Shown here one piece after another: positions 1 to 64,000 of a DNA stretch of 64,000 nt. The position numbers were made by a program, and so were the translations under genes. The stretch comes from an uncultured Enterobacteriaceae bacterium (GTDB taxonomy: Bacteria; Pseudomonadota; Gammaproteobacteria; Eutrophobiales; Eutrophobiaceae), in assembly GCA_964479045.1 (NCBI GenBank), contig CAYZJI010000003.1, forward strand, positions 95,483 to 159,482, in the 5' to 3' direction. Numbering within the stretch: position 1 is the first letter of the stretch; each line of letters starts with the position of its first letter. The notes beneath the pieces are model-generated. The model was given only the letters and a program-made list of their open reading frames with translations. It was not told the origin of the DNA and did not search any database.

Positions 1-1
1 A

Positions 2-82
2 GGTCAGCAGGTTGGGCTTGCTTTATTGTTTGGCCTGATGCTACTGGTTTTCTACAACGACATCATGCGGCTGTTGGGATGA
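2..82 (+). CDS. rseP: RIP metalloprotease RseP, 3' end (5' part lies outside the window)
   Basis: Open frame from the window edge reads ...GLALLFGLMLLVFYNDIMRLLG*, resembling the hydrophobic RseP C-terminus. It sits directly upstream of bamA, as in other gammaproteobacteria. Confidence 0.5.
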   Translation, partial: GQQVGLALLFGLMLLVFYNDIMRLLG

Positions 83-109
83 GCCAATAAAAATATAAAT
101 AACAATAAT

Positions 110-2416
110 ATGCAGAATATTTTTAAAAAAGCAGTTTATATTTTTATCATGTTTCTGCTGCACTTAGGTGCTGTGCATGCCGCCGAAGAGTTTGTTATTG
201 AGGATATCCGGGTCGAAGGATTGCAACGCATTACCCCCGGTACAGTTTTTAACTACCTGCCCATGAAAGTGGGTGACACCTTTGATGATGCCCGATCCGC
301 CGAGGCCATCCGGGCCCTGTTCAAGACCGGTTTTTTCGATGATGTGCGACTGGAACGCGACGGGGGCATACTGGTATTTATCATCAAGGAACGGCCGGCC
401 ATCGGCACGATCACCCTGAATGGTAACAAGGAAATCAAGTCTGATGCATTGATCGATAGTTTGCGCCAGATTGGTTTTGCCGAGGGGCGTATTTTCAACC
501 AGTCACAACTGGACCGTCTGGAGCAGGAACTGCGGCGGCAGTATTTTTCACTCGGCAAATACGCGGTTGAAATCGAATCCACCGTAGACCCGCTGGATGA
601 CAACCGTGTAGCTGTGACGATCGATGTTTCCGAGGGGATCACCGCCAGGATCCGGCAGATCAATATTGTCGGCAATGATTCCTTTGATGAGGATGATTTG
701 CTGGATGAATTCGAACTTACCACGCCTACCATGTGGTCTTTTTTCACCAAGACCGATCAGTATTCCAAGGAAAAACTCGGTGCCGATCTGGAGGCGCTCA
801 GGTCATATTATCTTGATCACGGTTATATCAACTTCAACGTGGAATCAACCCAGGTTTCCATCACCCCGGACAAGAAAGATATTTATATCACCATCAATGT
901 GGTTGAAGGTGAACCGCATACAATATCAAGTGTGAAACTTGCGGGTGAATTTATTGTCCCGCAGGAAGATCTGTTCAAGGTGGTGGATGTCCGGCAGGGT
1001 GAAATGTTTTCACGCAAACGCCTGACCGGCACTACTGACGCGATTACCGATCTGCTGGGTAATGAAGGCTATGCTTTTGCAAACGTGAATGCAATTCCTG
1101 ATATCGACCGCGAAAACAAGACCGTTGCACTCACATTTTTTATTGACCCCGGCAAGCGTGCTTATGTACGCCGCATCAATTTCAGCGGGAACACCCGGAC
1201 CCGGGATGAAGTGCTACGCCGTGAAATGCGCCAACCCGAGGGAGGCTGGATTTCGACCCAGAAAGTGGAACGTGGAAAGGTGCGCCTGCAGCGGCTTGGA
1301 TACTTTACCGAGGTGAATGTTGAGACGCCCGCTGTGGCTGGCACTACCGATCAGGTGGATGTCAATTACAGCGTTACGGAAATGCAGTCTGGCCGGTTTC
1401 TGGCCGGCGTCGGTTTCTCCCAGAGTGCAGGTATTATCTTCCAGACCAGCCTCTCCCAGGACAACTTTCTTGGTAGCGGTAAGCGTGTTTCACTGGAATT
1501 CAATAATAGCGATGTCAACCGGCGTTTTGGCCTTGGATATACCAATCCTTACTGGACAGTGGATGGTGTGAGTCGTGGATTCAGCGGGTTCTACCGGGAA
1601 ACGGACGCGTTTGATGCCAACGTGACAGCGTTTGACTCTACCGTTTTCGGAGGCGGGGTCAATTTCGGTATTCCATTGACCGAATTCAATTCTCTGCAAA
1701 GCTCAATGCACTATGAAAACACCCAGATCGAGAGAACGTTCCGTGTTTCCAAAGAAGTGCGCGACTTTCTTCGTGAAAATGACGATCAATACGATATCAT
1801 GAGGTTCTCCAATCGTTTTACCTACGACACCCGTAACAAGGCTATTTTCCCGGATGAAGGCCTGTTGCATGCGATTGAAGCAGAGGTTGGTATACCGTTT
1901 GTCGGGAATTCACTGGAGTTCTACAAGATCGATTACAAAACACAGTGGTTTACCAATTTCCTTGAAGATTATATTGTGACTCTGAAGGGTAATGTAGGTT
2001 ATGGCGATGCCTACTCCGATACGACCGAGTACCCGTTTTTTGAAAACTTTTATGCTGGTGGTCCTCGCTCGGTGCGTGGTTATGAAGACAATACCCTTGG
2101 GGTGCTCGATTCAAGAGGCAGACCGCTGGGCGGAAATGTCAAGCTTACGGCTGGAGCGGAAATATTTTTGCCCATCCCGTTCTTCAAGGACATCAAGTCT
2201 GTGCGGATTTCGGGATTTTTTGATGCTGGCAATGTCTATAACACCAGTGTCAAGGACGAGGACATTGATTTGGGACTGTTGCGTTATTCTGCCGGTATAA
2301 GTGGCGTTTGGGTGTCGCCTTTTGGTATAGTGTCCGTCAGCGTGGCCGCCCCGTTTGGTGACGAAGACACGGATCAGCTACAACCGTTCCAGTTTACATT
2401 TGGTTCATCTTTCTAG
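110..2416 (+). CDS. bamA: Outer membrane protein assembly factor BamA (Omp85)
   Basis: 768 aa with a signal peptide, POTRA-like N-terminus and a C-terminal beta-barrel ending in aromatic residues. Conserved rseP-bamA-skp-lpxD synteny. Confidence 0.95.
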   Translation: MQNIFKKAVYIFIMFLLHLGAVHAAEEFVIEDIRVEGLQRITPGTVFNYLPMKVGDTFDDARSAEAIRALFKTGFFDDVRLERDGGILVFIIKERPAIGTITLNGNKEIKSDALIDSLRQIGFAEGRIFNQSQLDRLEQELRRQYFSLGKYAVEIESTVDPLDDNRVAVTIDVSEGITARIRQINIVGNDSFDEDDLLDEFELTTPTMWSFFTKTDQYSKEKLGADLEALRSYYLDHGYINFNVESTQVSITPDKKDIYITINVVEGEPHTISSVKLAGEFIVPQEDLFKVVDVRQGEMFSRKRLTGTTDAITDLLGNEGYAFANVNAIPDIDRENKTVALTFFIDPGKRAYVRRINFSGNTRTRDEVLRREMRQPEGGWISTQKVERGKVRLQRLGYFTEVNVETPAVAGTTDQVDVNYSVTEMQSGRFLAGVGFSQSAGIIFQTSLSQDNFLGSGKRVSLEFNNSDVNRRFGLGYTNPYWTVDGVSRGFSGFYRETDAFDANVTAFDSTVFGGGVNFGIPLTEFNSLQSSMHYENTQIERTFRVSKEVRDFLRENDDQYDIMRFSNRFTYDTRNKAIFPDEGLLHAIEAEVGIPFVGNSLEFYKIDYKTQWFTNFLEDYIVTLKGNVGYGDAYSDTTEYPFFENFYAGGPRSVRGYEDNTLGVLDSRGRPLGGNVKLTAGAEIFLPIPFFKDIKSVRISGFFDAGNVYNTSVKDEDIDLGLLRYSAGISGVWVSPFGIVSVSVAAPFGDEDTDQLQPFQFTFGSSF

Positions 2417-2442
2417 TTTGTTACGGAGTCTATACAAATCAT

Positions 2443-2949
2443 ATGAATAAGGTTTTACATTTACTGATGTTTTTTATGCTGGCGCTCTCTGTCCAGACAG
2501 TTACTGCTGAAGAATACAAACTTGGTGCTGTCAACGCCCTACGGGTACTGGAACAATCTCCGCAAGCTGATAATGCCAGAAAGATTATTGAGCAGGAGTT
2601 TGCGCCCCGTGACAAGCAACTTGTGGCCAAACAAAAAGACCTCAAAGCCATGGAAGATCGGCTTAGCAAGGATGGCGCCATCATGAGCGAGGGAGAGCGT
2701 GCCAACCTCGAGCGTGACATTATTAACAAACGCCGGGACCTGAAACGCGAGCAGGATGAGTTCCGCGAAGATTTCAATTTTCGCCGCAACGAAGAGTTTG
2801 CAAAAATCCAGAAAGATATCGTAGAAGCCATACAGGCTGTTGCCAAGGACAATGGCTATGATGTCGTGCTGAGTGATGGTGTGATTTACGCCAGCCCCAA
2901 GGTTGACATCAGTGAACTGGTTATTGAACACCTGAAAAAGGGCCAGTAA
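2443..2949 (+). CDS. skp: Periplasmic chaperone Skp (OmpH)
   Basis: 168 aa with a signal peptide and coiled-coil-rich sequence. Located between bamA and lpxD. Confidence 0.85.
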   Translation: MNKVLHLLMFFMLALSVQTVTAEEYKLGAVNALRVLEQSPQADNARKIIEQEFAPRDKQLVAKQKDLKAMEDRLSKDGAIMSEGERANLERDIINKRRDLKREQDEFREDFNFRRNEEFAKIQKDIVEAIQAVAKDNGYDVVLSDGVIYASPKVDISELVIEHLKKGQ

Positions 2950-3016
2950 TTTTCACAACGCAAATCAAGCTGCAGAACAGTATCACCGAGAGCCAAGCTA
3001 TCGATCTACCACCGCC

Positions 3017-4027
3017 ATGAAATACACGCTCGGAGAAATCGCCACGCACATACATGCGGAGTTACATGGCGATTCCGGGTGTGAAATTCATGCTGTCGGG
3101 ACACTTGAAAATGCCGGTCCCGGTGTTATCAGTTTTCTTTCGAATCGACGTTATCTTTCTCTCCTCAGGAATACCCGCGCAGCAGCAGTGATCCTGAATG
3201 CCACGGATCGTGAGCAGTGTCCTGTACCGACTCTCACTATGGATAATCCCTATCTTGGTTTTGCCCGGGTGGCCAGACTGCTGAATCCTGATCCGGCCCC
3301 GGAACCGGGAATCAGCCCGCGCGCCGAAGTTCATTCTTCTGCAGTGGTGGCTCCTTCTGCCAGCATCGGCCCGCATGTGACCGTGTGTGCGGGGGCTGTA
3401 ATTGCTGAACGTGTCTCGATTGCTGCGGGGTGTTATATCGGCGAGCACAGCAGAATCGGCGCGGACAGCCGGCTCTACCCGAATGTAAGCCTGTATCATA
3501 ATGTGACGCTCGGTGCGCGTGCCGTGCTGCATTCCGGCGTGGTCATCGGTGCGGACGGATTTGGTATTGCCAATGATCAGGGCGTCTGGATAAAAATTCC
3601 GCAGGTGGGTGGTGTGGAAATCGGTGATGATGTTGAAGTCGGCGCCAATACCACCATTGATAGGGGCGCTCTGGAAAACACACTCGTCGAAGATGGTGTC
3701 AAGATAGACAATCAGGTACAAATCGGACATAACGTTCGTATTGGCGCCCATACAGCGATTGCCGGTTGCGTGGCAATCGCGGGTAGCACCCGGATTGGCA
3801 AACGCTGTATCATAGGCGGTGCGTGTGGAATCAGTGGTCATATCGAGATTGTGGATGATGTAGTCCTGCTAGGCATGACCGGTGTGGCAAACTCCATCAG
3901 GGAACCGGGTACCTATGCTTCAGGCATTCCGGCAATGGAAGTGCATACCTGGCGCAAGAATGCCGTCAGTTTCAAGCAGCTGCATCTCCTGAATGCGCGC
4001 ATCAGAAAAATTGACAACCAGGAATAA
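3017..4027 (+). CDS. lpxD: UDP-3-O-acylglucosamine N-acyltransferase LpxD
   Basis: Left-handed beta-helix hexapeptide repeats and an LpxD-like N-terminus. Synteny supports the call. Confidence 0.9.
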   Translation: MKYTLGEIATHIHAELHGDSGCEIHAVGTLENAGPGVISFLSNRRYLSLLRNTRAAAVILNATDREQCPVPTLTMDNPYLGFARVARLLNPDPAPEPGISPRAEVHSSAVVAPSASIGPHVTVCAGAVIAERVSIAAGCYIGEHSRIGADSRLYPNVSLYHNVTLGARAVLHSGVVIGADGFGIANDQGVWIKIPQVGGVEIGDDVEVGANTTIDRGALENTLVEDGVKIDNQVQIGHNVRIGAHTAIAGCVAIAGSTRIGKRCIIGGACGISGHIEIVDDVVLLGMTGVANSIREPGTYASGIPAMEVHTWRKNAVSFKQLHLLNARIRKIDNQE

Positions 4028-4048
4028 CCGGATCAGACGATTGAAATC

Positions 4049-4498
4049 ATGGGCACGCTTGATATAGAGCAAATCAAAAAATTTCTTCCACACCGGTATC
4101 CCTTTTTGCTTATCGATCGGGTAACTGCCTATGAACCCTATAAGTCGATCACGGCCATCAAGAACGTCACGGTAAATGAGCCTTTTTTTCAGGGGCATTT
4201 CCCGTCACGTCCGATTATGCCGGGTGTTTTGATTATCGAAGCAATGGCACAAACAGCAGCACTGCTGGGTTGCGTCTCAACGCCTGAAGTCACCCGTGAT
4301 GGAAATCTGTATTATCTGGTGGGTGTCAATGAAGTGCGTTTCAAGCGTCCGGTGGGCCCGGGTGATCAATTGTGTTTTGAAGTCAAATTTGAAAAAGTCC
4401 GGCAGAATCTCTGGAAGTTTCATGGCACGGCAACTGTAGATGGGCAATTTATAGCCTCTGCAGAGTTATTAACCACCGTTGTGGAACCTGATACTTGA
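4049..4498 (+). CDS. fabZ: 3-hydroxyacyl-ACP dehydratase FabZ
   Basis: 149 aa hotdog-fold protein with the FabZ motif HFP and [14 protein letters not shown]. Confidence 0.9.
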
Positions 4499-5268
4499 TT
4501 CATCCGACGGCACTCATTGATCCTGCAGCCCGGATTGGTGAAAACGTCTCCATCGGGGCTTACAGCATCATCGGCCCGAATGTCTTCATCGGCGCCAATA
4601 CCTCTATAGGCTCACACGTGGTCATCAAGGGCCCGACCCTGATTGGAACTAACAACAGAATCTTCCAGTTCAATTCCATCGGCGAGGACCCCCAGGACAA
4701 AAAATACAATAATGATGCTGCTTCGATCCTCGAGATAGGTGATCGAAATGTCATCCGTGAATATTGCACGATCAATCGCGGTACCGAGCATGGTGGTGGC
4801 AGGACCGTACTGGGAAATGACAACTGGATTATGGCGTATGTGCATATTGCACATGATTGTATTGTTGGCAGCCATACGATTTTTGCCAACAACACGACGC
4901 TGGCAGGCCATGTGATTGTGGATGATTATGTCATTTTTGGCGGATTTACCGGTGTCCACCAGTTCTGTCATGTCGGCCAGCATGCCTTTACTGCCATTTC
5001 TTCTGTTGTGGTGAAAGACGTACCGCCATATTTGATGATTGCAGGCAATACGGCCAAACCCAGCGGCCTTAATCGTGAAGGCCTGAAACGCCGTGGCTTC
5101 AGTGCTGAAACCATCACCCTTTTACGGCGGGCCTACAAGATTGTTTATCGCGAAGGCCTGACGGTAAAACAGGCGCTGGATCGGTTACAGGAACTCGGCC
5201 AGGAATCGGATGAAGTCAGGAGTTTTGCCGGGTTTATTGCTCAATCGCAACGCGGCATCGTACGCTGA
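4495..5268 (+). CDS. lpxA: Acyl-ACP--UDP-GlcNAc O-acyltransferase LpxA
   Basis: Hexapeptide-repeat protein with the LpxA C-terminal helical domain. It appears to start at TTG 4495, overlapping the fabZ stop. Confidence 0.9.
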
Positions 5269-5302
5269 CGTTAGCGTGTTTTCTTGAAAGTCATGAATTA
5301 AC

Positions 5303-6439
5303 ATGCCCGTGATCGGTATTGTGGCAGGTGAAGACTCCGGTGATTTACTGGGTGCGGAACTGATTCATGCGCTGAAGAAAGGATCGCCCGAACTCAGGTT
5401 TACAGGGATAGGCGGGAAACAGATGTCTGCTGCCGGTTTTGAGTGCCTGTACCCGTCAGAAAAACTCGCGGTCATGGGGATCGTGGAAGTCATCAGGCAT
5501 TACCCTGAATTACGGCGTATACGTGCCAATGTCAAAAAACATTTCATATCTCAACCGCCTGCACTTTTTATCGGTATTGATGCACCAGATTTCAATATTG
5601 CACTCGAACATGATTTGCGCGCAGCCGGAATCCATACAGTGCATTATGTCAGTCCATCCATCTGGGCCTGGCGTGAATACCGCCTGAAAAAAATAGCGCA
5701 GGCAGTAGACATGATGCTCACGTTGTTTCCGTTTGAATCGTCTTATTATGAGAAGATGGGGATTCCGGTGCAGTGTGTGGGACACCCGTTGGCACGCCGT
5801 ATCCCGCTGAAACCGGATCCGGCTGCTGCAAGGGCACGCCTGAATTTGCCGCAGGACGCAAAAATTATTGCACTCATGCCGGGCAGTCGCGCAAGTGAAT
5901 GGGAAAAACTGGCCGAACCTTTTTTGCAGACAGCACTGTGGTGCAAACAATCCAGACCGGAACTCCGTTTTATCACCAATTTGACCAGCGAAACAGCATG
6001 TGAATATTTTGCGGCCGTATCACGTCGTATCGCGCCGAAACTGGAAATTTCCGTTTTTACAGGGCAGTCACTGGATGTCATGGGGGCTGCGGATGTGGTA
6101 TTGCTGGCATCGGGCACGGCCGCACTGGAAGCCATGTTACTGAAACGGCCCATGGTGGTTGCTTACAGGGTCAACTGGCTGACTTACCAGATTGTCAGGC
6201 GCCTGATCCGCGTGCCGTATGTATCACTTCCCAACCTGCTTGCAGGAGAGGCACTGGTACCCGAGTGCCTGCAGTATGATTGCGAGCCCACGATCATGGG
6301 TCGTGAAATTCTGGCCTGGCTTGATGATCGTGTTCGTACTGCAAAGGTGATGCAGAAGTTCTTGGACATTCATGAAAGCATCTGCCCGGATGCTGACGAA
6401 CTACTGGCCAATACCCTGCTGGACATGATTCATGCATAA
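5303..6439 (+). CDS. lpxB: Lipid-A-disaccharide synthase LpxB
   Basis: 378 aa GT-B fold with an LpxB-like N-terminus ([16 protein letters not shown]). Confidence 0.9.
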
Positions 6440-7040
6440 CCTCGAATTCATTTTCGCGGCAAATGACAACCTTCTGATTGCCGGAGTAGATGAAGCCGGG
6501 CGTGGGCCACTGGCAGGTCCGGTGATTGCTGCAGCAGTTATCCTCAATCCGGAACAACCTGTGCGCGGATTGGCGGATTCAAAAACCCTCACTGCAAAAC
6601 GTCGTGAGGTTCTTGCCGGTGAAATCATGCAGAAGGCCTGCGCGTATGCTGTAGCACGGGCTGAACCTGAAGAGATCGATGCCATCAATATATTACGTGC
6701 CAGTCTCATGGCCATGCAACGTGCTGTTTGTGCACTCTCAATACGCCCGCAACAGGTGCTGGTGGATGGTAACCATTGCCCGGTGCTGGACATTCCGGTG
6801 CAGGCCATTATCAAAGGTGATGCAACAGTGGAATGTATATCAGCCGCATCCATCATCGCCAAGGTTGTGCGTGATCATGAAATGGAGGAACTGGATCGAC
6901 AGTATCCGGGCTATGGTTTTTCCGTACATAAGGGTTATCCGACACGCGCGCACATCAGCGCGCTTCGTGAGCTTGGAGCTTCACCGGTCCATCGCCGTTC
7001 TTTCGCGCCGGTGAGCCAGGTGCTTGCCGGGCATCAGTAA
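6432..7040 (+). CDS. rnhB: Ribonuclease HII
   Basis: Motif [14 protein letters not shown]. 202 aa. Lies downstream of lpxB. Confidence 0.9.
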
Positions 7041-7044
7041 TGTC

Positions 7045-10000
7045 ATGACGGCCGTTTTTGTACATCTGAATGTGCACACGGAGTATTCACTCTCCGATGG
7101 CATGCTCAGGATCGAGGACATGGTGCAGGCGCTGGCCGGCATGAACATGCCGGCCTGTGCCGTCACGGAGCAATCCAATCTCTTTTCTGCAGTAAAATTT
7201 TATCGTGCGGCCGAACAGCTCGGTATCAAACCGGTGATCGGTGCAGAAGTCAGATTGTTGAATGATGATGTCGCAGGTCCTGCCTCAAGGCTGACACTGC
7301 TGTGCCAGAACGACAACGGTTACCGGAATCTGACACAACTTATTACGTTGAGCTATACGAATGGTCAGGTGCAGGGCCTGCCCCATATTCAGCGGGCATG
7401 GTTGCATGAACATGCGGAAGGTTTGATCGCGCTTTCGGGTGGACGTACTGGAGATGTAGGACAGGCCATACTCTCAGGCAATGAAGATCATGCCAGAGCA
7501 TTATTGAAGACATGGCAATCGGTATTTAAAGACCGGTACTATCTCGAATTACAACGGACGCAACGCCGCGATGAGGAGGCGTGGGTCGTGGCAGCTGTGC
7601 ATCTGGCGGAAGAATTCGGACTGCCGGTGGTGGCCACGCATGATGTCCGCTTTCTCTCGCCGGATGATTATGAGGCACATGAAGCCCGCGTCTGTATCCA
7701 GCATGGTTATACATTAAATGATCCCAGACGGCCGCGTCATTACAGTCCTGAGCAATATCTGTGCAGTGCTGAGGACATGGCTGAACTGTTCCGCGACATA
7801 CCGGAAGCCGTGGAAAATACGCTGGCGATTGCAGCGCGCTGTAATCTTGAACTGAGGCTGGGTGAATATTTCCTGCCGGATTTCCCTGTGCCGGATGATT
7901 ACACCCAGGACCGCTGGCTGCGGCATCAGTCCGAACAGGGATTACAGCAACGGTTTGATTCAGGGTTTCTGCAGAACGTTGACCGTGAAAAATACCGTCA
8001 GCGTCTGGCACTGGAACTTGATGTGATCATCGGCATGGGCTTTGCCGGTTATTTTCTGATCGTGGCGGATTTTATCCGCTGGGCCAAACAGCAGGGGATC
8101 CCGGTGGGCCCTGGGCGCGGTTCCGGCGCCGGGTCGCTGGTGGCCTATGCGCTCGGCATCACCGAGCTTGATCCGATTCATTATGATCTACTGTTTGAAC
8201 GTTTCCTCAATCCTGAACGTGTGTCATTACCGGATTTTGACGTGGACTTCTGCATGGACCGCCGTGATGAGGTCATTGAATATGTTGCGAACCGTTACGG
8301 ACGTGATCATGTTTCACAGATCATCACGTACGGCACCATGGCCGCCAAGGCGGTGGTCAGGGATGTTGGCCGCGTGCTGGGTTATCCTTATGGTTTTGTG
8401 GATCAGATTGCCAAACTGATCCCGTTCGATCTGAATATGACGCTGGAACGCGCGCTGGACGAGGAACCGGTGCTGAAACAGCGTTATCAGGATGAGGAAA
8501 ACGTCAATACCCTTATCAATCTTGCCCTGAAACTGGAAGGGCTGGCGCGCAATGCCGGCCGTCATGCCGGGGGCATCGTTATTGCCCCCAAGGCACTTAC
8601 CTGTTACATGCCGCTTTATTGTGAACAGGGCTCTACTGCAACGGTCAGTCAGTTTGACATGGGCGATGTGGAAGCGGCGGGGCTGGTGAAATTTGATTTT
8701 CTCGGTCTGCGTACGCTCACCATCATCGATCATGCGGTCAAGGACATTAACCGCCTGCACAATCATTCGCCGGAGTCAGCATTGCACATAGAGGCGATTC
8801 CCCTGAATGACCCCAAAACCTATGAGTTGATCCGACGCACCGAGACCACTGCAATTTTCCAGCTGGAATCCGATGGAATGAAGAAACTGATCAAACGTCT
8901 GCAACCCGACAGTTTTGATGAATTGATTGCACTTGTCGCATTGTTCCGTCCAGGGCCATTGCAGTCCGGCATGGTGGATGACTATATCGAACGCAAGCAT
9001 GGACGAGCGAGTGTGCATTATTTCCACCCGCGGCTCGAGCCGATATTACGGCCTACGTATGGCGTGATCCTGTATCAGGAACAGGTGATGCAAATCGCAC
9101 AGACCCTGGCCGGATATACACTGGGTGCGGCTGATTTACTGCGGCGGGCCATGGGTAAAAAGAAGCCTGAAGAAATGGCCCAGCAGCGCGAGATATTCAC
9201 CAGTGGTGCTGTGGCCCAAGGCGTTGATGCAAAACTGGCCACAACTATCTTTGACCTGATGGAAAAGTTTGCCGGTTACGGGTTCAATAAATCCCACTCG
9301 GCTGCTTATGCATTGATTGCCTATCAGACGGCCTGGCTGAAGACCCATTATCCGGCTTCATTTATGGCGGCGGTATTGTCATCCGATATGGACAACACCG
9401 ACAAGGTGGTGATGTTGCTGGATGAACTGGAACGCATGCAGATCAGACTTGAACCACCACATATTAATCAGAGCGAGTATCCGTTTACGGTCGCCGATCA
9501 TCGCACCATACGCTATGGTCTGGGGGCCGTAAAAGGTGTAGGGCAGGCGGCGATAGAAAATATCACAGACGACAGAACTGTTCATGGTAAGTACAAGGAT
9601 TTATTTGATCTGTCCCGCCGGATCGATGCGAGGAGAGTCAATCGCCGGGTGCTGGAAGCCTTGATTCGATCCGGAGCACTGGATGGTCTCGGCCCGAATC
9701 GTAGCAGTTTGATGGCAAGTCTTGCTCCTGCATTACAGTTGGCGGAGCAGAGTCACAAGAATACTGTAACCGGACAGGATGATCTGTTCGGACTGGAACC
9801 GGTGCAGGCCCATGGACAGGGAACAGCTAAATCCGAGTTTGTGCAGGCACCGGACTGGAGTGATGAAGAGCGTTTGCAGGGTGAAAAGGAAACTCTTGGA
9901 TTTTATCTGAAAGGTCATCCCATCATCCGTTATGAACAGGAACTCGAAAAAATCGTGAGCTGTCGCCTGAAATCCTTGCGCACAGGGAATGTGCTCGTCG

Positions 10001-10494
10001 CCGGGTACATACACCGTCTGCGCAGCCGGTCAGGCAATCGCGGCCGCATGGCGGAACTGGTGCTGGATGATCGCACCAGTCGCGCCAATGTCACGGTATA
10101 TTCCGACAAATTCCAGCAATACCGTAATCTGCTGGTAAAGGACCAACTGGTGATCGTCAGGGGCGAAGTGATGGAAGATGACTTTATCAGCTCGGGCTAT
10201 ACGATTGTCGCCCGTGAGATTTATGATATGCAGCAGATCCGCGAGAAATACGCAGGCATCCGTCTGAAACTTTCTGGTACAGTACCACTGTCAGCAACGC
10301 TCGAATCCCTGCAAAAACTGATGGCCAGTAATCGTAACGGCAATTGCCGGGTCATGGTGTCCTACCACAACGGCACTGCTGATTGCCTTTTGCCGGTCAG
10401 TGATAAATGGCGGGTCAATGCCAGCGATGGTTTTCTGGACTCATTGAAAAAACTGCTCGGACAAGATAATGTTGCGCTCGAATATCATCTCTGA
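7045..10494 (+). CDS. dnaE: DNA polymerase III alpha subunit DnaE
   Basis: About 1150 aa with a PHP domain at the start ([12 protein letters not shown]), a Pol III alpha core and an OB fold. Start taken at ATG 7045; the ORF-track start at 7024 is an upstream extension. Confidence 0.95.
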
Positions 10495-10532
10495 GCCTAT
10501 ACCGGACATCCTCCACAATAACTGATTATCCT

Positions 10533-11537
10533 ATGGCCAATAATTCAACAGGTTCCGGAAGAACGCCGGACAACCGGGAACCCGTGGCACATTTTCTGGA
10601 ATTTGAGCAACCTATAGCAGAGCTGGATGCCAAGATCAGGGAACTGCGTTATGTGGGTGATGACAAGGAAATCAACATCAATGATGAAATTACCCGGCTG
10701 CAGAAAAAAAGCCGTGAACTGATCTCGTCAATTTTTTCTTCACTCACAGCCTGGCAAATATCACAGGTGGCGAGACATCCGGGCCGGCCCTATACACTGG
10801 ATTATGTCCAGCGCCTGTTTACCGGTTTTGAAGAACTGCACGGTGACCGGAGTTTCGCGGATGATCCTGCGATCATCACCGGTATTGCCCGCTTCCGGGA
10901 TCGGCCGGTGGCGATTATCGGCCATCAGAAAGGCCGTGATACGAAAGAACGCATTTACCGCAATTACGGCATGCCACGTCCGGAAGGTTATCGCAAGGCC
11001 CTGCGTATCATGCAGCTGGCCGAGCGCTTTTCCATGCCGTTGTTTACTTTTATTGATACACCTGGTGCCTATCCCGGCATTGATGCCGAGGAACGCGGTC
11101 AGAGTGAAGCCATCTCCAGAAACCTGTTAACCATGTCGGGTTTGCGGACCCCGATTATTTCAACCGTGATTGGTGAAGGTGGTTCAGGCGGCGCGCTGGC
11201 CATTGGTGTAGCCGATCGACTGTTGATGCTTCAGTACAGCACCTATTCCGTGATTTCCCCTGAGGGCTGCGCCTCGATTCTCTGGAAAAGTGCAGAGAAA
11301 GCAGAAGAGGCCGCTGAAGTGATGGGCATTACCGCCACGCGCCTTTCGGAACTGGGGCTGGTGGACGAAATTGTCAATGAACCTCTTGGTGGCGCACATC
11401 GGGATTACAATGCAGCAGCAACTTATCTGGAACGTGCGCTGACAGACAAGTTTGAAGAAGTCTGTTCGTCCCCCATGGATGACCTGATGGCGGAACGCCA
11501 GAAAAAAATCCGTCAGTATGGTTTTTTCCAGTCCTGA
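10533..11537 (+). CDS. accA: Acetyl-CoA carboxylase carboxyltransferase alpha subunit
   Basis: Motifs [10 protein letters not shown]-like and [10 protein letters not shown], with strong similarity to AccA along its length. Confidence 0.9.
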
Positions 11538-11581
11538 TACTCAATCGTAAACTGTTTGTTACGTGAAATTTTTCTCCACAT

Positions 11582-12916
11582 TTGAAACCAGCCACACTCT
11601 CAGTCCACGCAATCGATAAGCTGATTAATCAGTTGCCCGGCCATGGCCGTCTGTGGGTTGCGTTCAGTGGCGGGATGGATTCAACGGTGTTGCTACATCT
11701 GTTGGTCAATGCGCAGAAATCCATGGGGCGGGAATTGCGGGCCGTGCATGTCAATCACCAGTTGAGTCCGAATTCAGCAGACTGGCTCGAACATTGCGGA
11801 TCAGTCTGCGCTGCCTGGGGCGTACCCTGCGAACTGATCACGCTGGATCTCAGTATCAACCATGGTCATGGTCCGGAGGCTTATGCGCGGCACAAGCGCT
11901 ATGAGGCGATGACCGGCTTGTTGCTGGACAATGATCTTCTGCTCACCGCACATCATCAGGATGATCAGGCTGAAACACTGTTGCTGCAATTGATGCGAGG
12001 CGGGGGCCCGGAGGGGCTGGCCGCCATGCCAGCGATGCGTCCATTGGGTAAAGGCTGGCTGGTGCGGCCGCTGCTGGATTTTCTCCGGCGTGAATTACAG
12101 GAATATGCCGTACAGCATAAGCTGGAATGGATAGAGGACGAGAGTAATCTCGATAAAGGCTTTGACAGGAATTTTTTACGTCATGATGTGTTGCCCCTGC
12201 TCCGGCAGCGCTGGCCCGCAGTGGATGCAACTCTGGCGCGTACGGCCGGGCATATGGCAGAAGCTGCAGAGTTATTACGTGAACTGGCGAAGCTCGACCT
12301 TGAAAAATGTACGTCCGGTGCCAAAGACTCACTCAGTATCAAACCTCTGGTGGAACTGCCGGAAGACAGAGTGAGAAACCTGTTGCGCTACTGGTGCCGC
12401 ACGAATGGTGTGCCGGTCCCGAATGCCGCAGTACTTCAGAACATCATTCACGAAGTGATCCAGTCACGTCAGGATGCTGAGCCTTGTATCAGATGGGTAA
12501 ACAGTGAAATCAGGCGCTATCGTGATTGTCTGTATATAATGACGCCCGGCAACCAGCCGGATTCAGCATCAGTCTATCAGTGGGACTTGCACCAGCCATT
12601 GCATCTGGAAACAGGAACACTGACAGCAGTGCTGGTACAGGGACAGGGTATAAAATCCAGTGCAGTTCCGGATACGATGCTGGAAGTACGTTTCCGCACC
12701 GGCGGCGAAAGGATCAAACCGGCTGGCAGAAAGGAAACTCACACACTCAAGCATCTGTTTCAGGAGGCAGGGTTGCCGCCGTGGCAGCGTGATCAGGTGC
12801 CGTTGTTATACATTAATAATACGCTGGCCGCCGTGGCCGGCTGGTGGACCGATACCGCTTTTCAGGCAGCAGCCAACGAACCCGGCTGGTTGATCACGTT
12901 ACGTCAGGATTACTGA
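11582..12916 (+). CDS. tilS: tRNA(Ile)-lysidine synthetase TilS
   Basis: PP-loop SGGMDS near the N-terminus. 444 aa. Downstream of accA as in enterics. Confidence 0.85.
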   Translation: MKPATLSVHAIDKLINQLPGHGRLWVAFSGGMDSTVLLHLLVNAQKSMGRELRAVHVNHQLSPNSADWLEHCGSVCAAWGVPCELITLDLSINHGHGPEAYARHKRYEAMTGLLLDNDLLLTAHHQDDQAETLLLQLMRGGGPEGLAAMPAMRPLGKGWLVRPLLDFLRRELQEYAVQHKLEWIEDESNLDKGFDRNFLRHDVLPLLRQRWPAVDATLARTAGHMAEAAELLRELAKLDLEKCTSGAKDSLSIKPLVELPEDRVRNLLRYWCRTNGVPVPNAAVLQNIIHEVIQSRQDAEPCIRWVNSEIRRYRDCLYIMTPGNQPDSASVYQWDLHQPLHLETGTLTAVLVQGQGIKSSAVPDTMLEVRFRTGGERIKPAGRKETHTLKHLFQEAGLPPWQRDQVPLLYINNTLAAVAGWWTDTAFQAAANEPGWLITLRQDY

Positions 12917-12934
12917 ACAATTAATTAAAAAAAC

Positions 12935-13675
12935 ATGTCGATTATGAATCTTGATTTTTTCAGAAAAATTCTTGGAAAATCCTCACAGGTGGCCAGACCA
13001 CAACAGCCGGGGTCTGAACAGAATGACCTGCATAAACGCCTGCAGCAAATTTATGGGGAACAGCAGATTGAACTGCAATTACGCTATGAAAAGTGGGCAA
13101 TCCGGGAATCTTGGCAATTGAAAGATGAAGCATTGCCGCTGCTTTGTGGGCTTGAGCCCGGTACAGCCATATTCGCTCCCGCCGCCGATCAGCCAACGCC
13201 ACCGCTGGACGAGTTGTGGTCGCATGCACAATCCTGTGTGCAGCAGGGCCTGCTCCCGGTAATCAACCGTGAACAGCCCTCCGCTGACTGGCGGGTCCGG
13301 CCACTGGATGTCTATCGTTGGGCGAAAGTCAGCCGCATCTCTGTGCCTGAGGTACTGAATACCTTGATGGATTTCGTCGCGAGAACCATCAAATCTGAAA
13401 CAACCGGCACTTCCGCACAAACAGATGATCATGTCGATCGATCCGCGCACTTTGATCAGAACCGGGAAACAGTGCTTGGGGTTGCGCTGGCATTGCTGGC
13501 GGCTTATCCGGAACAGTGCCGTAATCAGAAGGGCCGGGTACAGGCAGATAAAATCCTGCGCTTGATGGACGAGAAAGGCGGGTTCTGGAGTAACAACGCA
13601 CAAGTGGATTTTTCTTCCATGGCGACGCGGGACCTCATCAACAAATGGCTGAACACACTGCCGGTTCAGGATTGA
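12935..13675 (+). CDS. Hypothetical protein (246 aa), no recognisable domain
   Basis: Intact ORF with plausible coding composition. No motifs recognised. Confidence 0.4.
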   Translation: MSIMNLDFFRKILGKSSQVARPQQPGSEQNDLHKRLQQIYGEQQIELQLRYEKWAIRESWQLKDEALPLLCGLEPGTAIFAPAADQPTPPLDELWSHAQSCVQQGLLPVINREQPSADWRVRPLDVYRWAKVSRISVPEVLNTLMDFVARTIKSETTGTSAQTDDHVDRSAHFDQNRETVLGVALALLAAYPEQCRNQKGRVQADKILRLMDEKGGFWSNNAQVDFSSMATRDLINKWLNTLPVQD

Positions 13676-13694
13676 CCGGTAGGTAGTGGATTTT

Positions 13695-15203
13695 TCAGTG
13701 CGTTACAGGCGCCCGGGTATTTTGCATGGCGGTGGCTTCTTCGATGGCATAATCCGCCGACAGCAGGGTGAAACGCAGATGGATATCACCTATCTCGATG
13801 ATATCGCCTTCATGCAGGATGTGACGGGCGACTTTCTTGTTGTTGACGTAGATTCCGTTCAATGAGTCCAGATCAATCAGCGTAAACACATCTCCCTTGT
13901 CCCGGCTGATTTCCGCGTGCCGCCGGGATACGGAACTGTCCGGCAATGTCATTTCATTGTCCTTCCCGCGACCGATGCGCCAACTGGTGCGTGTAATGGG
14001 ATAACGTTTCTTGGTTTCATCCTGTATGACCAGATAGGCATAGGGTTTGTATTCCGGTAATCCGCGAGTTTGTGGCGGAGCCTTTTTCTCCTGCCTGTAG
14101 AAGGTGAACAGGAAGGCAATGAGGATAATTACCAGAACAACGATCAGCGCAGCAGGTATCCCGTACCATATCCACACATTGAATGATCTTGCAGGTGTTT
14201 CCCGATTGATAATCTGAACTGGCGCGGCGACAGTGGCTGTTGCCGTACTGATTTCCTTGCCGACAGGTGCAGGCGGCGCAGTGATGGCCGGCGATTTTGC
14301 TGCTTCCGGCAATGGGACATTAACAGTATAACTGTCTGCGGCAGTGGTCAAAGTCAATGTAATATCATTTGCACCGGGTACTGTGATGGCAGGAACCTCG
14401 ATACTGAAGCGGCCACCACTGTCGATATTGTTATAAATACGTGTCGCGGCATCTTCAGACAGGCTGAAATTATTGCCGGTATCAATATAAACCGCTCCGG
14501 TTTCTTCACTCAGGCGCCGGATGGTTTGCAGGGCTACAGATTGGCTGACAGAACGCGGATAGCCCAGTCCAATGATGGTAATGCCTGATTGTCTGGCTGC
14601 GCGCACTACGTCGTCATGAAAATAGGCACGGTCCTCAGCCAGACCGTCTGAAAACAGGATGATCGTTTTACGATCAGCTTCATATGCACGAAGGGTCTCA
14701 ATGGCTGAGAGCACACTCCGGTAAAGTTCAGTTGTCTTTCCGGTGGCATGCAACTGTGTTGCAGCCTGGTTGATTACATCAACCGTTGAACCTAGTGGAG
14801 CATCAAGGCGCAGTGTTTTATCAAAACTGGCCAGTCCTGCATGGTGGTGCGGTTTGAGCGCACTCAGGAGCATAGCAATGTGTTTTTTCTGCTGTTCAAT
14901 CACCGGTTCACGGGCCGGATCACTGGTGTCCACCAGTAGCAGGAGTGCACTGGTGGCATCTTTCCATGGATAGGCCTCCTTACTGCTGACGGGGAGTTCC
15001 TGTCCGTTTACTTGTGCCTTGATATTAACGATTGGATCAGAAGTAACGGTGTAATACACACAGTCAAGTCTGGCTGGCGCACCGGCCGGGCACTTGAGTT
15101 GCAGGGTCTCCGGGGATAATGCTGCAACAGCCTCCTGCTGCAGAACCAGACACAGGACTATCGATAACAGTCTCAAGCAGGCTTGTGTCCGGTTTTGTAT
15201 CAT
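13695..15203 (-). CDS. Membrane protein with a periplasmic von Willebrand factor A domain, one TM helix and a cytoplasmic FHA domain
   Basis: N-terminal signal peptide. vWA-like region (LLLVDTSD..., ILFSDGLAED). TM helix VWIWYGIPAALIVVLVIILIAFLF. C-terminal FHA signature (WRIGRGKDNEMTLPDSSVSRRHAEI...NGIYVNNKKV). Confidence 0.7.
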   Translation of the reverse strand: MIQNRTQACLRLLSIVLCLVLQQEAVAALSPETLQLKCPAGAPARLDCVYYTVTSDPIVNIKAQVNGQELPVSSKEAYPWKDATSALLLLVDTSDPAREPVIEQQKKHIAMLLSALKPHHHAGLASFDKTLRLDAPLGSTVDVINQAATQLHATGKTTELYRSVLSAIETLRAYEADRKTIILFSDGLAEDRAYFHDDVVRAARQSGITIIGLGYPRSVSQSVALQTIRRLSEETGAVYIDTGNNFSLSEDAATRIYNNIDSGGRFSIEVPAITVPGANDITLTLTTAADSYTVNVPLPEAAKSPAITAPPAPVGKEISTATATVAAPVQIINRETPARSFNVWIWYGIPAALIVVLVIILIAFLFTFYRQEKKAPPQTRGLPEYKPYAYLVIQDETKKRYPITRTSWRIGRGKDNEMTLPDSSVSRRHAEISRDKGDVFTLIDLDSLNGIYVNNKKVARHILHEGDIIEIGDIHLRFTLLSADYAIEEATAMQNTRAPVTH

Positions 15204-15205
15204 AT

Positions 15206-15724
15206 TTACTTGTCCGGGAACATTGGATCCGGCAGATCGTAAAATTGTATGTTCACTGTTTTCTGGCCTGTCCGTGTGGTATCTCGCACATCATCGATCA
15301 TATTATCGTGGTCTTCAAGCTCACCCAGTTGCGGAATTCCCTTGTCCAGTTTGGATTTGGCATTGATTACGCGTTCATGCAGTTCATCTGAATATTCAAG
15401 CCGGAATGCGCGCGGAGGTTCCGGTGATGCGAGGTTGTCGATTTCCTTGAGCCAGAGATAAACAGCACCATCGGCGCCAGTGGCCTTGTTGGGTTGTTCC
15501 ACATAGGAGGCCACCATCTGGAAGCGCTGGGGCAGGCCAGCACTGGTGGGCCAGCCCAGCAGTGGCGGGAAGGAAAAATAGGTCACGATATAAAATATCG
15601 AAGTCACCATGATGGCACCGGCTTTGATCTTCCAGGACCAGTTGGAATAAAGATTTATGCTCAACAGCAAGACCGCAATCAACACATAGGCGGCGACCAG
15701 ACCCAGTATACCCAGACTAAACAT
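15206..15724 (-). CDS. Small integral membrane protein (2-3 TM), unknown family
   Basis: Hydrophobic N-terminal half and a charged soluble C-terminal half. Only 3-bp gap to the vWA/FHA gene. Confidence 0.5.
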   Translation of the reverse strand: MFSLGILGLVAAYVLIAVLLLSINLYSNWSWKIKAGAIMVTSIFYIVTYFSFPPLLGWPTSAGLPQRFQMVASYVEQPNKATGADGAVYLWLKEIDNLASPEPPRAFRLEYSDELHERVINAKSKLDKGIPQLGELEDHDNMIDDVRDTTRTGQKTVNIQFYDLPDPMFPDK

Positions 15725-15767
15725 TATTGGTTCCTCATTAATTCTGTTTTTTATATTCTGATTTTAA

Positions 15768-16361
15768 TTATCCGATAATCACCAGCTTTTTGGGCAGGAA
15801 ATTGATGTTGGAAACCTGCCCGTCCCGGTTGATAGTGAACCGCAGTACAGTTTGTTCGTCACCTTTCTTGTTGAGAGTGATAGTGCCATAGTAGACCACT
15901 TCAAGCCGTGGATTGACCTTGTCGAGACGGACCGTGACATCGACAGGCTTGCCTGTTTCCGTTCCATAATAATGGATGTTGACGACATATTCGCCCTTGA
16001 CTACACCGCGAATGGTGACGACTTCCTGGTTCAGCGGGTTTTCGATCGCTTCACCGTTAATGGTGATCTTGTCATTCACCATGCCGCGGTCATCCCGGTC
16101 AAGATGCAGCAAGCCCGCCTGGGTATTCCGGAACCAGACGATTTGTCCATCCGGATCTTCCACCCACGTATCAACATCATCCGGATTGAAATCCGGCCAG
16201 GTGACCGTGAGAATGTATTCCGCCTTGGGATCAATGATTCCGGTTTTGGCTTCGGGATTCATGAACATGATTGCCGCCAGAAACAGGAACGTAAAACCCA
16301 GTAATGCGTTGAACAACAGATCCGTGAACGGATCAAACTGTGTACGATTTCTGATGGACAT
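15768..16361 (-). CDS. ExbD/TolR/MotB-like bitopic protein with an enlarged periplasmic domain
   Basis: Single N-terminal TM with an Asp-containing helix, DPFTDLLFNALLGFTFLF (compare ExbD TPFIDVMLVLLIIF). About 150-aa periplasmic part. 4-bp gap to the MotA-like gene. Confidence 0.45.
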   Translation of the reverse strand: MSIRNRTQFDPFTDLLFNALLGFTFLFLAAIMFMNPEAKTGIIDPKAEYILTVTWPDFNPDDVDTWVEDPDGQIVWFRNTQAGLLHLDRDDRGMVNDKITINGEAIENPLNQEVVTIRGVVKGEYVVNIHYYGTETGKPVDVTVRLDKVNPRLEVVYYGTITLNKKGDEQTVLRFTINRDGQVSNINFLPKKLVIIG

Positions 16362-16364
16362 GAG

Positions 16365-17138
16365 CTAGTTCAACTTGGGCAGGATATAGACCTGCGTCAG
16401 ATGTTTGGTGATTTCTATCAGCTCATCCACAGTACGATCCAGCATGTGGTACTGGCTGGTGGTCAATATACTGAATATCAATCCGGCGAGTGTGGTATAG
16501 AGGGCAGTGCCCATACCATTGCCCATGTTGCGCAAAATACTTTGCATGGTGGTGACATCGAAATCCGTGATATTGGCCACTGAGCCCAGCATCAGGATAA
16601 AACCGATGATGGTGCCCAGCAGACCTAGTTTCAACATCAGATCAGCGGAATACCAGCCGAATTCATGCGGACCTTTCAGTTTGGATTGATAGACTTCGAT
16701 CAATTCTGTAATCGGGTGACTTTCATCGGTTTCAGCGTTCTTGTTTTTGCCTTTTTTCAGCAAGTCATGGATGAAATCTGTCACGACACAATCCGGTAAA
16801 ACCTTGTCCCCGTTCAGATGTACCTGCTCACCCACCATATGCAGTGTGAGATCAGGGTTGGAGCGAATCAGGACCTCTACATTCTTGGAATTCATCAATT
16901 GGGTGGAAAGATAATATATCCTTCTTGCACAATGAATGAGAACTATAACGAACAACAGGGTAATCACATAGCACAGATAACTCTTGTCGGTGGTATATAC
17001 CAGGATCAGCAGATTCTCATACCAGGTGATGAATGTAATCATGACAAACAGGCCCATGATAATGAGCCAGATCAGAAGCAGATGATACGGACCTGCAGCT
17101 ATGGTTTTGTTATTTTTTACAAATGTACTGTTGTTCAT
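16365..17138 (-). CDS. MotA/TolQ/ExbB-family proton-channel protein (4 TM, MotA-like topology)
   Basis: Family signature LGLLGTIIGF in TM3 and a conserved Thr-containing helix ALYTTLAGLIFSIL in TM4. Large cytoplasmic loop between TM2 and TM3. Confidence 0.65.
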   Translation of the reverse strand: MNNSTFVKNNKTIAAGPYHLLLIWLIIMGLFVMITFITWYENLLILVYTTDKSYLCYVITLLFVIVLIHCARRIYYLSTQLMNSKNVEVLIRSNPDLTLHMVGEQVHLNGDKVLPDCVVTDFIHDLLKKGKNKNAETDESHPITELIEVYQSKLKGPHEFGWYSADLMLKLGLLGTIIGFILMLGSVANITDFDVTTMQSILRNMGNGMGTALYTTLAGLIFSILTTSQYHMLDRTVDELIEITKHLTQVYILPKLN

Positions 17139-17144
17139 AAGTAG

Positions 17145-17624
17145 TTATTTTTCCGTTTCAAGCCAGCCAGCGGCGGCAAAATCGACAATTTTTCTGACCA
17201 GTTTGTTCATGTTATGCATAAGTTTGTTTAATTCCGGTTTGTTACCTTGTTCCGGCCAGAGTGGCGCGGAAATAATAAAGCTGTCGCCAGTTTGCCTGAC
17301 AGTTATCCGCCCCGGACAAGCATTAATCAGTTCCGGTTCAAGTTCAAGCATTTCCTTGGCAAAGGTCAGACTGCAATAGGTGATCACTTCGTAATCCGGA
17401 AAATTTTCCGTGCCCCGGCTGCGGATGGTCTGGCCGATGTGCAGATGGTCCACAATCCGGAGGTTCTGTTCAGTCAGGGCAAAATCAATGTCTTCGAGAA
17501 TATCCGCTAGGGGTTTGTCCGTGGCTTTTTCATAAACCGGCTGTTCACCGTTGGTATATGCAACTGCGCACCACAACAAACCTGTAAATAGAACTAACCC
17601 TCGCAGGGCAGGCTGGAAGTTCAT
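17145..17624 (-). CDS. Secreted DUF302-like protein
   Basis: Signal peptide and a 159-aa soluble domain. The DUF302 assignment is from memory of that family; confirm by profile search. Confidence 0.45.
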   Translation of the reverse strand: MNFQPALRGLVLFTGLLWCAVAYTNGEQPVYEKATDKPLADILEDIDFALTEQNLRIVDHLHIGQTIRSRGTENFPDYEVITYCSLTFAKEMLELEPELINACPGRITVRQTGDSFIISAPLWPEQGNKPELNKLMHNMNKLVRKIVDFAAAGWLETEK

Positions 17625-17654
17625 GGTTCACTGACTGAGTGGCGGGAGAAATCT

Positions 17655-18245
17655 CTACTCCCGGATGATGACCTTGGTGCCGATGGCCACATACTCCCTG
17701 AGTTCATTGATTTGCTGATTGGTCAGGGCAATGCATCCATTGGTCCAGTTGATGTCCGGGTGTATGTCGAGTTTTTCCTCTGTTTCTTCACCCAGACCAT
17801 GTATACCAATGTAGCCTCCAAGGGGCGTGTCTTGGGGAGGTTTTTGTTTGGACTTGAAGGCCTGGGCAATTTGCTTGAATTCCGATGCTGAGATGATGTT
17901 GTTTTTATAGCCATACCATGCATCCAGCAGGTTGGGATAGTCCAGCTGCATGAAGTAATGAAACTGGCTGTTGTCCTTGAAGTCGATGATTTTATAGACA
18001 CCGACAGGAGTTTTCTTGTCACCCAGTTGCCGTTTCGTACCATCACCACCCTTGCCGGTGGCAATACGGTACTGTTTGATCACATGCTCACCCTTGAGAA
18101 CAGCGAGCTCCTGTTTTGATTTGAAAATGATGATGTCGTAACCATCATCCAGTGCGTAACTCATATTGCAGAGCAATATGAGAATCAGGCCAGTGCAGAC
18201 CTGAAAATAATTAATGGTAGCTGTCCGGGAACCGGCATTATTCAT
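17655..18245 (-). CDS. L,D-transpeptidase (YkuD family)
   Basis: N-terminal membrane anchor. Catalytic region GIHGLG...NWTNGCIALTN (His/Cys motif of YkuD). Confidence 0.7.
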   Translation of the reverse strand: MNNAGSRTATINYFQVCTGLILILLCNMSYALDDGYDIIIFKSKQELAVLKGEHVIKQYRIATGKGGDGTKRQLGDKKTPVGVYKIIDFKDNSQFHYFMQLDYPNLLDAWYGYKNNIISASEFKQIAQAFKSKQKPPQDTPLGGYIGIHGLGEETEEKLDIHPDINWTNGCIALTNQQINELREYVAIGTKVIIRE

Positions 18246-18354
18246 ATTGTTGTACAGACGCAGTGATGAGCTACTGCATTCTATACAGAATTTATCTGCT
18301 TAGAAACGGGATGACAGAGGGATTGAATCCGGAACGGCCACGTGAATCAGGAGA

Positions 18355-18392
18355 GGGTAAAAAAATAAAGGGCCATATGGCCCTTTATTCTG
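18355..18392 (-). terminator. Rho-independent terminator downstream of pqqA
   Basis: Minus-strand hairpin AAAGGGCC-ATAT-GGCCCTTT followed by ATTTTTTT. Confidence 0.6.
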
Positions 18393-18414
18393 CTAGCTTG
18401 TAAGTCTCAGTACA

Positions 18415-18489
18415 TTACTTGTTGTTGATGTACATGGTGACTTCGAAGCCGAAACGGATGTCGCTATACTCAGGTGTAGTCCACTTCAT
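18415..18489 (-). CDS. pqqA: PQQ precursor peptide PqqA (24 aa: MKWTTPEYSDIRFGFEVTMYINNK)
   Basis: Minus-strand ORF not in the six-frame track because it is so short. It has the PqqA signature W-x-x-P and the E-x-x-x-Y cross-link pair inside FGFEVTMY. RBS GAGGAG lies 8 nt upstream. It has its own terminator. Confidence 0.85.
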   Translation of the reverse strand: MKWTTPEYSDIRFGFEVTMYINNK

Positions 18490-18558
18490 GGTAGTCTCCT
18501 CGTTAAGATTGAAGTTCAAGTCTTTGTAGCGGGAATGATCCAGCTACGCCTTAACTTT

Positions 18559-18574
18559 TGCAGAATCCGTGCCA
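18559..18574 (-). promoter_or_regulatory. Putative sigma-54 (-24/-12) promoter upstream of pqqA
   Basis: Minus-strand sequence TGGCAC-GGATT-CTGCA, with GG and GC spaced exactly as in the consensus TGGCAC-N5-TTGCA. It lies about 70 nt upstream of the pqqA ATG. Confidence 0.5.
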
Positions 18575-18749
18575 GTCATGTCTGCATACTGGGCAACATG
18601 AAAATATTTATATAAATCAATAAATTATTAATACAGCATCAAATATACAAGTCTCCTCTTCAGTCACCCGTAAAGCCAGTTTGGCTCTTCCAACCCAGAT
18701 TTTTGGTCTATATGAACCAACTGGTGTATGGGCTATACTCCGGCGGACT

Positions 18750-20222
18750 ATGTGGATACGGCGACCCAAATCATTGAGAAATCTGCTGATCATCCACGAG
18801 GTGGCGTTTGTCCTGCTGGTGGCGGTCACCGGTCTGCTGGGCGGGCTTTCCGCCTACTTCTGGCAGCAGTATTCCGCAGAATCTGAACGCATCAACAACC
18901 TGATATTTGGCATAGAGCAGATCCGCGGCGCTCTGTTCCGCCAGATCCAGGAGGCCATCCGGGCCCGCCTGCTGGAGGACGTCGGTGCCTTGGAACTGTA
19001 TGGCGAGTATTCCCGGACCATCGACCAGCAATTCAACCAACTCCGGCAGAATTCGAAATCCACGGATGAGGACATGGCCACCCAGGACCTGCAGGCGTCC
19101 TACCGGGAAATCCAGAAAGACATGAACAAGATTTTTACGGACCCCTACATGGTGAGCCGCACCGTGCGTATGAAAATTCTCGATCCGCGTTTTGCCCAGA
19201 GCATGGTGGGCAAGTTTGAGGGCGAGTATGAAGAGATGCGCTCCCTGTTGATGGCACAACATGACCAGCTCAATCAGGTTTTGCAGCGCTGGACGAGTTA
19301 TGCGCCGGCCATCATTCTTATACCGCTGATCCTCGCGATTGTCCTTGTGCTTTATACCCGCCATCTGATGAGCCGTGAATTTGTCGAGCCGATGTCCGCG
19401 GTAATGCAGGGCGCCGGTCATATCAGCCGTGGGAAACTGGAACACAAGATTCCTTCATATGGTGTGGAAGAAGTATCGCAACTCGCGCAAACCATCAACC
19501 ATATGGCCGGTGAACTGGAAGCCAGCCGTTCCGCTCTGGTGGAAAGTGAACGGCAGGCAGCGTTGGGTGCGTTGGTGCCGGTGGTCGCCCATAACATCCG
19601 CAATCCGTTGGCAAGCATACGGGCCACGGCGCAGGTACTGGATGATGTCGAGAACAAGGAGGAACTGCAGGAAGGCAAACAGGCCATACTGGAAACCATC
19701 GATCGACTGGGTCGCTGGGTGAATGCACTGGTGTCCTATCTGCATCCACTCAAGCCGAATTACCGGCTGGTGCATGCCAGCAAAATGATCGATGCGGCGC
19801 TGTCGTTGCTCAAACCCAAACTGGAAGAAAAAATGATCACTGTTGAAAAACAGGGATGGGAGCACGATGTACGCCTGAATGCCGATCCGGATTTGATGGA
19901 GCAGGCGTTGTATGCATTGCTGGCGAATGCGGCTGATGCTTCACCACCTCAATCCACTATTCAGATTGCAATGGAAAATCACGAAAATCATCTGTTGCTG
20001 CAAATACATGACAGTGGCCCCGGTTTGCCGTTTGATCCGAAACCGAATGAACTGGCGCCGGGTCCCAGCACCAAGCGCTTTGGTACCGGCCTCGGTATTC
20101 CGATTGCATTCAAGATTTGCCAGAAACATGGCTGGAAACTGGATTTCTCCAGTGCGCAGGGGCAGGGCACGGTCGCAAAAATCACCGCACCGATCAGAGT
20201 CATTGAGGAGATCAACGCATGA
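18750..20222 (+). CDS. Sensor histidine kinase (periplasmic sensor domain, HisKA + HATPase_c)
   Basis: H-box HNIRNPLASIRATAQ and G-boxes DSGPGLPF / GTGLGIPIA, with two TM helices flanking a periplasmic domain of about 150 aa. Start placed at the first ATG (18750); the ORF track begins at TTG 18681. Confidence 0.8.
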   Translation: MWIRRPKSLRNLLIIHEVAFVLLVAVTGLLGGLSAYFWQQYSAESERINNLIFGIEQIRGALFRQIQEAIRARLLEDVGALELYGEYSRTIDQQFNQLRQNSKSTDEDMATQDLQASYREIQKDMNKIFTDPYMVSRTVRMKILDPRFAQSMVGKFEGEYEEMRSLLMAQHDQLNQVLQRWTSYAPAIILIPLILAIVLVLYTRHLMSREFVEPMSAVMQGAGHISRGKLEHKIPSYGVEEVSQLAQTINHMAGELEASRSALVESERQAALGALVPVVAHNIRNPLASIRATAQVLDDVENKEELQEGKQAILETIDRLGRWVNALVSYLHPLKPNYRLVHASKMIDAALSLLKPKLEEKMITVEKQGWEHDVRLNADPDLMEQALYALLANAADASPPQSTIQIAMENHENHLLLQIHDSGPGLPFDPKPNELAPGPSTKRFGTGLGIPIAFKICQKHGWKLDFSSAQGQGTVAKITAPIRVIEEINA

Positions 20223-21640
20223 AACAGGACACTCACATCCCGCTGACGTCCATGACGGTCCCGGTCCTGGATAAACAAATCCTGATCATTGAGGATGAAG
20301 CGGTGTTTGCCCGCGCCGTGGAAAAACGGTTGAACCGGGCCGGTTATAAAACCCAGATTGCCGGTGATCTGAAAACTGCGGCAGAAAGATATGAAAGCTT
20401 CTCACCGGATCTGATTCTTCTGGATATGCGTTTACCGGATGGGTCCGGACTGGATTTTCTGGCGCAGCTGCGCACCAAACAGAATATCAATACAGCAGTG
20501 ATCGTCATGTCCGCCTATGGAGAACTGGAAGATGCCGTTTCGGCAATGAAACTCGGCGCGTCGGATTATCTGAAGAAGCCGGTAGACCTGGATGAGTTGC
20601 TGCTGAATGTGGAAAAGGTGCTCGACAAGAGCCAGCTCACCCAGAAACTGACCTATTCCACCAAGCGCGAACAACATGCCGCCGAAGGCGTAGAGTTTAT
20701 CGGTGAATGTGCAGCCATCGTTGCGATCCGGAACCAGGTGGATCAGATCTGCCGCCTCACTCGCGCGACCGATGCCATTCCACCCACAGTCATGATCCTG
20801 GGTGAAACCGGAACCGGCAAGGATGTGGTTGCACGTCTCCTGCACGCGCACAGCAAACGCAGTGATAAACCCTTCGTGCATGTGGATTGTGCGTCATTAC
20901 CGAAAGATTTGATCGAAGCAGAACTGTTCGGCCATGAAAAAGGCGCCTTCACCAATGCCCATGTTGCACGTACCGGTCTTATAGAGGCGGCTGAAGACGG
21001 TACCTTGTTCCTGGATGAAATCGGCGAACTGCCGCTGGACCTGCAATCGAAATTGCTCGCGGTGCTGGAACGCCGGACCTTGCGGCGTGTAGGCACCACA
21101 CAGGAGCGCCCTGTGGCAGCGTGGTTTGTTGCCGCAACCAACCGCAATATCGGTGAGCTCACACAGAAAGGCCAGTTCCGTTCGGATTTGTATTACCGGT
21201 TGAATGTATTGAACATTGCCATGCCGCCACTGCGCGAACGTGGCAAGGATATTTTATTACTGGCGAATCATTTTGCGCAGCAGACGGCGCGCCGTTATGG
21301 CTTGCGTAATACGCAATTCACATCGGATGCTGAACAGTCATTGATGGAATATGCATGGCCGGGCAACGTGCGTGAGATGCGGCATTTACTCGAACGTGTC
21401 GTGTTATTGAATGCCGGTGGTGAACTGAACAGTGGAATGCTGGGATTGCAACCCATCCAGTCCGCACTGAATGAACATACGCCGGCGGACATGGGCGATC
21501 TCACACTGAATGCCGCGGAACTGATGCTGATCAAACAGGCACTGGAGCGCACCAACGGGAATGTTTCAAAAGCGGCGCGCGAACTCGGTACTACGCGCAT
21601 GGCGTTGCGTTACCGCATGAAGAAATATAATTTGTCCTGA
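20219..21640 (+). CDS. Sigma-54-dependent response regulator (NtrC family: REC + AAA+ + HTH)
   Basis: Receiver domain, then Walker A GETGTGKD, GAFTNA and an ESELFGHEKGAFT-like sigma-54 interaction region, then a C-terminal Fis-type HTH. ATGA overlap with the kinase gene. Confidence 0.9.
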   Translation: MKQDTHIPLTSMTVPVLDKQILIIEDEAVFARAVEKRLNRAGYKTQIAGDLKTAAERYESFSPDLILLDMRLPDGSGLDFLAQLRTKQNINTAVIVMSAYGELEDAVSAMKLGASDYLKKPVDLDELLLNVEKVLDKSQLTQKLTYSTKREQHAAEGVEFIGECAAIVAIRNQVDQICRLTRATDAIPPTVMILGETGTGKDVVARLLHAHSKRSDKPFVHVDCASLPKDLIEAELFGHEKGAFTNAHVARTGLIEAAEDGTLFLDEIGELPLDLQSKLLAVLERRTLRRVGTTQERPVAAWFVAATNRNIGELTQKGQFRSDLYYRLNVLNIAMPPLRERGKDILLLANHFAQQTARRYGLRNTQFTSDAEQSLMEYAWPGNVREMRHLLERVVLLNAGGELNSGMLGLQPIQSALNEHTPADMGDLTLNAAELMLIKQALERTNGNVSKAARELGTTRMALRYRMKKYNLS

Positions 21641-21645
21641 AATGC

Positions 21646-22980
21646 TCAGTGTAATTTCATGCGCGGTTTGGCTTTGCGCGTCAGGAAATCCGCGATCGAT
21701 GAGAGTGTGACACGGAAAAATCCGTGCAGGGCCACCTGATGCATTTTATAAAGCGATATGTACACCAGCCGCGCAATTATCCCTTCAATGAAGACACTGC
21801 CCAGCGAGAGTTTGCCGGCCAGGTTCCCCATCAGACTGCCAATCGTGGAATAACGGCTGAGATTCACCAGCGAGCCATAGTCCGTATAGCGGTATTCGGG
21901 TAACGGTTTGCTATTTAATCGGCAGTGCATGGATTTCACCAGCATGGCGGCCTGCTGATGTGCGGCTTGTGCACGGGGCGGGACAGTCGATTCACCATCC
22001 GGCATAGGGCAGGCGGCACAATCCCCAAACGCAAAGATGTTGTCATCACGCGTGGTTTGTAATGTTGTACGCACCACCAGTTGATTGATGCGGTTGGTTT
22101 CGAGGCCATCCAGATCTTTCAGAAAGGGCGGGGCCTGGATGCCGGCCGCCCAGACTTTAATTTCCGCCGGTATGAAACCTCCATCTTCCGTATGGAACCC
22201 GTCTTCCGTGGCCTTGACGATGCGGCGGCCGGTGAGCACATCGATATTCAGTTTTTTCAGTGAGTCAACGGTGTTCTGGGACAAACGTTCGGGCAGGGCA
22301 GGCAGGATGCGATTGGCGGCTTCGACAATGGTGATCTTCACATCTTTTTCCGGAGAGATGCGATCCAGCCCGAACTCCACCAGTTGCCGGGTGGCTTCAT
22401 ATAGCTCGGCGGACAATTCCACACCTGTAGCACCGGCACCGGCAATGGCAATGTGCAACTGACCGGGTCGCAGCGGTTCATTCTGGGTATGCGCAGCGGC
22501 ATATTTACGCAGGATGAGCTGGTGAAATTTGTCTGCTTCCTGCCGGGTATCCAGAAAGTGGCAGTGTTCCTTCACGCCCGGTATGCCGAAATCATTGGTA
22601 GTGCTGCCGACAGCGATAATGAGGGTGTCGTATTTGAATACACGCCGGGGAATATATTCCTCACCTTTTTCATCGACGGAAGCCGCCAGGGTGATTTCCT
22701 GTTTCGCGCGGTTGAGCCCGATCATGCGTCCCAGCCGGAACCGGAAATGGTGCCAATGGCCTTGCGCCATGTAACCCACTTCATCTTCATGCGAATTCAG
22801 GGAACCGGCAGCCACTTCATGCAGCAGGGGTTTCCAGAGATGGGTACGGTTTTCATCGGCCAGAGTAATGACCGCTTTCTTGCGCTTGCCGAGTTTCTGG
22901 CCCAGCTTGGTGGCGAGTTCAAGGCCGCCGGCGCCGCCGCCCACGACAATAATATGATGCAGATCAGACGTTGTATTCAT
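21646..22980 (-). CDS. ndh: Type II NADH:quinone oxidoreductase (NDH-2)
   Basis: Two Rossmann GxGxxG motifs (IVVGGGAGGLE, IAIAGAGATGVE). 444 aa. Confidence 0.85.
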   Translation of the reverse strand: MNTTSDLHHIIVVGGGAGGLELATKLGQKLGKRKKAVITLADENRTHLWKPLLHEVAAGSLNSHEDEVGYMAQGHWHHFRFRLGRMIGLNRAKQEITLAASVDEKGEEYIPRRVFKYDTLIIAVGSTTNDFGIPGVKEHCHFLDTRQEADKFHQLILRKYAAAHTQNEPLRPGQLHIAIAGAGATGVELSAELYEATRQLVEFGLDRISPEKDVKITIVEAANRILPALPERLSQNTVDSLKKLNIDVLTGRRIVKATEDGFHTEDGGFIPAEIKVWAAGIQAPPFLKDLDGLETNRINQLVVRTTLQTTRDDNIFAFGDCAACPMPDGESTVPPRAQAAHQQAAMLVKSMHCRLNSKPLPEYRYTDYGSLVNLSRYSTIGSLMGNLAGKLSLGSVFIEGIIARLVYISLYKMHQVALHGFFRVTLSSIADFLTRKAKPRMKLH

Positions 22981-23005
22981 TGAGGAATATCCAGAAAGTC
23001 CATGT

Positions 23006-23326
23006 TTGCGTTTCAGGCGGTATAATACATCATATATTTATTGTGCTGCAGGAGTAACCCACGTGGATGACAAAACCCGTATTGAACTCGAAGCCGCGGC
23101 CTTCCGTGCGCTGGTCGAGCATCTCAGAAAACACACCGAAGTGCAGAACCTTGATCTAATGAACCTTGCCGGGTTCTGCCGCAACTGCCTGTCCAAATGG
23201 TACAAGGCCGCTGCCGAAGAACGCGGCATCACCATCGACTATGAAGCGGCCCGGGAAATTGTTTATGGCATGCCGTATTCAGAGTGGAAGGACAAGTACC
23301 AGAGTGGCGATAAAGTAAAAATTTGA
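23006..23326 (+). CDS. DUF1244-like small protein (true start may be GTG 23063)
   Basis: About 100 aa. The DUF1244 call is from memory; confirm by profile search. Confidence 0.4.
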   Translation: MRFRRYNTSYIYCAAGVTHVDDKTRIELEAAAFRALVEHLRKHTEVQNLDLMNLAGFCRNCLSKWYKAAAEERGITIDYEAAREIVYGMPYSEWKDKYQSGDKVKI

Positions 23327-23329
23327 TTG

Positions 23330-23520
23330 CCATAGTCGTCATTCCGGGGGCCGAGTTCAGCGAGGCAACGACCCGTAGGATGTGGGGAATGTCGCAAGAG
23401 GACAGGAGTCCGAAGCGACCCGGAATCCAGATCAGAAAACATTTATTTGATTTGGGTCCCGGATACGCTCGTTGTGCTCGCGTTCCGGGAAGACAGACTG
23501 CTCCCGGCATAATTCATGGC
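23330..23520. repeat. Degenerate relative of the MITE family seen at 24199-24373 and 49680-49878
   Basis: Shares internal blocks (GTCATTCCGG, CCGGAATCCAG, CAAAACATTTATTTGA, CCCGGCAT) with the two MITE copies but has no intact TIRs. Confidence 0.3.
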
Positions 23521-23652
23521 AGATGGTTTGACCCGCCCCGGCAGGCCTGTTGTATACTTTCTCACGCTGGCTTGAGCCGATAAACCGGATTGAACCCTTG
23601 CGTTCATGACAGGTCGATAAGAACAACTCTATAACGCTCAAAACGATTCCCT

Positions 23653-24201
23653 ATGAAAATCCAAGGCTACAAAAATAATATCGTTATTCTGCACTGGTTA
23701 ATCGTGATTCTGGTACTGTTTCTGATAGGCACCGGCTGGTACATGGTCGGGCTGGAGAAAGGCACCCCGGCAGTCAAGCAATTCTATAATCTGCATAAAT
23801 CCATCGGCCTCATTGCGCTGGCGCTGGTGGCATTATTGATCAATTTCCGTTTGCGCAATCAACCGCCGGCCCTGCCGGGGAGTCTGCCGGACTGGGAAAT
23901 CAAGGCCGCAAAAGCCGGGCACTGGATACTCTATATTTTTCTGATCATCGTGCCGTTAAGCGGATATATCGAATCCAATTTTGCCAAATGGGGTATCCAC
24001 TTTTTCGGCTTTCACATTCCCTCATGGGGCCCGGAAAACAAAACGCTCTATGATTTCTTCAACCGCATCCATGTGTATTCATCGAATATTTTTGCCGGAT
24101 TGATCGCGCTGCATTTTCTCGCAGCACTGAAACACATGATCAGGAAAACGGGTGTGATGTACCGGATGTTGCCGGAATCAATCCGGCCAGAAAGAAACTA
24201 G
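23653..24201 (+). CDS. Cytochrome b561 family protein
   Basis: Four TM helices with conserved His residues; N-terminus HWLIVILVLFLIGTGWYM. 182 aa. Confidence 0.75.
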   Translation: MKIQGYKNNIVILHWLIVILVLFLIGTGWYMVGLEKGTPAVKQFYNLHKSIGLIALALVALLINFRLRNQPPALPGSLPDWEIKAAKAGHWILYIFLIIVPLSGYIESNFAKWGIHFFGFHIPSWGPENKTLYDFFNRIHVYSSNIFAGLIALHFLAALKHMIRKTGVMYRMLPESIRPERN

Positions 24202-24373
24202 AATCTATCTCAAAATTAAAAATACTGAACAATTCTAGCTATCCTGTCATGTCGGGCTTGACCCGGCATCCAGTAAATAATTGTTTTGACTGGATTCCGG
24301 CTTTCGCCGGAATGACGAATTTTTTTAAATCTCAAAATATTCATCTCAACCATCAATTTTGAGAAAGGTTCTA
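24199..24373. mobile_element. MITE copy A (about 175 bp) with 19-bp terminal inverted repeats
   Basis: Left TIR TAGAATCTATCTCAAAATT (24199-24217). Right TIR AATTTTGAGAAAGGTTCTA (24355-24373). Internal sequence homologous to the 49680-49878 copy in inverted orientation. TA at both outer ends. Confidence 0.6.
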
Positions 24374-25324
24374 ATATACCAAACTGATTTTATATCCTTT
24401 CTGTTCCAGCATTTTCAATAAACCTTTTTCATCCGGCAGATGGGATGCACCGATGGCGATGAATGCGCCGCCTTCCTGCAAATGGGGTTCAATGCGGTCC
24501 AGCATGCGTTGGTTGCGGCCGTAAAGGACCCCTTGCATGAAGCGCTGGAACACCGCTTCATCGTAATGCGGTTCTTCATTGAACAATACGATGCCGGCCA
24601 GATCACGGTTCACATACATGTCCACCAGATCGCGCGTCTTGCGGATGATCTCCTTATGGTTGCAAACCGTATCGTTCAGAATGATGATTTGATCAGCCAA
24701 CCCGATTTTATCCAGAACGCTGGTGAGCTCCTGCATGGTTTCAATTCCCGTCATGGGTTTGTTGGCCGTCATGGCGATCTGCATCAGCACATTTTCCTGG
24801 GTATCGGCCTGTACCGGACGTGGCCTCCCGATGATGCTGAAGGCGGCCCACGGTTTCAATTTGGCGAGTTTCTCCGGCGGTATGCCATACTCCGGGATGA
24901 TTTCTGAAAGTCGATGATAGATTTCCGGATCGAGCAGTGTATTCAGATCGGGTTGCGCCGGATCATAAACAGCCTCGTTGAATGTCGCAAAGGCTTCCGG
25001 CTCCAGCAGCACTTCCATGACCAGCCGTTTGCTTTGTACAAGGGCCAGCCGTACTTGCGGTGGCAGGGAAGTGACCTTCCGATCCTGTGAATGCATGGTG
25101 CCGAAGAGATATGATGGAGACTGACCGTTATCCCCCTCAATTTTCCATAACAAACCCTGTCCGTAAGGTATACTTTCCCGGGATCGTGGGGCAGGATCAA
25201 CCGGGCTCTCAGTCAGGGTATAATCCTGACACAGTGCGGGTTGCGGGGACCCCGTATCTGCTGCGAGGGTCTGGCTACCTGTGGCCAGTGTGACCAATAA
25301 TAATGAAAAGAATAATTTCAGCAT
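24371..25324 (-). CDS. TraB/GumN family periplasmic protein
   Basis: Signal peptide and the conserved YLFGTMH motif of the TraB/GumN/PrgY family. Confidence 0.65.
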   Translation of the reverse strand: MLKLFFSLLLVTLATGSQTLAADTGSPQPALCQDYTLTESPVDPAPRSRESIPYGQGLLWKIEGDNGQSPSYLFGTMHSQDRKVTSLPPQVRLALVQSKRLVMEVLLEPEAFATFNEAVYDPAQPDLNTLLDPEIYHRLSEIIPEYGIPPEKLAKLKPWAAFSIIGRPRPVQADTQENVLMQIAMTANKPMTGIETMQELTSVLDKIGLADQIIILNDTVCNHKEIIRKTRDLVDMYVNRDLAGIVLFNEEPHYDEAVFQRFMQGVLYGRNQRMLDRIEPHLQEGGAFIAIGASHLPDEKGLLKMLEQKGYKISLVY

Positions 25325-25366
25325 AAATTCAGCATCTCAATCCTATACTGCCTTGACCGGCAATAT

Positions 25367-26848
25367 ATGAGTCCAGGGATTACAACTTTGAAAAAAAAGC
25401 CATTCAATCATTTGTCTGACTGCAAAACTGTGCATGGAGTTCTGGCGGTTTCACTGATGGCATTGGCTGCCTGTGCACCTTATCAGTATGAAGCAAGACC
25501 ATTGCAAACAAAACAGGTGGCGGAACAGTTCATGTCCCGGTCACTGGATGAATCCGGCTTGCATGATCATCTACTTGCATATGGTTATCCGGTCAGGCTG
25601 TGGCCGATGCAGAACTGGGACCTGGGCGCACTGACACTGGCAGCATGGTATTTCCATCCCGAGTTGCAGGTGGCGATCGCAGAATATAAACAGTCGAAAG
25701 TGCACGCCGCCGTGATCAATCCGCGTATCAATCCTGAAGTGGAGATTCCGCTGGAGTATCACAGTGACACAGAAGGCGGCCGTTCGCCGTGGACACTGGG
25801 TCTGTTGTTCAATTTCATACTGGAACGCCCAGCCAAACGCGAAGCACGGCAGGCACAGGCCGAGGCTGAGATAAACAGCGCCACTGTCAATATCAATGCC
25901 GTTGCGTGGAACATCTACAGTCAACTGCGCAGGCAGTATATTAATTATCTGGCGACTTTGCAGACTGAAGAATTGTTGCAAAAACAACTGCAGCTGACCG
26001 AAGAGGCCATGCAGTTATTGCGGCGGCGTCTGGAACTGGGGCAGGCGAGCGAATTTGAAATCAATACTATGCAGCTTGAAGTGCAACGATTGCGACTCGC
26101 GCTCACAAACCAGAAGGTGAATGTGGTTGAAGCCCGGCATGCTCTGGCCGGCAGTATGGGCGTCCCTGTGGCTGCGCTGGAACACCAGTCATTTAATCTC
26201 TCGCGTGAATTGTCATTTGCCGGTGGAGAGGAATTGAATACTGAACGCTTGCAGGGAATCGCACTGACCCAGCGTCTCGACATACAACAGTCGCTGGCGG
26301 ACTATGCAGCGCAGGAAGCCACATTAAAACTCGAAATTGAAAAACAATATCCGGATCTCACCCTTTCACCCGGATTTATTTTTGATCAACATGACAATAT
26401 CTGGGCTTTGGGCTCCGCCTGGATATTGCCAATGTTCCAGCCACAGAATCAGGGGCCGATACAGGAAGCCCTTGCTTTACGTGAAACCCGGCAGGCAGAA
26501 TTTCTTGCCCTGCAGGCACGTGTTATTAATGACGTTGATGCCGCCTATGGACGGTTACAGGCACAGCAGACTGCTTTGCAGGAAGCACAGACCTTGCTGG
26601 CAGAAGTGGAAGAGCGTTCCCGGCAGATGCAACGGCAATATGAACTTGGTTATGCGGATCATCTGCAGATCAGCCGGAACCTACTGGAAGCAGCAGCCGT
26701 GAAACAGGCTGTGTCCGATCTGGAATTTTCTGTCTTGCGTGCAAGAAGTCAATTGGAAGACAGTCTGCATTATCCGCTGTACAGTGAACTGGCATATCGT
26801 TTTCTGTTCAATGGGGCGGAACCAACAAGCATATCTGATCCGGAATGA
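25367..26848 (+). CDS. RND efflux outer-membrane factor lipoprotein (TolC/CzcC-like)
   Basis: Lipobox LAACAP. Two repeated coiled-coil/beta-barrel halves of 493 aa. Followed by adaptor and RND pump genes. Confidence 0.8.
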   Translation: MSPGITTLKKKPFNHLSDCKTVHGVLAVSLMALAACAPYQYEARPLQTKQVAEQFMSRSLDESGLHDHLLAYGYPVRLWPMQNWDLGALTLAAWYFHPELQVAIAEYKQSKVHAAVINPRINPEVEIPLEYHSDTEGGRSPWTLGLLFNFILERPAKREARQAQAEAEINSATVNINAVAWNIYSQLRRQYINYLATLQTEELLQKQLQLTEEAMQLLRRRLELGQASEFEINTMQLEVQRLRLALTNQKVNVVEARHALAGSMGVPVAALEHQSFNLSRELSFAGGEELNTERLQGIALTQRLDIQQSLADYAAQEATLKLEIEKQYPDLTLSPGFIFDQHDNIWALGSAWILPMFQPQNQGPIQEALALRETRQAEFLALQARVINDVDAAYGRLQAQQTALQEAQTLLAEVEERSRQMQRQYELGYADHLQISRNLLEAAAVKQAVSDLEFSVLRARSQLEDSLHYPLYSELAYRFLFNGAEPTSISDPE

Positions 26849-26852
26849 TGTT

Positions 26853-27923
26853 ATGAGCCCACTTTATAAATTACTTGCCCCGGTTATTTTGATCCTGCTG
26901 GTGGCCATGGCTGTTTTCTATTTTGATAATGGCAAGCTGTTACCTGCAAACACTAATGAATCACAGGCTGGCATGGATGATGACGACGATGATGTTGCTG
27001 CAGGCGATCTCCTCTCAGGCCGGGCAGTAGTGCACATGCCGGAGAACATTCAGGCCGAGGCCAACCTGCAACTGCTGAAACTGGCACGTGCAGAACGGCG
27101 CGGCGAAATTCACGCTTATGCCCGGGTACTGGACATACAGTCACTGGTCGAGCTGGGTGCGCGTTATCGCGAAAGCGTCACTGAAAAAAGAATGGCCGAA
27201 AATGTGACCGCCATTTCCGGACAGGAGCTTGAGCGGTTGCAGATGTTGCGTAAAGAGGCCTCGAATGTTTCCGAGCGTGAAGTGCAGCAGTCGCGATTGC
27301 AATGGCTGTCCAATCAGTCACTCATGCAGACTGCAGAGGTCAAGCTGGAAAATATCCGCAACCAGATGTTGCAGGGCTGGGGAACGGTGCTGACGGAAGA
27401 AATCCTGAACAATACGGCACTGGCAGACGATCTGATGCAGCGTCGCTCATTATTATTGCTGGTCACGCTGGAAGGCAAACAACAGCTGCCTGATGACACC
27501 GGCAAGATTCTGGTGAATGTGCAGGGCAGCCGCGAACAGGCACAGACGGCGCAATACATTTCTCCGGCGGCCTTTGCCGACAACCAGATTTACGGGCAAA
27601 CCCATTTTTTTCATACGCCAGCCGATGGCTTGCGGCAGGGGCTGTTTCTGGATGCGTGGATTCCTGAAGGAGATGACAGCCGTGAAGGTGTGTACATTCC
27701 GCCTGTTGCAGTCATCTGGTACGCAGACAAGCCCTGGGTTTATATCAAGACCGGCGCCGATACGTTCAGCCGCCGTGAATTAAAAGACTACACCGTGACC
27801 CGCGATGGCTGGTTTGTGAAAGAAGGATTCTTGCCCGGTGAAGACATTGTTCTGCATGGCGGTCAGATGTTGTTGTCGCAGGAGTTTAGATGGTCGATAC
27901 CGGATGAGGATAATGATCCTTGA
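26853..27923 (+). CDS. Putative divergent periplasmic adaptor subunit of the RND efflux system
   Basis: Position between the OMF and the RND pump. N-terminal TM anchor, poly-Asp tract, long coiled-coil, beta-rich C-terminus. No clear HlyD motif seen by eye. Start set at ATG 26853; the ORF-track start 26739 overlaps the upstream gene. Confidence 0.45.
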   Translation: MSPLYKLLAPVILILLVAMAVFYFDNGKLLPANTNESQAGMDDDDDDVAAGDLLSGRAVVHMPENIQAEANLQLLKLARAERRGEIHAYARVLDIQSLVELGARYRESVTEKRMAENVTAISGQELERLQMLRKEASNVSEREVQQSRLQWLSNQSLMQTAEVKLENIRNQMLQGWGTVLTEEILNNTALADDLMQRRSLLLLVTLEGKQQLPDDTGKILVNVQGSREQAQTAQYISPAAFADNQIYGQTHFFHTPADGLRQGLFLDAWIPEGDDSREGVYIPPVAVIWYADKPWVYIKTGADTFSRRELKDYTVTRDGWFVKEGFLPGEDIVLHGGQMLLSQEFRWSIPDEDNDP

Positions 27924-27928
27924 AAAAC

Positions 27929-27970
27929 AGTGAATGGTGAATAGTGATTAGTGATTAGTGAATAGTAATA
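27929..27970. repeat. Heptanucleotide tandem array (AGTGAWT) x6
   Basis: AGTGAAT GGTGAAT AGTGATT AGTGATT AGTGAAT AGTAATA, in the adaptor-RND pump intergenic spacer. Confidence 0.6.
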
Positions 27971-28029
27971 GATGACATTTGACATTATAAATATCTAATT
28001 TCAGCCATGCTTAATTAATCACCAATCCC

Positions 28030-31000
28030 ATGCTCGCCGCCATTGTCAGATTCTCGATCCGCTTCCGGGGAGTTATCTTCGCGCTGGCATTGCTCCTGAT
28101 TGGCTACGGCATTTATGAAATCCCGCGCGCGGGCCTCGATATTTTCCCGGAATTTTCTCCCAAGCTGGTGATCATCCAGACGGAATCTCCCGGGCTTTCC
28201 GCCGAACAGGTCGAGATTCTTGTTACCCAGCAGATTGAGAATGCGATAGGCGGACTTATCAATCTTAATCACGTTCGTTCGGAGTCCATCCAGGGCTTGT
28301 CGATCGTTACTGTTGTGTTTGAGGAAAACAGTGACGTCTACCGTAACCGTCAACTGGTGGCAGAACGTCTCGCCGGCATCAACGAACGTTTGCCGGAAAC
28401 GGTCAAACAACCGGTTATAGTACCACTCGCTTCATCATCGGCGACCATACTCACCATAGGTATTACCAGCGAAGAGCGCAGTTTGATGGAACTGCGCGAG
28501 ATCGCGGACTGGACCATCGTCCCGCGTCTGTTGAGTGTACCCGGGATTGCCGATGTCAATGTGTTTGGCGGCGAAGTGCGGCAATTGCAGATCCAGATCA
28601 AACCGGAACAGCTCAAGCGTTTTGGCGTCAGCATAGAAGATGTTACACGTGTGGCTGAAGCCGCTACCGGGATACAGGGTTCCGGGTTTCTGGAAAATCA
28701 GAATCAGCGCATTACCTTAAGTGTCACCGGTCAACCCGTGGATGAACAGGCGCTGGAACAGGTCGTGTTGAAACGCCATGAAGGCGTGAATATCTTTCTG
28801 CGAGATGTTGCTGACATCAAAATGGCGCCGGAACCCCCTTTCAGCGCCGCTGCCATTATGGGCAAGCACGGCGTGGTGATGATGGTGATTGGACAGTATG
28901 GTGCGAATACCCTGACAGTTTCGCGTGCCGCTGAAGCGGCGCTGGCAGAATTCAAACCCTTGTTCGCGAAACAGGGGATTACGCTCTATCCTGAATTGTT
29001 CCGTCCGGCGAATTACATTCAGACATCACTGCACAACATCTCCGGTCATCTGCTGGCCGGTGGTATTTTTGTTGTTGTAGTGTTGTGCCTGTTTTTATTC
29101 AATCTCAAAACCGCTTTTATTTCTGCCCTTGCCATACCTTTGTCGCTGATCAGCGCGACCCTGGTGCTGCTCGGCATGGGGATCAATCTGAATGTCATGG
29201 TACTCGGCGGATTGGCGATCGCACTGGGTGAAGTGGTGGATGATGCCATCATTGATACTGAAAATATTTTCCGGCGCCTGCGGCAGAACCGCATGCTGAC
29301 AGCACCCCGGCCGGTGCCGGAAGTGGTCTTTGATGCGTCTATGGAAGTACGCGGTTCAGTCGTCTATGCAACATTTATTGTGGCTGTCGTATTCATTCCA
29401 TTGTTGACATTGACAGGCCTTGCGGGCCGCCTGTTTTCCCCGTTGGGATTTTCCTACATTCTGGCGATTCTCATGTCACTGGTCGTGGCGTTGACGGTAA
29501 CGCCGGCGCTTTGTTATCTGTTGCTGGAACGCGGCAAGCTGGCAGAAGATGATCCACCCCTGATCAGGATGATCAAGCCTTTATATGGCTGGTTACTGCA
29601 AATGATCGGTCGTGCGCCCATGCTGACAGTATCGGTCAGTCTCTTGTTCTGTCTGGTTGCGCTGGCGTTGGTACCGGGACTGGGTGGCCAGTTTCTGCCA
29701 CATTTGCGAGAAGGGCATTACATCGCACATACCTCAAGTTTGCCGGGAACGTCATTGCAGGAATCCATACGCATGGGTACGCAATTGACAGAACAATTCC
29801 TGAAAATACCCGGTGTGCATTCTGTCTCTCAATGGGCGGGGCGTGCCGAACGCGGCGCTGATACGTTTGGCAGCCACTATAGTGAATTTGAGGTCGATCT
29901 CAAACCGATGTCCGGCAGTGAGCAGCAACGGGTACTGGATCAACTGCGCCAGACCATGCGCGAAATGCCGGGGATTTTATTTGAGGCCCATAATTTTCTG
30001 TCAGAACGCGTTGATGAAACCATCTCCGGTTATCAGTCGCCCGTCGTGCTGAATATTTATGGTGATGATCTGGAACAACTGGATCAACTGGTGCAGCAAG
30101 TTGCAGGTGTGATGCGCAAGGTTCCGGGCGCTACCGATATCCAGTTGCGTTCACCTCCGGGCACGCCGTTATTGCAGATTCGTCTCAAACCGGAAGCACT
30201 GGCCAGTTGGGGATTGCGTCCGGTAGAGGTTATGGAGGCCATCAAGGTGGCATATGAAGGACAGATCGTCGGCCGTATTAATATGGGTAATCGTATCTAT
30301 GATGTTGCCGTGTTTCTGGATGAAACAGAACGGCAGCAGCCGGATTCCGTAGCCAAACTGCCTTTGCGCACTCTCGATGGACTGTTTATCACACTGGATC
30401 AGGTGGCAGACATCACACAGACCGGTGGCCGCTACAACATACTGCATCGTGGTGCACAGCGCGTACAAACGGTCACCGCGCATGTTGAGGGTCGTGATCT
30501 TGAATCATTCATGGACGAATTACAGGATCGTGTTCTGGGTGAAGTAAAGTTTCCGGCCGGTACCTATCCTGAATTTACCGGAGCCTCACTGGAACGCGCC
30601 AAGGCCCGGGAAGAACTGGTCCTCCATTCAACTCTGGCTGGTATCGCGGTATTGATCCTGATTTATATTGCGATCGGAAATGCACGTAATGTGCTGTTGA
30701 TGCTGCTCAACCTGCCATTTTCACTGGTCGGTGGGGTACTCGCTGTTGTGATGACCGGAGGCACGATTTCGGTAGGTTCCATGGTCGGGTTTATTACTTT
30801 GTTTGGTATCACCGTGCGTAATTCCATCATGCTGGTTTCACATTACAAATATCTCGTCGAAGAAGAAGGTCTGGAATGGAACCTGCAGACGGCCATACAG
30901 GGTGCTCAGGAACGGTTGCCTTCCATATTGATGACAGCGCTGGTGACAGCACTGGCCATGCTGCCAATTGCCTTCGACAGCGATAATCCGGGCCGTGAGA

Positions 31001-31116
31001 TTATGGGGCCGATGGCCAGCATCATTATTGGTGGCCTGGCGTCCTCAACATTATTGAATCTGTTGATCATGCCCACCATCATGCTGCATTTCGGAAAATT
31101 CCGGCATACGTCCTGA
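28030..31116 (+). CDS. RND efflux permease (CzcA/CusA heavy-metal-efflux-like)
   Basis: 1028 aa with 12 TM and two large periplasmic loops. N-terminus MLAAIVRFSIRFRGVIF resembles CzcA. Confidence 0.9.
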   Translation: MLAAIVRFSIRFRGVIFALALLLIGYGIYEIPRAGLDIFPEFSPKLVIIQTESPGLSAEQVEILVTQQIENAIGGLINLNHVRSESIQGLSIVTVVFEENSDVYRNRQLVAERLAGINERLPETVKQPVIVPLASSSATILTIGITSEERSLMELREIADWTIVPRLLSVPGIADVNVFGGEVRQLQIQIKPEQLKRFGVSIEDVTRVAEAATGIQGSGFLENQNQRITLSVTGQPVDEQALEQVVLKRHEGVNIFLRDVADIKMAPEPPFSAAAIMGKHGVVMMVIGQYGANTLTVSRAAEAALAEFKPLFAKQGITLYPELFRPANYIQTSLHNISGHLLAGGIFVVVVLCLFLFNLKTAFISALAIPLSLISATLVLLGMGINLNVMVLGGLAIALGEVVDDAIIDTENIFRRLRQNRMLTAPRPVPEVVFDASMEVRGSVVYATFIVAVVFIPLLTLTGLAGRLFSPLGFSYILAILMSLVVALTVTPALCYLLLERGKLAEDDPPLIRMIKPLYGWLLQMIGRAPMLTVSVSLLFCLVALALVPGLGGQFLPHLREGHYIAHTSSLPGTSLQESIRMGTQLTEQFLKIPGVHSVSQWAGRAERGADTFGSHYSEFEVDLKPMSGSEQQRVLDQLRQTMREMPGILFEAHNFLSERVDETISGYQSPVVLNIYGDDLEQLDQLVQQVAGVMRKVPGATDIQLRSPPGTPLLQIRLKPEALASWGLRPVEVMEAIKVAYEGQIVGRINMGNRIYDVAVFLDETERQQPDSVAKLPLRTLDGLFITLDQVADITQTGGRYNILHRGAQRVQTVTAHVEGRDLESFMDELQDRVLGEVKFPAGTYPEFTGASLERAKAREELVLHSTLAGIAVLILIYIAIGNARNVLLMLLNLPFSLVGGVLAVVMTGGTISVGSMVGFITLFGITVRNSIMLVSHYKYLVEEEGLEWNLQTAIQGAQERLPSILMTALVTALAMLPIAFDSDNPGREIMGPMASIIIGGLASSTLLNLLIMPTIMLHFGKFRHTS

Positions 31117-31255
31117 TAATTTTGAGAGTTGGACAAGCCGGGAGAGGTTGTACAGGGCAGTTGGATCATCTTTCCCGTCGTGATGGTAAATCCGTGGCAG
31201 ATTGTCTAAAATCTAATTTCATTCCTATAGTTACGGATTAACTCAAGTTTTCTCC

Positions 31256-32518
31256 ATGAATATTCTGATCATTGATGATTCCAGGGATTTCCGCGCACTG
31301 GTGAGGTTGTATCTGTCCAAGCAGTTGAAGGACGCAAAGCTGGTGGAATATGACCTGGAAAAACTGGGAAAACCGGGCCCTGAATTCAGATGGTCTGATT
31401 ATTCCCTGTTACTTCTCGATTATAACCTCGGTGGTGGTCAGGACGGTTTTACCTGGCTGAAAGAATTTTCTTCACGTCCCGGTTTTCCACCAACCATCAT
31501 TCTCACGGCAGAGGGCGATGAATACATTGCAGTCAAAGCCATCAAGCTTGGTGCAGCGGATTATCTCAACAAGGTAGACGTCTCACCCAAACGGCTGGCG
31601 GAGGTCATCACCAGCGCTATCGAATTTACCGCTGAGAAAAAACAGGAACAGGCACAGGAAACTGCACGCGCTGAAGAACTGGTTGAAGAACTGCACAGGA
31701 AATCCACTAATACTGCCAAACGTGGGAATATTGACACCCTGTACAAATTCGTAAGGGTGATCGGACAGGGCGCATCATCCAAAGTCTATCTTGCTGAACG
31801 TCAGAGTGATCATCTTTCAATGGTGCTGAAGATACTGGAGATTAACAGCGCGACTACCGAGATTGCAGTTAAACGGTTTATTCGCGAAGCAGAACTGATT
31901 GCGGGACTGAACAGTCCCTTTGTGGTGAAGATCTATGATCATGGCATGACTGAAAACTACGGTTTCATCGCCATGGAATTTTTTTCACGTGGTGATCTGA
32001 AACAGCGCATGGAACTCCGCATCACTCCGGATGTTGCCATCAACTACATGACACACATTGCCTATGCACTGGATGCCATACATCGTATCGGGATTGTTCA
32101 TCGTGATCTGAAGCCGGCAAATATCATGTTTCGCGGTGATGACAGTCTGGCCCTTGCCGATTTTGGTATTTCCAAAAAACTGCAAACTTCCTCTGATCTC
32201 ACTACTCTTGGTCAGATTCTGGGTACCCCGCATTATATGAGTCCGGAGCAGGGCGAGGGCAAGAATATTGATCAACGTTCGGATATATACAGTGCCGGAG
32301 TTTTACTCTATGAACTGCTCACACGTGAGAAACCTTATACGGCTTCAACGCCGGCGGCATTGATCTACCAGCATGTCTATGCACCGATTCCGCAACTCGA
32401 AGGCGACTTGGCGAAGTATCAGGTACTGATTAACAAAACTTTGGCCAAACATCCGGATGATCGTTATTCGTCTGCTGCTGAATATATCGAGGCGCTTGAA
32501 TCTATTGCTAATGCGTAG
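31256..32518 (+). CDS. Response-regulator receiver domain fused to a Hanks-type Ser/Thr protein kinase
   Basis: REC: acidic pocket IIDDS, phospho-acceptor Asp in LLLLDYNLG, and Thr/Lys positions (ILTAEGD, AVKAIKLGAADYL). Kinase: HRDLKPANIM, DFGISK, GTPHYMSPE. Confidence 0.8.
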   Translation: MNILIIDDSRDFRALVRLYLSKQLKDAKLVEYDLEKLGKPGPEFRWSDYSLLLLDYNLGGGQDGFTWLKEFSSRPGFPPTIILTAEGDEYIAVKAIKLGAADYLNKVDVSPKRLAEVITSAIEFTAEKKQEQAQETARAEELVEELHRKSTNTAKRGNIDTLYKFVRVIGQGASSKVYLAERQSDHLSMVLKILEINSATTEIAVKRFIREAELIAGLNSPFVVKIYDHGMTENYGFIAMEFFSRGDLKQRMELRITPDVAINYMTHIAYALDAIHRIGIVHRDLKPANIMFRGDDSLALADFGISKKLQTSSDLTTLGQILGTPHYMSPEQGEGKNIDQRSDIYSAGVLLYELLTREKPYTASTPAALIYQHVYAPIPQLEGDLAKYQVLINKTLAKHPDDRYSSAAEYIEALESIANA

Positions 32519-32547
32519 CTTTGAACAAGACCGGTTTTTTGAGACTG

Positions 32548-33771
32548 CTACGAATTGCTGGTGCTCGCACGATCATTCAGTTTGCCCAGCCACCATTCCG
32601 CCTGGGATTTGGTATTTTTGAAATTGACGGCCTGTTGCAGTGCCTTTGAGGACTTTTCAGTTTCCTTGTTGTGAAAGGCCGCAATACCAAGCAGCAGCCA
32701 CGCTTCCGCCAGATGCCTTCCCTTGCCTTCCTTGACGGCAAGTTCAAGGGATGCAATGGCTTCAGGCCATTTTTCATCTTCAAAGTGAATCTGGCCGATT
32801 TGGTAATACAAATCCGGATCCTGTTTGCGTTGTGCCAGTTCTGTCAGCACTTCTGCAGCCCGTTCGTATTCTTTTGCCAGCAGCCAGCTGTTGGCCAGTA
32901 ACTGCAGATGTTCATCACTACGTTGAATCCGGTTTTGTGCCAGCATTTCAGACAGGAGGGTTCCGGACTTGTAAGGGACCTCCTGTACAACATAAAGCTG
33001 GGCAAACTGGATAATTTCCTTTTCATCAAGAATATTTTTCTGCAAGGCTATTTCATAAACAGCCAGCGATTTGTTGTATTGTTTTGACAGTTGGTATGAG
33101 CCTGCAAGCTGCTTCCAGTAGGTGGTATTGTCCGGATAGTGCACTATCATCTGTTCCAGTAAAGCAGCAGCATTGCTGTAATCATTGATCTGGAAATAAC
33201 CGGCCAGGAGCATTTCATACCAGCTTTGCTCCGGTTTGGAGGATTTGGCAATGGCCTGCTGTGCGTGCGGGATCATGCTGCGGTAATCCTCGAGTTGGTA
33301 ATACACGGAAGCAGCGAAGAGATGGGCCTGCGGTTCAGGATTGGCTTCCATTGCCAGCCATTCATTCAGATAGTTGAGGCTTTCCTTGTATTGGCCTTTA
33401 TTGGCAAGCAACTGGGCAAGGACAAAACTGATGTTATGGCTGACTTCAGCAGGCAGTGCATTTCCTTCCAGTGATTTGATGAAAGCATTGATAGCCTGAT
33501 CCAGACGATCCAATTCGACATAGACATACCCCAGAGTCTGTTGGGCCACGGCGCGGTCGTAGTCCGTAATGTCAGTGCCAAGTAAACCCGCAAGTCCGGT
33601 TTCTGCCTGACCGTAATCCTTTTTTTCCATCAGGCTGCGTGCTTCCGTAATTACTTCATAGGCTTTGCTGGAGAGCAGGTACTGGCTGTTTTCTTCAGCG
33701 CGCGCATGGATGTCTGTCAGCAGCAACAGACCGGCGAGCACTGCAATCAACGAAGTAAATTTAATCGTCAT
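32548..33771 (-). CDS. TPR-repeat periplasmic protein (TtpD-like partner of the TonB2-type system)
   Basis: Signal peptide and multiple TPR-like repeats. Immediately downstream of tonB in the same operon. Confidence 0.6.
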   Translation of the reverse strand: MTIKFTSLIAVLAGLLLLTDIHARAEENSQYLLSSKAYEVITEARSLMEKKDYGQAETGLAGLLGTDITDYDRAVAQQTLGYVYVELDRLDQAINAFIKSLEGNALPAEVSHNISFVLAQLLANKGQYKESLNYLNEWLAMEANPEPQAHLFAASVYYQLEDYRSMIPHAQQAIAKSSKPEQSWYEMLLAGYFQINDYSNAAALLEQMIVHYPDNTTYWKQLAGSYQLSKQYNKSLAVYEIALQKNILDEKEIIQFAQLYVVQEVPYKSGTLLSEMLAQNRIQRSDEHLQLLANSWLLAKEYERAAEVLTELAQRKQDPDLYYQIGQIHFEDEKWPEAIASLELAVKEGKGRHLAEAWLLLGIAAFHNKETEKSSKALQQAVNFKNTKSQAEWWLGKLNDRASTSNS

Positions 33772-34448
33772 CGTTTAAGACTGAATTTGATGTCCTGGCG
33801 TGCCCGTTTCTCGACCGGTTTGCCGTCTACCATTTCCGGTGCGAATTTCCAGCGCCGTATGGCCTGCATGACGGCCTGTTCGAACACTCCCGGCGGATCG
33901 GCATTCACCACTTCAATGTCCTTCACGGCACCGCTGGTATCGATGGTAAATTCGACTGTGACTGAACCTTCAATACCGGCCCGCAATGCACGCGGTGGAT
34001 ACACCGGTTCCACGCGCGTGGTCGGCATCACATTGGTGGCAATTTCCTGCAATACAGGAGCCACCGGCCCGATGGCTGAGCCTGTTGAGGACTTCATGTA
34101 ATCGCCGACATAAGGCACGCCGCCTATTGACATGGGCACGTCGATATTCGGAGTTTCCATTTTCATTTGCATCTGCTGTGGTTTGGGGACGTCCGGCTGC
34201 ACCATTTCAGGCATTGGTGGAGCTTCCTCAGGGGGTGGCAGTTCTTCCGGTTCCAGAGGTTTCTTGCGCTCAGGCGGAGTTTCTTCCGGCACGTAACGGA
34301 TGTAATCGACCCAGCGTAAATCTTCAAACTGGGGCAGGGAACCTACATCATTGGTAACCAGTTGATGGATTAATATGAAAAGAACAAGGTTGATGACGAA
34401 GGCAGCGCCAACGATCAGGGGTTGTCTCATGCGCATGCGTGATAGCAC
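33768..34448 (-). CDS. tonB: Energy transducer TonB
   Basis: N-terminal TM, Pro/Glu-rich spacer (PPERKKPLEPEELPPPEEAPP) and a C-terminal TonB domain. Confidence 0.8.
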   Translation of the reverse strand: MLSRMRMRQPLIVGAAFVINLVLFILIHQLVTNDVGSLPQFEDLRWVDYIRYVPEETPPERKKPLEPEELPPPEEAPPMPEMVQPDVPKPQQMQMKMETPNIDVPMSIGGVPYVGDYMKSSTGSAIGPVAPVLQEIATNVMPTTRVEPVYPPRALRAGIEGSVTVEFTIDTSGAVKDIEVVNADPPGVFEQAVMQAIRRWKFAPEMVDGKPVEKRARQDIKFSLKR

Positions 34449-34462
34449 GATGCACCCGCGAC

Positions 34463-34867
34463 CTATTTTTTCTCCGCGGCAATGGCGATATTGGTCACCC
34501 CTGCCAACCGGACCTGATCCAGAACTTCCACAGTTGCGCCGGTGCTGGTTTCCCTGTCAGCAAGGATGATGACGGATCCTTCCGCGCTTTGCGCCCGCAG
34601 GTGTTCAACATGAGTACGAATTTCCCTGATGTCCACATGCTGGTTATCAATCCAGATTTCGCCATTTTTGTCGATTGCAATAATCAGATTGCCTGCTTCC
34701 TGGCTTACTGCAGTCTGGGCAGTGGGACGATTGATTTCTATGCCACCTTCCTTGACAAAGGATGATGTGGCAACAAAAAACAACACCAGAAAAAACATGA
34801 TGTCGATCAACGGCACCACATTGATATGTACCGGTTCGTATTCTGTTTCTGTGTGGCTGCGACGCAT
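34463..34867 (-). CDS. exbD: Biopolymer transport protein ExbD/TolR
   Basis: INVVPLIDIMFFLLVFF helix with the conserved Asp. 134 aa. Confidence 0.85.
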   Translation of the reverse strand: MRRSHTETEYEPVHINVVPLIDIMFFLVLFFVATSSFVKEGGIEINRPTAQTAVSQEAGNLIIAIDKNGEIWIDNQHVDIREIRTHVEHLRAQSAEGSVIILADRETSTGATVEVLDQVRLAGVTNIAIAAEKK

Positions 34868-34891
34868 ATTTGATTTTGAGACAGGTTCTGG

Positions 34892-35413
34892 TTATTCCCG
34901 TTGCAGAGTTTCCGCCTGTTCCTGGGCCAGGGTGGAACGGCTCTCCAGGCCGGTGCTGAAATACAATCCGGACAATGCAGTCAGCAAACCGGCGAGTGTT
35001 GCAATTAATGCTTCCGAGATACCTGCGGCAATCCCGGAACGATTGGTTCCGCCAAACAGGGTTATCACTTCAAAGGTGTGGATGAGCCCTGACACAGTAC
35101 CGAGCAAACCCAGCAGCGGCAGTACCTGAATGATGGTGCGCAGGAACGGCAGAAAGCGGCGCGCCTGAAGGTTAAGTGAGGATACTTTATGTGCGCGCAA
35201 GCGGCGCGCTGTGCGTGAACGATACTCTTCACGCGTGCTCCAGTCTTTCTGTACCTGTTTGAACAAACGGGGAAATTCAAACAACAGGAACCAGTAACGT
35301 TCCAGTATCAGCACCCACATGATCACGGAAAGCAACAGGATATAAGGCATCACGGGGCCGCCCTGGGCAAATACCGCCTGGAGATGATTATGAATGTTTT
35401 GCAGTATTTCCAT
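34892..35413 (-). CDS. exbB: Biopolymer transport protein ExbB (short, 3 TM)
   Basis: LLGLLGTVSGL and ALIATLAGL motifs. 173 aa. Confidence 0.8.
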   Translation of the reverse strand: MEILQNIHNHLQAVFAQGGPVMPYILLLSVIMWVLILERYWFLLFEFPRLFKQVQKDWSTREEYRSRTARRLRAHKVSSLNLQARRFLPFLRTIIQVLPLLGLLGTVSGLIHTFEVITLFGGTNRSGIAAGISEALIATLAGLLTALSGLYFSTGLESRSTLAQEQAETLQRE

Positions 35414-36749
35414 GAATCATTTCCTCGCGTCTGGCGACAAGCGCAGCGACTTCTTCCTCCATGATGTGAATAATCTGGTTACACACATCATGCAACCAGC
35501 CATGCAACAGCAGGATCGGAATCGCAACCACCAGACCCAGTTCAGTCGCAATCAATGCCAGTGAGATACCGCTGGAAACCACTTTTGGGTCCCCGGCACC
35601 GAAGACGGTCATGGACTGAAAAGTCTCGATCATGCCGGCAACTGTTCCGAGCAGACCCAGCAGGGGAGCTGCGGTGGCAAACACGGCCAGCATGGACAGC
35701 CGTTTACGCAACAGCGGAATTTCCTTGAGTATCGCCTGATCGAGTTTGAGCCCCAGCGTTTCAGCATCGGCGCGCGGACTGTCACGTTCCACCTGCCGCA
35801 ACTTGCCCAGGGGATTGTCCAGACTGATCGTTTCCTGTTCCTGCTGGCGCAGTACCCGGCGACGGGTCCTGAAAAGAGTAATGAAGCGCTCTATGATGAT
35901 GATGAGAGCAATCGCACCCAGTCCGAGAATGACATATCCGATTTCTTCCGCCTGGGCAATACGTTCAATCAGGTCCGGGCTCTGTATCAGCAAACCGAGC
36001 AATACACCCCGTGTTGGATCGATGGGAAATGCAATGATGCCATCAGTGGCAGATTCAAGCTCTGCTGCCATGTTCTGATAATCTCTGGAGGGTTGTCGCC
36101 CGGGCTCAGCCAACTGGCCGGTTTCTGGAAGATAACGCAGGAACTGGCCGTTGGATATTGCATTAAATGCACCGACGCGTATGACTTCCTGCTCCACTTC
36201 CCGGCCGTCGCTGGTGATGATATTGGCAGGGAATCTGACCACCTTGCCGGATTCAACCATTTCGTCCAGTACCAGGTGCCAGAGATCTTCCAGTTCGGTG
36301 ATGGAGGGCAGGCTTTCACCCTGGGCAAGTTTGTCGACCAGATCATCGCGCCCAGGTTTTTGTGCAGAAATCAGTGAGCGGTCAACAATTGCATCAATAT
36401 CATTGGCGATTTGCCGCACTATGCTTTCCATTTCACTGAGTGCGCCCATGCGTTCATTCAAGAGGGCATCCCGGGTTGAAATTTCCCGTTCGTTGTTTTC
36501 GTAAGTTGCCTTCAGGTTATTACCACGGGCCTCTTCTGCAGCCAGTTCTGCTTTGGCCTCGGCCAGCAATTGTTGCTGTTGATCATGGGCTTCCCTGAAT
36601 TTTGCCACACGCTCGACATTTTCCTTTTTCTCCAGCAGCCGATCCTGACGAATCTGCTCCAGTAATTTATCGAGAGAAGCGGGTGCTTCAGCATTAACAT
36701 TCAACGACACGGCAGCACAGATCAGCACAAATACAATTTTTGATTTCAT
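35388..36749 (-). CDS. Long MotA/TolQ/ExbB-family protein with an N-terminal periplasmic coiled-coil (TtpC-like)
   Basis: C-terminal PLLGLLGTVAGMI and ALIATELGL motifs. Signal peptide and a coiled-coil domain of about 250 aa. Arrangement matches Vibrio TonB2 systems. Confidence 0.75.
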   Translation of the reverse strand: MKSKIVFVLICAAVSLNVNAEAPASLDKLLEQIRQDRLLEKKENVERVAKFREAHDQQQQLLAEAKAELAAEEARGNNLKATYENNEREISTRDALLNERMGALSEMESIVRQIANDIDAIVDRSLISAQKPGRDDLVDKLAQGESLPSITELEDLWHLVLDEMVESGKVVRFPANIITSDGREVEQEVIRVGAFNAISNGQFLRYLPETGQLAEPGRQPSRDYQNMAAELESATDGIIAFPIDPTRGVLLGLLIQSPDLIERIAQAEEIGYVILGLGAIALIIIIERFITLFRTRRRVLRQQEQETISLDNPLGKLRQVERDSPRADAETLGLKLDQAILKEIPLLRKRLSMLAVFATAAPLLGLLGTVAGMIETFQSMTVFGAGDPKVVSSGISLALIATELGLVVAIPILLLHGWLHDVCNQIIHIMEEEVAALVARREEMIHGNTAKHS

Positions 36750-37510
36750 TGTGCCTTCTCCACGGCGGAGACCGGTACTTTGAAAAAGTCCGGTGATGCC
36801 TGTTCGCGTGCGATCTGGATACCCTTCTTGATGGAGGGATTGTAATCACCGCCCAGATCTTTCCATGTTTTTGACGTATTGTCCCAGTAACCACTTTTCT
36901 GGCCATCGAGGGTCTGGTAAAGCAGGGCGATTCTTCCGACTTGCAGGATATCGACAGTATGATTTTCACCGTCAATCAATATGGTTGCCGTGTTGGTGCC
37001 AATCGTGCGCCCATATTCAATTTCAATCTGATAGGCTTCCATGATGCGGCGGAATTTGTCCGGTAATGTGACATCCGGACGGTCCATCATGGTTTTGATT
37101 GCATCAAGACGTGCCTGTCTTTCATCCAGCAGAAAGGGCAGGTCCAGAGCAATAAACTTTTCCAGTCCCTCGATCATGCGCAACATCAGCGGAACTATGT
37201 TGTGCTGTGTATCTTCAACCCCGTCCATCTGGCTGCTGATGGATTTCAGGGTCTCTGCCTGGGTGGCGATCAGTTTTTCCAGTTGCTGGTTGTAAATCTT
37301 CAGGCTGTCGACTTGGTCCAGCGTACTGCGATATTCCTGCAGCATGAGACTGGCGTCATCGGCATATTTGTCTATGGCTGCCTGCGCCTGACGTGATTCT
37401 TCAGTGGCTTTCACGCCTTCTTCGATCGTTTTGTCGAGGGAGTCTGCGGCCTCAAGGCCGGACATCAACAGCAACCCTGCAAGACACAAAAATGCTTTCA
37501 CTCGTTTCAT
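36746..37510 (-). CDS. Periplasmic coiled-coil protein, TtpB-like (DUF3450-type)
   Basis: Signal peptide MKRVKAFLCLAGLLLMSGLEA. First gene of the ttpBC-exbBD-tonB-type operon. The ORF-track start 37777 is rejected in favour of ATG 37510, which is followed by the signal peptide. Confidence 0.55.
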   Translation of the reverse strand: MKRVKAFLCLAGLLLMSGLEAADSLDKTIEEGVKATEESRQAQAAIDKYADDASLMLQEYRSTLDQVDSLKIYNQQLEKLIATQAETLKSISSQMDGVEDTQHNIVPLMLRMIEGLEKFIALDLPFLLDERQARLDAIKTMMDRPDVTLPDKFRRIMEAYQIEIEYGRTIGTNTATILIDGENHTVDILQVGRIALLYQTLDGQKSGYWDNTSKTWKDLGGDYNPSIKKGIQIAREQASPDFFKVPVSAVEKAQ

Positions 37511-37670
37511 AGTTGATAGGGAAATTTTCCTGGATAGTTGTGACTTGAACCCGGCCAGATGATAACTGTTCTCAATAAATATATCCAACAGTTCATTATT
37601 GTCACATAATTCTTTTTCAGGTTTCCGGACCACGGGTATTTGCAACAAATAGCAGGCATAAGAATAGTTC

Positions 37671-39092
37671 ATGAATGACGACAGACATTTGAAAAGAAAG
37701 CCGGGGATGAGTCTCCGTTTTCGCCTGAACCTGTTTATCACCTTGTTGTTTCTGATGGTACTGGTCAGCGGCAGCATTTATGTGATTCACAATGCACGTC
37801 AGGCGGTCATGGATGAAGTCCGCGCCACGGCTTATCTTACCTTGCAGTTGATCAATATTGCCCTGTCCGACACAGCAGGCAGTAGTGATTCTGAACGGCA
37901 AAACCATGTACTGGAGCAGATTGCCGATCTTGAAAGTACACGGCACCTCAGTATTGAACTCTTCCGTACCCGGGATTCCTATCGCCGGGAACAGAGGGTA
38001 GCGGCGCAGGCGCCGGAAGAGACCCCTATCAATGCCAGTGCCCCGGGTTGGTTTGTAGAACTGGTCAAACCCTCAGCCATGGAATTCCGGCAGGTGGTTG
38101 ATACGCCAGGTGATACCTTTACGGAAATCCTGATTCGCGCCAATCCTTCTGATGAAATCACGGAAGTGTGGCGGGAAACCCGGGGCGTATTGACCCTGAT
38201 GCTGGTGTTTGTGCTGCTCGCCAATCTGCTGGTTTTCATTACGATAGGCTGGGGTCTTGCGCCACTCGAGAATATCCTGAAAGGACTGGAGGAAATTGAA
38301 CATGGTGATTACCGGTTCAGATTAGCGGCTTTTGATCTTCCGGAACTGTCGCGGCTTTCAGAAAAATTCAATCTGATGGCGGAGCGCCTGCACCGCAGCC
38401 GCGAGGAAAACCGTTATCTCACCCAACGTTCACTGGCCATACAGGAAGATGAACGGCGCCGTCTGGCGCATGAACTGCATGATGAATTGGGGCAGTCCAT
38501 CACCGCCATCAAGGCTGTTGCAGTGTCGATTGAAAAACAGTCCAGTACTGAACCTGAAGCCATCAGGGACAGTGCTGAGACCATCATCGAAGTATCAAAC
38601 CGCATGTATGATGTGGCGCGCAACATGATGCGCCGGCTGCGTCCCCTGTCCATGGATGAATTCGGTCTGATTACCGCACTCCAGGACATGATCGACGACT
38701 GGAATTCACGGCATCAGGATACGTTCTGCTATTTCAGTTTTGAAGGTGAAATGACGGGACTGGATGAAGAGATCAACATCAATCTTTACCGTATTGTGCA
38801 GGAAAGTCTGACCAATGTTGTCAAGCATGCGGATGCCAGCACAGTGAAGATAAACATTACTATTGTTGCGGACATGCTGGATGGGAAAAATTCACAATCC
38901 AGACATGTTATATTGATTATCGAAGACAATGGCCGTGGATTCGACAAGCTGCAACCGCGCCACGGCCTTGGGTTATTGGGTATGCGTGAACGGGTCGAGT
39001 CTTTGGGTGGTACTTTCACATTGAATTCCCGGCCCGGACACGGTGTCAAAATTGAAATACGAGTACCTTTGCAGGCTGAACAGAATCAATGA
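37671..39092 (+). CDS. Sensor histidine kinase, NarX/UhpB-like (HisKA_3)
   Basis: LAHELHDELGQSITAIK H-box, HATPase IEDNGRGF, two TM helices and a periplasmic sensor domain. Confidence 0.8.
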   Translation: MNDDRHLKRKPGMSLRFRLNLFITLLFLMVLVSGSIYVIHNARQAVMDEVRATAYLTLQLINIALSDTAGSSDSERQNHVLEQIADLESTRHLSIELFRTRDSYRREQRVAAQAPEETPINASAPGWFVELVKPSAMEFRQVVDTPGDTFTEILIRANPSDEITEVWRETRGVLTLMLVFVLLANLLVFITIGWGLAPLENILKGLEEIEHGDYRFRLAAFDLPELSRLSEKFNLMAERLHRSREENRYLTQRSLAIQEDERRRLAHELHDELGQSITAIKAVAVSIEKQSSTEPEAIRDSAETIIEVSNRMYDVARNMMRRLRPLSMDEFGLITALQDMIDDWNSRHQDTFCYFSFEGEMTGLDEEININLYRIVQESLTNVVKHADASTVKINITIVADMLDGKNSQSRHVILIIEDNGRGFDKLQPRHGLGLLGMRERVESLGGTFTLNSRPGHGVKIEIRVPLQAEQNQ

Positions 39093-39739
39093 CAGGTGAA
39101 AAACGCAAAATCAGGGTATTACTGGCGGATGATCATGCAGTAGTCCGCGCCGGTTACCGCATGTTGTTGCGTAATTCCGAAGATATCGAAGTCGTCGCAG
39201 AAGCAGATTCCGGCGAACGTGCCTGCAAGGCCTTTGCAGAATTACAGCCCGATGTCGTGGTCATGGATATCTCCATGCCGGGCATCGGCGGCCTCGAAGC
39301 AATACGCCGGATTGTTGCACGGGACGCCACTGCCAGAATTCTTGTGTTCAGCATGCATGACGATACAGTATTCGTGGAACAGGCCCTGCAGGCAGGTGCA
39401 CAGGGTTATCTGACCAAGAGCAGTGCGCCGGAAATCCTTGTGGAAGCGATCAAGGAACTGGCCAGTGGCAAGTCCCATATCGATTCAGAAATCGTACAGA
39501 AGCTGGCCTTTCAGAAAGCCCGCGGCAAGGACTCTCCATTTTCCAGTCTCTCGACCCGGGAGTTTGAAATTTTCTGTCTGTTGGCAGAAGGACTGAATAC
39601 CAGCGAAATCGCCAAACGTCTGTCACTCAGTTACAAAACCGTGGCCAACTACAGCACTCAGATCAAAACCAAACTGGATGTGACCACCGTCGCCGAGATT
39701 GCCCGCCTCGCGATCAGAAATAACATTATCAATGCGTGA
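39089..39739 (+). CDS. NarL/FixJ-family response regulator (REC + LuxR HTH)
   Basis: VLLADDH receiver, VVVMDISMPG, and a C-terminal LuxR-type HTH. Overlaps the kinase stop. Confidence 0.9.
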   Translation: MTGEKRKIRVLLADDHAVVRAGYRMLLRNSEDIEVVAEADSGERACKAFAELQPDVVVMDISMPGIGGLEAIRRIVARDATARILVFSMHDDTVFVEQALQAGAQGYLTKSSAPEILVEAIKELASGKSHIDSEIVQKLAFQKARGKDSPFSSLSTREFEIFCLLAEGLNTSEIAKRLSLSYKTVANYSTQIKTKLDVTTVAEIARLAIRNNIINA

Positions 39740-39756
39740 AACGGGATTCGTGAAGC

Positions 39757-39826
39757 GTGAAGCGTTGTAACGAAAAACGCTTCACCAGATACGCTTCACG
39801 AGACGATTAGCCTGTCGGCTAATCGT
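39757..39826. terminator. Two consecutive perfect hairpins between convergent genes (candidate bidirectional terminators)
   Basis: GTGAAGCGTT-GTAACGAAA-AACGCTTCAC and ACGATTAGCC-TGTC-GGCTAATCGT followed by TTTAC. The second hairpin overlaps the stop of the minus-strand YVTN gene. Confidence 0.4.
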
Positions 39827-40769
39827 TTACCACCACACCCCACGGGGCTTCACCGACCTTGATGGTTTTGATGACTTCATCCTTTTCGGTATCAATTACA
39901 GAAACCTGATTGTCCACGCCATCCGTGGTGTAGACCCGTTTGCCATCGCTGCTGACTGCAAGCCCCCAGACACGCTTGCCAACAGGAATTTTCTTTAATG
40001 TGGTCATGCTTTCAGTATCGATCACAAAGATACTGTTGGCGCGGCCACCAGCAACATAGATTTTCTTTTCATCTTTGCTCAGGCGCACATCCTTGGGTTT
40101 GGCGTTTGGATCATCCAGTTTCACGACCTTGATAATCTCGTGTTTATCCATGTCAATTTTTTTGACTTCACCACTGATTTCAGAGGTGGCATAGGCGATC
40201 TTGCTGTCGGCGGTGAATGTGGCATCACGTGGTCGTGCGCCCACCAGAATATTGGCAATGATGTTGTGTTCCGGCACGGCAATCACATGCAGCATGTTGC
40301 TGGATTCACTGGTGACCATGACTTTCTTGCCATCCGGTGATATCGCCACACCTTCCGGTTCCAGACCCACCTGAATCTCTATGATTTTCTCCCCGCTTTT
40401 GGGATTGAAAGCCGTGGCCAGCCCGGCATCTTCATTGGAGATATAAAGATTTCCGTTCGGATGTACTGCAAAGGTTTCCGGGTCGGAACCGGCATTGAAT
40501 TTACGTGCAACTTCCAGGGTTTTCGGATCAATCACGGCGACTGCGTCTTCGTCACCCAGCGCTACATAAACTTCACTGCCATCCGGTGCTACGCCGATGC
40601 CGCGCGGGCGTTTGCCGACGTTGATGTCTTTCTCGACTTCAAGGGTTTCCGGATTGATCACGCTGACCGTGTCGCTTTTTTCATTGGTCACAAATATCCG
40701 GTGACTGGGCTCAGCCATGACCGGTCCGGAGAGTAATATTCCGGCCATCAAAGTGTAAACATATTTCAT
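39819..40769 (-). CDS. YVTN-family beta-propeller repeat protein (periplasmic), PQQ-dehydrogenase-associated type
   Basis: Signal peptide and repeated beta-propeller blades of about 40 aa (VYVA..., IYVAGG...). Confidence 0.7.
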   Translation of the reverse strand: MKYVYTLMAGILLSGPVMAEPSHRIFVTNEKSDTVSVINPETLEVEKDINVGKRPRGIGVAPDGSEVYVALGDEDAVAVIDPKTLEVARKFNAGSDPETFAVHPNGNLYISNEDAGLATAFNPKSGEKIIEIQVGLEPEGVAISPDGKKVMVTSESSNMLHVIAVPEHNIIANILVGARPRDATFTADSKIAYATSEISGEVKKIDMDKHEIIKVVKLDDPNAKPKDVRLSKDEKKIYVAGGRANSIFVIDTESMTTLKKIPVGKRVWGLAVSSDGKRVYTTDGVDNQVSVIDTEKDEVIKTIKVGEAPWGVVVND

Positions 40770-40785
40770 TTGTGGTATCTCCTTA

Positions 40786-40841
40786 AGTGAATAAGTAACG
40801 AGTTATGAGTAATGAGTGACGAGAGATGAGTAACGAGTGAA
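40786..40841. repeat. Heptanucleotide tandem array (GAGTRAY) x8, followed at 40846-40876 by an inverted partial copy
   Basis: AGTGAAT AAGTAAC GAGTTAT GAGTAAT GAGTGAC GAGAGAT GAGTAAC GAGTGAA; then AACTCATCCCTCGTCACTCATTACT, which is the reverse complement of about 3.5 units. Together they form a long imperfect palindrome. Confidence 0.6.
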
Positions 40842-40871
40842 ATACATTAACTCATCCCTCGTCACTCATTA

Positions 40872-41684
40872 CTATTTGGCACATTCGATGTTGCCGAGCG
40901 TATCAAGTTCATTGGGCTTGACCACTCCCGCTACCGGGGCTTCGCCGACAATTTCATCGTTTTCGACGAGCAGCAGGATCTGACGTAACTGGCCCGTAGC
41001 ACGGAAGCTCATATCGGTCCCTTTCTGACCATCAAACACCAGATCATTTTTCAGAAAGGTGAGCAGCTTGCCGGCATCGGTAATTTTCTGGCGTGCTACC
41101 GTATCCGTGACCATTTTGATAGCCGCCCAGCCGGCCCATGAAGCGTCATCCATTTTGACGTCATTGGCTTTGCGGAAACGGTTATTCAGTTCACGCGCGG
41201 CATATTTCTCGAAAGACGCATGCCAGGCTTGTGCCACAGCTTTGGAATCAGCCGATTTTTTCCGCCATTGCTCTTCAGAATCCAGTTTCATCTGTTTGCT
41301 GGGTGGAACATGCAGGGCATTGGGCAGGCATAATGCACGCAGGCTGTCATCTTCAAGCGTGAGATTGAAAACAGCAACGTCCGGCAGTTTCTCGACCAGT
41401 TTGCGGTAGGCCTCCTGATCGACAGCAGCAAAAACCGCCAGATAACCGGCATAATCCCTGTCCAGGACATCTGCCGGATTGACAGTATCAAGCGTATACG
41501 TCTGTCCCAGAAATTTCCCCTGCAGATTTGCCTCACTGAGGCCTTGCTGGAGGCCGAGGTAACTGTGTGTTGCTTTGTCCCCGGCATAGATAAATTTGTA
41601 GTTCATGGGCTCGGTTTGTGCTGTTGCCGGCGCAAACACGTTGAATATTGCAATTATCAGATTGACAAATATTACTTTTTTCAT
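40872..41684 (-). CDS. Periplasmic substrate-binding-like protein, possibly MxaJ/MoxJ-type quinoprotein-dehydrogenase-associated
   Basis: Signal peptide MKKVIFVNLIIAIFNVFAPATA and a soluble domain of about 250 aa. Adjacent to the YVTN propeller gene as in PQQ-dehydrogenase clusters. ORF-track start 41858 rejected in favour of 41684 (or 41693). Confidence 0.4.
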   Translation of the reverse strand: MKKVIFVNLIIAIFNVFAPATAQTEPMNYKFIYAGDKATHSYLGLQQGLSEANLQGKFLGQTYTLDTVNPADVLDRDYAGYLAVFAAVDQEAYRKLVEKLPDVAVFNLTLEDDSLRALCLPNALHVPPSKQMKLDSEEQWRKKSADSKAVAQAWHASFEKYAARELNNRFRKANDVKMDDASWAGWAAIKMVTDTVARQKITDAGKLLTFLKNDLVFDGQKGTDMSFRATGQLRQILLLVENDEIVGEAPVAGVVKPNELDTLGNIECAK

Positions 41685-41992
41685 GAGCAGCATTCTCTCA
41701 AGATGAATATGAATTTGAGTATTTGATGTCCTGGAGCGCAGATTGTTCAAAATTCTCTTGAAATTGAACAGGTTGCCGTTAAGGTATGATTCAGGAAAAC
41801 AGCAGCCATCGGGAATAGTCCACGGACTCACCATGCCAACAGATGATAATGATAACAATCATCATCTGAATTGAAATAGGAATATTGCCCGAATCGGAAA
41901 ACCTTATTATCCTGTCAACATATATGAAATTTGTCTCATATATGACTTTAGCAAGCATATAATAATGAGTGAGTTTTGAGGGAGATGCCCAG

Positions 41993-42472
41993 ATGCTCAA
42001 ATCGCTGCAAATAGAACCTGAGAAGTGTACCGGTTGTTTACAATGTGAAATGGCCTGTTCCTATGAGGCCACCGGATTTTTCAACCCGGCCAAGTCCCGT
42101 ATCAAGATTTTTACCTTTCACGAAGAAGGCCGTTTCGTTCCCTACACCTGCACACAATGCTCCGAAGCCTGGTGCATGCATGCCTGCCCGGTGGAGGCGA
42201 TAGTCATCAACCAGTCCACGGGCGCCAAAGAAGTGCTCGCGGATGTCTGCGTCGGCTGCAAGGTCTGTACGATTGCCTGTCCGTTTGGCACAGTGAATTA
42301 CGATCAACAGACCAAGGTCGTTTATAAATGTGATCTATGCGGCGGAGATCCGGAGTGTGCAAAGGCCTGCCCGACACATGCGATTACCTATGTTGATGCG
42401 GACCATACTGGTCTTGAGCGTATGCGCGCTCATGCGGCAAAAAATCTACCACACGACAGTGCAAAGGCTTAG
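41993..42472 (+). CDS. Tetra-[4Fe-4S] ferredoxin-like subunit (AorA-like)
   Basis: Four CxxCxxCxxxCP cluster motifs. The RBS GAGGGAG is 8 nt upstream of ATG 41993; the ORF-track GTG 41969 is probably an extension. Confidence 0.75.
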   Translation: MLKSLQIEPEKCTGCLQCEMACSYEATGFFNPAKSRIKIFTFHEEGRFVPYTCTQCSEAWCMHACPVEAIVINQSTGAKEVLADVCVGCKVCTIACPFGTVNYDQQTKVVYKCDLCGGDPECAKACPTHAITYVDADHTGLERMRAHAAKNLPHDSAKA

Positions 42473-42486
42473 AGGAGGTTTGGACT

Positions 42487-44361
42487 ATGGCGTGGACAAG
42501 AAATGTAATGCGGGTGAACCTGACCAAGGGCACCATCAAGAACGAACCTCTCAATATGAAATGGGCCATGGATTACCTGGGCCAGAGAGGGTTGGCAACC
42601 AAATATCTGGTTGAAGAAATCGACCCCAAATGTGAGGCGTTGGGGCCGGACAATAAACTTATCATGACCACCGGGCCGCTCACAGGAACAATGGCCTCGA
42701 CTGGCGGGCGATATTCAGTAGTCACCAAAAGCCCATTGACGGGTGCGATTGCCTGTTCCAACTCCGGCGGATTCATCGGTAATGAAATCAAGAATGCCGG
42801 CTGGGACATGATCATTTTTGAAGGCAAATCACCCAAACCGGTTTATCTCTATATCGAAAATGAAAAAGCCGAGCTGTTGACAGCAGACGATCTATGGGGC
42901 AAATCTGTCTGGGAAGCGGATGAAATGCTCCACAAGAAACACCAGGATCCTTTATTACGTGTGGCGATCGTAGGGCGTTCCGCCGAGCAGGGTTGTCTTT
43001 ATGCAGCCATCATCAATGATATGCACCGTGCCGCCGGACGTTCCGGTGTGGGTACTGTCATGGCATCCAAGAATCTGAAAGCAATCGCTGTGCGTGGCAC
43101 CAAAGGTGTGGGCAATATCAAGGATCCGATCGCGTTTATCAAAGCTACGCAGGCAGGCAAAAAAGTACTCGCCGATAATGCGGTTACCGGGCAAGGTCTG
43201 CCCAAGCTTGGTACACAAGTGTTGATGAACGTGATTAATGAAATCGGTGCCATGCCGACGCGCAACATGCGTGAAGTCCAGTTTGAAGGTGCCAGCAAGA
43301 TTTCCGGTGAGGCCATGACTGAACCGCGTGCATCAGATGGCAAACCCAACCTGACCACCAATGGCGCGTGTTTTGGTTGTACGATTGCCTGCGGCCGTAT
43401 TTCAACCATTGATCGCACCCATTTTACCATCCAGAACAAACCCCAATACTGGGGCAATTCCGGTGGGCTGGAATATGAAGCGGCCTGGGCGCTGGGTTCA
43501 GATACCGGGGTTGATGATCTGGATGCGCTGACCTACGCCAACTTCCTGTGTAATGAAGATGGTTATGATCCAATTTCATTTGGCTCAACCGTTGCAGCGG
43601 CCATGGAGTTGTTTGAAACCGGTGCCATTACGACCAAAGAAACGGGTGGAATGGAACTGAAATTCGGATCCGCCAAAGCACTGGCATGGTGTGCTGAAGT
43701 TGTCGCGACCGGCGAAGGCTTTGGCAAGGACCTTGGACTCGGTTCAAAACGTCTGTGTGAAAAATATGGCAAGCCGGAATTTTCCATGACGGTGAAAGGC
43801 CAGGAATTCCCGGCTTACGATCCGCGTGGCATACAAGGCATGGGTCTCGCCTATGCCACTTCCAATCGTGGAGCCTGTCATTTGCGTGGCTATACCGTGG
43901 CTTCCGAAGTGCTCGGCATACCGGTTAAAACGGATCCACTGGTGACCGACGGCAAGGCAGAACTGGTCAAGGCATTTCAGGATGCAACGGCTGCGGTGGA
44001 CTCCACCGGCTTGTGTGTGTTTACGACGTTCGCCTGGACATTGGAGGATATTGCACCTCAGGTCAATGCTGCCTGCGAAGGCACCTGGACACCGGAAAAA
44101 ATGATGGAAGTTGGCGAACGTATCTGGAACATGGAACGTGATTTCAATATTGCGGCAGGGATCACCGGCAAGGATGATAATCTGCCCAAGCGTCTCGTCA
44201 AGGACATAAAAGCAGCGACAGGTCCGGCCAAGGGACGTTTGAATGATCTCGATAAAATGCTGCCGGAGTATTATCAGATACGGGGCTGGAGCAAAGAAGG
44301 TGTTCCGACTCCGGACACGCGCAAGCGTCTGGGCCTCAATCCCAAAGGCCTGGCGGCCTGA
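42487..44361 (+). CDS. Tungsten-containing aldehyde ferredoxin oxidoreductase (AOR family catalytic subunit, AorB-like)
   Basis: 624 aa, aligns end to end with Pyrococcus-type AOR (N-terminal MxxxWxRxxRVNL, GGRYxVVTKSPLTG, the Cys ligands for the cluster, and the EPxPxG region). Good RBS AGGAGG. Confidence 0.9.
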   Translation: MAWTRNVMRVNLTKGTIKNEPLNMKWAMDYLGQRGLATKYLVEEIDPKCEALGPDNKLIMTTGPLTGTMASTGGRYSVVTKSPLTGAIACSNSGGFIGNEIKNAGWDMIIFEGKSPKPVYLYIENEKAELLTADDLWGKSVWEADEMLHKKHQDPLLRVAIVGRSAEQGCLYAAIINDMHRAAGRSGVGTVMASKNLKAIAVRGTKGVGNIKDPIAFIKATQAGKKVLADNAVTGQGLPKLGTQVLMNVINEIGAMPTRNMREVQFEGASKISGEAMTEPRASDGKPNLTTNGACFGCTIACGRISTIDRTHFTIQNKPQYWGNSGGLEYEAAWALGSDTGVDDLDALTYANFLCNEDGYDPISFGSTVAAAMELFETGAITTKETGGMELKFGSAKALAWCAEVVATGEGFGKDLGLGSKRLCEKYGKPEFSMTVKGQEFPAYDPRGIQGMGLAYATSNRGACHLRGYTVASEVLGIPVKTDPLVTDGKAELVKAFQDATAAVDSTGLCVFTTFAWTLEDIAPQVNAACEGTWTPEKMMEVGERIWNMERDFNIAAGITGKDDNLPKRLVKDIKAATGPAKGRLNDLDKMLPEYYQIRGWSKEGVPTPDTRKRLGLNPKGLAA

Positions 44362-44375
44362 TCCGGGGGTAAATC

Positions 44376-45650
44376 ATGGAACACATCATCATCGGCGCCG
44401 GTCCGGCGGGCGTTATTGCGGCCGAAACCTTGCGCAAGGTTGATCCGGGTTCACGTGTCACGCTCATAGGCGATGAGCCCGAGCCCCCCTATTCACGCAT
44501 GGCATTACCTTATTACCTGATTGAAAAGATCAAGGAAGAGGGCACCTACCTGCGAAAAACCAGGACTCATTACGAGGACAAGGGTATTCGCCTCGTTCGC
44601 GATCGAGTCACACAAGTTGATCCCAAAAACAAAAAACTGAAACTGCAGAATGATGGTACGATCAGTTATGACCGGTTGCTTATTGCAACCGGATCACATC
44701 CCATACGTCCGCCCATTCCGGGCATGGATCTGCCGGGGGTGCATTCCTGCTGGACGCTGGAAGATGGCCGTGCCATAGCCAAAAAAGCAAAACCGGGTGC
44801 CACGGTTGTCCTGATGGGTGCAGGATTTATCGGCTGCATTATTCTCGAAGCGCTGGCATTGCGTGGAGTAAAGCTCACGGTGGTTGAAATGGGAGATCGC
44901 ATGGTGCCACGCATGATGAATCAGGCGGCCGGCAACATGATCAAGCGCTGGTGCCAGGAAAAAGGCGTCACCGTACATACCTCAACCAAGGTAGAGGCCA
45001 TTGAAAAAGGTGGCCTGACCGGTCGTGGCAAACTCAAGGTGAGTCTTGGCAATGGTGAAGTGATCAAGGCTGATTTGGTCATCTCCGCAACCGGTGTCAG
45101 ATCGAATATCCAGTTTCTGGAAGGCAGTGGTATCGGCACAGAGTTTGGTGTGCTGGTGAACGATCATTTGCAAAGCAATATTCCCGAAATCTATGCTGCA
45201 GGTGATGTTTGTCAGGGCAAGGATTTTTCTACAGGCGAATACAGTGTGCAGGCCATACAACCTACAGCCGCCGATCATGGCCGCGTTGCGGCAATGAACA
45301 TGGCGGGCAAAAAAACCATACATCAAGGCAGTGTGAACATGAACGTGCTGGATACCATGGGTCTCATATCCAGTTCCTATGGTTTGTGGATGGGTGTGGA
45401 TGGCGGGGACTCAGTAGAACTGAATGATCCCGCGCGTTATCGTTATCTCAGTCTGCAATTCCAAGATGATGTGCTGGTGGGCGCACAGGCGCTGGGCCTG
45501 ACCAATCATGTGGGTGTACTGCGTGGTCTCATTCAGACCAAATTGCATCTGGGCAAGTGGAAACATCATTTGATGAATGATCCAACCCGGTTGATGGAAG
45601 CTTATCTTGGTTCCACACAGTCGATTGGTCATAATGCGGGTGTGATTTAA
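44376..45650 (+). CDS. FAD-dependent pyridine-nucleotide-disulfide-oxidoreductase-family protein (AorC-like electron-transfer subunit)
   Basis: N-terminal IIGAGPAGV FAD fold and a second dinucleotide-binding GxGxxG (VVLMGAGFIG). Downstream of the AOR gene. Confidence 0.75.
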   Translation: MEHIIIGAGPAGVIAAETLRKVDPGSRVTLIGDEPEPPYSRMALPYYLIEKIKEEGTYLRKTRTHYEDKGIRLVRDRVTQVDPKNKKLKLQNDGTISYDRLLIATGSHPIRPPIPGMDLPGVHSCWTLEDGRAIAKKAKPGATVVLMGAGFIGCIILEALALRGVKLTVVEMGDRMVPRMMNQAAGNMIKRWCQEKGVTVHTSTKVEAIEKGGLTGRGKLKVSLGNGEVIKADLVISATGVRSNIQFLEGSGIGTEFGVLVNDHLQSNIPEIYAAGDVCQGKDFSTGEYSVQAIQPTAADHGRVAAMNMAGKKTIHQGSVNMNVLDTMGLISSSYGLWMGVDGGDSVELNDPARYRYLSLQFQDDVLVGAQALGLTNHVGVLRGLIQTKLHLGKWKHHLMNDPTRLMEAYLGSTQSIGHNAGVI

Positions 45651-45659
45651 CCAACAATT

Positions 45660-45760
45660 CCCCTCCCCCTTGCAGGGGGAGGGTTTAGGGTGGGGGTGTA
45701 AGTTTTTTTAACCCTCATCCCAACCTTCCCCCTGAGGGAGAAGGAGACCTAGAACCTATA
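45660..45760. repeat. Solo copy of the GC-rich palindrome family (CCCTCCCCC-TTGCA-GGGGGAGGG plus GGGTGGGGGTG arm)
   Basis: A perfect palindrome with 9-nt arms, then GGGTGGGGGTG ... CCTTCCCCCTGAGGGAGAAGG. Related to the repeats bracketing the DUF559 gene at 51723-52196. Confidence 0.55.
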
Positions 45761-45772
45761 TATTCAAGACTC

Positions 45773-46024
45773 ATGCAAATTACCTTCAAACTCTACGCTA
45801 CACTCACTGATTACCTGCCGGAACGCTTGGACAAACATGCTGTAAAGGTGGATATTCCGGAGAATGCCACGGCCTGGCAGATTATTGATCAGTTCAAAGT
45901 ACCAAGAGCCATGGCGCATCTCGTATTACTGAATGGTGTCTATCTCGCTCCCGAAGAACGTAACACACGCACCTTTAAAGAAGGGGACACACTGGCGGTT
46001 TGGCCGCCTGTCGCGGGTGGGTGA
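45773..46024 (+). CDS. MoaD/ThiS-family sulfur-carrier protein, AOR-associated
   Basis: 83 aa beta-grasp protein ending in ...VWPPVAGG (C-terminal Gly-Gly). Confidence 0.7.
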   Translation: MQITFKLYATLTDYLPERLDKHAVKVDIPENATAWQIIDQFKVPRAMAHLVLLNGVYLAPEERNTRTFKEGDTLAVWPPVAGG

Positions 46025-46361
46025 ACCCGATCAAGAAATTGGTAGTAACTCAGTTTGTCATCCCGAACGAATGTGAGGGATCTTGCTATTTAATAAATAC
46101 AAGATTTCTCAGCCACTTCGTGGCTTCGAAAAGACATCCATTGTATGGCGAGTTTCAAATTGAGCTACTACAAAGAAATTCATCCAGTGGATGAATTTCC
46201 CGGCGACAAATTTGATCTCATCAAATTTGGGCAGTGAACCTGCCCGCAGGGCGAACGCCAGAGATGTCAGTATTGAAATTAATTGCAGATAGCATATACG
46301 TAGAATAAAGACATTTAACTTGTCTTTTTCTGGTCAATACAAAACACTCCTGAACTGACAC

Positions 46362-46643
46362 ATGCGTATTAAACGTGAAATGACTATCACCCATGCCGAT
46401 TTTTTCCGGATACTGCCCAAGGCACTGGGGAACGGGCATTACATCAGGCATGGTAATACGGTCACTTTTGACCAGCCTGATTATCAGATCAATATCTACC
46501 TGTCAGATGAGCGCCGCCGCAATATTGCCGGCCTGGAATTGCCTGTGACAGACATCGAGATACATATTGAGGGATGTGAGCTAGAAACAGCTGAGCGCGT
46601 ACTTAAACGATTCGAACTGTCCTATCAAAAAGGTGGCGGTTAA
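46362..46643 (+). CDS. Small hypothetical protein (about 90 aa)
   Basis: Isolated ORF in a long intergenic region. No motif recognised. Low confidence. Confidence 0.3.
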   Translation: MRIKREMTITHADFFRILPKALGNGHYIRHGNTVTFDQPDYQINIYLSDERRRNIAGLELPVTDIEIHIEGCELETAERVLKRFELSYQKGGG

Positions 46644-46963
46644 AAGTCTATAAAATTCAAAAAGTTAGTTAGATATTATTATTCTGATGATGATTAATGT
46701 CTGAAGGTCTGCATCGGTTTACCCAGTCTGTGTTGTATATTTACAACAAAATGACTGAAAGAAGGTTAATTTCTGTTGTTTTTTTGTAAAAAAAGACTTG
46801 CTGCTCCCTTTTGATTGTTGTATTTTTCAAATCGTCCGTAAAAAGACATCCTTCTCTGTATAGCTTTAACTCGCTGAATGTTCAGGGGGAGACAGGCTGG
46901 GGAGATCGACTTTAAATTTCTAGAAATTTAAGTTGCTTTAAAATTTTTTTGGAGGATATACAA

Positions 46964-48184
46964 GTGAAAAATTTACCATTTAAGAAAGCCCTCCTGGCGG
47001 TTGCCGTGGGTGCATTCTCCGCATCAGCCATGGCTGATGACGCAGGTGGCACCAACTGGAGCCTCTCAGGCTGGATTAACGAAGGTATTATGTATTATGA
47101 CGATGGCGGCACATCTGACATCAATCAGGTTTCTGATAACGGTGTTACGCTGGGCAGCCGTATGACCTTTGCCGGCTCAACCGACCTGTCCCATGGTCTG
47201 AGCGCTGGTTTTGAAGTCATTCTGGAACCGCAAGATGCCAACCAGCCGATCCTGGCCTCACAGACTGCTCTGGATACCGGTACTAACCTGCTGAACGGTA
47301 TTACCACTCTGGGCCACAGTGTGTTTGTCAACGGTGGCTGGGGTAAACTGACTGTAGGTCTGCAAACCACCCCGACAGATAATATTGCTGTATTGGCCGA
47401 CCCGTCCCTGACGCTGTGGGATTCCATCGGCGTTCTGTTCCGTGGTAACGGCTTTGCAGTTACCGGCGCTCCGGGCACCTTCGGCAGTTATGTGTCCTGC
47501 TACGGCAGCGGCTTGGGCATTGGTCTGGACTGTAACGGTATTTACCGTAACGCTGTCCGTTACGACCTGCCAACTTTCATCGAAGGTCTGAGCATTGCTA
47601 CTTCCTATGCCAATGACGACATCTATGATGTTGCCGGCAAGTGGAATGGCCAACTGGGTCGTCTGACTGCCATTCTGCACATGGGCTATACCTACACTGC
47701 CAGCGTGGACAACCCGGGTAGTCCATTTCCTGTAAATGCTGGATATGACAGTACCGATCTGTTCCAGCTTCAGGCGGGCTTGATGGATCCGGTCACTGGT
47801 TTGTTCGGCAGCATTGCTTACCAGAACGAATCTGCTGACACTGATGCTGGCGCCGCAGCTAATATAGCTGATGATAGTGATGTATGGTGGCTGAAAGTTG
47901 GTATCAAGAAAGCATTCAACTCGCTGGGTGATACCGCTATTGCCTTCCAGTACGGCAGCTATAATGATCAGTACGGTGCAGTCCATGTAGCTAATGGCGT
48001 AACCGGTTCCGAACTGGAACGTATCGGTTTCTCCATCAACCAGTACTTCGGCAGCCGTCTGATCATCTACGGTGCTTATGAAAATCTGGATGTTGATGTT
48101 GACGGTCCGGCCGCAACCCAGGCTCTGTATGCTGGTGCTGAAGACCTCGATATCTTCACCCTGGGCTTTACCTTCTTCTATTGA
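46964..48184 (+). CDS. Outer-membrane porin (Gram-negative general porin family)
   Basis: Signal peptide ending AMA. Alternating beta-strand pattern with a Gly/Asn/Thr-rich sequence. C-terminal ...LGFTFFY with a terminal aromatic residue. Start likely GTG 46964, preceded by the RBS GGAGGA. Confidence 0.7.
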   Translation: MKNLPFKKALLAVAVGAFSASAMADDAGGTNWSLSGWINEGIMYYDDGGTSDINQVSDNGVTLGSRMTFAGSTDLSHGLSAGFEVILEPQDANQPILASQTALDTGTNLLNGITTLGHSVFVNGGWGKLTVGLQTTPTDNIAVLADPSLTLWDSIGVLFRGNGFAVTGAPGTFGSYVSCYGSGLGIGLDCNGIYRNAVRYDLPTFIEGLSIATSYANDDIYDVAGKWNGQLGRLTAILHMGYTYTASVDNPGSPFPVNAGYDSTDLFQLQAGLMDPVTGLFGSIAYQNESADTDAGAAANIADDSDVWWLKVGIKKAFNSLGDTAIAFQYGSYNDQYGAVHVANGVTGSELERIGFSINQYFGSRLIIYGAYENLDVDVDGPAATQALYAGAEDLDIFTLGFTFFY

Positions 48185-48225
48185 TCGTGTGATTTAGCAG
48201 AAGAATAGTAGTTACAGCAGTAATA

Positions 48226-48253
48226 AAAGGCCCCTTCGGGGGCCTTTTTTTAT
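48226..48253 (+). terminator. Rho-independent terminator after the porin gene
   Basis: AAAGGCCCC-TTCG-GGGGCCTTTTTTT. Confidence 0.8.
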
Positions 48254-48269
48254 TTACAGGGACGTAATG

Positions 48270-48470
48270 TATACCCGATGTGCAGGAGCACACATCGGGT
48301 ATATTTGTAACAGGATGTACGGTATGCCGCGGGCGCAGGATGCGCACGACTGCATGGATGCAGGAGATAGTGCGACGCAGGAGCCAAAGCCGAGGAGCAG
48401 CGTACAGGGGTTTTAGATAGAATTTGCAGGAGCACACATCAGGTATATTTGTACAAGATGTACGGCAGAA
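48270..48470. repeat. Intergenic repeat cluster: two direct copies of a 43-bp unit plus GCAGGAG-rich spacer
   Basis: TGCAGGAGCACACATCGGGTATATTTGTAACAGGATGTACGG at 48281-48323 is repeated at 48425-48465. The first copy is embedded in the palindrome TACCCGATGTG...CACATCGGGTA. Six or seven GCAGGAG motifs. 21-nt core GCCGCGGGCGCAGGATGCGCA is shared with 60963-61003. Confidence 0.5.
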
Positions 48471-48695
48471 AATTGCGCCTGCATTTTCTGCATTCCCGTC
48501 ATCCATGGCGCGGTCGTATACCGCTTGCAATCAAATGACCATATAGGCACGAATTTACAGAGCTGCATGGTACACAGCTGAATGTACGGTAAAGGGCATT
48601 CCCCAGAAATTCTCTACAGTCAGCGCGGGTATTAAGGTAAACTTCCCGCCCGTAAGAGTATCTAAAACACGGGCCCATTCAATAACATCAATATC

Positions 48696-49658
48696 ATGGC
48701 TAAAATTTTTAAAAATCATGTAGTTAATGTGTTTTCTATTATCCTGCTCTGTGCCAGCAGCACCGTGTCCTCTGATGCACTTTTCGGAGATGATAATGAT
48801 AAGGACATGATATGGCAGTCCGGGCTTAATTTTTATTTCAAATATGTTCCGCAGGATGAGACTGACTATGGTGTGAATGACCACCCAATCAACCTTGTCG
48901 AGAAAGAAATCAGCACTGCACTCGAAGCATTGAAAATCGAGGAAAAAAGCCTGCTGACCGCAGATGAGATCAGGACAGTTTTCACCATACAACAGTTAAA
49001 GTTACTGGGCGTCAACCTTGCCAAAGGCCTGCGCAATGCCAAGCCGGAACAGGACATTATATTTGTAATGCAAAAAGCCAGCCGCAAGCTTGGATTTCTG
49101 AATGATCGTTCCTATCTCGCTGGCCGTGCATTTTTCAAAGATGGTAAATTGAATCTGATCATAGGAGATTATGAATTACCTGCGAATGATGCTTTTGAAT
49201 CTGTTTATGATCCTTCAGGTAAACGTAACATTCCTTACGCATTCAGTTTTGGATACCGCTCGAATTCAGCCGCAAAATTCAGGAAGGATGTAATCAAAAA
49301 TGATGGTGTAATTAATATGATTGCAGGTGGTGAATTGCGTCAGGACTGGTTCATTATTGATATCAAGGTTGCCGCAGCAGCTGTGTTGGCAGAGCAGAAT
49401 AATGCGGGCAGGTCCAGCGGCTCAGTGGATACCGAAGCGATGCGACAGGAATCTGAACGTCTGGCGCGGGAACGGCGTCAGTTACGGCTGGAAATGGCCA
49501 GAATGCGCAAGGAGATGCAGGAGAGTGGTGGCACCGTAAAAAGCGAGGAATTAACGATCGAGGAACGCCTAGCCCGGCTGGATGAGTTGCATGCACAGAA
49601 GCTTATTTCTGATGATGAGTACGAGCAGAAACGCAAGGAAATTCTGGACGATATTTAA
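48696..49658 (+). CDS. Secreted protein with a C-terminal SHOCT domain
   Basis: Signal peptide. C-terminal LDELHAQKLISDDEYEQKRKEILDDI matches the SHOCT motif. The central region is unassigned. Confidence 0.6.
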   Translation: MAKIFKNHVVNVFSIILLCASSTVSSDALFGDDNDKDMIWQSGLNFYFKYVPQDETDYGVNDHPINLVEKEISTALEALKIEEKSLLTADEIRTVFTIQQLKLLGVNLAKGLRNAKPEQDIIFVMQKASRKLGFLNDRSYLAGRAFFKDGKLNLIIGDYELPANDAFESVYDPSGKRNIPYAFSFGYRSNSAAKFRKDVIKNDGVINMIAGGELRQDWFIIDIKVAAAAVLAEQNNAGRSSGSVDTEAMRQESERLARERRQLRLEMARMRKEMQESGGTVKSEELTIEERLARLDELHAQKLISDDEYEQKRKEILDDI

Positions 49659-49679
49659 GGTATTGTACTGATTTTTACC

Positions 49680-49878
49680 TAGAACCTATCTCAAAATTGG
49701 TAAATAAACAGGATAGGTTGTGATTCAAGAAAGTCCGTCATTCCGGCGAACTCCGTATCGTGGTACCGGACAGGCTACGGAATCCAGTCAAAACAATTAT
49801 TTACTGGATGCCGGGCTTGACCCGGCATGACGAAACTATTATTTATCTGTGGCATATTTAATTTTGAGATAGATTCTA
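49680..49878. mobile_element. MITE copy B (about 199 bp) with 19-bp TIRs, TA-flanked
   Basis: Left TIR TAGAACCTATCTCAAAATT (49680-49698). Right TIR AATTTTGAGATAGATTCTA (49860-49878), an 18/19 inverted match. The internal region is homologous to copy A in reverse orientation. Confidence 0.6.
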
Positions 49879-49953
49879 AACGGATTTTACTTTTAATCCG
49901 GGATTATATGACAGTCTGGTTGAACCAGATTCTATGGATATAAGGCAAGCATA

Positions 49954-50898
49954 TTGAAATCGTTATATCCGGAAATTGAGTGCCTGCATCAGTCAGAACT
50001 GCTGATTGATAATCACAGGATTTATTATGAAGTATCCGGAAATCCGCAAGGCCTTCCTGTTATTTTTCTTCATGGTGGTCCCGGCTCCGGCTGTAATCCC
50101 AATCACCGGCGTTATTTCGACCCGCAAAAATACCGCATAGTCATTTTCGATCAGCGTGGCTGCAACCGTTCGTCACCACAGGGATCTATCGAAAATAATA
50201 CAACACAGCACCTGCTCAAGGATATTGAGGCGATACGCGAAAAACTCGGTATTGATCAATGGCTGGTGTTTGGTGGTTCATGGGGCGCCACGCTTGCACT
50301 TCTTTATTCGGAGTATTTCCCGCAAAGAGTCAAGGGATTGATACTCCGGGGCAGCTTCCTCGCGCGAAAAACCGATCTGGATTGGTTTGTCAAAGAGGGT
50401 GCAAACCGTATTTTCCCGGAAGACTGGGAGAAATTTATTGGGGATTTGTCAGCAGAAGAAAGACAGGATATTGCAGCATTTTACTACCGGCATCTCCGGC
50501 ATGAGAATATCCAAATCAGACAGGAATTTACAAGGCGCTGGTCAAACTGGGCAACGCGGATCGTCACCTGGAACCTGCTCGAATCAAAGCCGGATGAGAC
50601 TGATATCGATACCCTGGTGAATCAGGTTAGCATTGAAACCCACTATGCGTACCATCGCTACTTTATCAGTGAGAACCAGATCCTGAACGATATACAAAAA
50701 ATACCGGATGTGCCGGTTACTGTTATTCATGGCCGCCGGGACCTGACCTGCACACTCGAAGCCTCCTGGTCTTTGCATAAGGTTTTACCTGGATCTGAAT
50801 TAATTATCGTGCCGGATGCCGGGCACCTCGCCAGCGAGCCGGCGATGGTGAATGCACTGGTCACGGCCACAGATCGTTTTGCCCAAATACTCAAATGA
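49954..50898 (+). CDS. pip: Proline iminopeptidase (alpha/beta hydrolase)
   Basis: MKSLYPEIE..., HGGPGSGC, GGSWGATLAL nucleophile elbow. Aligns along its whole length with Pip. Confidence 0.85.
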   Translation: MKSLYPEIECLHQSELLIDNHRIYYEVSGNPQGLPVIFLHGGPGSGCNPNHRRYFDPQKYRIVIFDQRGCNRSSPQGSIENNTTQHLLKDIEAIREKLGIDQWLVFGGSWGATLALLYSEYFPQRVKGLILRGSFLARKTDLDWFVKEGANRIFPEDWEKFIGDLSAEERQDIAAFYYRHLRHENIQIRQEFTRRWSNWATRIVTWNLLESKPDETDIDTLVNQVSIETHYAYHRYFISENQILNDIQKIPDVPVTVIHGRRDLTCTLEASWSLHKVLPGSELIIVPDAGHLASEPAMVNALVTATDRFAQILK

Positions 50899-51722
50899 CG
50901 GCAATTGTAATAGAACGCCCGTTAATCATGGGCATATTGAATGTCACTCCGGACAGTTTTTCTGACGGGGGAAAATACCAGAATGTTCCCCTGGCGATTG
51001 AACATGCTTTACGCATGGTCGAAGAAGGAGTGGATATTATTGATGTCGGTGGTGAATCCACACGTCCCGGTTCAGAGCGCGTGAGTCCGGCAGAACAGAA
51101 GCAACGCATACTCAATGTGGTTGGAGATTTACGGAAAACCCTGCCGGATCGTGTGAAGATTAGTGTCGACACCACGCTCGCAGACGTTGCGTCTGCTGTA
51201 TTACAGGCTGGCGCCGGAATTATCAATGATATTTCCGCGGGTCGTGATGATCCGGGAATGTTCAATCTGATAGCTGAAAATAACTGTCCTTATGTAATCA
51301 TGCACATGCAGGGTACGCCAAAAATTATGCAGGACAACCCGGTTTATCAGAATGTAGTTGAAGAGGTAAGAACATTTTTACTGGAGCGGACGCAGGCTGC
51401 GCAGAGCGCAGGTATTAAAAAGAAAAATTTGATTATCGATCCAGGTATCGGATTCGGAAAAACCCGTGAACATAATCTTGAACTGATGGCCAACCTGGAC
51501 AAGTTTGTGAATACCGGTTATCCGGTATTGTTGGGCACCAGCCGCAAACGTTTTATGGGGAATATTTGTGCTGGAGCCACACCGGATCAGTTGGTTGGCG
51601 CAACCTGTGCCACCACGGTACTGGGTGTAAAATCCGGGGTGAAAATCTTCCGGGTACATGATGTACGCGAAAACCGCCAGGCCGCAGATGTGGCCTTGAT
51701 GGTCATGAAAAGTTCAAGATAA
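50895..51722 (+). CDS. folP: Dihydropteroate synthase
   Basis: MGILNVTPDSFSDGG and DIIDVGGESTRPG motifs. 275 aa. Confidence 0.9.
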   Translation: MTAIVIERPLIMGILNVTPDSFSDGGKYQNVPLAIEHALRMVEEGVDIIDVGGESTRPGSERVSPAEQKQRILNVVGDLRKTLPDRVKISVDTTLADVASAVLQAGAGIINDISAGRDDPGMFNLIAENNCPYVIMHMQGTPKIMQDNPVYQNVVEEVRTFLLERTQAAQSAGIKKKNLIIDPGIGFGKTREHNLELMANLDKFVNTGYPVLLGTSRKRFMGNICAGATPDQLVGATCATTVLGVKSGVKIFRVHDVRENRQAADVALMVMKSSR

Positions 51723-52196
51723 TTACAATATACCTTCCCCCTTGCAGGGGGAAGGTAAGGATGGGGGTAGAATACAAGGAAGTATGAAATCTAATCGTAT
51801 CAATCCACTTATTAAACATCGATCGCGTAAATTGCGTCTTTCGATGACAGATGCAGAGCAAAAAATCTGGATAGCGCTTCGCCAGAAACAAATCGGAAAT
51901 TACAAGTTTCGCCGGCAACATCCATATAAAGGCTATATATTAGATTTTGTCTGTTTGGAGTCAAAATTGGTTATTGAAATAGATGGTGGTCAGCATGTGA
52001 TAAATGTTGAATATGATAAAAATCGCACACATTGCTTGGAAAAGGGTGGCTATAAGATATTACGATTCTGGAACAATGAAGTTATGAGTAATCTGGATAG
52101 TATTTTGGAAGTTATTTGGAGGGAACTGGATTCGGATACTCTACCCCCACCTTAATCCTCCCCCTGCAAGGGGGAGGAGATAATTTACTTTCCTAG
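51723..52196. mobile_element. Putative mini-element: DUF559 endonuclease-like gene bracketed by inverted GC-rich palindromic repeats
   Basis: Left: ACCTTCCCCC-TTGCA-GGGGGAAGGT + AAGGATGGGGGTAG. Right: CTACCCCCACCTTAA + TCCTCCCCC-TGCAA-GGGGGAGGA. The arms are mutually inverted, and a solo relative lies at 45660-45760. Confidence 0.4.
51784..52155 (+). CDS. DUF559 (Vsr/restriction-endonuclease-like fold) domain protein
   Basis: About 120 aa with the conserved DAEQKIW...RRQHPYKGYILDFVC...EIDGGQH core. Start set at ATG 51784 (MKSNRI...). The ORF-track start 51742 lies inside the repeat. Confidence 0.7.
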   Translation: MKSNRINPLIKHRSRKLRLSMTDAEQKIWIALRQKQIGNYKFRRQHPYKGYILDFVCLESKLVIEIDGGQHVINVEYDKNRTHCLEKGGYKILRFWNNEVMSNLDSILEVIWRELDSDTLPPP

Positions 52197-52235
52197 ATGG
52201 TTGGAATGGGTGTAACAATACTCAAGCCCTGGAAT

Positions 52236-53399
52236 TTAAGCTGTGGTAACAGGTTTTTCCTTGATGATCTTTCTGGAGTTCTTCATGTTGCGGAACACCA
52301 ATGGTTTTTCATCAAATTCTTTCTTGCCCGCCAGTTGCCCGATACGCTCCACATCATCATGCAGCTTTTTATGGAATGGAGACTTGTCGCAGACCGGGTC
52401 CGCATTACAGGCATCGCCCGTCAGCATATAGGCCTGACACCGGCAACCACCCAGATCTTTTTCCTTTTCCGGACAGGAACGGCAGGGTTCCTTCATCCAG
52501 TCGAGACCACGGAATTTGTTGAAGTCGGGCGAATCATTCCAGATCCATTCAATGCTGTGATCACGTACATTGGGAAATTCCAGACCGGGCAACTGGCCGG
52601 CCGCATGACAGGGCAGGGCCGTGCCATCCGGTGCTATCGTGAGGAAGATATTGCCCCAGCCATTCATGCATTTCTTCGGACGGTTTTCAAAATAGTCCGG
52701 AATCACATAAATGACCTTCATCTTGCCCTTCATTTTTTCCTGATATTCTTTCGCCACTTTTTCAGCATTATCCAGTTGTGCCCGTGTCGGCAGTAACTGA
52801 TCGACATTGATTCTGGACCAGCCGTAGTACTGGGTGCTGGCGAGTTCGACGTAATCAGCGTTCAGTTCCACGGTCATATCCAGGATATCGCGGATCTGGT
52901 CGATATTTTTCCGGTGCAGCACGATATTCAGCACCATTGGATATTCCAGTTCTTTCACATAACGGGCCATTTCCTTCTTATGCTGAAAACTCTTGGTACC
53001 GCCGATGAAATTATTCAGTTCTTCATTGCTGGCCTGGAAACTGATCTGGATATGATCGAGCCCGGCCTCTTTAAATGCTTTAACCCGTTTTTTATCCATG
53101 CCCACGCTGGATGTAATCAGATTGGTATAAAAACCCAGCCGCCTGGCTTCCGCGATCAGTAATTCCAGATCCTTGCGTACCAGCGGTTCACCGCCGGAAA
53201 AACCAAGCTGTGTCGCACCCATGGCGCGAGCCTGCTGCATGACACGGAACCAGTCTTCCGTTGAGAGTTCATTCTCGTATTTCGCAATCTCAACCGGATT
53301 GGAACAATATGGACACTGCAGCGGGCAGCGATAAGTCAGTTCCGCCAGCAGCCACAGGGGTTTAGACAGCGTTCGATTTTCTGATCCAGCCGTTGGCAT
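52236..53399 (-). CDS. pqqE: PQQ biosynthesis radical-SAM/SPASM protein PqqE
   Basis: [21 protein letters not shown] radical-SAM motif. Start at ATG 53399 with the RBS GGAGG. The ORF-track start 53501 is an extension. Confidence 0.9.
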
Positions 53400-53655
53400 G
53401 GGCGACCTCCAGGAATTTATATACATCGGCATCCAGGTCCACACCCGGAAAGGTGCGATGTAAATCATCCAGTATATGGTTAAGTGTAGACTGTCCGTCA
53501 CACCGCTTCATGATTTCGCCAGCGCTGGGACTGAGTTTGACCATGCCCTCGGGATAGTGCTCGACTTAACAGTTCTGTGCCTCTTCGCTCTGTAAGCGGA
53601 AGGTAGGCGCCAGCTTTGGTATATCTGTTGCGATGTAGGTTTCAGCCATATTCAT
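53362..53655 (-). pseudogene. pqqD: pqqD (PQQ biosynthesis peptide chaperone) interrupted by an in-frame TAA
   Basis: The ATG at 53655-53653 overlaps the pqqC stop as ATGA. The reading frame gives [57 protein letters not shown]..., which aligns with PqqD, where the stop sits at a position usually occupied by His or Tyr. Only the 60-aa C-terminal part appears in the ORF track. Confidence 0.7.
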
Positions 53656-54380
53656 TTACAGTTGTGATAGGGTGGTTTCTTTTCAATATACGCCATCCAC
53701 ATGCAATCCAGCATGGTCCACAGAATATCCAGCTTGAATTGCAGGACAGAGAGGGCATATTCCTGCTCTTCACGCGTTTTGTAATAATCCAGCGTTATAT
53801 CCAGACCATGTTGCACGTCACGTCTCGCTTCTTTTAGACGCTTGCGGAAATAGTTATATCCCTGTTTATCGATCCACGGATAATATTCCGGCCAGTTATC
53901 CAGCCGTTTCTGATGGATTTTGGGTGCAAATAATTCAGTCAGCGACGAACTGGCGGCTTCCTGCCAGGTGGCGCGCCGCGCGAAATTCAGATAAGCATCG
54001 ATCGCAAAACGTACACCCGGCAATACATGTTCATAGGACAGCAATTCTTTACGCTTGAGCCCTACGGCTTCGCCCAGTTGCAGCCAGGCCTCTATGCCGC
54101 CTTCATCACCCTCCACACCATCGTGATCAATGATGCGTTGTACCCATTGCCGCCGCGCATCGCGGTCCGGGCAGTTGGACATGATTGCAGCATCCTTGAT
54201 GGGAATGGTCGTCTGATAATAAAAACGATTGGCAACCCAGCCCTGTATGGCTTTTTTATTGAGTTTGCCGCTGTTCATGAGGATATGGAACTCATGATTG
54301 ATATGGTAATACTTTTCCTTGGCGCGCAACTGCTGTTCGAATTCCTTGCGGGTCCAGGGTTTTTTTGATTTGGTTGTCAT
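53652..54380 (-). CDS. pqqC: Pyrroloquinoline-quinone synthase PqqC
   Basis: 242 aa. PqqC-family similarity was recognised from memory over most of its length; between pqqB and pqqD as expected. Confidence 0.9.
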
Positions 54381-54396
54381 GATGATCTCCCGGTTT

Positions 54397-55311
54397 TTAT
54401 AAATGAATATCCATTCCGTCGTATGAGACTTCGATGCCAGCCTTGTTCAACACGGAACGTTCAGGAGAATCTTCATCGAGAATCGGGTTGGTGTTGTTGA
54501 TATGGATCAAAATCTTTCTGGGTTTTTTCATGGGCTTCAACATATTCATGATGCCGTTTTCGCTGGACTGATCCAGATGCCCCATTTCACTGGCGAGTTT
54601 GTCACTGATGCCTTCCTTCGACATTTCATCGTTGGTCCATACGGTGCCGTCAACCAGCACACAATCGGCATCTTCCATATATTTCACGACATGCTCTTCA
54701 ACTTCACCAAGACCTGGAGCATAAAAAAGGTTTTTACCGGTGTTAATGTCTTCAATACGAAAACCCATGTTCACTCCAGGAACAGTGTTGTGACGGCGGG
54801 GTGAAAATGGTGGTGCTTCGCTTTTCAGCGGTACACCGGTGAAACGTAATCCTGTCGCCTGTGGAATGGTGAAGGGTTTCTGGTCCAGCTTGACTTCATG
54901 CCAGTTCACACCGCGGAAGTGGCTGAGAATATTAAACAGGGGATAACCGGTGGTGAGGTCTTCCTTGACGATTTCGGTGCAATAGATGTCCCACGGTTTG
55001 TTGTGTTCCCGCAGGGTCATGAGACCGGTGGTGTGATCAATCTGGGCATCACAGAGGACAATGGCACAGATGCCGGTGTCCCTGACCGCACGGCCTGGCT
55101 GCAGGGGCGGGAAAGAAGCCATCTGCGCCCGGATGTCGGGTGAGGCATTGAACAATACCCAGTCCACGTCATTGGCACTCACGGTAATAGAAGATTGCGT
55201 GCGTGGGGTGCTTTTGATATCGCCACGGCGGATACGGCTGCAATTATGGCAATTACAGTTCCACTGCGGGAAACCGCCACCGGCTCCAGTGCCTAACAAG
55301 CGTACATGCAT
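54397..55311 (-). CDS. pqqB: PQQ biosynthesis protein PqqB (metallo-beta-lactamase fold)
   Basis: [21 protein letters not shown]... N-terminus typical of PqqB. 304 aa. Confidence 0.9.
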
Positions 55312-55371
55312 GATTCGGATTACCTTTCCTCAATCTCGTACAGATGGATTTAATTAAGTCTGGCCTTATTG

Positions 55372-55388
55372 AGCGAATTCCATGCCAG
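55372..55388 (-). promoter_or_regulatory. Weak candidate sigma-54 promoter upstream of pqqB
   Basis: Minus-strand CTGGCAT-GGAAT-TCGCT: the GG/GC spacing is correct and the -24 element is good, but there is a mismatch at -14. About 60 nt upstream of the pqqB ATG. Confidence 0.3.
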
Positions 55389-55589
55389 CCCATATCTAAT
55401 TAAAGTAAAATATGATTTATTAATATTATTTCTTTTTAAATCAATACATTACAAATATAATCAAGAACGGGTATAGTTCTGGATATTCAGTCACCTGACC
55501 ATAAAGTGGTTGAAATCAACCATATTGCGGCCATAAGGACAAATCAAAAAACCGGCGTCAGTTTATCACTTATATAATCATCACCATTC

Positions 55590-57065
55590 ATGACTGATCT
55601 GAAAAAAGAACATCTTCTGTTCCTGACCGGCAAGCTGGCGGAAAAACGTTTGCAACGGGTACTGGAATCCATGCAACCCACCGAATTCACTTATGAAGTC
55701 AGAAATATCGGCGTGAGTGTGGCAGCACTGATGACCGGGCAGATGTTAATGCGACGCCTGAATACACTGGAGGGAGTGAATCGCATTATCGTGCCGGGAC
55801 TTTGCCGGGGTGATCTTGAACAGGTTGCTCAAAAGTTCGGGGTCCCGGTTGTTCGTGGGCCTGAAGATCTCAAGGACCTCCCGCAGTTTTTTGGTCGCAA
55901 GGGGCGGAAGCCGGATCTCAGCCGGTTTGATGTGCGGATTTTCGCTGAAATTACGGATGCGCCGATGATCACCATCCCGGAGATTATCCAACGCGCGGAG
56001 CGCTACCGGCGTGATGGCGCCGACATTATCGACCTCGGTTGTCTGCCGGACACGCCATTCCCGCATCTGGAAGAGGCCATTGTTGCTCTGCATGAGGCCG
56101 GTTTCAAAGTCAGCGTGGATTCTCTGGAAGATGATGATTTGCTGCAGGGTGGCAAGGCTGGTGCTGATTACCTGCTGAGCCTCAAGGAAAGCAGCAAGTG
56201 GATTGCTGATGAGGTGGCAGCCATACCGATTATTATTCCTGAACCGCATACAGACATGCCGTCGTTGTACCGGCTGATCGAATATTTCGATAAAAAAAAC
56301 CGCCCGTTTATTGCTGACAGCATCCTCGATCCCATTCATTTCGGTTTCATGGATTCACTCGTACGCTATCATGAACTGCGGCGTGAATGCCCGGATATCG
56401 GGATCATGATGGGTATCGGCAATCTCACGGAATTGACGGAAGCGGATACGACCGGGATTAATGCCATGCTGTTTGGTGTTATTTCCGAATTGCAGATCAC
56501 TCATGTTCTGGCGACGGAAGTCAGTCCGCACGCCTGCTCTGCCGTCCGCGAAGCCGACAAGGCCCGGCGTATCATGTATGCCGCACGGGCAGAGGGCAGT
56601 CTGCCCAAGGATTTTGATGGTTCGCTGTTAACCGGCCATTCGCGCAAGCCGTTTCCCTATTCAACCGATGAAATCCGGGAACTGGCGGCGGAAGTCCGTG
56701 ATCCGAGTTATCGCATCATGGTGAGTGAAGACGGGATTCACGTTTATAATCGAGATGGGCTGGTCAGTGGCAGTAGTCCATATGATTTATTTCCGCGGCT
56801 GGATTTGTTGCAGAACGATGCGCCCCATGCCTTTTACATGGGCGTGGAACTGGCCAAGGCACAGATCGGCTTGCAGCTCAGCAAACGTTACAGTCAGGAC
56901 GAGGAACTGAACTGGGGGGCGGCCGTCGCGCCGGGCAGTGATGCTGAAGCCGAAGCCTTGATTAAGGCGGCGCATAATCTCAAGGACAGACAGGCGGAAT
57001 ACAAGGAAGCGGGCGCCACATTAAAGGCCGGCCACGCACAGAAAAAGAAGAAACTGAGCACATGA
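55590..57065 (+). CDS. Dihydropteroate-synthase-like (pterin-binding) protein of the methanopterin-biosynthesis type
   Basis: 491 aa. C-terminal DHPS-like pterin-binding region (GADIIDLGCLPD...). The N-terminal domain is not folP-like. Clustered with DUF447 and MfnB-like genes. Confidence 0.55.
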   Translation: MTDLKKEHLLFLTGKLAEKRLQRVLESMQPTEFTYEVRNIGVSVAALMTGQMLMRRLNTLEGVNRIIVPGLCRGDLEQVAQKFGVPVVRGPEDLKDLPQFFGRKGRKPDLSRFDVRIFAEITDAPMITIPEIIQRAERYRRDGADIIDLGCLPDTPFPHLEEAIVALHEAGFKVSVDSLEDDDLLQGGKAGADYLLSLKESSKWIADEVAAIPIIIPEPHTDMPSLYRLIEYFDKKNRPFIADSILDPIHFGFMDSLVRYHELRRECPDIGIMMGIGNLTELTEADTTGINAMLFGVISELQITHVLATEVSPHACSAVREADKARRIMYAARAEGSLPKDFDGSLLTGHSRKPFPYSTDEIRELAAEVRDPSYRIMVSEDGIHVYNRDGLVSGSSPYDLFPRLDLLQNDAPHAFYMGVELAKAQIGLQLSKRYSQDEELNWGAAVAPGSDAEAEALIKAAHNLKDRQAEYKEAGATLKAGHAQKKKKLST

Positions 57066-57640
57066 TCCGCGAGACTATTATTACAACGCTCAATGCCGAT
57101 GACACGGCGCAAATCGCGCCGATGGGTATCCGCGAACAGGATGGATTGATCGTGATTGCGCCGTTCAAACCCTCTACGACACTCGAAAATCTGAAGCGGA
57201 GCGGACAGGCGGTTGTCAATCTAACCGATGATGTGCGGGTATTTGCCGGTTGCCTTACCGGCCGCTATGACTGGCCGGTGGTCCCGGCAACCTCATTCAA
57301 AGGCATGCGCCTGCAAAATTCATTGAGCCACATGGAAGTCGTTGTGGATCGTGTTGAAGATGACAACTTGCGGCCGCGTTTTTTCTGCAAGGTACAACAT
57401 CAGGAAACACACCGGCCGTTTGCCGGATTTAACCGTGCCCAGGCAGCCGTGCTGGAGCTTGCCATACTGGTCAGCCGTTTACACATGCTGCCGGCGGAGA
57501 AAATTGATGCAGAAGTCCGCTATCTGGAAATTGCTATCGAAAAAACGGCAGGCAATCATGAACGCGAAGCCTGGAACTGGTTGATTGACAAAATAACCGA
57601 TTTCCGGCAACGGGAAGCTGCAAAGGAGCGCATGGTATGA
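57062..57640 (+). CDS. DUF447-like family protein (H4MPT-cluster associated)
   Basis: 192 aa, overlapping the stops of both neighbours (operon). The family assignment is from memory. Confidence 0.5.
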   Translation: MIRETIITTLNADDTAQIAPMGIREQDGLIVIAPFKPSTTLENLKRSGQAVVNLTDDVRVFAGCLTGRYDWPVVPATSFKGMRLQNSLSHMEVVVDRVEDDNLRPRFFCKVQHQETHRPFAGFNRAQAAVLELAILVSRLHMLPAEKIDAEVRYLEIAIEKTAGNHEREAWNWLIDKITDFRQREAAKERMV

Positions 57641-58356
57641 CTCGCTTTCTGGCCAGTATTTCCAATACCGATGAAGCCTCTTTGTTGCTTGCCGCCGGTG
57701 CAGACATTATTGATATCAAGGACCCGCATAAAGGCGCACTGGGGGCTGTAGAGCACGCTGTGATCCGGGACATTGTGCAGAAAATTTCCGGCCGGGTACT
57801 GACCAGCGCCACCATCGGTGATCTGCCCATGCAGACGGAAGTGATTTCCGCAGCAATTGATGCTATGCGAAAAACAGGCGTGGATATTATCAAGGTCGGA
57901 ATATTTGCATCTTCAGTTCCGGCGCGGATTCTGGACATGATCAGGCAACACACGTGTAACGATTGCCAGGTGGTACTGGTATTCTTCGCCGACATGCAGC
58001 CGTACATCCAAAATTTTTCCACACTGGCTGAAACCGGGATCTATGGCGTCATGCTGGATACGGCAGACAAAACCAGGGGTTCGTTACGGTCGCACCTGAA
58101 TGATCAGGCCTTGAATGAATTTGTCAGCTCTGGCCGTGCCTCCGGTTTGTTAACAGGACTGGCAGGCTCTCTGAAACTGACTGATATTCCGTCGTTGCTG
58201 AAAGTCAGGCCGGATTATCTGGGTTTCCGCAGTGCGTTGTGCGACAGACAACAACGGCAGGGAGTGATAGACGCCAGCGCTGTGCATAATGTGCGGGCCA
58301 TGATCCCGGTAAATCACAGCTATACTTACAACAATAACCTGATCGCTAACGTGTAA
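57637..58356 (+). CDS. (5-formylfuran-3-yl)methyl phosphate synthase-like (MfnB/DUF556 family, methanofuran biosynthesis)
   Basis: N-terminal AAGADIIDIKDPHKGALGA matches the MfnB GADIIDVKNP..GSLGA motif. Lys-containing TIM barrel. Confidence 0.7.
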   Translation: MTRFLASISNTDEASLLLAAGADIIDIKDPHKGALGAVEHAVIRDIVQKISGRVLTSATIGDLPMQTEVISAAIDAMRKTGVDIIKVGIFASSVPARILDMIRQHTCNDCQVVLVFFADMQPYIQNFSTLAETGIYGVMLDTADKTRGSLRSHLNDQALNEFVSSGRASGLLTGLAGSLKLTDIPSLLKVRPDYLGFRSALCDRQQRQGVIDASAVHNVRAMIPVNHSYTYNNNLIANV

Positions 58357-58374
58357 ATTCCGGAGCAGACTGAT

Positions 58375-58764
58375 ATGGCACAGTGGCGCAAGAAAGAAAA
58401 AGACGCGACGTACACCGAAGACGAAATTAATGCCCGGCTCAAAGACGAGCTGCCAAACTGGTATTACGAAGACGGCTGGATCCGGCGTAAATACAAGACC
58501 AGTGGCTGGAAAGGCACACTGATGGTGGTGACGACAGTCGGACACTTGTCTGAAGCAGCATTTCATCATCCCGATCTTACGGTGTCGTATGCGTTTGTGA
58601 TTGTGAAATTGATGAACCATGCCGCCAAGGGGATCACCAACAAGGATTTCGAACTCGCCAAAAAGATTGAGGATGTCATTATGTGGCAGCCCGGCAAGGA
58701 AGAGGGCAGCGCACTGGAAGGCACCCCGGACGATCCGCGGTTCAAGTATATTAAATACGATTAA
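58375..58764 (+). CDS. Pterin-4a-carbinolamine dehydratase (PCD/DCoH)
   Basis: 129 aa, sequence ...GWKGTLMVVTTVGHLSEAAFHHPDLTVSYAFVIVKLMNHAAKGIT... Confidence 0.7.
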   Translation: MAQWRKKEKDATYTEDEINARLKDELPNWYYEDGWIRRKYKTSGWKGTLMVVTTVGHLSEAAFHHPDLTVSYAFVIVKLMNHAAKGITNKDFELAKKIEDVIMWQPGKEEGSALEGTPDDPRFKYIKYD

Positions 58765-58839
58765 AAATTAACGGCTGAACAGCAAGAACCGGAGTGATGC
58801 TACCGGCAGTTGGCATTACAGTACTGACTGTATACATCA

Positions 58840-59709
58840 TTGCAGAAAATACTCATGAAGGTTCATGCTGGAACACGGCCGCTATCACACGCACAAACCG
58901 TTGCTGAAATATGCAGGTTGATTGAAACGTCCGAAACTCCGCCCAATCTGGGTGAACTCGCGGCCCATGCCGGCATGAGTCCCTGGCATTTTCATCGCGT
59001 GTTCAAGAACCAGACCGGACTGACTCCCAAAGCCTACGCGACCGCCCATCGGGCCCGGCGTGTCAGAAATGAACTCAAGCGCAATCGCAAGGTAACCGAT
59101 GCCATACTCCATGCCGGTTATAATTCCAACAGCCGGTTTTATGAGAAATCCGCTGAATTTCTCGGGATGACGCCGTCCCGTTATCGCGCGGGTGGAGTTG
59201 ATATCGAAATCCGATTTGCAATCGGAGAAACTTCCCTGGGATCGATACTGGTGGCCTGCAGTGAACGTGGTATCTGCGCCATTTTTATGGGGGACGATCC
59301 GGATATGCTGGTACGTGAATTACAGGATCATTTCCCACGTGCCAATCTGATCGGAGGTGACGAACAATTTGAGCTGTGGGTGGCCAAGGTAGTTGGTTTT
59401 ATTGAAGCACCGGCCATCGGGCTCGAACTGCCACTGGACATTCGCGGCACGGCATTTCAGCAACGGGTATGGAATGCGCTCAGAAAAATTCCTTCCGGTA
59501 CAACAGTCAGTTATACCGAGATTGCCAAACGTATCGGCGCCCCGAAATCAGTGCGCGCGGTTGCACAAGCCTGTGCCGCAAATACTCTGGCTGTTGCCAT
59601 TCCCTGCCATCGTGTTGTGCGAAATGATGGTGGATTGTCCGGGTACCGCTGGGGTGTGGAACGCAAACGTAAATTGCTGGAAAGGGAAGCGGCAGAAAAA
59701 ACGCAGTAG
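58840..59709 (+). CDS. AraC-type HTH fused to methylated-DNA--protein-cysteine methyltransferase (Ada-like, lacking the N-terminal Zn domain)
   Basis: AraC HTH (MSPWHFHRVFKNQTGLTPKAY) and the MGMT active site IPCHRVV. Confidence 0.8.
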   Translation: MQKILMKVHAGTRPLSHAQTVAEICRLIETSETPPNLGELAAHAGMSPWHFHRVFKNQTGLTPKAYATAHRARRVRNELKRNRKVTDAILHAGYNSNSRFYEKSAEFLGMTPSRYRAGGVDIEIRFAIGETSLGSILVACSERGICAIFMGDDPDMLVRELQDHFPRANLIGGDEQFELWVAKVVGFIEAPAIGLELPLDIRGTAFQQRVWNALRKIPSGTTVSYTEIAKRIGAPKSVRAVAQACAANTLAVAIPCHRVVRNDGGLSGYRWGVERKRKLLEREAAEKTQ

Positions 59710-59719
59710 GGATATTGGA

Positions 59720-60199
59720 TTATTTTTTGCGTTTCCAGTGGCCGGACTTGCCGCCGGATTTTTCCACCAGCCGCACATCGGTGATGGTCATGCCGCGATC
59801 CGCGGATTTGCACATATCATAGATGGTCAGCAAGGTAACCTGGACTGCCGTCAGTGCTTCCATTTCCACCCCGGTCTGATCCCGCGTTTCGGTGGTGATC
59901 CGGCAATAAACCGCGTTTTTGTTTTTTTGTGGTTCAAGTTCAATTTCAATGTGGGTGATACCGATGGGATGGCAGAGCGGAATGAGTTCTGAGGTTTTTT
60001 TGGCAGCCATGATTCCGGCGACGCGCGCGATACCGAGGACATCGCCTTTTTTATGTTTCCCGGCGAGGATCAGTTTCAGGGTTTTCGCCTGCATATGCAC
60101 CGTGCCTTCTGCGATAGCACGCCGCTGACTGACGGCTTTATTCCCTACATTCACCATGTGGGCCTCACCTTTGCGGTTAAAGTGCGTGAGTTTTGCCAT
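59720..60199 (-). CDS. moaC: Cyclic pyranopterin monophosphate synthase MoaC
   Basis: [21 protein letters not shown]... matches the MoaC N-terminus. Start at ATG 60199; ORF-track start 60226 is an extension. Confidence 0.9.
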
Positions 60200-60282
60200 A
60201 CTTTGAACAGGATTCCGGATCCACAATGTTTTATACTACGAGTTAATGATTAATCCTAATCACATGTATTATATATAAAAAT

Positions 60283-60522
60283 ATGACCGTCACAGTTAAA
60301 TATTTTGCCAGTCTGCGCGAATTGCTCGGTCGCAGTGAAGAGGCACTGGATCTTGGTAACAGGACCGTTACGGTATCCGAACTCTGGCAGCAGGTGGCCG
60401 GCAGCCAACAGACATTACCGGCCAATGTTCTGACGGCTATCAATATGGAATATGTGAAAGCAGATGCACGCATCAAGGATGGCGATGAAGTCGCATTCTT
60501 TCCGCCGGTGACGGGTGGCTGA
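60283..60522 (+). CDS. moaD: Molybdopterin synthase sulfur carrier MoaD
   Basis: 79 aa ending FPPVTGG. Followed by moaE with a 2-bp gap. Confidence 0.85.
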   Translation: MTVTVKYFASLRELLGRSEEALDLGNRTVTVSELWQQVAGSQQTLPANVLTAINMEYVKADARIKDGDEVAFFPPVTGG

Positions 60523-60524
60523 CT

Positions 60525-60959
60525 ATGAAGATTGAAATCAGGGCAAAATCATTTAATCCGTTTGCTGAAATCCAGCAGTATCAGGAACAGATGCAGAAGA
60601 ACGGGCAATTTGGTGCCATGGCATCATTCATCGGCAGCATGCGTGATTTTAATGAAGGCGAGAGTGTGAGGGAGATGCAGCTTGAGCATTATCCCGGCAT
60701 GACCGAGAAACACCTGACGGATATTTGCATGCAGGCAAGTGATAAATGGGATGTGATCGATATTCTGGTTTTGCATCGTATCGGACATATCGAAATCGGT
60801 GCGCCGATTGTGCTGGTATGTGTGTGGTCAGCGCACCGTGCCGCCGCATTCGATGCCTGCCGTTTCATCATGGAAGATCTGAAATCGAAAGCGCCGTTCT
60901 GGAAGCAGGAAACGCTGGAGCAGGGTAAACGCTGGGTGGAAAAGAATACGCCTGGGTGA
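60525..60959 (+). CDS. moaE: Molybdopterin synthase catalytic subunit MoaE
   Basis: 144 aa, MoaE-like throughout. Confidence 0.9.
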   Translation: MKIEIRAKSFNPFAEIQQYQEQMQKNGQFGAMASFIGSMRDFNEGESVREMQLEHYPGMTEKHLTDICMQASDKWDVIDILVLHRIGHIEIGAPIVLVCVWSAHRAAAFDACRFIMEDLKSKAPFWKQETLEQGKRWVEKNTPG

Positions 60960-60962
60960 CGT

Positions 60963-61003
60963 GCATGGATGCACTAACGCCGCGGGCGCAGGATGCGCAG
61001 GAG
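60963..61003. repeat. Short GC-rich repeat sharing a 21-nt core with 48327-48347
   Basis: GTGCATGGATGCAC palindrome followed by GCCGCGGGCGCAGGATGCGCAGGAGCGGCGC. The core GCCGCGGGCGCAGGATGCGCA is identical to the core at 48.3 kb. Confidence 0.4.
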
Positions 61004-61151
61004 CGGCGCTAAGAATCAAAAGAGTCAGTATCGATTGATTGTTAAACTTGGTACTGGCTGAGCAGTCTTTTAAAGACCTACTAACATTTTTAATGGGTAA
61101 TACTGAATTCTGCCATGAATCAATCGACACTGACCCTTTTGATTATGGATG

Positions 61152-62135
61152 TTATTTTTTCTTTTCCAAACCCTGTATTTTTTCTTCCAACTCCCGTTTT
61201 TCTGATTCGATCTTGCTTACCTTGAGCATCACTTTCTCCATTTGTTTATACACATCGGAAATGACTTTATTGAGTTCCTTGGACATCTCCGTTATGTCAG
61301 CAGTTTGACCTGATTGTAACTTGGAAAGAACCCGCTTTCTTTCTTCCTGAATTTCTTTCAAACTGTATTCACCTGATCTGTCCAGATCACCATTAGCAAC
61401 AGCTTGCGGTTTCTTTTTCTCTGCGGGTTTTTCCTTGTTTTCTGTTTGAGCCAGTTTTTCAATCCCGCCTTTCAGGTAGCTGACATTAAATCCTCTTTCC
61501 ATTAACAGGAAAGTGGCAATTGCACTCCGGGAACCATTATCACAATAAACGACATAGTGTTTGTTTTTGTCCAGCGTATCTGCATCCATTCTGAGCGTAT
61601 TTAACGGGAGATTAATACTGCCTTTCAACTTTAACGCTGCCTGATCAAATTCATTTTTAAACCGGCAGTCAATACACAAAGCGCCTCCTTTAACCAGATC
61701 TCTGGTTTTATCAAAAGTTACTGAGTCCAGTACCCGGTTAATAATCAAATTAAGAAAATCGTCTTTCTTTATGCGGGTTAGCTGTCCGTCTTTTAGTGCT
61801 GTGACTGATGCATTTCGTGCCACATTGCCAATCAGTGCTTCTTCGCCAAATCCCTTACCTTCGTCCAGATCGGCGAGTTTGAATTCTTTACCGGTTTTCT
61901 GCGGTTTTCTGCTGACACGAAATAAACCTTCATCAATAATGTAATAGTAATCACCCGCGTCACCCTGTTTAATAACAACTTCATTTTTGGCGACATCTAT
62001 TTTTTCAAATAACAGAAATATTTTCTGAATTTCCTGAAACGGGATGTTCTTGAATATATGTGAATGCAGTAATTTAGACATCCAGTCGTCGTCATCTGCT
62101 CCACTATTAATATGATTGTCTTCGACAGTAGTCAT
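61152..62135 (-). CDS. Cyclic-nucleotide-binding domain + rhodanese domain protein with a C-terminal coiled-coil
   Basis: cNMP-binding FGEEALI motif. Rhodanese active-site loop YCDNGSRS. Lys/Glu-rich coiled-coil tail. Confidence 0.7.
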   Translation of the reverse strand: MTTVEDNHINSGADDDDWMSKLLHSHIFKNIPFQEIQKIFLLFEKIDVAKNEVVIKQGDAGDYYYIIDEGLFRVSRKPQKTGKEFKLADLDEGKGFGEEALIGNVARNASVTALKDGQLTRIKKDDFLNLIINRVLDSVTFDKTRDLVKGGALCIDCRFKNEFDQAALKLKGSINLPLNTLRMDADTLDKNKHYVVYCDNGSRSAIATFLLMERGFNVSYLKGGIEKLAQTENKEKPAEKKKPQAVANGDLDRSGEYSLKEIQEERKRVLSKLQSGQTADITEMSKELNKVISDVYKQMEKVMLKVSKIESEKRELEEKIQGLEKKK

Positions 62136-62258
62136 GATTCAGCTGGCAAGGTAAATCAGATATTTTTTTCTATATCATCCTGTATGCAGGTTATATCGAT
62201 TTATAGGCCAAGTTTAACACAAACAAAAAAAGTGCCGGAGTGATTTATTTTTGAGCAA

Positions 62259-63491
62259 TCAGACTAAACCAAAGAAAGGCTGGATATCCACCATCGTACC
62301 CGGTTCAACGTTGCCGCTTTCCATCGGCAGTATGATGAAGCAGTTGGCCTGCGCCATGGATCGCAGAATACCGGAACCCTGTTCTCCGGTTTTTCGTACG
62401 GTCAGTTGCCCGCTCTCATCGCGGCTTAAAATCCCACGTTGATATTCAATCCGTCCCGGCCGTTTTTTGAGTTTTGATTTGCATAGCACCTTGTAGGTCA
62501 ACGTTTCAATTTCATGTGCGCCCATCAGGTGGCGCAGGGCCGGTTGTACAAACTGGTAGAATGTGACCATGACAGAAACCGGATTGCCGGGTAAGCCAAA
62601 AAACCAGGTATTTTTGATTTTTCCGAACGCCAGCGGGCGGCCGGGTTTCATGGCGACTTTCCAGAAATTAACACTGCCTACTTTCTGCAGGATTTCCTTC
62701 ACATAATCGGCTTCACCGACGGACACGCCACCGGAGGTGATCAACACATCCGCTTTTTCTGCTGCTTTGGCAAATCCGGCTTCAAGTTTAGCCTGATTAT
62801 CACGGATGACGCCCATGTCGATAATTTGAACTCCGAGCCGGGACAACATGCCATGCAGAGTGTAACGGTTGCTGTCATAAATCTGACCATTTTCAAGCGG
62901 TTCGCCAATGGAACGCAATTCATCACCGGTGGAGAAAAACGCCACACGCAAGCGTCGCGTGACACTGACTTCGGCGATACCAAGTGAGGCAATCAGGCCA
63001 ATATCTGCCGGTGTCAATTCCGTTCCAGTGCCAAGGATGGTATCACCCGTGGCGATATCTTCTCCGGCCTTGCGTACGTTGGCGCCGGGTTTGGTGCTGT
63101 TGTCGATCATGATGGAATGATCTTTCCGTTGCACATGTTCCTGCATCAGTACGGTGTCTGTGCCTTCCGGCATGATGGCGCCGGTCATGATGCGTACACA
63201 TTCCCCTGTATTGACCGGCGCGGCACAGGGTTTCCCCGCAAATGACGTGCCAACAAGTTTTAATTCCCGTGTTCCCGCGGCCGGTATATCAGTGCCATGT
63301 ATGGCATAACCATCCATCGCGGAATTGGTGCCGGAAGGGACATTGATTGGCGAAACGATCTTTTCAGCGAGGATGCACCCGAGTGCATCACGTATTTTGA
63401 CCTGTTCCGTTTCAGTGACCGGTTGGAGAGCATTGATGATCATTCTTAATGCAACATCGGCCGGCAATGAGGCCGGATCATAATCATCCAT
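62259..63491 (-). CDS. moeA: Molybdopterin molybdotransferase MoeA
   Basis: ...NSAMDGYA... MoeA motif. Start chosen at ATG 63491 (MDDYDPASL) by alignment to MoeA N-termini. Alternatives are 63524 and the ORF-track 63566. Confidence 0.85.
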   Translation of the reverse strand: MDDYDPASLPADVALRMIINALQPVTETEQVKIRDALGCILAEKIVSPINVPSGTNSAMDGYAIHGTDIPAAGTRELKLVGTSFAGKPCAAPVNTGECVRIMTGAIMPEGTDTVLMQEHVQRKDHSIMIDNSTKPGANVRKAGEDIATGDTILGTGTELTPADIGLIASLGIAEVSVTRRLRVAFFSTGDELRSIGEPLENGQIYDSNRYTLHGMLSRLGVQIIDMGVIRDNQAKLEAGFAKAAEKADVLITSGGVSVGEADYVKEILQKVGSVNFWKVAMKPGRPLAFGKIKNTWFFGLPGNPVSVMVTFYQFVQPALRHLMGAHEIETLTYKVLCKSKLKKRPGRIEYQRGILSRDESGQLTVRKTGEQGSGILRSMAQANCFIILPMESGNVEPGTMVDIQPFFGLV

Positions 63492-63525
63492 GCAACTGAT
63501 TTCTTTTTTGATGACTTCCGCCATG

Positions 63526-64000
63526 TCACGTCCCGGTCTGTTTCTGCTGGCGCCGCAGGAAATCATTTACGATGAACGCAGCGATTTGCTGTGGATTATT
63601 GAGATCCAGTACGGGCAATGCGGTTTTAACCGGCAGTTCCGCATCCGTGGCGACAGCAATCACGCTGTGATCTTCCGGATAAAACAGAGGATTGCCCAGT
63701 GACGGCCGTATCAGTTCAATTTTGGGAATGTGTTCCGGCTTGAAGCCCTCGACCAGTATCAGTTCCAGATTATCGTGGTCCAGTTTCTGTATAAAATCCT
63801 GCAGGGTATTTTTGTGATTACCGGTTTCTACCATGAGCGCCCAGCGTTTGTCTGACCCGATGAGCATTTGTTTCGCGCCAGCCTTGCGTAGCTTGTAGCT
63901 GTCCTTGCCTTCCTGATCAATATCAAAAGTATGGTGCGCATGTTTGATCACGCCCGTGCGGATATCCTGCGCTGTCAGTAATGGCAGCAGGTTGACCAGC
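63526..64000 (-). CDS. mobB: Molybdopterin-guanine dinucleotide biosynthesis adapter MobB, 5' end beyond the window
   Basis: ...GVIKHAHHTFDIDQEGKDSYKLRKAGA...LDHDNLELILVEGFK matches MobB. The frame stays open to the window edge; the P-loop is expected upstream. Confidence 0.75.
   Translation of the reverse strand, partial: LVNLLPLLTAQDIRTGVIKHAHHTFDIDQEGKDSYKLRKAGAKQMLIGSDKRWALMVETGNHKNTLQDFIQKLDHDNLELILVEGFKPEHIPKIELIRPSLGNPLFYPEDHSVIAVATDAELPVKTALPVLDLNNPQQIAAFIVNDFLRRQQKQTGT

Follow-up and report, generated by a model that had tools for sequence, protein, structure and literature searches.

Which proteins of a cluster of envelope genes belong together as one machine, and what might that machine do? 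The question arises from the window, i.e., the whole stretch of 64,000 nucleotides from an uncultured gammaproteobacterium that was analysed, in which six ORFs (p1-p6) lie on the minus strand with intergenic gaps of 30, 6, 3, 43 and 2 nt. The initial annotation had described them as a six-gene system, and its ORF positions, strands and domain calls (YkuD, DUF302, MotA_ExbB and signal peptide-vWA-TM-FHA) were exactly correct. The features of the region are the following:

p1, 17655-18245, minus strand: YkuD protein (Pfam E 3e-22), an accessory of the gamma lineage
p2, 17145-17624, minus strand: secreted DUF302 protein (Pfam E 2.3e-8), a variable accessory
p3, 16365-17138, minus strand: 4-TM A subunit of the MotA/TolQ/ExbB family, 257 aa (Pfam MotA_ExbB)
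p4, 15768-16361, minus strand: B-like subunit with a single TM helix bearing Asp14 and an all-beta periplasmic domain
p5, 15206-15724, minus strand: 2-TM hairpin protein with a C-terminal motif (alignment A4)
p6, 13695-15203, minus strand: protein with a signal peptide, periplasmic vWA domain, TM helix and cytoplasmic FHA domain, a variable accessory
PqqA-like small ORF, 18415-18489, minus strand: read from the sequence, upstream of the cluster

We propose, with a rough probability of 0.6, that a conserved machine of three inner-membrane proteins, p3-p4-p5, forms the core of an operon in this region and drives envelope work.

Conservation and distribution of the cluster

The gene order recurs in 80 species-level genomes, i.e., beyond chance, as the synteny check demonstrated. 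It is, however, the trio p3-p4-p5 and not the whole set of six that forms the conserved unit. In the sampled orthologous loci of Gammaproteobacteria (gamma loci) and in predicted viral contigs (viral loci), p3 was located directly upstream of p4 in 81 of 81 and 78 of 78 cases, respectively, about 160 loci in total, and a p5 homologue followed p4 directly in 79 of 79 gamma and 75 of 85 viral loci. The called genes of the viral loci have coding regions overlapping by 1-20 nt. The p4 protein was present on at least 213 IMG/VR contigs, and its family comprises 1,860 clusters at 50% identity. A single bacterial lineage thus shares the trio with hundreds of phages; Azospirillum also carries it. It was also found, unannotated, in the cultured rhizobiophages 16-3 (p038/p040/p042) and RHph_I1_18, where custom HMMs matched at 1.3e-12 and 2.3e-7 for p3, 8e-56 and 7e-30 for p4, and 1.3e-5 and 3.4e-6 for p5, and EVB91_122 matched Pfam MotA_ExbB at 4.6e-6. 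That the module is mainly phage-borne is a point which the first reading of the window had missed. No published description of the p3-p4-p5 trio was found in the literature.

The remaining three genes are accessories specific to the gamma lineage: YkuD was present in 66 of 69 gamma loci, DUF302 in 49 and vWA-FHA in 44 of the 69, while the first two were absent from all 67 viral loci and the last from all 77 scorable viral or metagenomic copies, domain-level HMMs included. In terms of sequence divergence, p4 is the most conserved protein of the neighborhood (median identity 75% vs. 40% for TilS), and the accessories p2 and p6 reached only 40 and 45%. Judged by sequence, the conserved core appears as a three-gene relative of the flagellar and Ton proton-driven motors, and the set of six genes is wider than this core.

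The small ORF MKWTTPEYSDIRFGFEVTMYINNK looks PqqA-like and possibly belongs to the upstream transcriptional context of the cluster; 39 of the 81 gamma loci likewise have this ORF upstream, pointing the same way as the cluster. Reading of the sequence revealed a sigma54-type -24/-12 element at 18560-18574, upstream of this ORF, and a hairpin with a T-run resembling a terminator at about 18359-18387. A GG-N10-GC element was present upstream, at a distance of 41-123 nt, in 14 of 40 cases.

The MotA/ExbB-like subunit p3 and its B-like partner p4

The p3 protein matched the Pfam family MotA_ExbB (PF01618) with an E-value of 3.6e-11 and 43.3 bits, above the cut-off of 22.9 bits, over residues 170-242 (TM3-TM4) only, and the viral and rhizobiophage homologues also exceeded this threshold (37.8 and 26.8 bits). 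The motifs GWF..D..G..GT..GFI.ML (TM3) and GM.TALYTTL.GL (TM4) are kept in both gamma and viral homologues; among 52 such sequences, conservation of G..GT..GF and TALYTTL.GL is 90% or higher, and both align with the ExbB of the window. The gamma-lineage proteins have an insert of approximately 65 aa in the cytoplasmic TM2-TM3 loop.

The p4 protein consists of an N-in TM helix (residues 11-34) joined by a linker of around 12 aa to an all-beta periplasmic domain (residues 47-190) with many invariant acidic residues; the basic N-terminus favors the N-in orientation. Every sequence of alignments A2, A3 and A5 has the Asp of the TM helix, and in A1, with its 43 diverse members, conservation of this residue is 90% or higher. 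Searches of Pfam, NCBIfam, PADLOC and PHROGs assigned the p4 of the window to no family and gave a single domain-level match, to phrog_1735. Among 43 members of its family, sub-threshold Pfam matches were obtained with ExbD in two cases (E 0.005, TM helix only) and with MotB_plug in one. By hhalign, the Asp helices of p4 and of the ExbD of the window are in register, a likeness of some 15 residues that lacks significance by itself (single-pair E 0.009, probability 4.5%). Of the pairing proposed at the outset, the profile check upheld the A subunit, whereas the p4 of the window was not matched by the ExbD/TolR profile (PF02472); the p3 profile, the invariant Asp and the universal adjacency of the two genes nevertheless bear out a MotA/ExbB-like and ExbD/MotB-like pair. 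The periplasmic domain of p4 is a TerD/PPC-like beta-sandwich that probably binds Ca2+. By sequence profile, it does not belong to the TerD family (PF02342). The linker looks too short to reach peptidoglycan.

The third component and a putative link to peptidoglycan

The p5 protein, passed over by the initial annotation, completes the trio as its constant third member and has a TM hairpin with a positively charged loop, a linker and the C-terminal FYDLPDPxFPDK-COOH, of which FYxLPxPxxPxK is conserved trio-wide. Alignment A4 revealed further motifs (GWP...LP..F, EP.K.TG..G.IYLW and PRAY.LPYS.ELHE), and no known family was found in Pfam, NCBIfam, PADLOC or PHROGs. The C-terminal part is predicted to be periplasmic from charge bias under the positive-inside rule alone. 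In the gamma lineage, the last residue is Lys in 113 of 120 and 63 of 74 orthologues (two sets), a trait of the Lpp/OutB type.

The neighboring p1 has a full-length YkuD domain (PF03734, 80 bits) with the catalytic IHG...NGC motif seen in the sequence, and its best PDB match was 8ikr_A, a YkuD domain protein. The best NCBIfam match, LdtF_DpaA_YafK, scored 40.6 bits against an equivalog cut-off of 365 and indicates the nearest subfamily only, so that p1 can be classified, at family level, as a YafK/DpaA-like kind of single-domain YkuD (L,D-transpeptidase fold) protein. A terminal Lys beside a YafK-like YkuD suggests a putative covalent tether of p5 to peptidoglycan in the manner of Lpp and OutB, and the earlier idea of peptidoglycan coupling by an L,D-transpeptidase thereby gains a concrete candidate substrate in the C-terminal Lys of p5. 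OutB, an inner-membrane protein, is linked to peptidoglycan by L,D-transpeptidases via its C-terminal Lys, a single Lys being necessary and sufficient (PMC12274547), and the bond between Lpp and peptidoglycan is the target of YafK/DpaA (PMC10653827). As in these cases, p5 has a terminal Lys in a part predicted to be exposed to the periplasm, and a YkuD-family gene is co-encoded. However, there is no sequence similarity between the Lpp box (..YRK/..TKK) and the ..FPDK of p5. Moreover, in phages and Azospirillum there is no adjacent YkuD gene and the conserved Lys is mostly followed by 1-13 residues, as in most phage homologues it is not C-terminal; C-terminal cross-linking is therefore not the reason, or not the only one, for which the Lys is kept.

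Proposed mechanism

The families, their conservation and their synteny were observed directly, and the assembly envisaged from them is analogous to known motors. p3 would be a MotA/ExbB-type channel subunit, presumably a pentamer, and p4, presumably a dimer, would supply the Asp-bearing "axle" helix, giving an inferred 5:2 assembly. In MotB, ExbD and TolR, the Asp of this helix carries the proton. The beta-sandwich of p4 would be positioned directly above the membrane, in place of the ExbD or OmpA domain, and the p5 hairpin would be anchored beside p3/p4, with the rest of p5, a small domain followed by a flexible linker and the FYxLPxPxxPxK motif, reaching into the periplasm. Protons flowing through p3/p4 might then power conformational or rotary work, which p5, as the putative coupled element, would pass to the cell wall or envelope. 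In phages, the bare trio is encoded among the early/replication genes and presumably alters the envelope or energisation of the infected cell. The gammaproteobacterial lineage retains the trio stably as an operon of its chromosome, to which it has added the YafK-like YkuD, DUF302 and vWA-TM-FHA proteins. The first of these might attach the C-terminal Lys of p5 to the meso-DAP of peptidoglycan or detach it, as for Lpp and OutB, and the last, present in about two-thirds of the genomes, could connect the machine to Ser/Thr phosphorylation.

The same trio could be a gated proton or ion channel without force transduction, by which phages control or dissipate the membrane potential of the host (for example, to exclude superinfection, time lysis or take over the host), with the bacterial copy as a domesticated regulator of envelope energisation. 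We consider this unlikely. It is consistent with the minimal viral A subunits (138-176 aa), whose nearly absent cytoplasmic domain offers no torque interface, with the phage genes lying among the early/replication genes in lytic rhizobiophages and beside the immX region in the temperate phage 16-3, and with phages having no recognisable outer-membrane or peptidoglycan-binding partner. On the other hand, the periplasmic domain of p4 is strongly conserved (44% identity between gamma and viral copies, with about 24 invariant positions) and p5, with its periplasmic motif, is constant, which speaks for a specific ligand or partner in the periplasm and against a mere leak. To our knowledge, all known members of the MotA/ExbB family transduce work, which also counts against a channel only.

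The vWA-FHA protein as a possible output

In contrast to the three-protein machine preferred here, the initial six-gene model made p6 the dedicated output or partner of the motor, reading phosphothreonine in the cytoplasm and acting on the periplasmic side by means of the vWA domain. Pfam confirmed the VWA (residues 88-240, E 2.7e-10) and FHA (408-472, E 8e-22) domains on both sides of a TM helix at about 335-365. In favor of this role, p6 directly follows p5 in 43-44 gamma loci and, in the window, begins after a gap of 2 nt, and the receiver/kinase fusion reported at 31256-32518 is indeed a REC-Pkinase (Hanks-type) protein. There are also precedents: the AglRQS motor has an FHA-TM protein, GltG, as a partner (PMC11761067), and vWA proteins were predicted to be transducers coupled to TolQ-like motors (PMC12204202). 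However, p6 is absent from 25 of the 69 clusters, including that of the sole named isolate, Methylohalomonas lacus (L067), as well as from every viral copy, and is therefore not an obligatory output. It also evolves much faster than the core, and the kinase is 13 kb distant from the cluster. The published vWA transducers have an N-terminal TMH (SHLS/His) or an Asp trans-pore helix, followed by a linker and a C-terminal vWA domain; p6 has no trans-pore helix, its topology is opposite to theirs and to that of GltG, and its TM helix has no SHLS-type motif. Altogether, this makes a dedicated output role of p6 quite improbable.

Less credible still is a chromosomal anti-phage defense system of the Zorya kind: the best sub-family matches of p3 were indeed ZorA models (NCBIfam 2e-7; PADLOC 2e-6), but they covered TM3-TM4 only (30 vs. 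500 bits), p3 ends 15 residues beyond TM4 without the long ZorA tail, the ZorB peptidoglycan-binding domain, ZorC/D/E and nuclease genes are absent, p4, p5 and p6 had no PADLOC match, the cluster resides in housekeeping surroundings (tilS, accA, dnaE) conserved across many genera and not in a variable island, and phages themselves carry the module.

Comparison with known motors

Profile matches and domain content corroborated that the cluster stands outside Tol-Pal, Ton, Agl/Glt and Zorya. A separate, complete TonB2-type system is present at 32.5-37.8 kb of the window, where the TonB system reported earlier was recovered with DUF3450, two MotA_ExbB proteins, ExbD, TonB_C and TPR, while among the six proteins studied here there was no match to TonB_C, the TolA C-terminal domain or TolB/Pal. 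Similar to ExbB-ExbD and TolQ-TolR, p3 falls into PF01618, and p4, encoded immediately downstream of the A subunit, is a small bitopic N-in protein whose single TM helix has, close to its cytoplasmic end, a conserved Asp that looks essential. The differences are the 4-TM, MotA-like topology of p3, the small phage A subunits, and the all-beta sandwich of p4 in place of the alpha/beta periplasmic domain of ExbD/TolR. Conceptually, p5 would take the place of TonB or TolA, being membrane-anchored with a periplasmic reach through a flexible linker, but its anchor is a TM hairpin, it lacks both an SHLS motif and a TonB_C or TolA_C domain, and it terminates in a short linear motif.

MotA-MotB and PomAB likewise have a 4-TM A subunit, a B helix with an Asp and an A gene that precedes the B gene. 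In contrast to these, the module has no large cytoplasmic torque domain, predicted plug helix or OmpA-like domain, the 12-residue low-confidence linker of p4 leading directly into the beta domain; flagellar genes are not nearby, and the module occurs in phages. AglRQS-GltG likewise combines a TolQR-like motor with a bitopic protein having a cytoplasmic FHA domain (PMC11761067). GltG, however, has an N-terminal FHA and a periplasmic TonB-C-like domain, whereas p6, with its reversed domain order and absence from a third of the clusters, matched the NCBIfam GltG model at 42 vs. 650 bits in the FHA domain only, and no other Glt genes are present at the locus.

The design of p4 is shared by the predicted TPH(Asp)-vWA proteins, whose genes pair with tolQ-like ones in the absence of tolR (PMC12204202, section 8): in both, a protein with a TolQ-like partner has kept of TolR/ExbD only the Asp-bearing trans-pore helix, fused to an unrelated periplasmic domain. 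There, this domain is a vWA domain and the gene pairs are heterologous, whereas p4 has a TerD/PPC-like sandwich, is encoded by a single gene and is always accompanied by p5.

Cluster layout and protein families

The cluster at 13695-18245 comprises six minus-strand open reading frames, p1 to p6 in transcription order, at the coordinates proposed in the initial annotation and separated by gaps of 2-43 nt (30, 6, 3, 43 and 2 nt). The family calls for p1, p2, p3 and p6 were borne out by profile searches: p1 belongs to YkuD (E 3e-22), its His...Cys motif being evident in the sequence, p2 to DUF302 (E 2.3e-8) and p3 to MotA_ExbB (43.3 bits where the cut-off is 22.9, the match spanning TM3-TM4 only), and p6 consists of a signal peptide, a VWA domain (88-240), a TM helix and an FHA domain (408-472). 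For p4, the B-like subunit, and p5, the TM-hairpin third component, there was no match among the curated families of Pfam, NCBIfam, PADLOC and PHROGs. The claims of a TonB2-type system at 32.5-37.8 kb and of a REC-Hanks kinase at 31256-32518 were also borne out. The observations of the initial annotation hold, while its interpretation is supported only in part: p3-p4-p5 (hereafter the trio) is an undescribed MotA/ExbB-type three-gene module, largely phage-borne, and the YkuD, DUF302 and vWA-FHA genes of the window are lineage-specific additions.

Synteny in the gamma lineage

Synteny was followed in 80 species-representative genomes, all of them Gammaproteobacteria MAGs except Methylohalomonas lacus; they represent the best 80 of at least 569 loci, all from the gamma lineage, and undersample the wider cellular distribution. 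In these orthologous loci (gamma loci), flanked by the housekeeping genes tilS, accA and dnaE, the trio was constant (81/81 and 79/79). The gene order claimed for a six-gene unit does recur, but only the trio is invariable, with the YkuD, DUF302 and vWA-FHA genes coming and going. One gamma locus (L049, 2952-4012) carries two tandem p5 paralogues after p4.

Occurrence in the gamma loci and median identity to the window proteins
p4: median identity 75%
sigma54 response regulator: 53/62 loci; 68%
divergent histidine kinase: 57/64 loci; 58%
p5: 57%
YkuD (p1): 66/69 loci; 56%
p3: 50%
vWA-FHA (p6): 44/69 loci; 45%
DUF302 (p2): 49/69 loci; 40%
TilS: 40%

At the sequence level, p4 is exceptionally constrained, and p6 behaves as an accessory. 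The vWA/FHA protein had been proposed as the dedicated partner and output of the motor. Its gene is absent from 25/69 gamma loci and from the viral loci (see below), and p6 diverges in an accessory-like manner compared to p4, which makes this role improbable.

Upstream region and window context

A small PqqA-like open reading frame is placed between p1 and the divergent histidine kinase/sigma54 regulator pair:

18415-18489, minus strand: MKWTTPEYSDIRFGFEVTMYINNK, PqqA-like (PQQ precursor; E-x3-Y motif), with a good RBS
18560-18574: sigma54-type TGGCAC-N5-CTGC element, 70 nt upstream of the PqqA-like frame
about 18359-18387: strong hairpin and T-run terminator of the PqqA-like frame

Given this position and the sigma54-type element, the two-component pair may control pqqA, and transcription may read through into the cluster. 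The search for a sigma70-like promoter of p1 was negative, and no pqqBCDE was seen among the annotated open reading frames of the window. A near-identical PqqA-like frame lies upstream of the YkuD gene or cluster, in the same orientation, in 39/81 gamma loci (in two copies in L040), and a GG-N10-GC element precedes it by 41-123 nt in 14/40 cases. Further along the window (37671-40769), genes for a MoxY-type sensor kinase (LapD_MoxY_N), a LuxR-type regulator and a YNCE-like beta-propeller were found. Taken with PqqA and the relative in Methylohalomonas, these genes point to a methylotrophic gammaproteobacterium as the source of the window.

Anatomy of the trio proteins

The p4 family is large and unannotated, with 3,887 homologues in a 90%-clustered database and 1,860 clusters at 50% identity. 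The Asp of its TM helix is kept within the motif F.DLLFN.LL.F across diverse members, being at least 90% conserved in an alignment of 43 diverse members (A1) and invariant in three other family alignments (A2, A3, A5). In the periplasmic part, some two dozen positions (W55, D62, D64, HLDRDDLG, N111, E113, R118 and others) do not vary, and many of these residues are acidic; by this pattern, the domain resembles neither that of ExbD/TolR nor that of OmpA. The likeness to ExbD is confined to the Asp helix: sub-threshold Pfam ExbD matches occurred in 2/43 family members, and hhalign paired the p4 Asp with that of the window's own ExbD, although this pairing is not significant alone. The proposed ExbD/MotB likeness holds for the TM Asp but extends neither to a curated family match nor beyond this helix.

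The structure of p4 is an alignment-based model only, a single-sequence AF2 model (pLDDT 43) having been discarded. Foldseek gave no significant match of p4 in the PDB, the BFVD matches were weak, partial and confined to phage proteins that are uncharacterised, and phmmer and hmmsearch against PDB sequences gave no usable match for p4 or p5. The periplasmic domain of p4 resembles, at the sequence level (E 0.023), a domain in a solved phage "virion structural protein" (PDB 11pb_C), and also matches positions 420-559 of phrog_1735, a 673-residue PHROG of function not known; phage particles, too, therefore make use of the p4-domain fold. Weak matches to this domain (E about 1e-4, 28% identity) were present in Acinetobacter phage ABPH49 (MH533020.1) and Serratia phage Kashira (ON287374.1).

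Every version of p3 has four TM helices. The cytoplasmic loop of the gamma proteins holds an insert of ~65 residues, and the viral proteins are only 138-176 aa long. In p5, a TM hairpin with a +2 loop is followed by the motifs GWP...LP..F, EP.K.TG..G.IYLW and PRAY.LPYS.ELHE, then by a linker (Gly/Lys-rich in phages) and I.FY.LP.P..P.K. Charge bias places its C-terminal part most probably in the periplasm. The terminal residue of gamma p5 is a conserved Lys in 113/120 and 63/74 sequences, with 0-13 residues beyond it in phages and Azospirillum.

The trio in phages and Azospirillum

Distant p4 relatives (30-47% identity) sit in contigs with typical large-phage gene content (thymidylate synthase, DHFR, dUTPase, PhoH, ThyX, ClpP, DnaK/DnaJ/ClpB, homing endonucleases) and many tiny unannotated open reading frames. 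In IMG/VR, at least 213 such contigs were found, of up to 527 kb. The linkage of the three genes is universal and extends to these phages: the gene upstream of p4 is a p3 homologue in 78/78 viral loci, the gene downstream a p5 homologue in 75/85, and the coding regions overlap. No YkuD, DUF302, vWA or FHA was found near the viral trio, even with domain-level HMMs.

About 29 rhizobiophage records carry the trio, including cultured phage RHph_I1_18 (EVB91_122, 123 and 124) and temperate phage 16-3 (p038, p040 and p042), all annotated as hypothetical. The trio was recognised there only via p4 and then HMMs; tblastn of one viral p3 against GenBank phages gave no match. A vWA gene lies 2 kb from the trio in RHph_I1_18, and kinase-like and phosphatase-like genes lie within 6 kb of it in 16-3. 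A link of the trio to such genes was rejected, since vWA/FHA are absent nearby in the other rhizobiophages and in all 77 viral loci.

A trypsin-like serine protease gene with a probably periplasmic product occurs 1-3 kb from the trio in two unrelated rhizobiophages:

L170 (Rhizobium phage 16-3), 4148-5047
L172 (RHph_N3_19), 8198-8890

It is pure speculation that this protease, if cleaving after Lys, could leave the conserved Lys of p5 as the C-terminus. Two trio-bearing viral contigs (L147, 3389-5278; L085, 10379-13983) encode full-length DnaK, DnaJ, a ClpB-like ATPase and peptide deformylase, the viral DnaK being 66% identical to bacterial DnaK. Chaperone and proteostasis genes of this sort are unusual in phages.

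Azospirillum chromids also carry the trio, adjoining an amidase-like gene; in the A. brasilense chromid NZ_CP059450 (L174, 2472-6019) this is an N-acetylmuramoyl-L-alanine amidase-like gene. Two places match in each of the Azospirillum records.

Proposed function

We consider the trio to be motor-like with a probability of about 0.6. In this model p3 and p4 would form a proton-driven complex of the MotAB/ExbBD type, p5 would be the coupled, periplasm-spanning element, and the p4 sandwich would bind Ca2+ and a highly conserved ligand. OutB is an inner-membrane protein tethered via a single C-terminal Lys (PMC12274547), and DpaA cuts such Lys-peptidoglycan bonds (PMC10653827). Among solved structures p1 is closest to 8ikr_A, and among NCBIfam subfamilies it scores best with DpaA/YafK, though far under the cut-off. 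Given this YafK-like YkuD enzyme, a link of the Lpp/OutB style between Lys and meso-DAP is plausible in the gamma lineage, with p5 as the likeliest substrate; covalent tethering of p5 to peptidoglycan is possible, albeit we would lean against it. More doubtful as a whole is the scenario in which a minimal proton-driven 5:2 motor is encoded by phages ranging from temperate rhizobiophage 16-3 to the marine jumbo phages and is inserted into the inner membrane of the host at an early stage of infection. Its third subunit would be hooked to the cell wall (covalently via the conserved Lys in the YkuD-encoding bacterial lineage), and the motor would do mechanical work on the envelope.

To our knowledge, the only outputs of 5:2 ion-driven motors are the flagellum, Ton, Tol, gliding/T9SS and Zorya, and the module would add another. 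If the phage scenario is true, MotAB/ExbBD-like machines would gain a new functional class, the first that is virus-encoded. The module has the smallest A subunits so far, an extremely conserved new B periplasmic domain and a new third partner. Being mainly a phage gene set, it bears on viral manipulation of the host's energised envelope, and p5 would be a second, independent case of an inner-membrane protein that may be peptidoglycan-bound covalently. Cultured systems with the trio, where its genes are all annotated as hypothetical, are phage 16-3/Sinorhizobium meliloti, the RHph and Innesvirus rhizobiophages, Azospirillum brasilense and Methylohalomonas lacus.

Comparison with known systems

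Literature searches found no description of the trio; it is not described in a recent MotAB/GIT classification (PMC12505986) or in a comparative study of jumbo phages (PMC7824862), where MotA/ExbB is unmentioned. Membership tests against each of Zorya, Tol-Pal, Ton and Agl/Glt set the cluster apart, as had been proposed, and Bat/MoxR-vWA was rejected likewise. Asp-helix-vWA proteins are predicted to replace TolR beside tolQ-like genes, and TonB-like vWA transducers are also predicted (PMC12204202); AglRQS has an FHA-bearing partner in GltG (PMC11761067). Neither these vWA proteins nor GltG match p4, p5 or the topology of p6, and the Asp-helix-vWA family is the closest precedent in design.

Follow-up and report, generated by a model that had tools for sequence, protein, structure and literature searches.

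The window, by which we mean the whole stretch of 64,000 nucleotides that was analysed, contains a 24-codon pqqA gene on the minus strand, 36 kb from pqqB, and a sensor histidine kinase gene followed by an NtrC-family response regulator gene, both running divergently from pqqA (Table 1). The PqqA peptide clears the cut-offs of two family models (43.8 bits against a cut-off of 21.1 for PF08042 of Pfam; 46.8 bits against 20 for TIGR02107 of NCBIfam) and, as expected of a family whose peptides are about 20-40 aa long, has the conserved E-x-x-x-Y pair for the cross-link, here Glu16 and Tyr20 within FGFEVTMY. The gene is preceded by a GAGGAG ribosome-binding site, with GAGGA/GGAGA-type purine tracts at this position in all relatives, and followed by an intrinsic terminator whose 13 hairpin pairs span 18391..18362 and lead into a U-run. 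The 81-nt stretch containing the hairpin (18420..18340) folds with a minimum free energy of -20.1 kcal/mol (z = -2.6), and the hairpin is kept in 12 of 12 relatives with paired changes in its stem (GGGGTC/GACCCC, GGGGCG/CGCCCC and GGGGCTG/CAGCCCC). A simple terminator scanner run over 18200..18800 did not flag it, a miss that we ascribe to a limitation of the scanner because folding and covariation both show the terminator.

No second pqqA-like open reading frame was found in the 278 bp 5' of pqqB (55312..55589) or elsewhere in the window. Collectively, these features support the view that the window pqqA is a genuine, solitary and monocistronic gene, predicted to form a small transcription unit of its own. 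An earlier, sequence-only reading of this DNA had picked out the gene with its cross-link pair, ribosome-binding site and terminator hairpin, its distance from pqqBCDE, the lack of a pqqA-like open reading frame upstream of pqqB and the divergent sensor kinase and NtrC-family activator, all of which were borne out.

Table 1 Features of the pqqA-kinase and pqqBCDE regions of the window
Feature	Coordinates	Strand	Remarks
pqqA intrinsic terminator, 13-pair hairpin AGAAUAAAGGGCC / GGCCCUUUAUUUU and U-run	18358..18391	-	Folding, covariation
pqqA, 24 codons, product MKWTTPEYSDIRFGFEVTMYINNK	18489..18415	-	Stop TAA 18417..18415; family profile matches
pqqA ribosome-binding site, GAGGAG	18496..18501	-	6 nt 5' of ATG
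Sigma-54-type -24/-12 element, TGGCACGGATTCTGCA	18559..18574	-	Last base 70 nt from pqqA ATG
IHF-like site, TAATTTATTGATT	18615..18627	-	Putative, consensus match; in AT-rich spacer between dyads and promoter
Dyad 2, TGGGTTGGAAGAGCCA (TGG-N10-CCA)	18682..18697	-	Weaker; its centre is 22 bp from that of dyad 1
Dyad 1, 16 bp, TGGTTCATATAGACCA	18704..18719	-	Candidate enhancer (UAS) for NtrC-type activator; 12/12 related regions
TATACT, possible sigma-70 -10 box of kinase operon	18733..18738	+	About 11 nt before kinase ATG
Sensor histidine kinase (HAMP, HisKA, HATPase_c)	18750..20222	+	Domain matches; divergent from pqqA
NtrC-family response regulator (REC, AAA+ sigma-54 interaction domain, HTH_8)	20219..21640	+	Domain matches; start overlaps kinase stop by 4 nt
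pqqE	about 53402..52236	-	NCBIfam equivalog cut-off passed
pqqD, between pqqC and pqqE	53655..53362	-	In-frame TAA at 53568..53566
pqqC	54380..53652	-	NCBIfam equivalog cut-off passed
pqqB	55311..54397	-	NCBIfam equivalog cut-off passed
Sigma-54-type element, TGGCATGGAATTCGCT (TGGCAT-N5-TCGCT)	55372..55387	-	First base 76 nt before pqqB ATG
IHF-like site 5' of pqqB, TAATGTATTGATT	55439..55451	-	Putative, consensus match
Perfect dyad 5' of pqqB, TGGTTGATTTCAACCA	55507..55522	-	Half-sites same as dyad 1; 0.29 expected in whole window

The sensor kinase and the NtrC-type regulator

The kinase starts at an ATG (18750) that is conserved in relatives. Between two transmembrane helices lies a periplasmic domain of about 145 aa, all of it helical; the HAMP, HisKA and HATPase_c domains follow. 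An AlphaFold model of the sensor domain is helical throughout (pLDDT 85-93), and many charged and aromatic residues of the periplasmic domain are invariant. A fold search with the kinase model returned matches to the cytoplasmic kinase core only, with no clue to a ligand. The TATACT before the kinase ATG falls in a block, GAGTATAAC on the minus strand, that most relatives have kept. We saw no Shine-Dalgarno sequence before the ATG, and a sigma-70 scan found no full promoter there; the mRNA of the kinase and activator is possibly leaderless, or nearly so, starting from this -10 box.

The regulator has the three domains of an NtrC-family activator (PF00072, 2.5e-27; PF00158 or Sigma54_activat, 4.1e-62; PF02954 or HTH_8, 3e-14). 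An alignment of 10 orthologues shows Walker A (GETGTGKD) and Walker B (LFLDEIGE) motifs, an acid pocket and the motif LLD69MRLPDG, in which Asp69 is the predicted phospho-acceptor. The L1 loop reads GAFTNA in place of the canonical GAFTGA; orthologues have GAFT[N/D/S/H]A or GAYTNA, such that G, A, F/Y, T and A are invariant and position five varies. GAFTDA and GAFTHA are regarded as functional variants in enhancer-binding proteins from D. vulgaris (Desulfovibrio) (PMC4641369), and in what has been published on such proteins we did not find the GAFTNA loop. In NCBIfam and PDB, the regulator comes closest to AtoC, NtrC, LuxO and Aquifex NtrC1/NtrC4. Because all equivalog scores are far below their cut-offs (376 against 714 for AtoC and 362 against 559 for NtrC, with LuxO and ZraR likewise below), the regulator is orthologous to none of the named systems.

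Conserved elements upstream of pqqA and pqqB

Using the kinase as the query of a genome scan, we obtained 11 loci, all from MAGs of uncultured Gammaproteobacteria and with a kinase identity of 59-79%; a further kinase homologue came from "marine bacterium B5-7". All relatives compared in this work, here and below, are uncultured MAGs or metagenome contigs. Whether pqqA lies beside this pair in relatives had been raised by the sequence-only reading, and a divergent pqqA is present next to the kinase in 10 of the 11 loci and in B5-7. Peptides at the pqqA position of 11 related loci are near-identical to the window PqqA; L008 has an MRFGF variant embedded in a long open reading frame. L010 has lost pqqA, and its kinase is divided between two open reading frames.

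The linkage of pqqA, kinase and regulator is kept while the outer flanks vary: one side has gained a cytochrome b561, an ABC transporter or a PQQ-dependent dehydrogenase, and the other may have or lack NDH-2. Sequence has been inserted or rearranged between YkuD and pqqA and 3' of the regulator, and never between pqqA and the kinase. Gene order is also kept on both sides in most of the related loci (VWA/FHA protein, MotA-like, DUF302, YkuD and NDH-2). Because the whole neighbourhood is thus syntenic across the clade, the adjacency of pqqA and the two-component pair is weaker evidence than it looks. In the aligned intergenic regions between pqqA and the kinase, most positions are scrambled and the flanking DNA is unalignable, and the discrete blocks that survive are the -24/-12 element, the two dyads, the IHF-like site, the TATACT before the kinase ATG and the terminator hairpin.

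The -24/-12 element that the sequence-only reading had placed about 70 nt upstream of pqqA is indeed found there, with its GG doublet at 18573/18572 and its GC doublet at 18561/18560. As the mark of a sigma-54 promoter we looked for two such doublets with exactly 10 bp between them (TGGCAC-N5-TTGCW), 5' of a gene and on its coding strand, and this spacing is present both at TGGCACGGATTCTGCA upstream of pqqA and at TGGCATGGAATTCGCT upstream of pqqB. From its position, transcription of pqqA would be predicted to start near 18548, and the mRNA would then have about 59 nt of 5' UTR. The motif alone is weak evidence for a promoter, since the window has 9 matches to the sigma-54 consensus with one mismatch where 3.7 would be expected, and it is conservation in relatives that lifts the pqqA element above chance. 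In a comparison of 12 related pqqA-kinase intergenic regions with 1000 shuffles, TGGCAY-N5-NTG was found in 11 of the 12 (0.155 expected), and the twelfth region, that of L008, has TGGCATGGCTTTCGCA, a TCGC variant. The GC of the -12 is missing from two relatives, L009 (ATGAT) and L093 (CTGGA). A sigma-70 scan of 18200..18800 found no sigma-70-type promoter.

The sequence-only reading had also suggested a search for an upstream palindrome, and two candidate dyads were found. Dyad 1 is present in every one of the 12 related regions (0.012 expected from the shuffles); its centre lies 138 bp 5' of the -24 GG in the window, and 115-152 bp across the related pqqA regions, and it sits just 5' of the putative -10 of the kinase operon. 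The TGG...CCA ends of dyad 2 are conserved in most of ten aligned relatives, with TGG changed to TGA or CGG in three. We know of no site that the TGGTT-N6-AACCA dyad matches. The putative IHF site, TAATTTATTGATT, is the reverse complement of WATCAANNNNTTR, which we take to be the IHF consensus, and the corresponding TAA-N4-TTGATT pattern occurs in 8 of the 12 regions (0.62 expected). Taken together, the candidate dyads, the IHF-like spacer and the -24/-12 element at pqqA have the standard layout of an enhancer-dependent promoter. An Rfam match to the rpfG RNA over the promoter region was sub-threshold (18.7 against 75.9 bits, E = 0.14) and was rejected.

The upstream region of pqqB (55522..55372, minus strand) carries a dyad, an IHF-like site and a sigma-54 element in the same order as at pqqA, followed by a ribosome-binding site and the ATG. 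At both genes, dyads are thus found 100-200 bp 5' of the -24/-12 element with a putative bend site between them, the arrangement that we sought as a sign of an enhancer. Related loci have IHF-like blocks of the form TATTGATTT / ATTGTTTTA upstream of pqqB. Since pqqB has this arrangement as well, pqqA and pqqBCDE appear to be co-regulated. We therefore depart from the sequence-only reading on one point, its suggestion that precursor supply is uncoupled from pqqBCDE, as the shared layout is present at pqqB in the window and recurs in 24 related loci. Its broader proposal, a dedicated enhancer-dependent control of pqqA, is supported in so far as the -24/-12 element, the dyad and the IHF-like site are conserved in related loci, and is not supported in so far as it set pqqA apart from pqqBCDE. 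Besides pqqA and pqqB, we found no further dyad-plus-sigma-54 target within the window. A third dyad-like match (25272..25287) was rejected as a regulon target, being inside a TraB-family open reading frame with no sigma-54 element nearby.

To follow these motifs across related pqqB genes, we scanned metagenomes with PqqB, which returned 80 loci. Roughly 30 of the 80 share the synteny of the window, with DUF6513, DUF447 and MfnB divergent from pqqB and a PqqB at least 73% identical, and in these pqqB has no adjacent pqqA. Essentially all of them that have enough upstream sequence carry TGGCAY-N5-TCGCW 5' of pqqB, at a distance of 50-130 nt or farther where repeat elements have been inserted. 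The TGGTT-N6-AACCA dyad starts about 135-180 bp beyond this promoter element, with an AT-rich, IHF-like spacer between the two. In three loci (L018, L023 and L036) the same promoter is followed by pqqA and then by pqqB, which is probably the ancestral state, with the two genes linked. The more distantly related of the 80 loci have a canonical pqqA-pqqB pair without these motifs.

Across the window and the related loci (629 kb), the composite dyad-plus-sigma-54 pattern occurs 43 times, of which 24 precede pqqB and 15 precede pqqA. One of the others is at the remnant left after pqqA loss in L010, one is at a pqqB site that the regular expression had missed (L034) and two (L092 and L093) arise by chance where the palindrome is read in reverse. 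On this distribution, the motif set is specific to PQQ biosynthesis genes. The PQQ-dependent dehydrogenase beside pqqA in L011 has no such dyad and sigma-54 promoter that we could find upstream, and the regulon may therefore be limited to biosynthesis genes. In a second, high-GC lineage (L090 and L091), TGGCATGCTCTCTGCR is found upstream of a linked pqqA, from which it follows that sigma-54 control of pqq genes may be wider.

A candidate PQQ regulon and its alternatives

We favour a model, to which we give a probability of about two in three, in which pqqA and pqqBCDE belong to one PQQ regulon and the neighbouring two-component system drives both through sigma-54 promoters. From the adjacency of the regulator and the presence of the dyad in its own promoter region, we infer that it acts on the dyads; sigma-54 dependence, the use of IHF and the identity of the phospho-acceptor residue are likewise predictions from sequence. 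The membrane kinase would sense a periplasmic signal through its helical-bundle domain and phosphorylate the NtrC-type regulator, probably on Asp69. The regulator would then bind the TGGTT-N6-AACCA dyads about 115-150 bp 5' of the sigma-54 promoters at pqqA and pqqB, looping assisted by IHF would bring it into contact with the sigma-54 complex in its closed state, which would then be opened at the expense of ATP. The product at pqqA would be a short mRNA with a leader of about 59 nt, a strong ribosome-binding site and an end at the strong terminator, and pqqBCDE would be induced in parallel. PqqA is consumed at one molecule per PQQ made and, because its mRNA would terminate strongly, the peptide could be expressed far above the enzymes. 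The dyad at the kinase operon's own promoter suggests autoregulation. Neither rpoN nor ihfAB is found in the window.

An alternative is that the sigma-54 promoters are real but respond to another enhancer-binding protein, whose gene lies elsewhere, with the neighbouring pair regulating something else. The pair could then lie beside pqqA simply through synteny, given that the gene order from the VWA/FHA protein to NDH-2 is kept in most related loci. Proximity is not required, as pqqB shares the dyad yet lies 36 kb from the regulator, and the recovered DNA around the promoter-pqqA-pqqB unit of L018, L023 and L036 contains no regulator. We nonetheless consider this explanation unlikely: the pqqA-kinase interval has never received an insertion although those on either side have, the dyad overlaps the promoter region of the kinase operon as expected of an autoregulated system, the kinase looks disrupted where pqqA has been lost, and the window holds no other target of the dyad-plus-sigma-54 type.

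The state of pqqD raises a different question, namely whether the PQQ pathway is decaying in this genome, leaving a peptide that is never cross-linked and a regulatory apparatus that is a relic. The in-frame TAA of pqqD (53568..53566) replaces a codon for a Tyr, His or Phe that is conserved in relatives, conserved residues near it are altered (QWEE to QSEE and V[IVL]LY to VEHY), and only the C-terminal 60 aa match the PqqD model. The gene is either a pseudogene or the victim of a sequence error, and PQQ synthesis may be broken in the window genome. Against general decay, pqqA, pqqB, pqqC, pqqE, the kinase and the regulator are intact and full length, as are both promoters and both dyads; a single-base change from TAY to TAA could be an error of MAG sequencing or assembly; and a second pqqD copy could exist elsewhere, as with pqqD-II of P. 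putida (PMC12997753). We regard decay as very unlikely, and it would in any case concern the state of one genome and not compete with a mechanism at the level of the clade.

Finally, the notion that the TGGCAY-N5-YGC block is some other conserved element, for instance the site of a repressor or a piece of a sigma-70 promoter, and that the housekeeping sigma factor transcribes pqqA, draws on the frequency of one-mismatch sigma-54 matches in the window (9 against 3.7 expected), on the two relatives lacking the -12 GC and on the lack of reported sigma-54 dependence for pqqA promoters studied elsewhere, those of Methylosinus being described as sigma-70-like (PMC3615186) and the pqq operon of Pseudomonas being attributed to the LuxR-type regulator AgmR (PMC12997753), but it is hardly credible given that 12 pqqA and about 30 pqqB regions have retained exactly the GG-N10-GC/TG spacing where the sequence around it cannot be aligned, that the element is in every case on the coding strand, 50-130 nt 5' of the gene or of an inserted repeat, and in every case with a dyad 115-165 bp upstream and an AT-rich or IHF-like spacer, as is standard for enhancer-dependent promoters, that no -35/-10 pair was found at pqqA and that a sigma-54 activator is encoded next door.

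The regulon model can be carried further, to a form that we think quite unlikely, in which the pair is a dedicated master switch for PQQ in a widespread clade of uncultured marine and groundwater gammaproteobacterial methylotrophs and its sensor reads the demand for the cofactor. If so, the periplasmic sensor would directly read, for example, free PQQ, an apo-quinoprotein or lanthanide/calcium status, which would constitute feedback on a cofactor precursor that is made by the ribosome, and no sigma-54 enhancer-dependent regulon would have been described for PQQ before this one.

The control of PQQ supply is poorly understood outside a few models, in which it is attributed to LuxR- or OmpR-type regulators at ordinary promoters. 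Our searches of the literature on pqqA or PQQ biosynthesis together with sigma-54, rpoN, NtrC or enhancer-binding proteins returned incidental co-mentions only. What would be new here is the predicted control of pqq genes by sigma-54 and an enhancer-binding protein, which we did not find described, whereas the gene itself and its solitary placement are of known kinds. Common to the precursor gene and the enzyme operon in dozens of environmental genomes, the set of dyad, IHF-like site and -24/-12 element points to one sensor/activator pair, suggesting a testable regulon model for an abundant clade of uncultured methylotrophs. It also suggests a possible reason why pqqA has split off, as it encodes a stoichiometric substrate and the other genes encode catalytic enzymes, and it indicates that a "solitary" pqqA need not have regulation separate from the rest of the pathway. 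The promoter/regulator set is small and portable, and could be reconstituted in a laboratory host.

Compared with the canonical pqqABCDE(F/G) operons of Klebsiella, Pseudomonas and Methylorubrum, the window has the same gene set, with pqqD interrupted by its in-frame TAA, and the same E-x3-Y core of PqqA, but its pqqA is 36 kb from pqqB with its own predicted promoter and terminator, and the putative promoters are of the sigma-54 type with a distant enhancer. Unlinked pqqA genes have precedents among methylotrophs. The solitary pqqA of Methylosinus trichosporium OB3b is expressed at tens of times the level of the enzyme genes (PMC3615186), and Methylophilaceae have 3-12 copies of pqqA (PMC4109929). 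Like the window pqqA, these genes are solitary, often unannotated and far from pqqBCDE; the reports on OB3b and Methylophilaceae, however, describe no sigma-54 promoter, adjacent two-component system or enhancer motif in common with pqqB.

The proposed circuit also resembles NtrB/NtrC-glnAp2-type systems (also ZraSR and AtoSC), with which it shares a kinase paired with a REC-AAA+-HTH_8 regulator, a GG-N10-GC promoter, tandem dyads more than 100 bp upstream and an IHF-type bend, putative here. It differs from them in the GAFTNA loop of the regulator and in its target, a gene for a cofactor-precursor peptide. Two-component systems that influence mxa and pqq expression are known in methylotrophs, namely MxbDM, MxcQE and MoxXY/MxaY. 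Their regulators are of the OmpR or LuxR/NarL families and work at sigma-70 promoters, whereas the pair beside pqqA is of the NtrC type and has a different sensor domain. A pair composed of a MoxY-like kinase and a LuxR-type regulator is also present in the window, at 37671..39739.

Variants of the pqqA locus and its upstream region

Two related loci from uncultured Gammaproteobacteria differ at or next to pqqA, the gene divergent from that of the sensor histidine kinase. One of them (L010, 4700..5620) lacks pqqA, with a cytochrome b561 gene adjoining the vacated spot, but still carries the TGGTT-N6-AACCA dyad and a TGGCACGAAATTCGCC element, and its kinase is broken into two ORFs. In the other (L011), a gene for a PQQ-dependent dehydrogenase has been inserted beside pqqA, and neither the dyad nor a sigma-54 element is present upstream of the dehydrogenase gene.

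On the kinase side, TATACT is conserved 5-12 nt upstream of the kinase ATG in the window (18733..18752, +) and at the equivalent positions of L001-L011, and no Shine-Dalgarno sequence is visible. The mRNA for the kinase and regulator may be leaderless.

A high-GC lineage from the metagenome scan (L090 and L091, PqqB 60% identical) has pqqA linked to pqqB. Both loci carry TGGCATGCTCTCTGCR ~128 nt upstream of pqqA (~529..544 and ~773..788, respectively), which may represent an independent sigma-54-type pqqA promoter, and a conserved GTCGCAGATTTTGCGGTA block lies farther upstream. Four other metagenomic loci (L012, L016, L020 and L066) contain insertions of ~150-350 bp in the pqqB leader, between the sigma-54 element and pqqB, that are GC-rich, palindromic and REP/MITE-like, widening the promoter-to-ATG distance to 237-434 nt.

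pqqD and the surroundings of the pqqBCDE genes

The window pqqD is interrupted by an in-frame stop where relatives encode Tyr, His or Phe (..QNC[H/Y/F]V[IVL]LYPEG..). Conserved residues nearby are also altered (QWEE to QSEE, VILY to VEHY), and the match to the PqqD model is confined to the C-terminal 60 aa. The gene is either a pseudogene or affected by a sequence error.

Divergent from pqqB are genes of tetrahydromethanopterin/methanofuran-type pathways, in a synteny conserved in ~30 metagenomic loci, which points to a methylotrophic lifestyle. A DUF559 endonuclease-like gene separates folP from the end of pqqE.

Features of the window and of locus L011
Feature	Position	Strand	Remark
PQQ-dependent dehydrogenase (PF01011), 661 aa	L011 2705..4690	+	between cytochrome b561 and pqqA
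pqqD	53362..53655	-	TAA at 53566..53568
DUF6513 + dihydropteroate-synthase-like protein, DUF447, 4-HFC-P synthase (MfnB)	55590..58356	+	three genes
DUF559 gene	51742..52155	+	
REC and Ser/Thr kinase fusion gene	31256..32518	+	
MoxY/LapD-type kinase group and redox cluster	37671..45650		

Other signalling and redox genes

Elsewhere in the window, a Ser/Thr protein kinase domain is fused with a receiver (REC) domain. A periplasmic kinase of MoxY/LapD type (HisKA_3) is encoded together with a regulator of LuxR/NarL type next to a beta-propeller protein resembling YNCE, and adjacent to them is a cluster comprising 4Fe-4S ferredoxin, aldehyde:ferredoxin oxidoreductase and FAD reductase.
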